A DNA stretch of 64,000 nt, from contig OZ024742.1 in NCBI GenBank assembly GCA_964016885.1, positions 6,386,001-6,450,000 of the forward strand. The letters run 5' to 3'. A program made the position numbers and the translations under genes. This document shows positions 1 through 64,000 of this stretch, piece after piece. Origin of the DNA: Eledone cirrhosa (lineage: Eukaryota). Position 1 is the stretch's first letter, and every line of letters starts with the position of its first letter. The notes under the pieces are model-generated. The model ran no database searches. It saw only the letters and a list, made by a program, of their open reading frames with translations, and was not told the origin of the DNA.

Positions 1-3000
1 AAGACCTCCGTGTTGTGTGTTAAAAGCTGTCACCAGCAACAAGACCGCTGTGTTGTGTGGTAGAAGCTGTCACCAACAACAACACACCTGTGTTGTGTGT
101 TAGAAGCTGTCACCAACAACAAGACCTCTGTATTGTGTGTTAGAAGCTGTCACCAACAACACGACCTCTGTGTTGTGTGTTAGAAGCTGTCACCAACAAC
201 AAGACCTCTGTGTTGTGTGTTAGAAGCTGTGACCAACATTAAGACCTCTGTGTTGTGTGTTAGAAGCTGTCACCAACAACAAGACCTCTGTGTTGTGTGT
301 TAGAAGCTGTCACCAACATTAAGACCTCTGTGTTGTGTGTTAGAAGCTGTCACCAGCAACAAGACCTATGTGTCGTGTTAAAAGCTGTCACCAGCAACAA
401 GACCTCTGTATTGTGTGTTAGAAGCTGTCACCAACAAAAACACCTCTGTATTGTGTGTTAGAAGCTGTCACCAACAACAAGACCGCTGTGTTGTGTGTTA
501 GAAGATGTCACCAACAACAATACCGCTGTGCTGTGTGTTAGAAGCTGTCACCAACAACAAGACATGTGTTGTGTGTTAGAAGCTGTCACCAATAACAAGG
601 CCTCTGTGTTGTGTGTTAGAAGCTGTTACCAACAACAAGACCACTGTGTTGTGTGTTAGAAGCTGTCACCAACAACAAGACATGTGTTGTGTGTTAGAAG
701 CTGTCACCAACAACAAGACCGCTGTGTTGTGTGTTAGAAGCTGTCACCAACAACAATACCGCTGTGCTGTGTGTTAGAAGCTGTCACCAACAACAAGAGC
801 TCCGTGTTGTGTGTTAGAAGCTGTCACCAATAACAAGGCCTCTGTGTTGTGTGTTAGAAGCTGTCACCAACAACAAGACCACTGTGTTGTGTGTTAGAAG
901 CTGTCACCAACAACAAGACATGTGCTGTGTGTTAGAAGCTGTCACCAACAACAAGACCACTGTGTTGTGTGTTAGAAGCTGTCACCAACAAAAACACCTT
1001 TGTATTGTGTGTTAGAAGCTGTCACCAAAAACAAGACCGCTGTGTTGTGTGTTAGAAGATGTCACCAACAACAAGACTTCTGTGTTATGTGTTAGAAGCT
1101 GTCACCAACAACAACACCTCTGTAGTGTGTGTTAGAAGCTGTCACCAACAACAAGACCTCTGTATTGTGTGTTAGAAGCTGTCACCAACAACACGACCCC
1201 TGTGTTGTGTGTTAGAAGCTGTCACCATCAACAACACCTCTGTGTTGTGTGTTAGAAGCTGTCACCAACAACAAGACCTCTGTGTTGTGTGTTAGAAGCT
1301 GTCACCAACATTAAGACCTCTGTGTTGTGTATTAGAAGCTGTCACCAACAACAAGACATGTGTTGTTTGTTAGTAGCTGTCACCAACATAAGACCTCTGT
1401 GTTGTGTGTTAGAAGCTGTCACCAACAACAAGACATGTGTTGTGTGTTAGAAGCTGTCACCAACAACAAGACATGTGTTGTGTGTTAGAAGCTGTCACCA
1501 ATAACAAGGCCTCTGTGTTGTGTCTTAGAAGCTGTCACCAACAACAAGACCACTGTGTTGTGTGTTAGAAGCTGTCACCAACAACAAGACTTATGTGTTG
1601 TGTGTTAGAAGCTGTCACCAACAACAACACCTCTGTATTGTGTGTTAGAAGCTGTCACCAATAACAAGACCGCTGTGTTGTGTGTTAGAAGATGTCACCA
1701 ACAACAAGACTTCTGTGTTGTGTGTTACAAGCTGTCACCAAAAACAACACCTCTGTATTGTGTGTTAGAAGCTGTCACCAACAACAAGACCTCTGTATTG
1801 TGTGTTAGAAGCTGCCACCAACAACACGACCTCTGTGTTGTGTGTTAGAAGCTGTCCCCAACAACAAGACCTCTGTGTAGTGTGTTAGAAGCTGTCACCA
1901 CCAACAAGACCTCTGTGTTGTGTGTTAGAAGCTGTCACCAACAACAACACCTTTGTATTGTGTGTTAGAAGCTGTCACCAAAAACAAGACCGCTGTGTTG
2001 TGTGTTAGAAGATGTCACCAACAACAAGACTTCTGTGTTATGTGTTAGAAGCTGTCACCAACAACAACACCTCTGTAGTGTGTGTTAGAAGCTGTCACCA
2101 ACAACAAGACCGCTGTGTTGTGTGTTAGAAGCTGTCACCAACAACAATACCGCTGTGCTGTGTGTTAGAAGCTGTCACCAACAACAAGACATGTCTTTTG
2201 TGTTAGAAGCTGTCACCAATAACAAGTCCTCTGTGTTGTGTGTTAGAAGCTGTCACCAACAACAAGACCACTGTGTTGTGTGTTAGAAGCTGTCACCAAC
2301 AACAAGACATGTGTTGTGTGTTAGAAGCTGTCACCAACAACAAGACCACTGTGTTGTGTGTTAGAAGCTGTCACCAACAAAAACACCTTTGTATTGTGTG
2401 TTAGAAGCTGTCACCAAAAACAAGACCGCTGTGTTGTGTGTTAGAAGATGTCACCAACAACAAGACTTCTGTGTTATGTGTTAGAAGCTGTCACCAACAA
2501 CAACACCTCTGTAGTGTGTGTTAGAAGCTGTCACCAACAACAAGACCTCTGTATTGTGTGTTAGAAGCTGTCACCAACAACACGACCCCTGTGTTGTGTG
2601 TTAGAAGCTGTCACCATCAACAACACCTCTGTGTTGTGTGTTAGAAGCTGTCACCAACAACAAGACCTCTGTGTTGTGTGTTAGAAGCTGTCACCAACAT
2701 TAAGACCTCTGTGTTGTGTATTAGAAGCTGTCACCAACAACAAGACATGTGTTGTTTGTTAGTAGCTGTCACCAACATAAGACCTCTGTGTTGTGTGTTA
2801 TAAGCTGTCACCAACAACAAGACATGTGTTGTGTGTTAGAAGCTGTCACCAACAACAAGACATGTGTTGTGTGTTAGAAGCTGTCACCAATAACAAGGCC
2901 TCTGTGTTGTGTCTTAGAAGCTGTCACCAACAACAAGACCACTGTGTTGTGTGTTAGAAGCTGTCACCAACAACAACACCTCTGTGTTGTGTGTTAGAAG

Positions 3001-6000
3001 CTGTCACCAACAGCAAGATTTATGTGTTGTGTGTTAGAAGCTGTCACCAACAACAAGACCTCTATGTTGTGTGTTAGAAGCTGTCACCAACAACAAGACC
3101 TCCGTGTTGTGTGTTAAAAGCTGTCACCAGCAACAAGACCGCTGTGTTGTGTGGTAGAAGCTGTCACCAACAACAACACACCTGTGTTGTGTGTTAGAAG
3201 CTGTCACCAGCAACAAGACCTATGTGTCGTGTTAAAAGCTGTCACCAGCAACAAGACCTCTGTATTGTGTTAGAAGCTGTCACCAACAACAAGACATGTG
3301 TTGTGTGTTAGAAGCTGTCACCAACAACAACACCTCTGTATTGTGTGTTAGAAGCTGTCACCAACAACAAGACCGCTGTGTTGTGTGTTAGAAGATGTTA
3401 CCAACAAAAAGACTTCTGTGTTGTGTGTTAGAAGCTGTCACCAACAACAACACCTCTGTATTATGTGTTAGAAGCTGTCACCAACAACAAGACGTCTGTA
3501 TTGTGTGTTAGAAGCTGTCACCAACAACACGACCTCTGTGTTGTGTGTTAGAAGCTGTCACCAACAACAAGACCTCTGTGTTGTGTGTTAGAAGCTGTGA
3601 CCAACATTAAGACCTCTGTGTTGTGTGTTAGAAGCTGTCACCAACAACAAGACATGTGTTGTGTGTTAGAAGCTGTCACCAACAAAAACACCTCTGTATT
3701 GTGTGTTAGAAGCTGTCACCAACAACAAGACCGCTGTGTTGTGTGTTAGAAGATGTCACCAACAACAATACCGCTGTGCTGTGTGTTAGAAGCTGTCACC
3801 AACAACAAGACATGTGTTGTGTGTTAGAAGCTGTCACCAATAACAAGGCCTCTGTGTTGTGTGTTAGAAGCTGTCACCAACAACAAGACCACTGTGTTGT
3901 GTGTTAGAAGCTGTCACCAACAACAAGACCTCTGTATTGTGTGTTAGAAGCTGTCACCAACAACAAGACCGCTGTGTTGTGTGTTAGAAGCTGTCACCAA
4001 CAACAATACCGCTGTGCTGTGTGTTAGAAGCTGTCACCAACAACAAGACATGTGTTGTGTGTTAGAAGCTGTCACCAATAACAAGGCCTCTGTGTTGTGT
4101 GTTAGAAGCTGTCACCAACAACAAGACCACTGTGTTGTGTGTTAGAAGCTGTCACCAACAACAAGACATGTGTTGTGTGTTAGAAGCTGTCACCAACAAC
4201 AAGACCACTGTGTTGTGTGTTAGAAGCTGTCACCAACAAAAACACCTTTGTATTGTCTGTTAGAAGCTGTCACCAAAAACAAGACCGCTGTGTTGTGTGT
4301 TAGAAGATGTCACTAACAACAAGACTTCTGTGTTATGTGTTAGAAGCTGTCACCAACAACAACACCTCTGTAGTGTGTGTTAGAAGCTGTCACCAACAAC
4401 AAGACCTCTGTATTGTGTGTTAGAAGCTGTCACCAACAACACGACCCCTGTGTTGTGTGTTAGAAGCTGTCACCATCAACAACACCTCTGTGTTGTGTGT
4501 TAGAAGCTGTCACCAACAACAAGACCTCTGTGTTGTGTGTTAGAAGCTGTCACCAACATTAAGACCTCTGTGTTGTGTATTAGAAGCTGTCACCAACAAC
4601 AAGACATGTGTTGTTTGTTAGTAGCTGTCACCAACATAAGACCTCTGTGTTGTGTGTTAGAAGCTGTCACCAACAACAAGACATGTGTTGTGTGTTAGAA
4701 GCTGTCACCAACAACAAGACATGTGTTGTGTGTTAGAAGCTGTCACCAATAACAAGGCCTCTGTGTTGTGTCTTAGAAGCTGTCACCAACAACAAGACCA
4801 CTGTGTTGTGTGTTAGAAGCTGTCACCAACAACAGGACTTATGTGTTGTGTGTTAGAAGCTGTCACCAACAACAACACCTCTGTATTGTGTGTTAGAAGC
4901 TGTCACCAATAACAAGACCGCTGTGTTGTGTGTTAGAAGATGTCACCAACAACAAGACTTCTGTGTTGTGTGTTACAAGCTGTCACCAAAAACAACACCT
5001 CTGTATTGTGTGTTAGAAGCTGTCACCAACAACAAGACCTCTGTATTGTGTGTTAGAAGCTGCCACCAACAACACGACCTCTGTGTTGTGTGTTAGAAGC
5101 TGTCCCCAACAACAAGACCTCTGTGTAGTGTGTTAGAAGCTGTCACCACCAACAAGACCTCTGTGTTGTGTGTTAGAAGCTGTCACCAACAACAACACCT
5201 TTGTATTGTGTGTTAGAAGCTGTCACCAAAAACAAGACCGCTGTGTTGTGTGTTAGAAGATGTCACCAACAACAAGACTTCTGTGTTATGTGTTAGAAGC
5301 TGTCACCAACAACAACACCTCTGTAGTGTGTGTAAGAAGCTGTCACCAACAACAAGACCGCTGTGTTGTGTGTTAGAAGCTGTCACCAACAACAATACCG
5401 CTGTGCTGTGTGTTAGAAGCTGTCACCAACAACAAGACATGTGTTGTGTGTTAGAAGCTGTCACCAATAACAAGGCCTCTGTGTTGTGTGTTAGAAGCTG
5501 TCACCAACAACAAGACCACTGTGTTGTGTGTTAGAAGCTGTCACCAACAACAAGACATGTGTTGTGTGTTAGAAGCTGTCACCAACAACAAGACCACTGT
5601 GTTGTGTGTTAGAAGCTGTCACCAACAAAAACACCTTTGTATTGTGTGTTAGAAGCTGTCACCAAAAACAAGACCGCTGTGTTGTGTGTTAGAAGATGTC
5701 ACCAACAACAAGACTTCTGTGTTATGTGTTAGAAGCTGTCACCAACAACAACACCTCTGTAGTGTGTGTTAGAAGCTGTCACCAACAACAAGACCTCTGT
5801 ATTGTGTGTTAGAAGCTGTCACCAACAACACGACCCCTGTGTTGTGTGTTAGAAGCTGTCACCATCAACAACACCTCTGTGTTGTGTGTTAGAAGCTGTC
5901 ACCAACAACAAGACCTCTGTGTTGTGTGTTAGAAGCTGTCACCAACATTAAGACCTCTGTGTTGTGTATTAGAAGCTGTCACCAACAACAAGACATGTGT

Positions 6001-9000
6001 TGTTTGTTAGTAGCTGTCACCAACATAAGACCTCTGTGTTGTGTGTTAGAAGCTGTCACCAACAACAAGACATGTGTTGTGTGTTAGAAGCTGTCACCAA
6101 CAACAAGACATGTGTTGTGTGTTAGAAGCTGTCACCAATAACAAGACCGCTGTGTTGTGTCTTAGAAGCTGTCACCAACAACAAGACCACTGTGTTGTGT
6201 GTTAGAAGCTGTCACCAACAACAAGACTTATGTGTTGTGTGTTAGAAGCTGTCACCAACAACAAGACCTCTGTGTTGTGTGTTAGAAGCTGTCACCAACA
6301 TTAAGACCTCTGTGTTGTGTGTTAGAAGCTGTCACCAACAACAAGACCTCTGTGTTGTGTGTTACAAGCTGTCACCAACAACAACACCTCTGTGTTGTGT
6401 GTTAGAAGCTGTCACCAACAGCAAGATTTATGTGTTGTGTGTTAGAAGCTGTCACCAACAACAAGACCTCTATGTTGTGTGTTAGAAGCTGTCACCAACA
6501 ACAACACCTCTGTATTGTGTGTTAGAAGCTGTTACCAATAACAAGACCGCTGTGTTGTGTGTAGAAGATGTCACCAACAACAAGACTTCTGTGTTGTGTG
6601 TTACAAGCTGTCACCAAAAACAACACCTCTGTATTGTGTGTTAGAAGCTGTCACCAACAACAAGACCTCTGTATTGTGTGTTAGAAGCTGTCACCAACAA
6701 CACGACCTCTGTGTTGTGTGTTAGAAGCTGTCCCCAACAACAAGACCTCTGTGTAGTGTGTTAGAAGCTGTCACCACCAACAAGACCTCTGTGTTGTGTG
6801 TTAGAAGCTGTCACCAACAACAACACCTCTGTGTTGTGTGTTAGAAGCTGTCACCAACAGCAAGATTTATGTGTTGTGTTAGAAGCTGTCACCAACAACA
6901 AGACCTCTATGTTGTGTGTTAGAAGCTGTCACCAACAACAAGAGCTCCGTGTTGTGTGTTAGAAGCTGTCACCAGCAACAAGACCTCTGTGTCGTGTTAA
7001 AAGCTGTCACCAGCAACAAGACCTCTGTATTGTGTTAGAAGCTGTCACAAACAACAAGACATGTGTTGTGTGTTAGAAGCTGTCACCAACACCAACAACT
7101 CTGTGTTGTGTGTTAGAACCTGTCACCAACAACAAGACTTATGTGTTGTGTGTTAGAAGCTGTCACCAACAACAACAGCTCTGTATTGTGTGTTACAAGC
7201 TGTCACCAACAACAAGACCTCTGTATTGTGTGTTAGAAGCTGTCACCAACAACACGACCTCTGTGTTGTGTGTTAGAAGCTGTCACCAACAACAACACCT
7301 CTCTGTTGTGTGTTAGAAGCTGTCACCAACAACAACACCTCTGTGTTGTGTGTTAGAAGCTGTGACCAACAACAAGACATGTGTTGTGTGTTAGAAGCTG
7401 TGACCAACAAAAACACCTCTGTATTGTGTGTTAGAAGCTGTCACCAACAACAAGACCGCTGTGTTGTGTGTTAGAAGATGTCACCAACAACAAGACTTCT
7501 GTGTTGTGTGTTAGAAGCTGTCACCAACAAAAACACCTCAGTATTGTGTGTTAGAAGCTGTCACCAACAACACGACCTCTGTGTTGTGTGTTAGAAGGTG
7601 TCACCAACAACAACACCTCTGTGTTGTGTGTTAGAAGCTGTCACCAACAACAAGACCTCTGTGTTGTGTGTTAGAAGCTGTCACCAACATTAAGACCTCT
7701 GTGTTGTGTGTTAGAAGCTGTCCCCAACAACAAGACCTCTGTGTAGTGTGTTAGAAGCTGTCACCACCAACAAGACCTCTGTGTTGTGTGTTAGAAGCTG
7801 TCACCAAAAACAACACCTTTGTATTGTGTGTTAGAAGCTGTCACCAAAAACAAGACCGCTGTGTTGTGTGTTAGAAGATGTCACCAACAACAAGACTTCT
7901 GTGTTGTGTGTTAGAAGCTGTCACCAACAACAAGATATGTGTTGTGTGTTAGAAGCTGTCACCAACAACAAGACCGCTGTGTTGTGTGTTAGAAGCTGTC
8001 ACCAACAACAAGATCTCCGTGTTGTGTGTTAAAAGCTGTCACCAGCGTCAAAGCCGCTGTGTTGTGTGGTAGAAGCTGTCACCAACAACAACACATCTGT
8101 GTTGTGTGTTAGAAGCTGTCACCAGCAACAAGACCTCTGTGTCGTGTTAAAAGCTGTCACCAGCAACAAGACCTCTGTATTGTGTTAGAAGCTGTCACCA
8201 ACAACAAGACTTATGTGTTGTGTGTTAGAAGCTGTCACCAACAACAACACCTCTGTATTGTGTGTTAGAAGCTGTCACCAACAACAAGACCTCTGTGTTC
8301 TCTGTTAGAAGATGTTACCAACAAAAAGACTTCTGTGTTGTGTGTTAGAAGCTGCCACCAACAACAACACCTCTGTATTGTGTGTTAGAAGCTGTCACCA
8401 ACAACAAGACCTCTGTATTGTGTGTTAGAAGCTGTCACCAACAACAAGACCTCTGTGTTGTGTGTTAGAAGCTGTCACCAACAACAACACCTCTCTGTTG
8501 TGTGTTAGAAGCTGTCACCAACAACAAGACCTCTGTGTTGTGTGTTAGAAGCTGTGACCAACATTAAGACCTCTGTGTTGTGTGTTAGAAGCTGTCACCA
8601 ACAACAAGACATGTGTTGTGTGTTAGAAGCTGTCACCAACAACAAGACATGTGTTGTGTGTTAGAAGCTGTCACCAATAACAAGGCCTCTGTGTTGTGTC
8701 TTAGAAGCTGTCACCAACAACAAGACCACTGTGTTGTGTGTTAGAAGCTGTCACCAACAACAGGACTTATGTGTTGTGTGTTAGAAGCTGTCACCAACAA
8801 CAACACCTCTGTATTGTGTGTTAGAAGCTGTCACCAATAACAAGACCGCTGTGTTGTGTGTTAGAAGATGTCACCAACAACAAGACTTCTGTGTTGTGTG
8901 TTACAAGCTGTCACCAAAAACAACACCTCTGTATTGTGTGTTAGAAGCTGTCACCAACAACAAGACCTCTGTATTGTGTGTTAGAAGCTGCCACCAACAA

Positions 9001-12000
9001 CACGACCTCTGTGTTGTGTGTTAGAAGCTGTCCCCAACAACAAGACCTCTGTGTAGTGTGTTAGAAGCTGTCACCACCAACAAGACCTCTGTGTTGTGTG
9101 TTAGAAGCTGTCACCAACAACAACACCTTTGTATTGTGTGTTAGAAGCTGTCACCAAAAACAAGACCGCTGTGTTGTGTGTTAGAAGATGTCACCAACAA
9201 CAAGACTTCTGTGTTATGTGTTAGAAGCTGTCACCAACAACAACACTTCTGTAGTGTGTGTAAGAAGCTGTCACCAACAACAAGACCGCTGTGTTGTGTG
9301 TTAGAAGCTGTCACCAACAACAATACCGCTGTGCTGTGTGTTAGAAGCTGTCACCAACAACAAGACATGTGTTGTGTGTTAGAAGCTGTCACCAATAACA
9401 AGGCCTCTGTGTTGTGTGTTAGAAGCTGTCACCAACAACAAGACCACTGTGTTGTGTGTTAGAAGCTGTCACCAACAACAAGACATGTGTTGTGTGTTAG
9501 AAGCTGTCACCAACAACAAGACCACTGTGTTGTGTGTTAGAAGCTGTCACCAACAAAAACACCTTTGTATTGTGTGTTAGAAGCTGTCACCAAAAACAAG
9601 ACCGCTGTGTTGTGTGTTAGAAGATGTCACCAACAACAAGACTTCTGTGTTATGTGTTAGAAGCTGTCACCAACAACAACACCTCTGTAGTGTGTGTTAG
9701 AAGCTGTCACCAACAACAAGACCTCTGTATTGTGTGTTAGAAGCTGTCACCAACAACACGACCCCTGTGTTGTGTGTTAGAAGCTGTCACCATCAACAAC
9801 ACCTCTGTGTTGTGTGTTAGAAGCTGTCACCAACAACAAGACCTCTGTGTTGTGTGTTAGAAGCTGTCACCAACATTAAGACCTCTGTGTTGTGTATTAG
9901 AAGCTGTCACCAACAACAAGACATGTGTTGTTTGTTAGTAGCTGTCACCAACATAAGACCTCTGTGTTGTGTGTTAGAAGCTGTCACCAACAACAAGACA
10001 TGTGTTGTGTGTTAGAAGCTGTCACCAACAACAAGACATGTGTTGTGTGTTAGAAGCTGTCAGCAATAACAAGGCCTCTGTGTTGTGTCTTAGAAGCTGT
10101 CACCAACAACAAGACCACTGTGTTGTGTGTTAGAAGCTGTCACCAACAACAAGACTTATGTGTTGTGTGTTAGAAGCTGTCACCAACAACAAGACCTCTG
10201 TGTTGTGTGTTAGAAGCTGTCACCAACATTAAGACCTCTGTGTTGTGTGTTAGAAGCTGTCACCAACAACAAGACCTCTGTGTTGTGTGTTAGAAGCTGT
10301 CACCAACAACAACACCTCTGTGTTGTGTGTTAGAAGCTGTCACCAACAGCAAGATTTATGTGTTGTGTGTTAGAAGCTGTCACCAACAACAAGACCTCTA
10401 TGTTGTGTGTTAGAAGCTGTCACCAACAACAACACCTCTGTATTGTGTGTTAGAAGCTGTCACCAATAACAAGACCGCTGTGTTGTGTGTTAGAAGATGT
10501 CACCAACAACAAGACTTCTGTGTTGTGTGTTACAAGCTGTCACCAAAAACAACACCTCTGTATTGTGTGTTAGAAGCTGTCACCAACAACAAGACCTCTG
10601 TATTGTGTGTTAGAAGCTGTCACCAACAACACGACCTCTGTGTTGTGTGTTAGAAGCTGTCCCCAACAACAAGACCTCTGTGTTGTGTGTTAGAAGCTGT
10701 CACCAACAACAACACCTTTGTATTGTGTGTTAGAAGCTGTCACCAAAAACAAGACCGCTGTGTTGTGTGTTAGAAGATGTCACCAACAACAAGACTTCTG
10801 TGTTATGTGTTAGAAGCTGTCACCAACAACAACACCTCTGTAGTGTGTGTTAGAAGCTGTCACCAACAACAAGACCGCTGTGTTGTGTGTTAGAAGCTGT
10901 CACCAACAACAATACCGCTGTGCTGTGTGTTAGAAGCTGTCACCAACAACAAGACATGTGTTGTGTGTTAGAAGCTGTCACCAATAACAAGGCCTCTGTG
11001 TTGTGTGTTAGAAGCTGTCACCAACAACAAGACCACGGTGTTGTGTGTTAGAAGCTGTCACCAACAACAAGACATGTGTTGTGTGTTAGAAGCTGTCACC
11101 AACAACAAGACCTCTGTATTGTGTGTTAGAAGCTGTCACCAACAAAAACACCTTTGTATTGTGTGTTAGAAGCTGTCACCAAAAACAAGACCGCTGTGTT
11201 GTGTGTTAGAAGATGTCACCAACAACAAGACTTCTGTGTTATGTGTTAGAATCTGTCACCAACAACAACACCTCTGTAGTGTGTGTTAGAAGCTGTCACC
11301 AACAACAAGACCTCTGTATTGTGTGTTAGAAGCTGTCACCAACAACACGACCCCTGTGTTGTGTGTTAGAAGCTGTCACCATCAACAACACCTCTGTGTT
11401 GTGTGTTAGAAGCTGTCACCAACAACAAGACCTCTGTGTTGTGTGTTAGAAGCTGTCACCAACATTAAGACCTCTGTGTTGTGTATTAGAAGCTGTCACC
11501 AACAACAAGACATGTGTTGTTTGTTAGTAGCTGTCACAAACATAAGACCTCTGTGTTGTGTGTTAGAAGCTGTCACCAACAACAAGACATGTGTTGTGTG
11601 TTAGAAGCTGTCACCAACAACAAGACATGTGTTGTGTGTTAGAAGCTGTCACCAATAACAAGGCCTCTGTGTTGTGTCTTAGAAGCTGTCACCAACAACA
11701 AGACCACTGTGTTGTGTGTTAGAAGCTGTCACCAACAACAAGACTTATGTGTTGTGTGTTAGAAGCTGTCACCAACAACAACACCTCTGTATTGTGTGTT
11801 AGAAGCTGTCACCGATAACAAGACCGCTGTGTTGTGTGTTAGAAGATGTCACCAACAACAAGACTTCTGTGTTGTGTGTTACAAGCTGTCACCAAAAACA
11901 ACACCTCTGTATTGTGTGTTAGAAGCTGTCACCAACAACAAGACCTCTGTATTGTGTGTTAGAAGCTGTCACCAACAACACGACCTCTGTGTTGTGTGTT

Positions 12001-15000
12001 AGAAGCTGTCCCCAACAACAAGACCTCTGTGTAGTGTGTTAGAAGCTGTCACCACCAACAAGACCTCTGTGTTGTGTGTTAGAAGCTGTCACCAACAACA
12101 ACACCTCTGTGTTGTGTGTTAGAAGCTGTCACCAACAGCAAGATTTATGTGTTGTGTTAGAAGCTGTCACCAACAACAAGACCTCTATGTTGTGTGTTAG
12201 AAGCTGTCACCAACAACAAGAGCTCCGTGTTGTGTGTTAGAAGCTGTCACCAGCAACAAGACCTCTGTGTCGTGTTAAAAGCTGTCACCAGCAACAAGAC
12301 CTCTGTATTGTGTTAGAAGCTGTCACAAACAACAAGACATGTGTTGTGTGTTAGAAGCTGTCACCAACACCAACAACTCTGTGTTGTGTGTTAGAACCTG
12401 TCACCAACAACAAGACTTATGTGTTGTGTGTTAGAAGCTGTCACCAACAACAACACCTCTGTATTGTGTGTTACAAGCTGTCACCAACAACAAGACCTCT
12501 GTATTGTGTGTTAGAAGCTGTCACCAACAACACGACCTCTGTGTTGTGTGTTAGAAGCTGTCCCCAACAACAAGACCTCTGTGTAGTGTGTTAGAAGCTG
12601 TCACCACCAACAAGACCTCTGTGTTGTGTGTTAGAAGCTGTCACCAACAACAACACCTCTGTGTTGTGTGTTAGAAGCTGTCACCAACAGCAAGATTTAT
12701 GTGTTGTGTTAGAAGCTGTCACCAACAACAAGACCTCTATGTTGTGTGTTAGAAGCTGTCACCAACAACAAGAGCTCCGTGTTGTGTGTTAGAAGCTGTC
12801 ACCAGCAACAAGACCTCTGTGTCGTGTTAAAAGCTGTCACCAGCAACAAGACCTCTGTATTGTGTTAGAAGCTGTCACAAACAACAAGACATGTGTTGTG
12901 TGTTAGAAGCTGTCACCAACACCAACAACTCTGTGTTGTGTGTTAGAACCTGTCACCAACAACAAGACTTATGTGTTGTGTGTTAGAAGCTGTCACCAAC
13001 AACAACAGCTCTGTATTGTGTGTTACAAGCTGTCACCAACAACAAGACCTCTGTATTGTGTGTTAGAAGCTGTCACCAACAACACGACCTCTGTGTTGTG
13101 TGTTAGAAGCTGTCACCAACAACAACACCTCTGTGTTGTGTGTTAGAAGCTGTGACCAACAACAAGACATGTGTTGTGTGTTAGAAGCTGTGACCAACAA
13201 AAACACCTCTGTATTGTGTGTTAGAAGCTGTCACCAACAACAAGACCGCTGTGTTGTGTGTTAGAAGATGTCACCAACAACAAGACTTCTGTGTTGTGTG
13301 TTAGAAGCTGTCACCAACAAAAACACCTCAGTATTGTGTGTTAGAAGCTGTCACCAACAACACGACCTCTGTGTTGTGTGTTAGAAGGTGTCACCAACAA
13401 CAACACCTCTGTGTTGTGTGTTAGAAGCTGTCACCAACAACAAGACCTCTGTGTTGTGTGTTAGAAGCTGTCACCAACATTAAGACCTCTGTGTTGTGTG
13501 TTAGAAGCTGTCACCAACAACAAGATATGTGTTGTGTGTTAGAAGCTGTCACCAACAACAAGACTTCTGTGTTGTGTGTTACAAGCTGTCACCAAAAACA
13601 ACACCTCTGTATTGTGTGTTAGAAGCTGTCACCAACAACAAGACCTCTGTATTGTGTGTTAGAAGCTGTCACCAACAACACGACCTCTGTGTTGTGTGTT
13701 AGAAGCTGTCCCCAACAACAAGACCTCTGTGTAGTGTGTTAGAAGCTGTCACCACCAACAAGACCTCTGTGTTGTGTGTTAGAAGCTGTCACCAAAAACA
13801 ACACCTTTGTATTGTGTGTTAGAAGCTGTCACCAAAAACAAGACCGCTGTGTTGTGTGTTAGAAGATGTCACCAACAACAAGACTTCTGTGTTGTGTGTT
13901 AGAAGCTGTCACCAACAACAAGATATGTGTTGTGTGTTAGAAGCTGTCACCAACAACAAGACCGCTGTGTTGTGTGTTAGAAGCTGTCACCAACAACAAG
14001 ATCTCCGTGTTGTGTGTTAAAAGCTGTCACCAGCGTCAAAGCCGCTGTGTTGTGTGGTAGAAGCTGTCACCAACAACAACACATCTGTGTTGTGTGTTAG
14101 AAGCTGTCACCAGCAACAAGACCTCTGTGTCGTGTTAAAAGCTGTCACCAGCAACAAGACCTCTGTATTGTGTTAGAAGCTGTCACCAACAACAAGACTT
14201 ATGTGTTGTGTGTTAGAAGCTGTCACCAACAACAACACCTCTGTATTGTGTGTTAGAAGCTGTCACCAACAACAAGACCTCTGTGTTCTGTGTTAGAAGA
14301 TGTTACCAACAAAAAGACTTCTGTGTTGTGTGTTAGAAGCTGCCACCAACAACAACACCTCTGTATTGTGTGTTAGAAGCTGTCACCAACAACAAGACCT
14401 CTGTATTGTGTGTTAGAAGCTGTCACCAACAACACGACCTCTGTGTTGTGTGTTAGAAGCTGTCACCAACAACAACACCTCTCTGTTGTGTGTTAGAAGC
14501 TGTCACCAACAACAAGACCTCTGTGTTGTGTGTTACAAGCTGTGACCAACATTAAGACCTCTGTGTTGTGTGTTAGAAGCTGTCACCAACAACAAGACAT
14601 GTGTTGTGTGTTAGAAGCTGTCACCAACAAAAACACCTCTGTATTGTGTGTTAGAAGCTGTCACCAACAACAAGACTTCTGTGTTGTGTGTTAGAAGCTG
14701 TCACCAACAACAACACCTCTGTATTGTGTGTTAGAAGCTGTCACCAACAACAACAACTCTGTATTGTGTGTTAGAAGCTGTCACCAACAACACGACCTCT
14801 GTGTTGTGTGTTAGAAGCTGTCACCAACAACAAGACCTCTGTGTTGTGTGTTAGAAGCTGTCACCAACAACAAGACCTCTGTGTTGTGTGTTAGAAGCTG
14901 TCACCAACATTAAGACCTCTGTGTTGTGTGTTAGAAGCTGTCACCAACAACAAGACCTCTGTGTTGTGTGTTAGAAGATGTCACCAACAACAAGACTTCT

Positions 15001-18000
15001 GTGTTGTGTGTTACAAGCTGTCACCAAAAACAACACCTCTGTATTGTGTGTTAGAAGCTGTCACCAACAACAAGACCTCTGTATTGTGTGTTAGAAGCTG
15101 TCACCAACAACACGACCTCTGTGTTGTGTGTTAGAAGCTGTCACCAACATTAAGACCTCTGTGTTGTGTATTAGAAGCTGTCACCAACAACAAGACATGT
15201 GTTGTTTGTTAGTAGCTGTCACCAACATAAGACCTCTGTGTTGTGTGTTAGAAGCTGTCACCAACAACAAGACATGTGTTGTGTGTTAGAAGCTGTCACC
15301 AACAACAAGACCTCTGTGTTGTGTGTTAGAAGCTGTCACCAACATTAAGACCTCTGTGTTGTGTATTAGAAGCTGTCACCAACAACAAGACATGTGTTGT
15401 TTGTTAGTAGCTGTCACCAACATAAGACCTCTGTGTTGTGTGTTAGAAGCTGTCACCAACAACAAGACATGTGTTGTGTGTTAGAAGCTGTCACCAATAA
15501 CAAGGCCTCTGTGTTGTGTCTTAGAAGCTGTCACCAACAACAAGACCACTGTGTTGTGTGTTAGAAGCTGTCACCAACAACAAGACTTATGTGTTGTGTG
15601 TTAGAAGCTGTCACCAACAACAACACCTCTGTATTGTGTGTTAGAAGCTGTCACCAATAACAAGACCGCTGTGTTGTGTGTTAGAAGATGTCACCAACAA
15701 CAAGACTTCTGTGTTGTGTGTTACAAGCTGTCACCAAAAACAACACCTCTGTATTGTGTGTTAGAAGCTGTCACCAACAACAAGACCTCTGTATTGTGTG
15801 TTAGAAGCTGTCACCAACAACACGACCTCTGTGTTGTGTGTTAGAAGCTGTCCCCAACAACAAGACCTCTGTGTAGTGTGTTAGAAGCTGTCACCAACAA
15901 CAAGACCTCTGTGTTGTGTGTTAGAAGCTGTCACCAACAGCAAGATTTATGTGTTGTGTGTTAGAAGCTGTCACCAACAACAAGACCTCTATGTTGTGTG
16001 TTAGAAGCTGTCACCAACAACAACACCTCTGTATTGTGTGTTAGAAGCTGTCACCAATAACAAGACCGCTGTGTTGTGTGTTAGAAGATGTCACCAACAA
16101 CAAGACTTCTGTGTTGTGTGTTACAAGCTGTCACCAAAAACAACACCTCTGTATTGTGTGTTAGAAGCTGTCACCAACAACAAGACCTCTGTATTGTGTG
16201 TTAGAAGCTGTCACCAACAACACGACCTCTGTGTTGTGTGTTAGAAGCTGTCCCCAACAACAAGACCTCTGTGTAGTGTGTTAGAAGCTGTCACCACCAA
16301 CAAGACCTCTGTGTTGTGTGTTAGAAGCTGTCACCAACAACAACACCTTTGTATTGTGTGTTAGAAGCTGTCACCAAAAACAAGACCGCTGTGTTGTGTG
16401 TTAGAAGATGTCACCAACAACAAGACTTCTGTGTTATGTGTTAGAAGCTGTCACCAACAACAACACCTCTGTAGTGTGTGTTAGAAGCTGTCACCAACAA
16501 CAAGACCGCTGTGTTGTGTGTTAGAAGCTGTCACCAACAACAATACCGCTGTGCTGTGTGTTAGAAGCTGTCACCAACAACAAGACATGTGTTGTGTGTT
16601 AGAAGCTGTCACCAATAACAAGGCCTCTGTGTTGTGTGTTAGAAGCTGTCACCAACAACAAGACCACTGTGTTGTGTGTTAGAAGCTGTCACCAACAACA
16701 AGACATGTGTTGTGTGTTAGAAGCTGTCACCAACAACAAGACCACTGTGTTGTGTGTTAGAAGCTGTCACCAACAAAAACACCTTTGTATTGTGTGTTAG
16801 AAGCTGTCACCAAAAACAAGACCGCTGTGTTGTGTGTTAGAAGATGTCACCAACAACAAGACTTCTGAGTTATGTGTTAGAAGCTGTCACCAACAACAAC
16901 ACCTCTGTAGTGTGTTTTAGAAGCTGTCACCAACAACAAGACCTCTGTATTGTGTGTTAGAAGCTGTCACCAACAACACGACCCCTGTGTTGTGTGTTAG
17001 AAGCTGTCACCATCAACAACACCTCTGTGTTGTGTGTTAGAAGCTGTCACCAACAACAAGACCTCTGTGTTGTGTGTTAGAAGCTGTCACCAACATTAAG
17101 ACCTCTGTGTTGTGTATTAGAAGCTGTCACCAACAACAAGACATGTGTTGTTTGTTAGTAGCTGTCACCAACATAAGACCTCTGTGTTGTGTGTTAGAAG
17201 CTGTCACCAACAACAAGACATGTGTTGTGTGTTAGAAGCTGTCACCAACAACAAGACATGTGTTGTGTGTTAGAAGCTGTCACCAATAACAAGGCCTCTG
17301 TGTTGTGTCTTAGAAGCTGTCACCAACAACAAGACCACTGTGTTGTGTGTTAGAAGCTGTCACCAACAACAAGACTTATGTGTTGTGTGTTAGAAGCTGT
17401 CACCAACAACAACACCTCTGTATTGTGTGTTAGAAGCTGTCACCAATAACAAGACCGCTGTGTTATGTGTTAGAAGATGTCACCAACAACAAGACTTCTG
17501 TGTTGTGTGTTACAAGCTGTCACCAAAAACAACACCTCTGTATTGTGTGTTAGAAGCTGTCACCAACAACAAGACCTCTGTATTGTGTGTTAGAAGCTGT
17601 CACCAACAACACGACCTCTGTGTTGTGTGTTAGAAGCTGTCCCCAACAACAAGACCTCTGTGTAGTGTGTTAGAAGCTGTCACCACCAACAAGACCTCTG
17701 TGTTGTGTGTTAGAAGCTGTCACCAACAACAACACCTCTGTGTTGTGTGTTAGAAGCTGTCACCAACAGCAAGATTTATGTGTTGTGTTAGAAGCTGTCA
17801 CCAACAACAAGACCTCTATGTTGTGTGTTAGAAGCTGTCACCAACAACAAGAGCTCCGTGTTGTGTGTTAGAAGCTGTCACCAGCAACAAGACCTCTGTG
17901 TCGTGTTAAAAGCTGTCACCAGCAACAAGACCTCTGTATTGTGTTAGAAGCTGTCACAAACAACAAGACATGTGTTGTGTGTTAGAAGCTGTCACCAACA

Positions 18001-21000
18001 CCAACAACTCTGTGTTGTGTGTTAGAACCTGTCACCAACAACAAGACTTATGTGTTGTGTGTTAGAAGCTGTCACCAACAACAACAGCTCTGTATTGTGT
18101 GTTACAAGCTGTCACCAACAACAAGACCTCTGTATTGTGTGTTAGAAGCTGTCACCAACAACACGACCTCTGTGTTGTGTGTTAGAAGCTGTCACCAACA
18201 ACAACACCTCTCTGTTGTGTGTTAGAAGCTGTCACCAACAACAACACCTCTGTGTTGTGTGTTAGAAGCTGTGACCAACAACAAGACATGTGTTGTGTGT
18301 TAGAAGCTGTGACCAACAAAAACACCTCTGTATTGTGTGTTAGAAGCTGTCACCAACAACAAGACCGCTGTGTTGTGTGTTAGAAGATGTCACCAACAAC
18401 AAGACTTCTGTGTTGTGTGTTAGAAGCTGTCACCAACAAAAACACCTCAGTATTGTGTGTTAGAAGCTGTCACCAACAACACGACCTCTGTGTTGTGTGT
18501 TAGAAGGTGTCACCAACAACAACACCTTTGTGTTGTGTGTTAGAAGCTGTCACCAACAACAAGACCTCTGTGTTGTGTGTTAGAAGCTGTCACCAACATT
18601 AAGACCTCTGTGTTGTGTGTTAGAAGCTGTCACCAACAACAAGATATGTGTTGTGTGTTAGAAGCTGTCACCAACAACAAGACCGCTGTGTTGTGTGTTA
18701 GAAGCAGTCACCAACAACAACACCTCTGTGTTGTGTGTTAGAAGCTGTCACCAACAACAAGATCTCCGTGTTGTGTGTTAAAAGCTGTCACCAGCGTCAA
18801 AGCCGCTGTGTTGTGTGGTAGAAGCTGTCACCAACAACAACACATCTGTGTTGTGTGTTAGAAGCTGTCACCAGCAACAAGACCTCTGTGTCGTGTTAAA
18901 AGCTGTCACCAGCAACAAGACCTCTGTATTGTGTTAGAAGCTGTCACCAACAACAAGACTTATGTGTTGTGTGTTAGAAGCTGTCACCAACAACAACACC
19001 TCTGTATTGTGTGTTAGAAGCTGTCACCAACAACAAGACCTCTGTGTTCTGTGTTAGAAGATGTTACCAACAAAAAGACTTCTGTGTTGTGTGTTAGAAG
19101 CTGCCACCAACAACAACACCTCTGTATTGTGTGTTAGAAGCTGTCACCAACAACAAGACCTCTGTATTGTGTGTTAGAAGCTGTCACCAACAACACGACC
19201 TCTGTGTTGTGTGTTAGAAGCTGTCACCAACAACAACACCTCTCTGTTGTGTGTTAGAAGCTGTCACCAACAACAAGACCTCTGTGTTGTGTGTTAGAAG
19301 CTGTGACCAACATTAAGACCTCTGTGTTGTGTGTTAGAAGCTGTCACCAACAACAAGACATGTGTTGTGTGTTAGAAGCTGTCACCAACAAAAACACCTC
19401 TGTATTGTGTGTTAGAAGCTGTCACCAACAACAAGACTTCTGTGTTGTGTGTTAGAAGCTGTCACCAACAACATCACCTCTGTATTGTGTGTTAGAAGCT
19501 GTCACCAACAACAACAACTCTGTATTGTGTGTTAGAAGCTGTCACCAACAACACGACCTCTGTGTTGTGTGTTAGAAGCTGTCACCAACAACAAGACCTC
19601 TGTGTTGTGTGTTAGAAGCTGTCACCAACAACAAGACCTCTGTGTTGTGTGTTAGAAGCTGTCACCAACATTAAGACCTCTGTGTTGTGTGTTAGAAGCT
19701 GTCACCAACAACAAGACCTCTGTGTTGTGTGTTAGAAGCTGTCACCAACAACAACACCTCTGTGTTGTGTGTTAGAAGCTGTCACCAACAACAAGACCAC
19801 TGTGTTGTGTGTTAGAAGCTGTCACCAACAACAAGACCTCTATGTTGTGTGTTAGAAGCTGTCACCAACAACAAGACCTCCGTGTTGTGTGTTAAAAGCT
19901 GTCACCAGCAACAAGACCGCTGTGTTGTGTGGTAGAAGCTGTCACCAACAACAACACACCTGTGTTGTGTGTTAGAAGCTGTCACCAGCAACAAGACCTA
20001 TGTGTCGTGTTAAAAGCTGTCACCAGCAACAAGACCTCTGTATTGTGTTAGAAGCTGTCACCAACAACAAGACATGTGTTGTGTGTTAGAAGCTGTCACC
20101 AACAACAACACCTCTGTATTGTGTGTTAGAAGCTGTCACCAACAACAAGACCGCTGTGTTGTGTGTTAGAAGATGTTACCAACAAAAACACTTCTGTGTT
20201 GTGTGTTAGAAGCTGTCACCAACAACAACACCTCTGTATTATGTGTTAGAAGCTGTCACCAACAACAAGACCTCTGTATTGTGTGTTAGAAGCTGTCACC
20301 AACAACACGACCTCTGTGTTGTGTGTTAGAAGCTGTCACCAACAACAACACCTCTCTGTTGTGTGTTAGAAGCTGTCACCAACAACAAGACCTCTGTGTT
20401 GTGTGTTAGAAGCTGTGACCAACATTAAGACCTCTGTGTTGTGTGTTAGAAGCTGTCACCAACAACAAGACATGTGTTGTGTGTTAGAAGCTGTCACCAA
20501 CAAAAACACCTCTGTATTGTGTGTTAGAAGCTGTCACCAACAACAAGACCGCTGTGTTGTGTGTTAGAAGATGTCACCAACAAAAAGACTTCTGTGTTGT
20601 GTGTTAGAAGCTGTCACCAACAACAACACCTCTGTATTGTGTGTTAGAAGCTGTCACCAGCAAGAAGACCTCTGTATCGCGTGTTAGAAGCTGTCACCAA
20701 CAACACGACCTCTGTGTTGTGTGTTAGAAGCTGTCACCAACAACAACACCTCTGTGTTGTGTGTTAGAAGCTGTCACCAACAACAAGACCTCTGTGTTGT
20801 GTGTTAGAAGCTGTCACCAACAACAAGACATGTGTTGTGTTTTAGAAGCTGTCAACAACATAAGACCTCTGTGTTGTGTGTTAGAAGCTGTCACCAACAA
20901 CAAGACATGTGTTGTGTGTTAGAAGCTGTTACCAACAACAAGACCGCTGTGTTGTGTGTTAGAAGCTGTCACCAACATTAAGACCTCTGTGTTGTGTGTT

Positions 21001-24000
21001 AGAAGCTGTCACCAACAACAAGACATGTGTTGTGTGTTAGAAGCTGTCACCAACAACAAGACCGCTGTGTTGTGTGTTAGAAGCTGTCACCAGCAACAAC
21101 ACCTCTGTGTTGTGTGTTAGAAGCTGTCACCAACACCAAGATTTATGTGTTGTGTGTTAGAAGCTGTCGCTAACAACAAGACATATATGTTGTGTGTTAG
21201 AAGCTGTCACCAACAATAAGACTTCCGTGTTGTGTGTTAAAAGCTGTCACCAACAACAAGACCGCTGTGTTGTGTGGTAGAAGCTGTCACCAACAACAAC
21301 ACATCTGTGTTGTGTGTTAGAAGCTGTCACCAGCAACAAGACCTCTGTGTCGTGTTAAAAGCTGTCACCAGCCACAAGACATGTGTTGTGTGTTAGAAGC
21401 TGTCACCAACACCAAGACCTCTGTGTTCTGTGTTAGAAGATGTTACCAACAAAAAGACTTCTGTGTTGTGTGTTAGAAGCTGTCACCAACAACAACACCT
21501 CTGTATTGTGTGTTAGAAGCTGTCACCAACAACAAGACCTCTGTATTGTGTGTTAGAAGCTGTCACCAACAACACGACCTCTGTGTTGTGTGTTAGAAGC
21601 TGTCACCAACAACAACACCTCTCTGTTGTGTGTTAGAAGCTGTCACCAACAACAAGACCTCTGTGTTGTGTGTTAGAAGCTGTGACCAACATTAAGACCT
21701 CTGTGATGTGTGTTAGAAGCTGTCACCAACAAAAACACCTCTGTATTGTGTGTTAGAAGCTGTCACCAACAACAAGACCGCTGTGTTGTGTGTTAGAAGA
21801 TGTCACCAACAACAAGACTTCTGTGTTGTGTGTTAGAAGCTGTCACCAACAACAACACCTCTGTATTGTGTGTTAGAAGCTGTCACCAACAACAAGACCT
21901 CTGTATTGTGTGTTAGAAGCTGTCACCAACAACACGACCTCTGTGTTGTGTGTTAGAAGCTGTCACCAACAACAACACCTCTGTCTTGTGTGTTAGAAGC
22001 TGTCACCAACAACAAGACCTCTGTGTTGTGTGTTAGAAGCTGTCACCAACATTAAGACCTCTGTGTTGTGTGTTAGAAGCTGTCACCAACAACAAGACAT
22101 GTGTTGTGTGTTAGAAGCTGTCACCAACAACAAGACCGCTGTGTTGTGTGTTAGAAGCTGTCACCAACAACAATACCGCTGTGCTGCGTGTTAGAAGCTG
22201 TCACCAACAACAAGACATGTGTTGTGTGTTAGAAGCTGTCACCAACAACAACACCTCTCTGTTGTGTGTTAGAAGGTGTCACCAACAACAAGACCTCTGT
22301 GTTGTGTGTTAGAAGCTGTGACCAACTTTAAGACCTCTGTGTTGTGTGTTAGAAGCTGTCACCAACAGCAAGACATGTGTTGTGTGTTAGAAGCTGTCAC
22401 CAACAAAAACACCTCTGTATTGTGTGTTAGAAGCTGTCACCAACAACAAGACTTCTGTGTTGTGTGTTAGAAGCTGTCACCAACAACAACACCTCTGTAT
22501 TGTGTGTTAGAAGCTGTCACCAACAACAACAACTCTGTATTGTGTGTTAGAAGCTGTCACCAACAACACGACCTCTGTGTTGTGTGTTAGAAGCTGTCAC
22601 CAACAACAACACCTCTGTGTTGTGTGTTAGAAGCTGTCACCAACAACAAGAGCTCTGTGTTGTGTGTTAGAAGCTGTCACCAACATTAAGACCTCTGTGT
22701 TGTGTGTTAGAAGCTGTCACCAACAACAAGACCTCTGTGTTGTGTGTTAGAAGCTGTCACCAACAACAACACCTCTGTGTTGTGTGTTAGAAGCTGTCAC
22801 CAACAGCAAGATTTATGTGTTGTGTGTTAGAAGCTGTCACCAACAACAAGACCTCTATGTTGTGTGTTAGAAGCTGTCACCAACAACAAGACCTCCGTGT
22901 TGTGTGTTAAAAGCTGTCACCAGCAACAAGACCGCTGTGTTGTGTGGTAGAAGCTGTCACCAACAACAACACATCTGTGTTGTGTGTTAGAAGCTGTCAC
23001 CAGCAACAAGACCTATGTGTCGTGTTAAAAGCTGTTACCAGCAACAAGACCTCTGTATTGTGTTAGAAGCTGTCACCAACAACAAGACATGTGTTGTGTG
23101 TTAGAAGCTGTCACCAACAACAACACCTCTGTATTGTGTGTTAGAAGCTGTCACCAACAACAAGACCGCTGTGTTGTGTGTTAGAAGATGTTACCAACAA
23201 AAAGACTTCTGTGTTGTGTGTTAGAAGCTGTCACCAACAACAACACCTCTGTATTATGTGTTAGAAGCTGTCACCAACAACAAGACCTCTGTATTGTGTG
23301 TTAGAAGCTGTCACCAACAACACGACCTCTGTGTTGTGTGTTAGAAGCTGTCACCAACAACAACACCTCTCTGTTGTGTGGTAGAAGCTGTCACCAACAA
23401 CACGACCTCTGTGTTGTGTGTTAGAAGCTGTGACCAACATTAAGACCTCTGTGTTGTGTGTTAGAAGCTGTCACCAACAACAAGACATGTGTTGTGTGTT
23501 AGAAGCTGTCACCAACAAAAACACCTCTGTATTGTGTGTTAGAAGCTGTCACCAACAACAAGACCGCTGTGTTGTGTGTTAGAAGATGTCACCAACAACA
23601 AGACTTCTGTGTTGTGTGTTAGAAGCTGTCACCAACAACAACACCTCTGTATTGTGTGTTAGAAGCTGTCACCAGCAACAAGACCTCTGTATTGCGTGTT
23701 AGAAGCTGTCACCAACAACACGACCTCTGTGTTGTGTGTTAGAAGCTGTCACCAACAACAAGACCTCTGTGTTGTGTGTTAGAAGCTGTCACCAACAACA
23801 AGACCTCTGTGTTGTGTGTTAGAAGCTGTCACCAACAACAAGACATGTGTTGTGTGTTAGAAGCTGTCACCAACATAAGACCTCTGTGTTGTGTGTTAGA
23901 AGCTGTCACCAACAACAAGACATGTGTTGTTTGTTAGAAGCTGTCACCAACAACAAGACCACTGTGTTGTGTGTTAGAAGCTGTCACCAACACTAAGACC

Positions 24001-25040
24001 TCTGTATTCTGTGTTAGAAGCTGTCACCAACAACAAGACCTCTATGTTGTGTGTTAGAAGCTGTCACCAACAACAAGACCTCTGTGTTGTGTGTTAGAAG
24101 CTGTAACCAACAACAATACCTCTGTGTTGTGTGTTAGAAGCTGTCACCAACAACAAGACTTATGTGTTGTGTTTTAGAAGCTGTCACCAACAACAACACC
24201 TCTGTATTGTGTGTTAGAAGCTGTCACCAATAACAAGACCGCTGTGTTGTGTGTTAGAAGATGTCACCAACAACAAGACTTCTGTGTTGTGTGTTAGAAG
24301 CTGTCACAAACAACAACACCTCTGTATTGTGTGTTAGAAGCTGTCACCAACAACAAGACCTCTGTATTGTGTGTTAGAAACTGTCACCAACAACACGACC
24401 TCTGTGTAGTGTGTTAGAAGCTGTCACCAACAACAAGACCTCTGTGTTGTGTGTTAGAAGCATCACCAACAACAACACCTCTGTGTTGTGTGTTAGAAGC
24501 TGTCACCAACAGCAAGATTTATGTGTTGTGTGTTAGAAGCTGTCACCAACAACAAGACCTCTATGTTGTGTGTTAGAAGCTGACCCCAACAACAAGACCA
24601 CTGTGTTGTGTGTTAGAAGCATCACCAACAACAACACCTCTGTGTTGTGTGTTAGAAGCTGTCACCAACAGCAAGATTTATGTGTTGTGTGTTAGAAGCT
24701 GTCACCAACAACAAGACCTCTATGTTGTGTGTTAGAAGCTGTCACCAACAACAAGACCTCCGTGTTGTGTGTTAAAAGCTGTCACCAGCAACAAGACCGC
24801 TGTGTTTTGTGGTAGAAGCTGTCACCAACAACAACACATCTGTGTTGTGTGTTAGAAGCTGTCACCAGCAACAAGACCTCTTTGTCGTTTTAAAAGCTGT
24901 CACCAGCAACAAGACCTCTGTATTGTGTTAGAAGCTGTCACCAACAACAAGGCCTCGGTATTGTGTGTTAGAAGCTGGCAACAACAACAAGACCGCTGTG
25001 TTGTGTGCTAGAAACTGTCACCAACAAGAAGACCTCTGTA
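1..25040. repeat. 40-bp tandem satellite (consensus TTAGAAGCTGTCACCAACAACAAGACCTCTGTGTTGTGTG), ~630 units with 38/39-bp variants and higher-order repeats; runs off the left edge
   Basis: Monomer readable throughout; recurrent variant blocks, e.g. AGTAGCTG marker at 1372, 2761, 4620, 6009. Confidence 0.98.
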
Positions 25041-25260
25041 TCGATTCAGTATGAAAGCCCCTATGTAGTTAGTCACGTAGTTTGAATTAGCAGCAAAAAC
25101 ACTTTGAAATCACACTATACTATCTTAAAAAGAAAAGGACATATTGGATAATGTAGAATTAAGTTTGAATAAAAGACAGGTTGGTTAGGGCTGGATCAAC
25201 TTTGATAATAAGTTAACCCGCATTGACTTGAGGCGATATAACAATAACAACAATAATAAT
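25041..25260 (+). mobile_element. 3' half of an Octopus-type SINE ending in an (AAC/AAT)n tail
   Basis: Motifs AATTAGCAGCAAAA...AAATCACAC...TCTTAAAAAGAAAAGGACATATTGGATAATGTAG...AAAAGACAGG resemble a cephalopod SINE body recalled from memory; simple-repeat tail at 25240-25260. Confidence 0.6.
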
Positions 25261-25603
25261 TTCTGCGTGTATTATTTTTGTCCTCAACACTATTCTGATG
25301 ATCGCAGGTTTTCTAAATACTTTTGTCTATATCAATGTTTCCTCAATTCTTTCTGATTAACACCACTTTATAGAACATATATTATCAGCACCTGACGTAA
25401 AGCTTGTCAGAAATGATACATTGAAAATGAAATTTAAATAATGTTTCATTTACTACAAATAAATATGATTGTACAAATGTATAGAAAAATTAACCCAAGA
25501 TGTTTTAAATGTGAAAGATAATTTCACATATGTTTTCACATATGGCAATTGTTTCACATATAGCAATTGTTTCACATATGGCACATATTTCGTCTAAATG
25601 ACC

Positions 25604-25953
25604 ATGATAACACTAAATCTATGCTCAATTATAACATAACAACACTAAATCTACGTTCAACTAAATATGACAACACCAAATCTACGCTCAACTAAATATG
25701 ACAACACCAAATCTAGGGTCAATTATAACATGACAACACCAAATCTAGGGTCAATTATAATATGACAACACCAAATCTACACTCAACTTAATATAACAAC
25801 ACCAAATCTAGAGTCAATTATAATATGACAACACAAAATCTAGGGTCAATTATAATATGACAACACCAAATCTACGCTCAACTTAATATAACAACACCAA
25901 ATCTAGGGTCAATTATAATATGACAACACAAAATCTACGCTCAACTAAATATG
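25604..25953. repeat. 31-32-bp minisatellite, ~11 copies (ATGACAACACCAAATCTACGCTCAACTAAAT / ATGACAACACCAAATCTAGGGTCAATTATAAT)
   Basis: Two interleaved monomer variants directly visible. Confidence 0.92.
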
Positions 25954-26289
25954 AAGATGAAAATAGAATAAGAACCTGTTTCACAACGCTTCATAATCTA
26001 GAATAATGATTCCTCTTCTGGAGCTATGACTAGAAATACCCCCTCTCCGCCCCCATCATGCGTATAATATTCGTTATCTTTTATTTCAATCATTTCTTTT
26101 TGAAATTATATTTCTGCTTCTCGAATCTTTTAAAATGGGTCTAAGGCCTATCCAGGATTCTTCATAGCAAACTTGACGATAATAGTAGGTGAGAAAACTA
26201 TCAGCTATTATTTCTCTATTGTCTGTAAGTGCAGAAGGACTCCCAAACAAGTAAAATTCTCCATGACCCGGCTCCGGCGTCTTGAGACA

Positions 26290-27190
26290 GATGAGGCAGC
26301 TAAAGTGCTCACAACTGTCTGAATAATCTACCCTGAACAAAGGTGTTTCTAATTTATCTAATTGCTGTAAATATGAATTACAATGAACGATGCAATCGAT
26401 CACTAAGGTTGTTATCGATTAAATATTGGGGATCAATTATGTAATGCAGCATTCACATATTTAGTCCTGACTGGTATTTTAAGTGTACAATGACTTAATT
26501 GTAGAAGCTCATCTTGAACGGTGTTTCATTAGCTGCAGCCGCCATTATTCCGCTGGTATTGGTTACGAAATATCTGACAAATAATTACCCTTGAGATATT
26601 TTCTCTACTTTTATAGACGGCACGAAAGTTAACAACAGTAAGGTTTCATTTCCTTGTAGAGTTGATTCATCTAATTCTAAAGAAAATTGGGTACACCTAA
26701 AAAATTGCATAATGTCTTCCACATCCCTGCTAATTTCATCAATCTGTCGTTGTATTGTATTATTTTCTCAAAGGAATGTTATTGATTATGTGAGTTCGTG
26801 GCTTGTGTAACAAGGTATGTAGAAACTAACAGCTGGTAGGGTCAATTTCTCACCTATACTATGTGGCTTTCAGGATCCGGTAATCAGTAATGAAATTTTG
26901 TAAGAGTGGCATAACCCGTCATTTTTTTGCAATGATGTCGATGAAAATATACTTGACAACATCAGCTGTTTGTAAAATTGACCTAAAAGCGCTTTTAAAG
27001 AAGATAAATCTTTATTTGTCTTGTCAACATCAATGTATTTCACTTGCTCTTCTAACCTTGAAGATTTTATACATTTATTGGAAAACATTGTAAGAAACTA
27101 GACACATTGGTGATAGCTTGTTTGTAGATGAAATAAAATCATAATTCTATATTCGATACTGTAATACTGAGATTTCTTCTTTGTTCTGTT
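26290..27190 (-). pseudogene. Decayed hAT transposase, Charlie/Buster (ZBED5/SCAND3-like) family, N-terminal to central part
   Basis: Minus-strand translations in expected order across frameshifts and stops: PMCLV, FSNKCIKSSRLEEQ, SYKISLLI, KPHSIGEKLTLPAV, NNTIQRQIDEISRDVED, QFSLELDESTLQGNE, NNLSDRLHRSL, RLFRQL. Confidence 0.85.
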
Positions 27191-27227
27191 CTGGTTATAT
27201 CTAATAAAAATATGTTATTATAGATAT

Positions 27228-27345
27228 ATACAAGGCTAGGCTGAAAAGTTCATAGGCTAACTATGAAGGAGTGGTGATAGAGCTGTGAAATCTTGCATCC
27301 ATTAATTTCAACTCTTTTTATTAATAACTGCATTGTTTCTTTCCA
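27228..27345 (+). mobile_element. Possible Tc1/mariner terminal fragment
   Basis: After a TA run, GGCTGAAAAGTTCATAGGCT resembles mariner TIR ends (recalled); no partner TIR seen. Confidence 0.35.
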
Positions 27346-27412
27346 GGGATTATGTTGAAAAATGAACCTCAATTGCTCATTCCATGAGAGTATCTTGGTC
27401 ATAGGCTTACTA

Positions 27413-27482
27413 TGGAGCCGAGGTCAAGTTTGCTTTTCATCCATACGAAGTCGATAAAAATGTACCAGTCTTCTACTGCGAT
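27413..27482 (+). mobile_element. SINE core fragment
   Basis: GCCGAGGTCAAGTTTGCTTTTCATCC...GTCGATAAAAATGTACCAGT is homologous to the SINE core at 32110-32165. Confidence 0.75.
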
Positions 27483-27739
27483 CGATTCTTCAGATATATC
27501 TATTTATCATTTCCTCTCTCTCATGTTCTATCCTTCTTTGGAAGAAGTATGCGGTAATCAGACCGAGAGAGAGAGAGAGAGATAGGCTCTGCCAGGTTTA
27601 AAATGCCCTAGAAACGCCGTATGACACTATGGCGCCTCCACGACTCCCTAACAGGTGTCCCGAGATGAAGAAGATCTATCCCATGGCCCTTGAACATAGA
27701 TTATATGTTATCCCGGAATGTTGTATCATATACCAACTT

Positions 27740-28200
27740 TCTAATGTGTTTTCCTATTTCTGCAGGACTCAGCTTCATATTTCTTATTTTCCAACGATTC
27801 TTCGTTGATTATTGCTGTAGCTATTGTTGCTGGAGCCAATGTATATACCAGTGGAATTTTGGAGATATCTGTAAACATCAGTAGATTATATTTATATATT
27901 TATATTTTCTTAGGATAAATATGAAAGTTAAATTTTGAGATAAGAATTAGAAATTATACAAAAAGAAAATAAAAGAAAAAAATGAAGACAGATTATAAAA
28001 AAGAAATTCTTTGAAACAAAAGTTAAATTATTTGTTTAAATCTTGCTCCAAAAAATATAAGCCGATTTGAAGCCGATTATATAAAATCTATCTACTACAA
28101 CTTTATAAAGATCTCTTATTTGTTTTGCAGCACTATCATCTGAGTAGTTGTCAATAGTATACATCTTATGTGCCATTGGTGCAAATATGTGACTTAAACC
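27740..28200 (-). pseudogene. Possible decayed macrodomain-like exons
   Basis: LSHIFAPM...[24 protein letters not shown] (28200-28040); after an AT-rich intron-like gap and a TTTACAG acceptor, STGIY (27855-27841) then, in another frame, TLAPATIATAIINE; resembles macrodomain KSIAFPAISTGIYG. Confidence 0.3.
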
Positions 28201-28215
28201 TAACGTATACTTACA

Positions 28216-28366
<151 letters not shown>

Positions 28367-28404
28367 TTGCAAGTATATAATGGTGGCAGTTCACTCGATA
28401 CATG

Positions 28405-28590
28405 TAGAGTTGGAAGGTGATAATATATATATGCTTAGGATTGTATAAAACATTAACTGGCGTCAATGTATTACTAATGAATGTTTATATGGAAACTTGC
28501 CCAAGATAAAAAGTACAATTGCTGAAGGACGGTTACATTGCTTGAGAAATAAGCAGGAAGTTATACACAAGTTACTATTGTGGGGTAAAC
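28405..28590 (+). mobile_element. Non-LTR retrotransposon fragment (region C-terminal to RT; RTE/RTE-X-like)
   Basis: Translation [37 protein letters not shown]...HCLRNKQEVIHKLLLW matches the MLR..LNISW...TN..LYG.LP...GHC pattern. Confidence 0.7.
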
Positions 28591-28675
28591 GAACTCAAAG
28601 GAGATGCAGTAGCGGATATTATACAGAAGTTACTATTGCGGGGTGAACCAACTCAAAGGAGATGCAGTAGAGGAA
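28561..28675 (+). repeat. 58-bp tandem duplication at the junction of two LINE fragments
   Basis: TTATACA(C/G)AAGTTACTATTG...AACTCAAAGGAGATGCAGTAG occurs at 28561 and 28619. Confidence 0.9.
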
Positions 28676-29040
28676 GACCTTCTTGAACCTTCATCGATCC
28701 ACTCTCAGACGATACAAACCTCAGAATGAGGCAGTTGCCAGGAGTAATGGAAAATCGTGAATTGTGCAGAGACTTTGTTAGGAATTGGCGACTCACAGAG
28801 CAAATCGTCAATTCCTATCAAATGTTTAAACTGTGCGGTCATATGAAAAGAGCAACTCGTGGTGTGAGTAAGTTATGCCAAGAAGGAAAGTTGGCTGGTA
28901 AGAGAAGCAGAGATCGGCAACCAAAACGATGGCTTGATAATTCAACTTATGGACTAGACTTGACCTTTCCTCTTTAAACCCTGCTGTTGATGATCGAACT
29001 TTGTGGAGAAAAATATCTCATGATGCGCAGTCGGCAATTG
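28676..29040 (+). mobile_element. RTE-clade LINE 3' fragment
   Basis: ORF 28726-28977 contains KLCGHMKR...EGKLAGKRSRDRQPKRWLDN, matching the RTE GH..R...EGKI.GKR.RGR..KRW.D motif. Confidence 0.75.
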
Positions 29041-29354
29041 GCAGAGTTTAGCGTTTGGAAAGAGTTTTTAGGAATGTTCGACTGTGGTCGCAATGACGAT
29101 GATATATATATTGAATTTCAAAGTTAGAAGCATCAACGTTGTTTGTGTATGAAAAATAGTCTAATAATTTGGGCATATATATCCAGGAGACGGAAATAAT
29201 ATGTACAGCACTGTTCATGGGACGATGTAACATTACATCTCCAGGGTGTATTTGACCAAATTTTTTAAAATATGTTTTATAGACAAACAACACTGATGCC
29301 CCAAACTTTCAAATTCAAAACTTCCTGTAGCTCATCAGTTCTAAAAATAGATTG

Positions 29355-29408
<54 letters not shown>

Positions 29409-29740
29409 AGTCAACATTTCATAATTTACTTCTTTTATTACCGTTATATATATATTTCGGTGATAGCCACAATTCAACAGCTATGACCTCTTCAGACAGT
29501 TAGAAGCAACATATAGAAATCATAAAGTTTTCCTTTGAGAAAAAATGATATCAGAGAAATATATATATATGAGATCTTTAATATATCTCACATAAAATAA
29601 TACAGCCAATTATCCACACAATACAATATAGTTAGCACTCCAAACGTTTAATTGGGAATATACTCCGGTATTTCTTAATGTTTGTTGAGTGAGTTGGAAA
29701 TTGGTCGGAGTATCGCTAATAGCTTTCTCCGTTTATGTAG

Positions 29741-29741
<1 letters not shown>

Positions 29742-29812
<71 letters not shown>
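29742..29812. repeat. (TA)n microsatellite
   Basis: Directly visible. Confidence 0.95.
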
Positions 29813-29818
<6 letters not shown>

Positions 29819-29959
29819 GAGTTAAACAAGATTCAATGAGTACATCAAAGAATGAGTTTTACAGTAGATTGGAAGCACTCCACAGAAAATATTTTCCAGA
29901 GTTATTAATATTAAAATACAAATATTAATAAAATAGATGTTCTTTTGATCAATAACATT

Positions 29960-30008
29960 TTATTATACATATTTCCGATGTACAACAGTACGTCCTCATC
30001 AGACAAAA
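29960..30008 (-). ncRNA. Hammerhead ribozyme-like motif (degenerate, minimal type I)
   Basis: Minus strand reads CTGATGA-GGACGTAC-TGTT-GTACATCG-GAAA; stems I and III unclear. Confidence 0.45.
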
Positions 30009-31216
30009 TATAATGATACATGACATACCCTGAGATGTTAAATGGTTAAGATTTAATCAAGGTAGTGATTAACCTATGAGAAAACTCTACATTTATACCC
30101 TAATAATGAGAAAATGCGAAAACGTAATAAATTCAATAGAGAATGTATGAGTAAGAAAAACGTTGCTTAATGTAACAGTTATAGAGATTTAAAATGTGGG
30201 ATACTACAAATTATGGTTATCGAGGAAGACATCTCTGGAATTATAATTTTATTACAGTTTATGAAGACAACTGATATATTCTTAAAGAGAGGGAGAAATA
30301 AAGGTGGTTAATTTATGCAGAAAAAATGTTTCCCCTTAAGGATTAAACGGTTAAGTTTCAAAATATTTAATTTATGTTATTTAAGGGTGAAGAATCAAAA
30401 TTTTGAGTTTTTAAAACTTGATGGTTATTTATATTTATTAATTTTATAAATTGAATGAATTTTTTTTAAAGTGTTACATTTCTAAAATTCTGAATTTAAT
30501 GAAAATAAAGTTAAAGGATTTACTTGGCCCACGAAAGAAAAAATTACACTGTTGAATATTGACTTAAAATGTAATCATTAACAAAAATTACCTGTAAGAG
30601 TGTTGACACCGAAAATGTTGATACTCTTACAGGTAAATTTTGATAATGATTACATTTTAAGTCAATATTCAACAGTGTAATTTTTTCTTTCGTGGGCCAA
30701 GTAAATCCTTTAACTTTGTTTTCATTAAATTCAGAATTTTAGAAATGTAACACTTTAAAAAAAATTCATTCAATTTATAAATTTAATAAATATAAATAAC
30801 CATCAAGTTTTAAAAACTCAAAATTTTGATTCTTCACCCTTAAATAACATAAATTAAATATTTTGAAACTTAACCGTTTAATCCTTAAGGGGAAACATTT
30901 TTTCTGCATAAATTAACCACCTTTATCTCTCCCTCTCTTTAAGCATATATCAGTTGCCTTCATAAACTGTAATAAAATTATAATTCCAGAGATGTCTTCC
31001 TCGATAACCATAATTTGTAGTATCCCACATTTTAAAATCTCTATAACTGTTACATTAAGCAACGTTTTTCTTACTCATACATTCTCTATTGAATTTTTTA
31101 CGTTTTCGCATTTTCTCATTATTAGGGTATAAATGTAGAGTTTTCTCATAGGTTAATCACTACCTTGATTAAATCTTAACCATTTAACATCTCAGGGTAT
31201 GTCATGTATCATTATA

Positions 31217-31265
31217 TTTTGTCTGATGAGGACGTACTGTTGTACCTCTGAAATATGTATAATAA
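31217..31265 (+). ncRNA. Hammerhead ribozyme-like motif (degenerate, minimal type I)
   Basis: CTGATGA (31223-31229), hairpin GGACGTAC-TGTT-GTACCTCT, GAAA (31250-31253). Confidence 0.45.
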
Positions 31266-31308
31266 AATTTAATTGATCAAAAGAACATCTATTTTATTAA
31301 TATTTGTA

Positions 31309-31428
<120 letters not shown>

Positions 31429-31551
31429 GTGTATGGTAGTGGTCGGACGCAGAGAAAGAAATATTTATTACAAGAAAACCAGGCTGGTTATAATAGAATG
31501 AGATGTAGAAGAGTTAGTATAATATGGAAATATAGAAAACATAATATCTAT

Positions 31552-31583
<32 letters not shown>

Positions 31584-31611
31584 ATTTCGATACGAAACAA
31601 AATATATTAGT

Positions 31612-31808
31612 AATAATAATTGTTTCTACTTTTGGCACAAGGCCAGCAAAAGATCCAGTGCATTACTGGTACTTTATTTTATCGACCCCGTAAGGATGAA
31701 AGGCAAAGTTAACCTCGGCGGGATTTGAACTCAGACCATAAAGGGCCGTGGCTCTATGCTGTAAAGCATGGTGTTCGACGCGCTACCGATTCTGCCAGTC
31801 TACCACCT
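31612..31808 (-). mobile_element. tRNA-derived SINE (Octopus-type), with Pol III head
   Basis: Minus strand has A-box-like TGGCAGAATCGG, B-box GAGTTCAAATCC, core TTTGCCTTTCATCC...GGGGTCGATAAAATAAAGTACCAGT and (ATT)n tail. Confidence 0.85.
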
Positions 31809-31814
31809 ATATTA

Positions 31815-31928
31815 GTAATAATAATAATAATGGTTTCTGATTTAGGCACAAGGCCAGCAATTTTGGGGGAGGAGAAAGTCGTTTAAATCGACCCCGGTGC
31901 ATTACTGGTACTTTATCTTATCAACCCA
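31815..31928 (-). mobile_element. SINE 3' fragment
   Basis: GGCACAAGGCCAGCAATTTT...ATCGACCCC...ACTGGTACTTTAT; same family as neighbours. Confidence 0.8.
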
Positions 31929-31939
31929 TAAGTATAAAC

Positions 31940-32032
31940 TAAAATACCAGTAACACACTGGGGTTGATTTACTTGATTTTACCCTTCCGCAAAATTGCTG
32001 GCCTTGTGCCTAAAGTAGAAACAATTATTACT
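31940..32032 (+). mobile_element. SINE 3' fragment (inverted partner of 31815-31928)
   Basis: TACCAGTAAC...GGGGTTGATT...AAAATTGCTGGCCTTGTGCC...AGAAACAATTATT. Confidence 0.8.
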
Positions 32033-32033
32033 A

Positions 32034-32215
32034 GGATTGGCAGTATCGGTACAGCGTCAGACACCATGCTTTGTAGCATAGTTACGGCCCTTTACATGAG
32101 TTCAAATCCCGCCAACGTTAACTTTGCCTTTTATCCCTACGGGGTCGATAAAATAAAGTACCAGTAATACAATGGGGTAATTGCTGGCCTTGTACCAAGT
32201 AGAAACAATTATTAC
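32034..32215 (+). mobile_element. tRNA-derived SINE with Pol III head
   Basis: A-box-like TGGCAGTATCGG 32038-32049, B-box GAGTTCAAATCC 32098-32109, conserved core, ATT tail. Confidence 0.85.
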
Positions 32216-32383
32216 TAATATTCTTTCTGTTTCGTATAGTAATATTAAGGAAACAGATTTGTAGGTAAAAATAAAGTAGAAAGGAAGATAAAGAACCATA
32301 ATTTCATGGAAAGGTTTCTTTGTGGTAAATACGAAATAAGACTTAATTGAAAGTGAGACAATAACAAAACAACAACAAAACGA

Positions 32384-35300
32384 CAACAGAAAACAACAGA
32401 AAATAACAGAAAATAACAGAAAACAACAGAAAACAAAAGAAAACAACAGGAGATAATAGGAAACAACAGAAAACAACAGAAAACAACAGGAAATAACAGA
32501 AAATAACAGAAAACAACAGAAAACAACAGGAAACAACAGAAAATAACAGAAAACAACAGAAAACAAAAGAAAACGACAGAAAATAACAGAAAACAACAGA
32601 AAACAAAAGAAAACAACAGAAAATAACAGAAAACAAGAGAAAATAACAGAAAACAACAGAAAATAACAGCAAACAACAGAAAACAAAAGAAAACAACAGA
32701 AAATAACAGAAAACAACAGAAAACAAAAGAAACCAACAGAAAATAACAGAAAACAACAGAAAACAACAGAAAACAACAGAAAATAACAGAAAACAACAGA
32801 AAACAACAGGAAACAACAGAAAATAACAGAAAACAACAGAAAACAAAAGAAAACAACAGAAAATAACAGAAAATAACAGAAAACAACAGAAAACAAAAGA
32901 AAACAACAGAAAATAACAGAAAACAACAGAAAACAAAAGAAAACAACAGAAAATAACAGAAAACAACAGAAAACAACAGGAAACAACAGAAAATAACAGA
33001 AAACAACAGAAAACAAAAGAAAACAACAGAAAATAACAGAAAATAACAGAAAACAAAAGAAAACAAAATAAAACAACAGAAAATAACAGAAAACAACAGA
33101 AAACAACAGGAAACAACAGAAAATAACAGAAAACAACAGAAAACAAAAGAAAACAACAGAAAATAACAGAAAATAACAGAAAACAACAGAAAACAAAAGA
33201 AAACAACAGAAAATAACAGAAAACAACAGAAAACAAAAGAAAACAACAGAAAATAACAGAAAACAACAGAAAACAACAGAAAATAACAGAAAACAACAGA
33301 AAACAAAAGAAAACAACAGAAAATAACAGAAAATAACAGAAAACAACAGAAAATAACAGAAAACAACAGAAAACAAAAGAAAACAACAGAAAACAACAGA
33401 AAACAAAAGAAAACAACAGAAACTAACAGAACACAACAGAAAACAAAAGAAAACAAAAGAAAACAACAGAAAATAACAGAAAACAAAAGAAAACAAAAGA
33501 AAACAACAGAAAATAACAGAAAACAACAGAAAACAAAAGAAAACAACAGAAAATAACAGAAAACAACAGAAAACAAAAGAAAACAACAGAAAATAACAGA
33601 AAACAACAGAAAACAGAAAATAACTGGAAACAACAGAAAACAAAAGAAAACAACGGAAAATAACAGAAAATAACAAAAAACAACAGAAAACAAAAGAAAA
33701 TAACAGAAAATAACAGAAAACAACAGAAAACAAAAGAAAACAACAGAAAATAACAGAAAACAACAGAAAACAACAGGAAACAACAGAAAATAACAGAAAA
33801 CAACAGAAAACAACAGGAAACAACAGAAAATAACAGAAAACAACAGAAAACAAAAGAAAACAACAGAAAATAACAGAAAATAACAGAAAACAACAGAAAA
33901 CAAAAGAAAACAACAGAAAATAACAGAAAACAACAGAAAACAAAAGAAAACAACAGAAAATAACAGAAAACAGCAGAAAACAACAGGAACAACAGAAAAT
34001 AACAGAAAACAACAGAAAACAAAAGAAAACAACAGAAAATAACAGAAAACAACAGAAAACAAAAGAAAACAACAGAAAAAACAGAAAACAACAGAAAACA
34101 AAAGAAAACAACAGAAAATAACAGAAAACAACAGAAAACAACAGGAAACAACAGAAAATAACAGAAAACAACAGAAAACAAAAGAAAACAACAGAAAATA
34201 ACAGAAAATAACAGAAAACAAAAGAAAACAACAGAAAATAACAGAAAACAACAGAAAACAAAAGAAAACAACAGAAAATAACAGAAAACAACAGAAAACA
34301 AAAGAAAACAACAGAAAATAACAGAAAATAACAGAAAACAACAGAAAACAAAAGAAAATAACAGAAAACAACAGAAAACAAAAGAAAACAACAGAAAATA
34401 ACAGAAAACAACAGAAAACAAAAGAAATCAACAGAAAATAACAGAAAACAACAGAAAACAAAAGAAAACAACAGAAAAAAACAGAAAACAACAGAAAACA
34501 AAAGAAAACAAAAGAAAAAAAACAGAAAACAACAGAAAACAAAAGAATACAACAGAAAATAACAGAAAACAACAGAAAACAACAGGAAACAACAGAAAAT
34601 AACAGAAAACAAAAGAAAACAAAAGAAAACAACAGAAAATAACAGAAAACAACAGAAAACAAAAGAAAACAACAGAAAATAACAGAAAACAACAGAAAAC
34701 AAAAGAAAACAACAGATAATAACAGAAAATAACAGAAAACAACAGAAAACAAAAGAAAATAACAGAAAACAACAGAAAACAAAAGAAAACAACAGAAAAT
34801 AACAGAAAACAACAGAAAACAAAAGAAAACAACAGAAAATAACAGAAAACAACAGAAAACAACAGGAAACAACAGAAAATAACAGAAAACAACAGAAAAC
34901 AAAAGAAAACAACAGAAAATAACAGAAAACAACAGAAAACAAAAGAAAACAACAGAAAAAAACAGAAAACAACAGAAAACAAAAGAAAACAACAGAAAAC
35001 AACAGAAAACAACAGAAAACAAAAGAAAACAACAGAAAATAACAGAAAACAACAGAAAACAGAAAATAACAGGAAACAACAGAAAACAAAAGAAAACAAC
35101 AGAAAATAAAAAAAAAAAACAGAAAACAAAAGAAAATAACAGAAAATAACAGAAAACAACAGAAAACAAAAGAAAACAACAGAAAATAACAGAAAACAAC
35201 AGAAAACAACAGGAAACAACAGAAAATACAGAAAACAACAGAAAACAACAGGAACAACAAGAAAATAACAGAAAACAACAGAAACAAAAGAAAACAACAG

Positions 35301-38300
35301 AAAATAACAGAAAATAACAGAAAACAACAGAAAACAAAAGAAAACACAGAAAATAACAGAAAACAACAGGAAACAAAAGAAAACAACAGAAAATAACAGA
35401 AAACAGCAGAAAACAACAGGAAACAACAGAAAATAACAGAAAACAACAGAAAACAAAAGAAAACAACAGAAAATAACAGAAAACAACAGAAAACAAAAGA
35501 AAACAACAGCAAAAAACAGAAAACAACAGAAAACAAAAGAAAACAACAGAAAATAACAGAAAACAACAGAAAACAACAGGAAACAACAGAAAATAACAGA
35601 AAACAACAGAAAACAAAAGAAAACAACAGAAAATAACAGAAAATAACAGAAAACAAAAGAAAACAAAAGAAAACAACAGAAAATAACAGAAAACAACAGA
35701 AAACAAAAGAAAACAACAGAAAATAACAGAAAACAACAGAAAACAAAAGAAAATAACAGAAAATAACAGAAAACAACAGAAAACAAAAGAAAACAACAGA
35801 AAATAACAGAAAATAACAGAAAACAACAGAAAACAAAAGAAAACAACAAAAAACAACAGAAAACAAAAGAAAACAACAGAAAACAACAGAAAACAACAGA
35901 AAACAACAGAAAACAACAGAAAACAACAGAAAACAAAAGAAAACAACAGAAAACAACAGAAAATAACAAAAAACAACAGAAAACAAAAGAAAACAACAGA
36001 AAACAAAAGAAAACAACAGAAAACAACACAAAACAACAGAAAACAAAAGAAAACAACAGAAAACAAAAGAAAACAACAGAAAACAACACAAAACAACAGA
36101 AAACAAAAGAAAACAACAGAAAACAAAAGAAAACAACAGAATACAACAGAAAACAACAGAAAACAACAGAAAACAAAAGAAAACAACAGAAAACAACAGA
36201 AAAAAAAGAAAACAACAGAAAACAACAGAAAACAAAAGAAAACAACAGAAAACAACAGAAAATAACAGAAAACAACAGAAAACAACAGAGAACAACAGAA
36301 AACAAAAGAAAAGAACAGAAAATAACAGAAAACAACAGAAAACAACAGAAAACAAAAGAAAACAACAGAAAACAACAGAAAACAAAAGAAAACAACAGAA
36401 AACAACAGAAAACAAAAGAAAATAACAGAAAATAACAGAAAACAACAGAAAACAAAAGAAAATAACAGAAAACAACTGAAAACAAAAGAAAACAACAGAA
36501 AATAACAGAAAATAACAGAAAACAACAGAAAACAAAAGAAAATAACAGAAAACAACAGAAAACAAAAGAAAACAACAGAAAATAACAGAAAACAACAGAA
36601 AACAAAAGAAAACAACAGAAAATAACAGAAAACAACAGAAAACAACAGATAATAACAGGAAACAACAGAAAACAAAAGAAAACAACAGAAAATAACAGAA
36701 AATAACAGAAAACAACAGAAAACAAAAGAAAATAACAGAAAATAACAGAAAACAACAGAAAACAAAAGAAAATAACAGAAAACAACAGAAAACAAAAGAA
36801 AAGAACAGAAAATAACAGAAAATAACAGAAAACAACAGAAAACAAAAGAATATAACAGAAAACAACAGAAAACAAAAGAAAACAACAGAAAACAACAGAA
36901 AATAACAGAAAACAACAGAAAACAAAAGAAAACAACAGAAAATAACAGAAAATAACAGAAAACAACACAAAACAAAAGAAAATAACAGAAAACAACAGGA
37001 AACAACAGAAAATAACAGAAAATAACAGAAAACAACAGAAAATAACAGGAAACAACAGAAAACAAAAGAAAATAACAGAAAACAACAGAAAACAACAGAA
37101 AATAACAGAAAATAACAGAAAACAACAGAAAATAACAGAAAACAACAGAAAACAAAAGAAAATAACAGAAAACAACAGAAAATAACAGAAAACAACAGAA
37201 AATAACAGAAAACAACAGAAAATAACAGAAAACAACAGAAAACAAAAGAAAACAACAGAAAACAACAGAAAACAACAGAAAACAAAAGAAAACAACAGAA
37301 AACAACAGAAAACAACAGAAAACAACAGAAAACAACAGAAAACAAAAGAAAACAACAGAAAACAACAGAAAACAACAGAAAACAACAGAAAACAACAGAA
37401 AACAAAAGAAAACAACAGAAAATAACAGAAAACAACAGAAAACAACAGAAAACAAAAGAAAACAACAGAAAACAACAGAAAACAACAGAAAACAACAGAA
37501 AACAACAGAAAATAACAGAAAACAACAGAAAACAACAGAAAACAAAAGAAAACAACAGAAAACAACAGAAAACAAAAGAAAACAACAGAAAATAACAGAA
37601 AATAACAGAAAACAACAGAAAACAAAAGAAAGTAACAGAAAATAACAGAAAACAACAGAAAACAAAAGAAAATAACAGAAAACAACAGAAAACAAAAGAA
37701 AACAACAGAAAATAACAGAAAATAACAGAATACAACAGAAAACAAAAGAAAATAACAGAAAACAACAGAAAACAAAAGAAAACAACAGAAAATAACAGAA
37801 AATAACAGAAAACAACAGAAAACAACAGAAAACAAAAGAAAATAACAGAAAACAACAGAAAACAAAAGAAAACAACAGAAAATAACAGAAAACAACAGAA
37901 AACAAAAGAAAACAACAGAAAATAACAGGAAACAACAGAAAACAAAAGAAAACAACAGAAAATAACAGAAAACAACAGAAAACAAAAGAAAACAACAGAA
38001 AATAACAGAAAACAACAGAAAACAAAAGAAAACAACAAAAAATAACAGAAAATAACAGAAAACAACAGAAAATAACAGAAAACAACAGAAAACAAAAGAA
38101 AACAACAGAAAATAACAGAAAATAACAGAAAACAAAAGAAAATAACAGAAAACAACAGAAAACAACAGAAAACAAAAGAAAACAACAGAAAACAACAGGA
38201 AACAGCAGAAAACAACAGGAAACAACAGAAAACAAAAGAAAACAACAGAAAATAACAGAAAATAACAGAAAATAACAGAAAACAAAAGAAAATAACAGAA

Positions 38301-41300
38301 AACAACAGAAAACAAAAGAAAACAACAGAAAATAACAGAAAACAACAGAAAATAACAGAAAATAACAGAAAACAACAGAAAATAACAGAAAGCAACAGGA
38401 AACAACAGAAAATAACAGAAAACAACAGAAAACAACAGAAAACAACAGAAAACAACAGAAAACAAAAGAAAACAACAGAAAATAACAGAAAACAACAGAA
38501 AATAACAGAAAACAACAGGAAACAACAGAAAATAACAGAAAACAACAGGAAACAACAGAAAATAACAGAAAATAACAGAAAACAACAGAAAATAACAGAA
38601 AACAACAGAAAACAAAAGAAAATAACAGAAAACAACAGAAAACAACAGAAAACAAAAGAAAACAACAGAAAACAACAGAAAATAACAGAAAACAACAGAA
38701 AACAAAAGAAAACAACAGAAAACAACAGAAAACAACAGAAAACCCAAGAAAACAACAGAAAACAACAGAAAACAAAAGAAAACAAAAGAAAACAACAGAA
38801 AACAACAGAAAACAACAGAAAACAAAAGAAAACAACAGAAAACAACAGAAAATAACAGAAAACAATAGAAAACAAAAGAAAACAACAGAAAACAACAGAA
38901 AACAACAGAAAACAACAGAAAACAAAAGAAAACAACAGAAAATAACAGAAAATAACAGAAAACAACAGAAAACAAAAGAAAGTAACAGAAAATAACAGAA
39001 AACAACAGAAAACAAAAGAAAATAACAGAAAACAACAGAAAACAAAAGAAAACAACAGAAAATAACAGAAAATAACAGAATACAACAGAAAACAAAAGAA
39101 AATAACAGAAAACAACAGAAAACAAAAGAAAACAACAGAAAATAACAGAAAATAACAGAAAACAACAGAAAACAACAGAAAACAAAAGAAAATAACAGAA
39201 AACAACAGAAAACAAAAGAAAACAACAGAAAATAACAGAAAACAACAGAAAACAAAAGAAAACAACAGAAAATAACAGGAAACAACAGAAAACAAAAGAA
39301 AACAACAGAAAATAACAGAAAACAACAGAAAACAAAAGAAAACAACAGAAAATAACAGAAAACAACAGAAAACAAAAGAAAACAACAGAAAATAACAGAA
39401 AACAACAGAAAACAACAGAAAATAACAGAAAACAACAGAAAACAAAAGAAAACAACAGAAAATAACAGAAAATAACAGAAAACAACAGAAAACAAAAGAA
39501 AATAACAGAAAACAACAGAAAACAACAGAAAACAAAAGAAAACAACAGAAAATAACAGAAAACAACAGAAAACAACAGGAAACAGCAGAAAACAACAGGA
39601 AACAACAGAAAACAAAAGAAAACAACAGATAATAACAGAAAATAACAGAAAACAACAGAAAACAAAAGAAAATAACAGAAAACAACAGAAAACAAAAGAA
39701 AACAACAGAAAATAACAGAAAACAACAGAAAATAACAGAAAATAACAGAAAACAACAGAAAATAACAGAAAACAACAGGAAACAACAGAAAATAACAGAA
39801 AACAACAGAAAACAACAGAAAACAACAGAAAACAACAGAAAACAAAAGAAAACAACAGAAAATAACAGAAAACAACAGAAAATAACAGAAAACAACAGAA
39901 AACAACAGAAAACAACAGAAAACCCAAGAAAACAACAGAAAACAACAGAAAACAAAAGAAAACAAAAGAAAACAACAGAAAACAACAGAAAACAACAGAA
40001 AACAAAAGAAAACAACAGAAAACAACAGAAAATAACAGAAAACAATAGAAAACAAAAGAAAACAACAGAAACAAAAGAAAACAACAGAAAACAACAGAAA
40101 ACAACAGAAAACAAAAGAAAACAACAGAAAATAACAGAAAACAACAGAAAACAACAGAAAACAAAAGAAAACAAAAGAAAACAACAGAAAACAACAGAAA
40201 ATAACAGAAAACAATAGAAAACAACAGAAAACAAAAGAAAACAACAGAAAACAAAAGAAAACAACAGAAAATAACAGAAAACAACAGAAAACAACAGAAA
40301 ACAAAAGAAAACAAAAGAAAACAACAGAAAACAACAGAAAACGAAAGAAAACAACAGAAAATAACAGAAAACAACAGAAAACAAAAGAAAACAACAGAAA
40401 ACAAAAGAAAACAACAGAAAATAACAGAAAACAACAGAAAACAACAGAAAACAAAAGAAAACAACAGAAAACAACAGAAAACAAAAGAAAACAACAGAAA
40501 ACAATAGAAAACAAAAGAAAACAACAGAAAACAACAGAAAACAAAAGAAAACAACAGAAAACAACAGAAAACAAAAGAAAACAAAAGAAAACAACAGAAA
40601 ACAACAGAAAACAAAAGAAAACAAAAGAAAACAACAGAAAACAACAGAAACAACAGAAAACAAAAGAAAACAAAAGAAAACAACAGAAAACAACAGAAAA
40701 CAAAAGAAAACAACAGAAAACAACAGAAAACAACAGAAAACAACAGAAAACAACAGAAAACAACAGAAAACAAAAGAAAACAAAAGAAAACAACAGAAAA
40801 CAACAGAAAACAAAAGAAAAAAACAGAAAACAAAAGAAAACAACAGAAAACAACAGAAAACTACAGAAAACAACAGAAAACAACAGAAAACGACAGAAAA
40901 CAAAAGAAAACAACAGAAAACAACAGAAAACAACAGAAAACAACAGAAAACAACAGAAAACAAAAGAAAACACAAGAAAAAAAACAGAAAACAAAAGAAA
41001 ACAACAGAAAACAACAGAAAACAACAGAAAACAACAGAAAACAACAGAAAATAACAGAAAACAAAAGAAAACAACAGAAAACAACAGAAAACAAAAGAAA
41101 ATAACAGAAAATAACAGAAAACAACAGAAAACAAAAGAAAATAACAGAAAACAACAGAAAAGAAAACAACAGAAAATAACAGAAAATAACAGAAAACAAC
41201 AGAAAACAAAAGAAAATAACAGAAAACAACAGAAAACAAAAGAAAACAACAGAAAACAAAAGAAAACAACAGAAAATAACAGAAAACAACAGAAAACAAC

Positions 41301-43270
41301 AGATAATAACAGGAAACAACAGAAAACAAAAGAAAACAACAGAAAATAACAGAAAATAACAGAAAACAACAGAAAACAAAAGAAAATAACAGAAAATAAC
41401 AGAAAACAACAGAAAACAAAAGAAAATAACAGAAAACAACAGAAAACAAAAGAAAACAACAGAAAATAACAGAAAATAACAGAAAACAACAGAAAACAAA
41501 AGAAAATAACAGAAAACAACAGAAAATTAAAGAAAACAACAGAAAATAACAGAAAATAACAGAAAATAACAGAAAACAACAGAAAACAACAGAAAATAAC
41601 AGAAAACAACAGAAAACAAAAGAAAACAACAGAAAATAACAGAAAATAACAGAAAACAACAGAAAACAAAAGAAAATAACAGAAAACAACAGGAAACAAC
41701 AGAAAATAACAGAAAATAACAGAAAACAACAGAAAATAACAGAAAACAACAGAAAACAAAAGAAAATAACAGAAAACAACAGAAAACAACAGAAAATAAC
41801 AGAAAATAACAGAAAACAACAGAAAATAACAGAAAACAACAGAAAACAAAAGAAAATAACAGAAAACAACAGAAAACAACAGAAAACAAAAGAAAACAAC
41901 AGAAAACAACAGAAAACAACAGAAAACAACAGAAAACAACAGAAAACAAAAGAAAACAACAGAAAACAACAGAAAACAACAGAAAACAACAGAAAACAAC
42001 AGAAAACAACAGAAAACAAAAGAAAACAACAGAAAACAACAGAAAACAACAGAAAACAACAGAAAATAACAGAAAACAACAGAAAACAACAGAAAACAAC
42101 AGAAAACAACAGAAAATAACAGAAAACAACAGAAAACAACAGAAAACAAAAGAAAACAACAGAAAACAACAGAAAACAAAAGAAAACAACAGAAAATAAC
42201 AGAAAATAACAGAAAACAACAGAAAACAAAAGAAAGTAACAGAAAATAACAGAAAACAACAGAAAACAAAAGAAAATAACAGAAAACAACAGAAAACAAA
42301 AGAAAACAACAGAAAATAACAGAAAATAACAGAAAATAACAGAAAATAACAGAAAACAACAGAAAACAAAAGAAAATAACAGAAAACAACAGAAAACAAA
42401 AGAAAACAACAGAAAATAACAGAAAATAACAGAAAACAACAGAAAACAACAGAAAACAAAAGAAAATAACAGAAAACAACAGAAAACAAAAGAAAACAAC
42501 AGAAAATAACAGAAAACAACAGAAAACAAAAGAAAACAACAGAAAATAACAGAAAACAACAGAAAACAAAAGAAAACAACAGAAAATAACAGAAAACAAC
42601 AGAAAACAAAAGAAAACAACAGAAAATAACAGAAAACAACAGAAAACAAAAGAAAACAACAGAAAATAACAGAAAACAACAGAAAACAACAGAAAATAAC
42701 AGAAATCAACAGAAAACAAAAGAAAACAACAGAAAATAACAGAAAATAACAGAAAACAACAGAAAACAAAAGAAAATAACAGAAAACAACAGAAAACAAC
42801 AGAAAACAAAAGAAAACAACAGAAAATAACAGAAAACAACAGAAAACAACAGGAAACAACAGAAAACAAAAGAAAATAACAGAAAACAACAGAAAACAAA
42901 AGAAAACAACAGAAAACAACAGAAAACAAAAGAAAACAACAGAAAACAACAGAAAATAACAGAAAACAACAGAAAACAACAGAGAACAACAGAAAACAAA
43001 AGAAAAGAACAGAAAATAACAGACAACAACAGAAAACAACAGAAAACAAAAGAAAACAACAGAAATTAACAGAAAACAACAGAAAACTACAGAAAACAAC
43101 AGAAAACAACAGAAAACGACAGAAAACAAAAGAAAACAACAGAAAACAACAGAAAACAACAGAAAACAACAGAAAACAAAAGAAAACACAAAAAAAAAAC
43201 AGAAAACAAAAGAAAACAACAGAAAACAACAGAAAACAACAGAAAACAACAGAAAACAACAGAAAACAAC
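32384..43270. repeat. 10-bp satellite (AGAAAACAAC)n, ~1090 units; main variants AGAAAATAAC, AGAAAACAAA, AGGAAACAAC
   Basis: Directly visible; accounts for all the giant F/L/C/V/S minus-strand ORFs. Confidence 0.98.
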
Positions 43271-43440
43271 GAGAACTGAAATCAAACATTCCCGAATTAA
43301 AACAACACAAAAACAAAGAAAGTCATCAATATACAGAGAAGGATTCATGTTGGCAGAGGGTCAAAAGATGATCACAAAGATGATGTAGAATAACAAGGCA
43401 CTGAGGAAAACTCCCTGATGTGTAATTCACATCAGGGAAA

Positions 43441-43796
43441 TATAATAATTCTTCTTAGCATTGGCACAAGATCAGTAAATTGAGGGAAGAGAGGCGATGT
43501 TGTATATCTCATCCCTCAGTATTTAACTGGTACTTTATTTTATCGACCCCTGGAAGGAGGGAAGTTGTTTATATCGAGCCCGGTATTTAACTGGTACCAT
43601 ATTCTATGGACCTACGAAGGGTTGAAGTTGATATCAACACCAGTAGTCAACTGGTACTTTTTTTTATAGAATCCCGAGAGGCTGAAAGTCAAAATTAACC
43701 TCGGTGGGATTTGAACTCAGAACGTAGAAAGTCGTAACAAAAATAGTGCAAATCATTTTATCTGACGCTCTACCAATTCTGCTAATCCACGGCCAT
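43441..43796 (-). mobile_element. Older SINE copy with an internally triplicated core segment
   Basis: GGCACAAG tail end; AACTGGTAC repeated at ~43524, ~43589, ~43649; GGATTTGAACTC (B-box reverse complement) at ~43707. Confidence 0.75.
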
Positions 43797-44385
43797 ATCA
43801 AATATAAAATTAATCATAAGAAAAACAATAAAACAAATAAACGAACACAACAAACAATCTCTAAATGAGTTGTTGTGTAGTGATAGGAAATATGAAATAT
43901 TTCCTCTTGTCTGATGGAGTAGTTAATAACATCCTCTTGGCAAGATGTCGGCAACTCTTTAACTAGAAATAAGTAGTAAATAGTTTACACAACGAAAACA
44001 AGTATATACAGATATGATTAACATAGAAACACTCTACATCTGCCAGTCAGATATAGATATGATAGGATACACGCCAAGATATTGTAACAATAATAATGAT
44101 AATAACGATTTCATTTATTAGCTACAAGGGCCGACATGTAGGGGACAATACAAAGACATGGACAGTGGGGAGTTTACAATAAGGTCGAGTAAAAGTGCAC
44201 AATGGCAAGACTAATTTAACAATGAAAATATAAAAATATAAAATAAACTATGCATAAATATAACAAAATAAATTCCCCGATAGGGGGTGGACGACCCTGG
44301 GGTGACTCGGGTACCCCACCAATCCTGAACCACCCTGCGCTTCTAGGGCACCCAGGGAGAGCACCCCTTCCTCAAGTTAGCGAGC

Positions 44386-47300
44386 CTATAGGCGCATGGT
44401 CAGAGTAGGCCCATTCACACGAGCCATTCTCGCCACATTCACCCACCTTTTAGCAAATGTACTGGGGGGCAGCACTTCTCTCTCCACCCTCACCTTCCTT
44501 TCCAGGTGAAACTTGAAGAAGTTGATGAGGGATTGGCCGAAGAGAAAAGTGTCTGTCTTCAGTCCTTTTAACCTGGTCCACCATATAACCTCTTTCGCAA
44601 CTGCCACCAGTCAGAGGAAAATTTCCTGCTCTTCCTGATCTAAGGAAGGCGGTGGATCGATCTTCACTATGGACTCGACCGATAGCCGGATTCGTTCCAC
44701 ACGCGACAGTAGCTGTTCAACATAACTCCACAAGTCAGTAATGCACGGACATTGGACAAGTCCGTGCAGAACGGTTTCGTCGTTCTGTGCGCATCTTGGG
44801 CAGGTCCGTCTGACAGCACTTCCGTGCCTGTAGAGTTTATCCCGAACCGGCAGTGCCCCCCGGTAGCACTGCCAAGCGAGGGATTTCTGGAAATTGTCCA
44901 TCGTCCCCGGCTCAAAAGTCCTCCGGTACAGACTGGTCAGTTCGACTTCGTCGAGGCCCAAAGCTTCTCCGAGTGCGTCATTGCACTTGCCCACCACTAA
45001 TCCTCTATAGAACTCGAGAGTGGAAGTTACACTGATCGCATTGCCCGCTTGGTAGAGGGCAGTGAGTGCCTGGCAACATTCCAGGTGCCAGTCACCCAGT
45101 CTCGGTCTGTTCTTGACCCAGGATTGCAGCTCAGTCAAAGAAATGAGCTGCAGAAAGGCCCGTCTGATAAACGGCGACCACACCTGTTCACCGTTGAGAC
45201 AGAATATCTGGAGATGTCGCAGCCTCAACGCATGTCTGCGCATCATTAGCCACGGCATGCCAAGCCCTCCGCATAGAGGGTGCTGGCAGCAGATGGACCA
45301 CCTCCCCAACGGAACTTGTCCTCTCCACAAGAATTTGAAGAGGACCGTTCCAACTTGACGAAGCTCGGACGGGGGCAATGCACGACGGTCAGGCGGTAGT
45401 AGATGACGGACGCGATGTACGCATTCGCCAACCTTTCAGTGATAGCTTCCTCCCAGCCCATTTTTGGGTGAGACTGGCTACTTTGCTCGTTACCTCGACC
45501 CAATTCTTTTCCACCTGGAGGTCTGGTCTGAACCAAACCCCGAGCAACTTTACCGGTCCGTCCGTCCAGCGCCCCACGACGCTGGTGGACGGCATGGGCT
45601 TACCTCTCTAGGTTCCGAGTTGCAAGACCACCGACTTTTCCGGGTTAAGTTTGGCTCCTGTCAATCTTTCATATTCCTTCAATAAGGTGCCGACCACCTC
45701 GATTTCTGAGGTGTTCGACACCATCACGGTGATGTCGTCCGCATAAGCCGACACCGCCTTTCCACGTCCCGGTTCGAGCGGGATGCCCTGCAACAGCTCC
45801 AGCTTCCGCAGTAAAGGCTCGAGATTCAATAAGTACAGAAGGGAAGAGAGAGGGCACCCTTGACGGACCGATCGGGAGAGCCGAAATGGTTCCGAGAGGT
45901 GGCCATTAACCTTGACCACCGAGCGTGTGCCGCTGTGCATTGCAGCGATCCAGCTTCTGAAGACAGGGCCGAAGCCAGCTGCTTTGAGGACAAAGTCCAG
46001 ATACCGATGGTCGACCCTATCGAATGCTTTCGATTGATCTAAATTGATCAGTGCCCCACCGAAGCCAGGTTTACACCATACCCTCTCTATGATGTATCGC
46101 ATGAGGTGTACATTGTCGTGTATGGACCTGGCAGGGATTGCGCAAGTTTGCGCCTCCCCAACCAAATCCTCGACGACAAGCACCAATCTATTTGCTAACA
46201 CCTTGGCCAAAATCTTAAACTCTGTGTTGAGCAGAGTTATGGGCCTGAAGTTGTCTAATGTATCCCTCTTGTTCTGGTCTTTCCTTATCAGCGTCACCAC
46301 TCCCCTGCTCACAGAAACTGGGAATACTCCCATTCTGCTGCCAGTTGCAGTAAAGTGCTTCGAGGAGTTCGGAGAACAAGTCTGGCATATTTACGTAAAG
46401 CTCGTAGGGCAGGCCATCCAAACCGGGTGACTTGCGCCTTATGCAGCCGACAAGGGCGTCCTGAATTTCGGCTGAAGTAATCGGCCTTTCGCAGCGCTCA
46501 GCGTCGACCGTCGAGATGCGCGGCAAGCCGTCAAGATAGGGACTGAAATCCGCTACTCTCTCTGACTCGCCACTCTCCCCGAACAACCGAGCAAAGTGCT
46601 GGCGAAAGGCCTCACACATCCGCTTGGAATCGCTTATCTCGTGTCCGTCTCGGTCCGCCAAAGACCGAATTGTGGTTTTATTACCACGCTGCGCCTCCGC
46701 CACGCGGGCCCATCGAACAGCTTTGGTTCCCTCGTTTCTCAGCCCACGCGCCTTAGCTCTGACAATGCAACCTTCGTGTTTCGCATTGAAGAAATGGTCT
46801 AATGCCATTCTCGCCGCTAGCACGTCAGTTGCAATGCCACTACAAATAGCCTCATCTAACTTATCTACCAGCTCCCCCTCCTTTCTATTTTTCTCTAACA
46901 CTAGTTCTTTGCTGAACTCTATCGAAGTTACTCATATCTCTCTTTTGAGAGCCCCTCACCATCTGTTGTTGATGATCCCCCCTGTCAACTTTTGCTTAAC
47001 TAAATTGTTGACTCGGTCCCTGTAAGCCTTACGTGCCGGAAATGACATGTTCAGCTTCCAGTAACCCGGTCCTAACCTACGCGTTTTATCTAGGTCGACC
47101 GTACAGATCACAATTTTGTGACCTGAATAGGCGACCGTTTTAAAAAGTGGGCAGCCCACACTATTTCTATCTATTTTCCTAATGAAGATCCTGTCTATAT
47201 ACGATCTAGATGACCCCATTCGGTTGGTCCATGTCCATACTGGCACATTGGGGAAATCTAGTCGATACCTGTCAGACAGTTGGAACTGGCTGAGTAGGTG

Positions 47301-47795
47301 CTTGAGGCTTTTGCACCCCCCGCTCCTATCAGCTACTCCCACACAATCCCAGCGTGCGTCTAAGATGCCATTCCAATCCCCCGCTAACAGTAAAGGGCGA
47401 GACGTACCCAGAAAGGTCTACAGGCGCCTAAAGAAGTCCGGTCGTCCGGCCCCTGTAGGGGCGTAAACCGCCAGCAGTCTAAAGGCACCATTTCGCTACT
47501 GCTCACATCCAAGACCACCAACTTACCGTCCGGGTCCCGGAAGATCGACATTACCTCGAGATCCAGTCCTTTCCTAAACAGCACTGCCACCCCACCCCCA
47601 TTCCCGGTCTGCTAACAGATGCGAATATCTGATTCCGTCGAAAATGGGGGCTAGTGCGCGCGTGTCGGAAATTCTGCTCTCGCTGACGGCAATCACATCC
47701 ATTTCCAGCGACCGGAGGTCGTTGAGCAGGCGACCCTGCTTCCAGGGTGACCCCAGGCCGCGAACATTTAAACTTCCTACTCTTAATATGGCCAT
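44386..47795 (-). pseudogene. LINE ORF2: APE endonuclease, reverse transcriptase and zinc-binding C-terminus, split by frameshifts/stops
   Basis: SLNVRGL...DVIAVSE; WTWTN...SRSYIDRIF; GPGYWKLN; KSPGLDGLPYE; NFRPITLLNTEFKILAKVLANRL; DQSKAFDRVDH; VRQGCPLS; YADDI; GGLGMP; CPRC...ETVLHGLVQC. Confidence 0.95.
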
Positions 47796-47824
47796 ATTGG
47801 TAAGCTAAGAGAGAGAGGGAAGGT

Positions 47825-49743
47825 TTACTTACCTCCCGGGGTCTTGTGAAGGTCGGGTGGTTCGACCTCCATGGTTGGTGGGGTTTCTTTTGGGAACCCC
47901 TTTAAAAGTCTTGATGTGGGTTTCACATTCGGGGTTCCCACGTCTTGAGGAAAGCTCTCTCCAATTTCTTTGAAGGAATTGAGTGACATTCGGACTAGAA
48001 GCAAATCTTCTGGCACGCAAAATGTGCTCATTTAAAAAATCTCCCCCTCTGTTTGAATGTCCTCGCTTCGTGCTAAGAGGGCCATCAGTTTATCGTTGGC
48101 CCTTCTGACAAGCACGAAGTTTTTAACATTTTGTTGGTGTGGTCTTATTTGTTTTCGTTTTGGTGACTGTGGTGGTGATGGTTTTGGTGGTGTTGTTTCG
48201 GGTATGTCTGTGTTTGTTGTAGGTGTGGTGTCTGCAATTTTAGGCATTTGTGTTTATTTGTACTTGTGTTTGTTTAGGTTGTTTGCGTTTCGGGGATTGT
48301 GGAGGTGGTGTCGATGTTGCTGTTGGTGATGATGTTATTGGGGAAATGTTTGCGTTAATGGTGTCTGTATTTTTTGTTGTGTATGTTTTTCTGTTTTGTT
48401 GGGGCTTTTTTGTGTGAGTTTTCTGGGGTTTTTTGCACTTTTGGGTTTTCCTTCATCTTCGCTGCTGGAAGACAAAAGGGTCTGTGGCTGTGAGTGTCTC
48501 TGTGTCTATGTGTGCATTTATTGTTTTGTCTATGTGTATAATTGGGGGGGGGGGGGGGGGGTGAGAGCTTTCCTCTTTTTCCCCTTGGATTGGTTTTGGT
48601 GTTGGTGGTGATCCGGCTGTTTTTGATGTTGGTGTCCGTGTTTTTGGTGGTGGCGGTGCTTTCCGTGCTGACACTGGCGTTGGCAACAAAGGAGGTTTGC
48701 GACCCCCTGCATTTTTGCGCTGAGGGCAGAAGGCTTGCAGATGCGTTGCTCCCCGCAGACGAAGCAGCGTGGCCTTCTTCCGTCAATGATTAGTTGGATT
48801 GTTGTCCCGTCCTGCAGGCGGGCAAAATCCGGGATGTTGTTCATGTCCTCCGGTTTCATTTGGAGAAGAATCTCCAAATCCATTCCGGATCAGTCCTCTC
48901 TCTCTGTCCTTTTGATATCCAGGAGGGTAGTGTCTGTCCCCTCCTCGATTACGCATCCCAGCAGCCACCATATGTTCATTCATGGTGGGATGCTGGGAAT
49001 GCGTACCTTTGCTGTCCTTTTACCCATGTAGGACGGATGCATGATAATGCGTTCCATTCTGCAGGGGATCAACGAGTGCTTAATAGCGAGAGCCTCGGTT
49101 TTGAACAGTACCGAGATGGTACCGAACTGTTTGCCTCTTGCTTTATACTCTATGTTACTTCCGATGTACTCCAAAGCAGAGGCTTGGCTGGCAAGTTCCA
49201 CTTTTCGGACTGCACCGAAATGCATCGAAAGAACACCGTCCTCCGTTGCATGGCCGCTATTGCCTCGTCCGGGATGGTCAGGTTTGCCCAGGACTTCTCC
49301 CGTTTAATTAGCCTCCACGCTTTGGCCAACTGTTCGTCTTTATCGCTAATATCAATATTAATATTCAATAAGCGCTTTGTTTTTGATGCTGCTGCAGCAA
49401 ATGTGGTGCTTCTGATGCTCTTATTGTTGGTGTTGTTATTGGTGTTGTTGTTGTTGTTTTGTTTGTTGATGCTGTTGCCACCGCCATCCGTGTTTACATT
49501 GAAGCTGTCGGTCTTTTTGCTCTGAGTTGTTGTGGTGGCGGTGGCGGTGGTGGTGATGTTTTCAGATGATACTGCTGCTATCACAGAAGGTTGTGATGGT
49601 AGCTTTTTAGTTTTGCCTTCACATTCAGTAGAGTGGATGACAGGCATGACTGTAGCCGTCGTAGTCGTGGTGAAATCTGCAGTGGCTGCCTTTAAACTTT
49701 TGACCTGAACGTTGTTTACCGTTTCAAGGTCGAAAATTTCCAT
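47825..49743 (-). pseudogene. LINE ORF1 (gag-like, CCHC zinc knuckle), frameshifted
   Basis: Starts MEIFDLETV at 49743; Thr/Asn-rich low-complexity tracts; GRRPRCFVCGEQ then, after a 1-nt shift, HLQAFCP (CX2CX4HX4C); ends just upstream of the ORF2 ATG. Confidence 0.8.
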
Positions 49744-49975
49744 AATTTTTTGGGGTGGGGAAGCGATTTTTTCGAAGTTTTAAAAAAATAAATCTGAATA
49801 TTCGGTCTTGAGAGGTATCCCTCTCTTTAAATCAAGATGTGTACCTTAAGTTTCGTTAACGACAAGAAAATACAAAAAATGACACTTTAAAACAGCTTAA
49901 AGTTACGAACCTTTTCCCCGCAGATTTGTACCGTCTTCACACATGTGCGGCCATAATAACAATGATAATAACAAC

Positions 49976-50098
49976 AACAATAATTGTTTCTACTTTTGGC
50001 ACAAGGCCAGCAAATACCCAGTACATTACTGGTACTTTATTTTATCGACCCCATAAGGATGAAAGGCAAAGTTAACCTCGGCGGGATTTGAACTCAGA
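49976..50098 (-). mobile_element. SINE, 5'-truncated at the B-box
   Basis: Nearly identical to 31618-31735 (TTTTGGCACAAGGCCAGCAA...GTTAACCTCGGCGGGATTTGAACTCAG). Confidence 0.88.
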
Positions 50099-50256
50099 AG
50101 AGAGAGAGGGGGAGGGGGTAAAGAGAGAGAGTGGGGAGGTGGAAGAGAGAGAGAGGGGGTAAAGAGAGAAAGTGGGGAGGTGGAAGAGAGAGAGAGGGGG
50201 TAAAGAGAGAGAGTGAGGAGGTGGAAGAGAGAGAGAGGGGTAGGGAGAGAGGGAGA
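50098..50256. repeat. Purine-rich ~40-bp tandem repeat, ~3.5 copies (GGGGTAAAGAGAGAGAGTGGGGAGGTGGAAGAGAGAGAGA)
   Basis: Directly visible. Confidence 0.85.
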
Positions 50257-50639
50257 AAAAAAACCCAAATTCTTACACGAATTATTAAGAGTAAAATATA
50301 AAAGACACGCGGGTTAAATAGTTATTTCAAAACCAATATTAATTCCTCGTGTAAAGAACTCAATTAATAAAAGAAAATAAATACATATATGGATGTAATT
50401 ATATACGTAGGCATATATATATATTTTCCTAGGCTAAAAAACATATATATATATATATGAATATGAAAAAGTGGTGTGCTGGGTGGCTGCAAATGGGTTA
50501 CATATGAATAAATTTAGTCCTTCATCAGTGATCTGCCAACCTTCATTGGTATTTATGTATATATAAGCATACATACAGTATACACTTTCATGTGCACGCA
50601 TTTATATATGTCTATGTGCACTTAAATAAATGTATATGC

Positions 50640-50642
50640 GTA

Positions 50643-50703
<61 letters not shown>

Positions 50704-50752
50704 ACATACACTCACGTATATATATATATTTATATATATATATATATATATA
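50640..50752. repeat. (TA)n-rich microsatellite
   Basis: Directly visible. Confidence 0.9.
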
Positions 50753-51093
50753 TTAATAAGGTAATGGATTCTTTTACAATGGAATCAGCTCGAATGAGGA
50801 AAAAATATCCCTTGAGCAGTGTATAAATTAATATGTATGTGATGAAACACAGATACCAACACATCTGTATATATATTGCGAAAGAAAAATTTAGCCAGAA
50901 TTAATTTATATTAATTTATATTAATTTATATATATATATATATTGTTATACTTTTGGAGGGTCATGTTGCCAATAAGAAACACGCGCACCATATGCTTTC
51001 ACTTCAATTTATTATAATAAATTTATAAATTTAGGAATTTATAAATTTCCGGTTGGTTGGTTGGTTCCACAACCAGATGGTTGTTTATATATT

Positions 51094-51136
51094 GTCAAAG
51101 TTCTTTCGTCACAAATTCTGTGACCTCTTCAGTGAC
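51094..51136 (-). ncRNA. Minimal type I hammerhead ribozyme
   Basis: Minus strand: GTCA-CTGAAGA-G-GTCACA-GAATT-TGTGAC-GAAA-GAA-CTT-TGAC; stem I GTCA/TGAC, 6-bp stem II, NUH triplet CUU. Confidence 0.75.
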
Positions 51137-51301
51137 TGGGGATTCTTTTCTTTGTTTTTTGTGCCTCTCCTTTGTTCTGTCCTACGCCATCTTGTTTTTG
51201 TGTGTATGTTGTGTGCTTAGTTTGCGCATGTGTTACATCCGGGTGTCTGTGTGTGTTTATATTCGTTTATGTATTTGTTTATTTACATATTACTGTCTAA
51301 T

Positions 51302-51394
51302 AGACAAATCACAGAGGCAATAAACATAAATGAATTACAACCAAAATTAAATAGAAAACATGAGTGGAACAGCAACATCACAACTTACAATTAA
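51302..51394 (+). pseudogene. C-terminal fragment of a Penelope-type GIY-YIG endonuclease
   Basis: RQITEAININELQPKLNRKHEWNSNITTYN* fits the R.I.EAI.I....P.LN end motif of PLE GIY-YIG domains; not in the ORF track. Confidence 0.75.
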
Positions 51395-51594
51395 GGACAA
51401 AATGAAAATAAACACACACATAGAACAACCAACCAACCAGTAACATGTAAATAAACAAATAAATAAACGAATATAAACACACACAGACACCCGGATGTAA
51501 CGCATGCGCAAACTAAGCACACAACAAACACAAAAACAAGATGACGTAGGACAGAACAAAGGAGAGGCACAAAAAACAAAGAAAAGAATCCCCA

Positions 51595-51637
51595 GTCACT
51601 GAAGAGGTCACAGAATGTGTGACGAAAGAACTGTGAC
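51595..51637 (+). ncRNA. Minimal type I hammerhead ribozyme with a non-canonical CUG triplet
   Basis: GTCA-CTGAAGA(51599-51605)-G-GTCACA-GAATG-TGTGAC-GAAA(51624-51627)-GAA-CTG-TGAC. Confidence 0.7.
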
Positions 51638-51842
51638 AATATATAAACCATCTGGTTGTGGAACCAACCAACCAACCGGAAATTTATAAATTCCTAAATT
51701 TATAAATTTATTATAATAAATTGAAGTGAAAGCAACTGGTGCGTGTGTTTCTTATTGGCAACATGACCCTCCCAAAGTATAACAATATCAGTTTCAACAC
51801 ACGTTTTCAGATAAAGAATATTGCTAAACAAATTCAGAAACG

Positions 51843-51887
<45 letters not shown>

Positions 51888-51893
51888 CGTGTT

Positions 51894-51930
<37 letters not shown>

Positions 51931-52224
51931 ACGTATTTACGTTAGCCAAGAGGAATTTCTTTTACCCGTCTTCTCGTCTTCCGCGTATGGAACACGAAAT
52001 CGTGCTGATACATCGGTGAATAAGACAGTTTCTCTATACGGAGATGGCGAATATGTCTTATGAAACAATACTTAAGAAACCACTGGCAGAAAGCAAGAAT
52101 TTAACATCAAAGGTTTAGCCAAGACAGTGCTACTTTCGTGTAGTTAACCGGAAATACGTAAATGTTGATATGTAGAATAACTGTCAGATCTAAGCCATCT
52201 CCGCCATCTTTCTTCTCCCCTCTT

Positions 52225-52410
<186 letters not shown>

Positions 52411-52678
52411 GAAACTTTGTGTGTTTACAGGTGTGTTGTGTGTATATAAGTGAGTGTATGTATGTGTTTATGGATGTGTATGTATGTACGTCTTTATGGA
52501 TGTGTATGTATGTATGTATGTACGTATGCGCTTGTATACATACGTGTGTGTGTGTGTAGAATATATGGTAGAATAAACAGCTGTATTTTATACAAATAGA
52601 TGAATATTATCTACTTATTTATATGTCCCTCTCTCTAATTATCTCTCTCACTATCTGTCTATCTCTCTATCAAGTTAA

Positions 52679-52693
52679 TATATATATATATAT

Positions 52694-52757
<64 letters not shown>

Positions 52758-52765
52758 TATATATA
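52679..52765. repeat. (TA)n microsatellite
   Basis: Directly visible. Confidence 0.95.
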
Positions 52766-53353
52766 TCCGTTTCGCTATCTCTGTATATCTATACTTAAGT
52801 GAACAACATGTTAAATTGTGTAAACAAGTCTAGTATAATAGGATATTTTGAAAGTTGTGCACATAACAATACGCTGACGAAAGTTTTGCTTCTGCAAACC
52901 CTGACATAAGCGAGCTCTTTCATGAAGATAGACTTTAATAGACTAAACACTACATTGTCAGTTCTGTTGTATCCCACTAGAAGACTCGCATTAACGTGCC
53001 ACTGCGTTCCTTAGACAGCAGCCCTTCTGTGGAAGGAACTTCGTGAAGTAAGGTGGCTGTTACAGCAGGTGTTGCTGGCCATTCTCTGTGACAATGACTT
53101 TGTCCTCTGGGAGCAGCTGAAACCCCACTCAGTATTAGCTGTAGGGTCTATCCTTCCCCCTCTCTTTTTCTCCCGTTCTTTAATTATTTTATTTTTATTC
53201 GTTGCCTCACCTTTTTCCTTTTGTTTCCTTATTACCATGTATGTTATACAGTTTCTATCACATTTTCCAAACCTTATTTCACTCAATGTGAAATTTACTT
53301 TATGAGAACTTTTCGTATACCACAAATTGTTAGATATCGACTAGAGGTAAGAC

Positions 53354-53829
53354 TGTAACGAAGGGTATTAGTGATTGGTAACGAAAGTATTAGTAGTGGT
53401 TGTTAGATGAAATAACAAGAATGGCTGATTTACTTTATATATATAAAGGTTTACTTCACTTCAGTCAAAAAGAACAATAAACAAGTTACCACGAGTTGCG
53501 AAGGTTGACAATGTTATTCTGTTGTTGGTTCATGAGGCTGGTGTAGTCTGAGACCAAGAGAGAGAGAGAGAGTAATGGTCTGTGGTTGACTGTAGCCCTC
53601 AGCGGCCTGTAGTAGATGGTGAATCTTTACATAGCTTGTCTATAGAGTATGGTGCCGATCTCTCTGTGTAAAACGTGGGAAAATACAGGCTGTATATACC
53701 TGTCGCTTTCTGTCTCCTACCTCCAGGGATCGCCCACGCATGAACCTGTCCACGCCGAAAAGGATGGTGACCTAGAATTTGACTTCTAGGTGTCACCCAA
53801 GGTTCAAGGAGTGGACAGATTTCGCTACA
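53354..53829. mobile_element. Solo LTR (476 bp), probably Gypsy/Ty3-type
   Basis: 5'-TGTAACGAA...TTCGCTACA-3' (TG..CA, 8/9 inverted termini) flanked by 4-bp direct repeat AGAC at 53350-53353 and 53830-53833. Confidence 0.8.
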
Positions 53830-54137
53830 AGACCACCTTATAGTTTGCTAATCTTGCAGACAAAACAGCGTGGAAACTGGTCATGGTATACGGCTGTAAT
53901 AAATGTTCTTTCGGGGAGATCATAGGCCTGTGTGATAAGGTTGTATCACATTTTGAGGTTTTCAATTCATTTAAGAAAGGTAAGACACAACAGCTTTAGT
54001 GACATTAACACTTTCGCTCTCATGGTGAATCTCACACGAAAGACGATGTTTAAATGTTAAATGCTACACCCTTCACGGCAACTAAAATTGTTGAACGCTC
54101 CACCCAATGTTAGTGTGAGGGAAGACATTCAACCTGT

Positions 54138-57100
54138 GATATTTAACATAGTTCCTTGTTCTAGGAGTTAGAGGGTTAACAAAGGCCGTTTAGTGATCTT
54201 TAACGTAGTTTCTTACCCTAAGAGTTAGAGGGTTAACCAGAGCAATTTAGTGATCTATAACATGATTTCTTACCCTAGTAGTTAGAGGGTTAACCAGAGC
54301 AGTTTAGTGATCTATAACATGGTTTCTTAGCCTAGTAGTTAGAGGGTTAACTACAGCAGTTTAGTGATCTATAACATAGTTTCTTACCCTAGTAGTTAGA
54401 GGGCTAACCAGAGCAGTTTAGTGATCTATAACATAGTTTCTTACCCTAGTAGTTAGAGAGTTAACCAGAGCAGTTTAGTGATCTATGACATAGTTTCTTA
54501 CCCTAGTAGTTAGAGGGTTAACCAGAGCAGTTTAGTGATCTATAACATGGTTTCTTACCCTAGTAGTTAGAGGGTTAACCAAAGCAGTTTAGTGATCTAT
54601 AACATAGTTCCTTACCCTAGTAGTTAGAGGGTTAACCAGAGCAGTTTAGTGATCTATAACATAGTTTCTTACCCTAGTTGTTAGAGGGTTAACCAGAGCA
54701 GTTTAGTGATATATAACATAGTTCCTTACCCGAGTAGTTACAGGGTTAACCAGAGCAGTTTAGTGATCTATAACATAGTTCCTTACCCTAGTAGTTAGAG
54801 GGTTAACCAAAGCAGTTTAGTGATCTATAACATGGTTTCTTACCCTAGTAGTTAGAGGGTTAACCAGAGCAGTTTAGTGATCTATAACATAGTTTCTTAG
54901 CCTAGTAATTAGAGGGTTAACCAGAGCAGTTTAGTGATCTATAACATAGTTTCTTAGCCTAGAAGTTAGAGGGTTAACCAGAGCAGTTTAGTGATCCACA
55001 ACATAGTTCCTTATCCTAGTAGTTAGAGGGTTAACCAGAGCAGTTTAGTGATCCACAACATAGTTCTTTACCCTAGTAGTTAGAGGGTTCACCAGAGCAG
55101 TTTAGTGATATATGACATAGTTCCTTACCCTAGTAGTTAGAAAGTTAACCACAGCAGTTTAGTGATATATAATATAGTTTCTTACCCTAGTAGTTAGAGG
55201 GTTAAGCAGAGCAGTTTAGAGATCTATAACATAGTTTCTTACCCTAGTAGTTAGAGGGTTAACCAGGGCAGTTTAGTGATCTATAACATAGTTCCTTAAC
55301 CTAGTAGTTAGAGGGTTACCTAGAGCAGTTTAGTGATCTATAACATAGTTCCTGACCCTAGAAGTTAGTGGGTTAACCAGAGCAGTTTAGTGATATATAA
55401 CATAGTTTCTTACCCTAGTAGTTAGAGGGTTAACCAGAGCAGTTTAGTGATCTATAACATAGTTTCTTACCCTAGTAGTTAGAGGGTTAACTAGAGCAGT
55501 TTAGTGATCTATAACATTGTTTCTTACCCTAGTAGTTAGATGGTTAACCAGAGCAGTTTAGTGATCTATAACATAGTTTCTTAGCCTAGTAGTTAGAGGG
55601 TTAACCTGAGCAGTTCAGTGATCTATAACATAGTTTCTTAGCCTAGTAGTTAGAGGGTTAACCAGAGCAGTTTAGTGATCTATAACATATATCTTTACCC
55701 TAGTAGTTAGAGGGTTAACCAGAGCAGTTTAGTGATGTATAACATATTTCTTTACCCTAGTAGTTAGAGGGTTAACCAGAGCAGTTTAGTGATCTATAAC
55801 ATAGTTCCTTAACATAGTAGTTAGAGGGTTAACCAGAGCAGTTTAGTGATATATAACATAGTTCCGTACCCTAGAAGTTATAGGGTTAACCAAAGCAGTC
55901 TAGTGATCTATAACAAAGTTTCTTACCCTAGTAGTTAGAGGGTTAACCAGAGCAGTTTAGTGATCTATAACATGGTTTCTTACCCTAGTAGTTAGAGGGT
56001 TAACCAGAGCAGTTTAGTGATGTATAACATAGTTCCTTAGCCTAGTAGTTAGAGGGTTAATCAAAGCAGTTTAGTGATTTATAACATGGTTTCTTACCTA
56101 GGAGTTAGAGGGTTAACCAGAGCAGTTTAATGATCTATAACATAGTTCCTTTCCCTACTAGTTAGAGGGTTAATCAAAGCAGTTCAGTGATTTATAACAT
56201 GGTTTCTTACCCTAGTAGTTAGAGGGTTAAACAGAGCAGTTTAGTGATATACAACATAGTTCCTTACCCTAGTAGATAGAGGGTTAAGCAGAGCAGTTTA
56301 GTGATATATAACATAGTTCCTTACCCTAGTAGTTAGAGGGTTAACCAGTACAGTTTAGTGATCTATAACATAGTTTCTTAGCCTAGTAGTTAGAGGTTTA
56401 ACCAGAGCAGTTTAGTGATCCACAACATAGTTCCTTTTCCTAGTAGTTAGAGGGTTAACCAGAGCAGTTTAGTGATCTATGACGTAGTTTCTTACCCTAG
56501 TAGTTAGAGGGTTAACCAGAGCAGTTTAGTGATCTATGACATAGTTACTTACCCTAGTAGTTAGAGGGTTAACCAGAGCAGTTTAGTGATCTATAACATA
56601 GTTTCTTACCCTAGTAGTTAGAGGGTTAACCAGAGCAGTTTAGTGATATATAACATAGTTCCTTACCCGAGTAGTTACAGGGTTAACCAGAGCAGTTTAG
56701 TGATCTATAACATAGTTCCTTACCCTAGTAGTTAGAGGGTTAACCAAAGCAGTTTAGTGATCTATAACATGGTTTCTTACCCTAGTAGTTAGAGGGTTAA
56801 CCAGAGCAGTTTAGTGATCTATAACATAGTTTCTTAGCCTAGTAATTAGAGGGTTAACCAGAGCAGTTTAGTGATCTATAACATAGTTTCTTAGCCTAGA
56901 AGTTAGAGGGTTAACCAGAGCAGTTTAGTGATCCACAACATAGTTCCTTATCCTAGTAGTTAGAGGGTTAACCAGAGCAGTTTAGTGATCCACAACATAG
57001 TTCTTTACCCTAGTAGTTAGAGGGTTCACCAGAGCAGTTTAGTGATATATGACATAGTTCCTTACCCTAGTAGTTAAAAAGTTAACCACAGCAGTTTAGT

Positions 57101-60100
57101 GATATATAATATAGTTTCTTACCCTAGTAGTTAGAGGGTTAAGCAGAGCAGTTTAGAGATCTATAACATAGTTTCTTACCCTAGTAGTTAGAGGGTTAAC
57201 CAGGGCAGTTTAGTGATCTATAACATAGTTCCTTAACCTAGTAGTTAGAGGGTTACCTAGAGCAGTTTAGTGATCTATAACATAGTTCCTGACCCTAGAA
57301 GTTAGTGGGTTAACCAGAGCAGTTTAGTGATATATAACATAGTTTCTTACCCTAGTAGTTAGAGGGTTAACCAGAGCAGTTTAGTGATCTATAACATAGT
57401 TTCTTACCCTAGTAGTTAGAGGGTTAACTAGAGCAGTTTAGTGATCTATAACATTGTTTCTTACCCTAGTAGTTAGATGGTTAACCAGAGCAGTTTAGTG
57501 ATCTATAACATAGTTTCTTAGCCTAGTAGTTAGAGGGTTAACCTGAGCAGTTCAGTGATCTATAACATAGTTTCTTAGCCTAGTAGTTAGAGGGTTAACC
57601 AGAGCAGTTTAGTGATCTATAACATATATCTTTACCCTAGTAGTTAGAGGGTTAACCAGAGCAGTTTAGTGATGTATAACATATTTCTTTACCCTAGTAG
57701 TTAGAGGGTTAACCAGAGCAGTTTAGTGATCTATAACATAGTTCCTTAACATAGTAGTTAGAGGGTTAACCAGAGCAGTTTAGTGATATATAACATAGTT
57801 CCGTACCCTAGAAGTTAGAGGGTTAACCAAAGCAGTCTAGTGATCTATAACAAAGTTTCTTAGCCTAGTAGTTCGAGGGTTAACCAGAGCAGTTTAGTGA
57901 TCTATAACATGGTTTCTTACCCTAGTAGTTAGAGGGTTAACCAGAGCAGTTTAGTGATGTATAACATAGTTCCTTAGCCTAGTAGTTAGAGGGTTAATCA
58001 AAGCAGTTTAGTGATTTATAACATGGTTTCTTACCTAGGAGTTAGAGGGTTAACCAGAGCAGTTTAATGATCTATAACATAGTTCCTTTCCCTACTAGTT
58101 AGAGGGTTAATCAAAGCAGTTCAGTGATTTATAACATGGTTTCTTACCCTAGTAGTTAGAGGGTTAAACAGAGCAGTTTAGTGATATACAACATAGTTCC
58201 TTACCCTAGTAGATAGAGGGTTAAGCAGAGCAGTTTAGTGATATATAACATAGTTCCTTACCCTAGTAGTTAGAGGGTTAACCAGTACAGTTTAGTGATC
58301 TATAACATAGTTTCTTAGCCTAGTAGTTAGAGGTTTAACCAGAGCAGTTTAGTGATCCACAACATAGTTCCTTTTCCTAGTAGTTAGAGGGTTAACCAGA
58401 GCAGTTTAGTGATCTATGACATAGTTTCTTACCCTAGTAGTTAGAGGGTTAACCAGAGCAGTTTAGTGATCTATGACATAGTTACTTACCCTAGTAGTTA
58501 GAGGGTTAACCAGAGCAGTTTAGTGATCTATAACATAGTTTCTTACCCTAGTAGTTAGAGGGTTAACCAGAGCAGTTTAGTGATCTATAACATGGTTTCT
58601 TAACAAAGTAGTTAGAGGGTTAACCAGAGCAGTTTAGTGATCTATAACATAGTTTCTTACCCTAGTAGTTAGAGGGTTAACCAGAGCAGTTTAGTGATCT
58701 ATAACATAGTTTCTTACCCTAGTAGTTAGAGGGTTAACCAGAGCAGTTTAGTGATCTATGACATAGTTTCTTACCCTAGTAGTTAGAGGCTTAACCAGAG
58801 CAGTTTAGTGATCTATGACATAGTTTCTTAGCCTAGTAATTAGAGGGTTAACCAGAGCAGTTTAGTGATCTATAACATAGTTTCTTAGCCTAGAAGTTAG
58901 AGGGTTAAGCAGAGCAGTTTAGTGATCCACAACATAGTTCCTTATCCTAGTAGTTAGAGGGTTAACCAGAGCAGTTTAGTGATCCACAACATAGTTCTTT
59001 ACCCTAGTAGTTAGAGGGTTCACCAGAGCAGTTTAGTGATATATGACATAGTTCCTTACCCTAGTAGTTAGAGAGTTAACCACAGCCGTTTAGTGATATA
59101 TAACATAGTTTCTTACCCTAGTAGTTAGAGGGTTAACCAGAGCAGTTTAGTGATCTATAACATAGTTCCTTACCCTAGTAGTTAGAGGGTTACCTAGAGC
59201 AGTTTAGTGATCTATAACATAGTTCCTGACCCTAGAAGTTAGTGGGTTAACCAGAGCAGTTTAGTGATATATAACATAGTTTCTTACCCTAGTAGTTAGA
59301 GGGTTAACCAGAGCAGTTTAGTGATCTATAACATAGTTTCTTACCCTAGTAGTTAGAGGGTTAAGCAGAGCAGTTTAGTGATATGTAACATAGTTTCTTA
59401 GACTTGTAGTTAGAGGGTTAACCAGAGCAGTTTAGTCATATATAACATAGTTCCTTACCCTAGTAGTTAGAGGGTTAACCAGAGCAGTTTAGTGATATAT
59501 AACATAGTGCCTTACCCTAGAAGTTAGAGGGTTCACCAGAGCAGTCTAGTGATCTATGACATAGTTTCTTAGCCTAGAAGTTAGAGGGTTAACCAGAGCA
59601 GTTTAGTGATCCACAACATAGTTCCTTATCCTAGTAGTTAGAGGGTTAACCAGAGCAGTTTAGTGATCCACAACATAGTTCTTTACCCTAGTAGTTAGAG
59701 GGTTCACCAGAGCAGTTTAGTGATATATGACATAGTTCCTTACCCTAGTAGTTAGAAAGTTAACCACAGCAGTTTAGTGATATATAACATAGTTTCTTAC
59801 CCTAGTAGTTAGAGGGTTAAGCAGAGCAGTTTAGAGATCTATAACATAGTTTCTTACCCTAGTAGTTAGAGGGTTAACCAGGGCAGTTTAGTGATCTATA
59901 ACATAGTTCCTTAACCTAGTAGTTAGAGGGTTACCTAGAGCAGTTTAGTGATCTATAACATAGTTCCTGACCCTAGAAGTTAGTGGGTTAACCAGAGCAG
60001 TTTAGTGATATATAACATAGTTTCTTACCCTAGTAGTTAGAGGGTTAACCAGAGCAGTTTAGTGATCTATAACATAGTTTCTTACCCTAGTAGTTAGAGG

Positions 60101-63100
60101 GTTAACTAGAGCAGTTTAGTGATCTATAACATTGTTTCTTACCCTAGTAGTTAGATGGTTAACCAGAGCAGTTTAGTGATCTATAACATAGTTTCTTAGC
60201 CTAGTAGTTAGAGGGTTAACCTGAGCAGTTCAGTGATCTATAACATAGTTTCTTAGCCTAGTAGTTAGAGGGTTAACCAGAGCAGTTTAGTGATCTATAA
60301 CATATATCTTTACCCTAGTAGTTAGAGGGTTAACCAGAGCAGTTTAGTGATGTATAACATATTTCTTTAACCTAGTAGTTAGAGGGTTAACCAGAGCAGT
60401 TTAATGATCTATAACATATTTCTTTACCCTATTAGTTAGAGGGTTAACCAGAGCAGTTTAGTGATCTATAACATAGTTCCTTAACATAGTAGTTAGAGGG
60501 TTAACTAGAGCAGTTTAGTGATCTATAACATAGTTCCTTAACCTAGTAGTTAGAGGGTTAACCAGAGCAGTTTAGTGATCTATAACATAGTTCCTTACCC
60601 TAGTAATTAGAGGGTTAACCAGAGCAGTTTAGTGATCTATAACATGGTTTCTTACCCTAGTAGGTAGAGGGTTAACCAGAGCTGTTTAGTGATCTATAAC
60701 ATGGTTTCTTACCCTAGTAGGTAGAGGGTTAACCAGAGCATTTTAGTGATCTATAACATACTTCCTTACCCTAGTAGTTAGAGGGTTACCCCGTGGAGTT
60801 TAGTGATCTATAACATAGTTTCTTACCCTAGTAGTTAGAGGGTTAAGCAGTGCAGTTTAGTGATATGTAACATAGTTTCTTAGACTTGTAGTTAGAGGGT
60901 TAACCAGAGCAGTTTAGTCATATATAACATAGTTCCTTACCCTAGTAGTTAGAGGGTTAACCAGAGCAGTTTAGTGATATATAACATAGTTCCGTACCCT
61001 AGAAGTTAGAGGGTTAACCAAAGCAGTCTAGTGATCTATAACAAAGTTTCTTAGCCTAGTAGTTCGAGGGTTAACCAGAGCAGTTTAGTGATCTATAACA
61101 TGGTTTCTTACCCTAGTAGTTAGAGGGTTAACCAGAGCAGTTTAGTGATGTATAACATAGTTCCTTAGCCTAGTAGTTAGAGGGTTAATCAAAGCAGTTT
61201 AGTGATTTATAACATGGTTTCTTACCTAGGAGTTAGAGGGTTAACCAGAGCAGTTTAATGATCTATAACATAGTTCCTTTCCCTACTAGTTAGAGGGTTA
61301 ATCAAAGCAGTTCAGTGATTTATAACATGGTTTCTTACCCTAGTAGTTAGAGGGTTAAACAGAGCAGTTTAGTTATATATAACATAGTTCCTTACCCTAG
61401 TAGATAGAGGGTTAAGCAGAGCAGTTTAGTGATATATAACATAGTTCCTTACCCTAGTAGTTAGAGGGTTAACCAGTACAGTTTAGTGATCTATAACATA
61501 GTTTCTTAGCCTAGTAGTTAGAGGTTTAACCAGAGCAGTTTAGTGATCCACAACATAGTTCCTTTTCCTAGTAGTTAGAGGGTTAACCAGAGCAGTTTAG
61601 TGATCTATGACATAGTTTCTTACCCTAGTAGTTAGAGGGTTAACCAGAGCAGTTTAGTGATCTATGACATAGTTACTTACCCTAGTAGTTAGAGGGTTAA
61701 CCAGAGCAGTTTAGTGATCTATAACATAGTTTCTTACCCTAGTAGTTAGAGGGTTAACCAGAGCAGTTTAGTGATCTATAACATGGTTTCTTAACAAAGT
61801 AGTTAGAGGGTTAACCAGAGCAGTTTAGTGATCTATAACATAGTTTCTTACCCTAGTAGTTAGAGGGTTAACCAGAGCAGTTTAGTGATCTATAACATAG
61901 TTTCTTACCCTAGTAGTTAGAGGGTTAACCAGAGCAGTTTAGTGATCTATGACATAGTTTCTTACCCTAGTAGTTAGAGGCTTAACCAGAGCAGTTTAGT
62001 GATCTATAACATAGTTTCTTAGCCTAGTAATTAGAGGGTTAACCAGAGCAGTTTAGTGATCTATAACATAGTTTCTTAGCCTAGAAGTTAGAGGGTTAAC
62101 CAGAGCAGTTTAGTGATCCACAACATAGTTCCTTATCCTAGTAGTTAGAGGGTTAACCAGAGCAGTTTAGTGATCCACAACATAGTTCTTTACCCTAGTA
62201 GTTAGAGGGTTCAGCAGAGCAGTTTAGTGATATATGACATAGTTCCTTACCCTAGTAGTTAGAGAGTTAACCACAGCCGTTTAGTGATATATAACATAGT
62301 TTCTTACCCTAGTAGTTAGAGGGTTAACCAGAGCAGTTTAGTGATCTATAACATAGTTCCTTAACCTAGTAGTTAGAGGGTTACCTAGAGCAGTTTAGTG
62401 ATCTATAACATAGTTCCTGACCCTAGAAGTTAGTGGGTTAACCAGAGCAGTTTAGTGATATATAACATAGTTTCTTACCCTAGTAGTTAGAGGGTTAACC
62501 AGAGCAGTTTAGTGATCTATAACATAGTTTCTTACCCTAGTAGTTAGAGGGTTAAGCAGAGCAGTTTAGTGATATGTAACATAGTTTCTTAGACTTGTAG
62601 TTAGAGGGTTAACCAGAGCAGTTTAGTCATATATAACATAGTTCCTTACCCTAGTAGTTAGAGGGTTAACCAGAGCAGTTTAGTGATATATAACATAGTT
62701 CCTTACCCTAGAAGTTAGAGGGTTCACCAGAGCAGTCTAGTGATCTATAACAAAGTTTCTTAGCCTAGTAGTTCGAGGGTTAACCAGAGCAGTTTAGTGA
62801 TGTATAACATAGTTCCTTAGCCTAGTAGTTAGAGGGTTAATCAAAGCAGTTCAGTGATTTATAACATGGTTTCTTACCTAGGAGTTAGAGGGTTAACCAG
62901 AGCAGTTTAGTGATCTATAACATAGTTCCTTTCCCTACTAGTTAGAGGGTTAATCAAAGCAGTTCAGTGATTTATAACATGGTTTCTTACCCTAGTAGTT
63001 AGAGGGTTAAGCAGAGCAGTTTAGTGATATATAACATAGTTCGTTACCCTAGTAGTTAGAGGGTTAACCAGTACAGTTTAGTGATCTATAACATAGTTTC

Positions 63101-64000
63101 TTAGCCTAGTAGTTAGAGGTTTAACCAGAGCAGTTTAGTGATCCACAACATAGTTCCTTTTCATAGTAGTTAGAGGGTTAACCAGAGCAGTTTAGTGATC
63201 TATGACATAGTTTCTTACCCTAGTAGTTAGAGGGTTAACCAGAGCAGTTTAGTGATATATAACATAGTTACTTACCCTAGTAGTTAGAGGGTTAACCAGA
63301 GCAGTTTAGTGATCTATAACATAGTTTCTTACCCTAGTAGTTAGAGGGTTAACCAGAGCAGTTTAGTGATCTATAACATGATTTCTTACCCTAGTAGTTA
63401 GAGGGTTAACCAGAGCAGTTTAGTGATCTATAACATGGTTTCTTAGCCTAGTAGTTAGAGGGTTAACCACAGCAGTTTAGTGATCTATGACATAGTTTCT
63501 TACCCTAATAGTTGGAGGGTTAACCAGAGCAGTTTAGTGATCTATAACATAGTTTCTTACCCTAGTAGTTAGCGGGTTAACCAGAGCAGTTTAGTGATAT
63601 ATAACATAGTTCCTTACCCGAGTAGTTACAGGGTTAACCAGAGCAGTTTAGTGATCTATAACATAGTTCCTTACCCTAGTAGTTAGAGGGTTAACCAAAG
63701 CAGTTTAGTGATCTATAACATGGTTTCTTAGCCTAGTAATTAGAGGGTTAACCAGAGCAGTTTAGTGATCTATAACATAGTTTCTTAGCCTAGTAGTTAG
63801 ATGGTTAACCAGAGCAGTTTAGTGATATATAACATAGTTTCTTACCCTAGTAGTTAGAGGGTTAAGAAGAGCAGTTTAGTGATCTATAACATAGTTTCTT
63901 ACCCTAGTAGTTAGAGGGTTAACCAGGGCAGTTTAGTGATCTATAACATAGTTCCTGACCCTAGAAGTTAGTGGGTTAACCAGAGCAGTTTAGTGATATA
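54138..64000. repeat. 57-bp tandem satellite (CCCTAGTAGTTAGAGGGTTAACCAGAGCAGTTTAGTGATCTATAACATAGTTTCTTA), ~173 units, 34-mer higher-order repeat; runs off the right edge
   Basis: 57-bp period; marker GACCCTAGAAGTTAGTGGG at 55354, 57291, 59228 (spacing 1937 = 34x57-1). Confidence 0.98.

What the first reader, a model, noticed from the sequence alone, without database searches (positions are those of the whole stretch)
50940..51788. Penelope-like relic: GIY-YIG tail plus two opposed hammerhead ribozymes differing at the cleavage site
Seen: ~350-bp inverted arms flank a 142-bp spacer encoding RQITEAININELQPKLNRKHEW. Each arm has CTGAAGA-G-[GTCACA/TGTGAC stem]-GAAA, a 2-bp stem III and a GTCA/TGAC stem I. 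The minus-strand copy has cleavage triplet CUU (fits NUH); the plus-strand copy has CUG (violates it). Established: PLE pLTRs contain minimal type I hammerheads, often with an extra base after CUGANGA, that cleave best as dimers. Inference: a cephalopod PLE family, possibly undescribed, distinct from the 30-kb one, offering a natural active/inactive pair.
Basis: partly seen in the sequence, partly recalled or inferred. Interest (0 to 1): 0.75.

Follow-up and report, generated by a model that had tools for sequence, protein, structure and literature searches.

The report
Ordinary stub of unusual Penelope family
This is a routine mirror-image leftover of a jumping gene whose ribozyme motif occurs over 20,000 times in this genome, and its 'dead' ribozyme is likely just a chance mutation; the more interesting part is the family, whose copying enzyme carries a conserved 70-residue insert and likely belongs to a Penelope-like branch that fits none of the described ones.

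Summary
In detail: 356-bp inverted arms, a GIY-YIG C-terminal peptide and two opposed minimal hammerheads (CUU, CUG). It is a doubly 5'-truncated, head-to-head insertion of a Penelope-like element (PLE) in a TA repeat, with a missed 56-bp tail at one end. Other copies carry the full RT-GIY-YIG ORF.

The 'active/inactive pair' is not special. G17 occurs in 34 of 11,494 exact motif matches and is one of about six private changes in that arm. Opposed pairs make up 60 of 176 motifs in a 44.6-Mb sample and have been in print since 2014. No excess of copies starts at the predicted cut site.

Two family-level points remain:
(1) Across five subfamilies the hammerhead changes only at tolerant positions (0/33 constrained, 5/10 free). 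Loop 3 is never a palindrome but always two purines, and the young, ORF-intact subfamilies have CUA.
(2) The RT has a 135-aa motif A-to-B spacing, a TDKSG motif and a Nematis-like C-terminal endonuclease, fitting none of the clades diagnosed in Craig 2021.

The scan noted (2) before on other DNA of this genome (e1-9508900), and similar PLE stubs in several windows. Cleavage is untested.

The parts
50930..50939 (.). TA-repeat target, left side (boundary ambiguous within AT microhomology)
   Evidence: in the family 129 of 141 tailed ends and 123 of 168 tail-less ends are followed by ATATA
50940..51295 (-). Left copy: 5'-truncated pLTR, tail-less end (first RT start site), 5' break 198 nt upstream of the predicted cut
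51094..51136 (-). Minimal type I hammerhead motif, subfamily-S1 type: CUU site (N17 at 51098), loop 3 AA, one private loop II change
51295..51305 (.). Head-to-head junction: small palindrome GTCTA-A-TAGAC, likely fold-back or microhomology joining of two cDNA ends
   Evidence: sequence; mechanism inferred
51302..51394 (+). Last 30 codons and stop of the PLE ORF (end of the GIY-YIG endonuclease)
   Evidence: tblastn to intact copy L255, residues 1250-1279, 83%; alignment A1
51395..51788 (+). Right copy pLTR (3' UTR, which is also the 5' UTR of the next unit)
   Evidence: direct pLTRs flank the ORF in L201-L204 and L255
51595..51637 (+). Minimal type I hammerhead motif with private G17 (51633); C3-G17 pair predicted, likely inactive
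51763..51846 (+). ORF start ATG and first 28 codons (MTLPKYNN...), overlapping the pLTR end and the tail
51789..51844 (+).
   Evidence: 56 of 64 two-armed insertions have it at exactly one end
51845..51883 (.). TA-repeat target, right side

Best explanation
The stretch is a doubly 5'-truncated, head-to-head copy of the 3' end of a Penelope-like retrotransposon family with more than 20,000 ribozyme motifs in this genome, sitting in a TA repeat, and it likely formed when the element's enzyme nicked both target strands, started two reverse transcripts at two internal sites 56 nt apart on uncleaved element RNA, and the two short cDNAs were joined. Shown here: family membership, the RT-GIY-YIG link, two discrete 3' ends, the tail at one end only, the TA target, and subfamily-concordant arms. 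Inferred by analogy with Anolis PAc: two-strand nicking, internal priming and joining. The CUG site is a neutral mutation after insertion; neither motif here is likely to work in a read-through transcript. In the source elements the hammerhead is likely kept by selection as a weak, dimer- or protein-assisted cutter that trims tandem transcripts about 129 nt upstream of the ATG. Cleaved RNA is likely not the main template.
For: Family and ORF. Two 3' ends at reference positions 1753 and about 1809. Tail at exactly one end in 56 of 64 two-armed insertions. Opposed pairs: 30 among 176 motifs in C1:0-44.6 Mb, all head-to-head, 29 of 30 in the same subfamily against 40% expected. N17 counts in the UGACA context: U 9,987, A 1,434, C 39, G 34 (C and G counted by hand from 73 rows), plus 8,667 in the UGACU context, first 100 listed all A. 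Independent run X2 shows only U and A above 10% at 51633. The two window arms share no private change: 7 left-only, 8 right-only, 1 both, of 352 columns. A whole transcript pairs 341 of 356 left-arm bases with the right arm. No peak of 5' ends at the cut: 36 and 48 pattern hits against 63 at a control site. True truncations were 8, 15 and 13 of 30 inspected each (script labels 10, 15, 16, corrected by eye). Fixed subfamily changes: 0/33 constrained, 5/10 free, 13/146 flank positions. Precedent: PMC4209133, PMC3846280, PMC8557442, PMC11167929.
Against: The selection test is weak: constrained against flank p = 0.064, and the samples were drawn with patterns that fix part of the motif. There is no compensatory change in any stem. 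Arm concordance could also reflect separate waves of activity or one source locus per cell, and one pair was discordant. Denominators for the truncation test were estimated, not counted, and only one control site was run. Young subfamilies gave about twice as many cut-site truncations as the old one (about 24 against 10), still below the control. Four of 64 insertions had two tails and four had none. No raw RNA reads were available, so expression and cleavage are untested.
Confidence: 0.85

Rival explanations
1. The opposed CUU/CUG motifs are a functional pair (one active, one inactive) kept at this locus.
For: The motifs differ at N17, and G17 is predicted to pair with C3 and close the core.
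Against: G17 is 0.3% of matches, as rare as C17, and one of about six private changes in the arm. The motifs lie on opposite strands and are predicted to be buried in a hairpin. Opposed pairs are about a third of all motifs in the sample.
Confidence: 0.03
2. The family's hammerhead is a non-functional relic that persists only because the family is young.
For: CUU and CUA rank at the bottom of NUH triplets. Loop 3 is not palindromic; the AA loop gives a predicted dimer helix III of +2.4 kcal/mol. No truncation peak at the cut. Hammerhead mutants did not affect PAc insertion in vitro. A few copies with a broken core (UGU at 16.2-17) recur.
Against: All five fixed subfamily changes inside the motif fall on tolerant positions and none on 33 constrained ones. 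Loop 3 stays purine-purine (AG, AA, GA). N17 moves only between U and A.
Confidence: 0.3
3. The palindrome arose by fold-back of a single cDNA, or by later gene conversion or inversion, rather than from two primed cDNAs.
For: There is a small palindrome at the junction. Arms are nearly always of the same subfamily. Self-priming is proposed in PMC3846280.
Against: The two ends use different start sites (tail and no tail) in 56 of 64 insertions. The arms have different 5' breakpoints. One insertion joins two subfamilies.
Confidence: 0.12

Closest known systems
C-terminal EN+ Penelope-like elements with inverted pLTR and optional tail (Adineta Pen2a, PMC3846280; general scheme in PMC8557442)
   Same: Single RT-GIY-YIG ORF, direct pLTRs, inverted 5'-truncated copy, pLTR containing the first codons, tail extending the ORF, TATATATA in the pLTR, Asn-rich insert in the ORF
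   Different: The tail is 56 bp rather than 30-40 bp; the Asn-rich block lies before the RT; long insert between RT motifs A and B
PAc (Poseidon, Anolis; PMC11167929)
   Same: Two genomic 3' ends that match the idea of two internal RT start sites inside the ORF start; AT-rich targets; no sign that cleaved RNA is the template
   Different: In PAc the hammerhead overlaps the start codon; here the predicted cut is 129 nt upstream of the ATG. Poseidon lacks the Zn-finger linker found here.
Minimal hammerheads of metazoan PLEs (PMC4209133)
   Same: Type I, short helix I (4 bp), extra base between 9 and 10.1, G10.1-C11.1, opposed pairs 100-700 bp apart
   Different: Positions 15.2-16.2 with loop 3 are described there as palindromic; here they read GAGC, GAAC or GGAC, giving tandem purine-purine mismatches in a dimer
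Nematis clade (PMC8557442, Figs S1 and S2 as text)
   Same: C-terminal EN with a short CX4CxxC linker finger and CCHH motif, YIGET-R
   Different: The two nematode rows shown have no insertion between RT motifs A and B; this lineage has 133-142 aa between them and TDKSG instead of DKG
Telomerase RT insertion-in-fingers domain; Naiad/Chlamys IFD
   Same: Insert at the same position; TERTs are the best structural matches of the RT (Z about 15, rmsd 3.7, 358 aligned for 7trd_A)
   Different: The insert does not add aligned residues against human or Tetrahymena TERT (118 and 114 of 211, as for IFD-less RTs); the endonuclease is C-terminal, unlike Naiad/Chlamys

Membership tests
EN+ Penelope-like element | One ORF with telomerase-like RT and GIY-YIG endonuclease | tested here: met
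   1,279-aa ORF in L255; model (pLDDT 92) matches TERTs best and I-TevI GIY-YIG at residues 653-752. Pfam gave only sub-threshold RVT_1 hits and none on the full ORF.
EN+ Penelope-like element | pLTRs in direct or partial tandem, inverted 5'-truncated copy, optional tail | tested here: met
EN+ Penelope-like element | Hammerhead motif in the pLTR | tested here: met
Minimal type I hammerhead | CUGANGA/GAAA core, helices I and II, NUH site | tested here: met
   Met for the - copy and the family; not met for the + copy (G17). Stems predicted with P > 0.95.
Minimal type I hammerhead | Palindromic 15.2-16.2 and loop 3 for dimer helix III | tested here: not met
   AGAACU (window), AGAGCU, AGGACU; predicted dimer helix +2.4, -0.4, -1.7 kcal/mol against -5.0 for a palindrome
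Minimal type I hammerhead | Stem covariation | tested here: inconclusive
   Stems invariant across five subfamilies
Minimal type I hammerhead | Self-cleavage | not testable with these tools
   No raw RNA reads; no truncation peak at the cut
Nematis | Short CX2-5CxxC linker, CCHH, C-terminal EN | tested here: met
   searches compared by eye with Fig. S2 text
Nematis / Neptune / Poseidon / Hydra (canonical C-terminal EN+) | No insertion between RT motifs A and B | tested here: not met
   A-Asp to B-Gly is 135 aa; 133-142 in 121 of 121 measurable proteins; 130-155 in 33 of 35 measurable distant hits, two regex outliers; about 65-70 in canonical rows counted by hand
Neptune | Long spacer between CxxC and the Cys before GIY (as in Fig. 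S2 rows) | tested here: not met
   7 residues here against about 25-30 in the Neptune rows
Hydra | No CCHH, DKT motif, CxCX5C linker | tested here: not met
   CCHH present, DKS, CX4CxxC
Naiad/Chlamys | N-terminal endonuclease, no canonical hammerhead | tested here: not met
   EN is C-terminal; hammerhead present
Any described PLE clade | Placement in an RT phylogeny with reference elements | not testable with these tools
   No named reference PLE proteins were returned by the tools; Repbase and Dfam are not held
Non-LTR retrozyme | Non-coding tandem repeats of 150-450 bp | tested here: not met
   Copies are truncated ends of a coding element of about 4.0-4.3 kb

The most novel reading that the evidence does not exclude
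This family belongs to an unnamed, widespread ninth PLE clade (octopus, sea cucumber, jellyfish and hundreds of unnamed proteins) that independently gained a structured 70-aa insertion in the RT fingers. Its hammerhead dimerises through tandem purine-purine pairs instead of a palindrome, and was tuned upward (CUU to CUA, AA to GA) in the youngest, ORF-intact subfamilies. That gives a natural allelic series for testing what PLE hammerheads do in vivo.
Probability: 0.4. Interest if true: 0.62.

Novelty: new variant of a known kind. Interest (0 to 1): 0.36.

Why it matters
The locus itself matters little: it is one of an estimated few thousand opposed pairs in this genome, a structure already in print. 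The family is more useful. The role of PLE hammerheads is an open question (PMC8557442, PMC11167929). This family offers five dated subfamilies that differ at the cleavage triplet and at loop 3, plus naturally intact ORFs of about 1,270 aa, so ribozyme strength can be tested against transposition behaviour. If the RT lineage is an unnamed clade, PLE classification is incomplete and insertions at the telomerase IFD position arose more than once.

Tried and rejected
Rfam: no hammerhead hit; the miRNA hits are hairpin or AT artefacts.

A peak of 5' ends at the cut site (a lead of mine, also claimed for another genome in e1-8622537): not found in old or young subfamilies. Single arms ending near the cut (L012, L015, L046, L204, L293) are about what chance gives. 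A recurrent sequence upstream of cut-site truncations proved to be the antisense ORF of the other arm.

RNA evidence: only contigs were served, and RNA run X1 laid 0 records, which proves nothing.

Sister families: the search with P0042 returned only this family, so no between-family covariation could be tested.

Clade: I first read it as Neptune and dropped that after seeing Fig. S2. Lineage motifs (GGAIG, GGPIG, RQITEA, GETSRS) gave 0 hits in the Craig supplement, but that file does not show the full Repbase reference set. The insert was not matched to a TERT IFD in the wide fold search; a missing match does not show a new fold.

Slips in my own scripts and notes: the tail label was mis-set, so the end coordinates were used instead; the stop coordinate label was off by 16; my note of '18 of 20' was wrong and is 19 of 20. 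The nearest-neighbour ages are distorted by paired arms; one search was used.

Literature: searches found no description of this family, of a C-terminal-EN PLE with such an insert, or of tandem-GA helix III in hammerhead dimers. bioRxiv supplements and Repbase/Dfam were not visible and may hold the family.

Full report
Observation. The arms, the 142-nt interval, the peptide and both motifs are present at the stated places. The + motif (51595-51637) has G at N17 and the - motif (51136-51094) has U. The element is larger than reported. A conserved 56-bp tail follows the right arm (51789 to about 51844), then a TA repeat; the left arm runs straight into TA. The 'spacer' is the longer 5' part of the right copy: 30 codons of the endonuclease end, the stop, and the start of the pLTR. 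The junction is a small palindrome.

The family. The stretch has 2,070 first-look candidates in G000, and the 40 scored were 96-97% identical apart from the window itself. Flanks of those copies encode PLE RT and GIY-YIG. Full units of about 4.0-4.3 kb have direct pLTRs. I fetched 20 loci chosen for the longest open frames. All have frames of 994-1,294 aa, and 9 begin at the MTLP start that also lies in the window at 51763. The pLTR thus holds the first 9 codons and the tail extends them to 28, as described for Adineta Pen2a (passages of PMC3846280) and PAc (parts 1-2 of 4 of PMC11167929). Exact motif counts: 9,987 with U17; 1,507 with A, C or G, of which 73 are C or G (39 C, 34 G, counted by hand); and 8,667 in a second context, where the first 100 listed all have A17. 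That is at least 20,161 motifs. An older subfamily gives 517 exact 30-mers. The nearest named proteins are from Octopus vulgaris (69%) and O. bimaculoides (56%), which fits a cephalopod host; I did not identify it further.

The 'pair'. G17 is 0.3% of matches, as rare as C17. Against 83 U17 arms, the window's arms have 7 left-only, 8 right-only and 1 doubly changed column of 352, with none shared, and G17 is one of them. Both arms therefore came from near-identical templates and decayed separately. An independent run shows only U and A at this site above 10% (X2). In the first 44.6 Mb of C1, 60 of 176 motifs are in head-to-head pairs, which would scale to roughly 3,400 pairs (my extrapolation). 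Cervera and De la Pena already report dual minimal hammerheads 100-700 bp apart on opposite strands (parts 1-2 of 4 of PMC4209133). The two motifs cannot dimerise on one RNA, and a read-through transcript is predicted to pair 341 of 356 arm bases. CUU is the lowest-ranked NUH triplet and CUA one class above (passage of PMC8879150, citing earlier work).

Mechanism. Shown: copies end at two fixed points 56 nt apart. Of 64 two-armed insertions among my loci, 56 have the tail at exactly one end, 4 at both and 4 at neither (loci gathered by several searches, not at random). Most ends abut TA repeats. In 29 of 30 pairs both arms are of one subfamily. Inferred from PAc, where the protein nicks and extends both strands and starts at two internal sites: two cDNAs primed on opposite strands, both stopping early, were joined head to head. 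If cleaved linear RNA were the template, 5' ends should pile up at the cut. Patterns that demand non-family bases just upstream gave 36 hits at the cut in the old subfamily, 48 in the young ones and 63 at a control site 32 nt upstream. True truncations were 8, 15 and 13 of 30 inspected (script labels 10, 15, 16, adjusted by eye). So there is no peak, in line with PAc, where hammerhead mutants did not affect insertion. Denominators were only estimated.

Hammerhead evolution. A tree of 87 of 120 extracted rows (33 dropped as too truncated) orders the subfamilies S0, S1 (the window), S2, S3/S4, with rough support. Median divergence from each subfamily's majority is 5.9, 2.9, 1.5, 1.0 and 1.0%. 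Fixed differences: 0 of 33 constrained positions, 5 of 10 free positions (N7, loop II, both loop-3 bases, N17), and 13 of 146 flank positions; constrained against flank p = 0.064, and the sampling patterns fix part of the motif. Loop 3 reads AG, AA or GA, never a palindrome, unlike the rule in PMC4209133. In a dimer these would be tandem purine mismatches, predicted at -0.4, +2.4 and -1.7 kcal/mol, so the trend is not monotonic. Of the 20 long-ORF copies, 19 have CUA and 1 has CUU. This suggests, without proving, a maintained weak ribozyme.

The RT lineage. The endonuclease has a short CX4CxxC linker and CCHH like the Nematis rows in Fig. S2 of Craig 2021 (supplement part 54; passages). The RT, however, has 135 aa between motif A and motif B, against about 65-70 in canonical C-terminal-EN rows and 122 in human TERT (counted by hand). 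All 121 measurable proteins among those then held give 133-142, and 33 of 35 measurable distant hits give 130-155 (140 examined). The motif is TDKSG in 64 of 70. The profile finds 1,302 clusters at E<=1e-30, not all of this lineage. The insert has 14 of 70 columns conserved at 70% or more. The model is confident (pLDDT 92) and matches TERTs best. The A-B region alone aligns 114-118 of 211 residues to human and Tetrahymena TERT, no more than to LINE-1 (125), and 142-150 to fungal TERTs only at rmsd 7-14, so the insert is likely independent of the TERT IFD. I saw this; the scan had noted it on another piece of this genome (e1-9508900). Searches found no paper on it. I also saw part 1 of 5 and passages of bioRxiv 10.64898/2026.07.22.740005, and passages of PMC13282606 (30 recently active Penelope families in O. 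vulgaris, no mention of hammerheads) and PMC7229834. Repbase, Dfam and bioRxiv supplements were not visible, and no tree with reference PLEs could be built, so clade status stays open.

Verdict. The locus is ordinary and the active/inactive pair is a chance mutation. The family is a variant PLE worth modest follow-up. Interest 0.36.

Noticed in passing
window 29815-31313: A second head-to-head TA-flanked element with hammerhead-like motifs at 30002 (-) and 31223 (+); own family (2,264 first-look candidates), no nucleotide match to this family, arms of 650 bp or more with no long ORF seen in nearby copies.
   Followed up: partly
window about 29430-29740, minus strand: A third hammerhead-like motif (core starts at 29495) with a long interrupted helix II and a TA-rich helix III; possibly the end of another PLE family.
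   Followed up: no
window 43393-43460, plus strand: CTGAGGA core at 43401 followed by a 9-bp perfect stem and GAAA: a candidate hammerhead with a long helix II.
   Followed up: no
family-wide, about 90-110 and 35-45 nt upstream of the cut: 5' breakpoints seem to cluster near -100 and near the 5' edge of the hammerhead; biased samples, not tested against a null.
   Followed up: partly
L255 ORF residues 246-500: Asn/Thr/His-rich low-complexity block (31% Asn) of variable length before the RT, recalling the N-rich inserts of Adineta Penelope ORFs.
   Followed up: partly
L139, L148, L151, L152, L154, L160: Recurrent variant with UGU in place of CUU (U16.1 lost); 13 of the 36 hits (11 read AACA, 2 AACT by my count of rows) may be a small subfamily with a dead core or a templated change.
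   Followed up: no
L031/L278 (G000:C1:1854033-1854393): One head-to-head insertion whose arms belong to different subfamilies (S2 and S3), implying two RNA templates.
   Followed up: partly
window 44611-49500, minus strand: A broken non-LTR retrotransposon with RT-like and endonuclease-like frames and a long upstream ORF region; family not tested.
   Followed up: no
window 1-25039, 32371-43275, 54136-63997: Three large satellite arrays with 40-, 10- and 57-bp units.
   Followed up: no
family-wide: Thousands of self-made inverted repeats of 95% or more identity would form long double-stranded RNA if transcribed, a possible substrate for A-to-I editing (recalled as extensive in cephalopods); not testable without raw RNA reads.
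   Followed up: no
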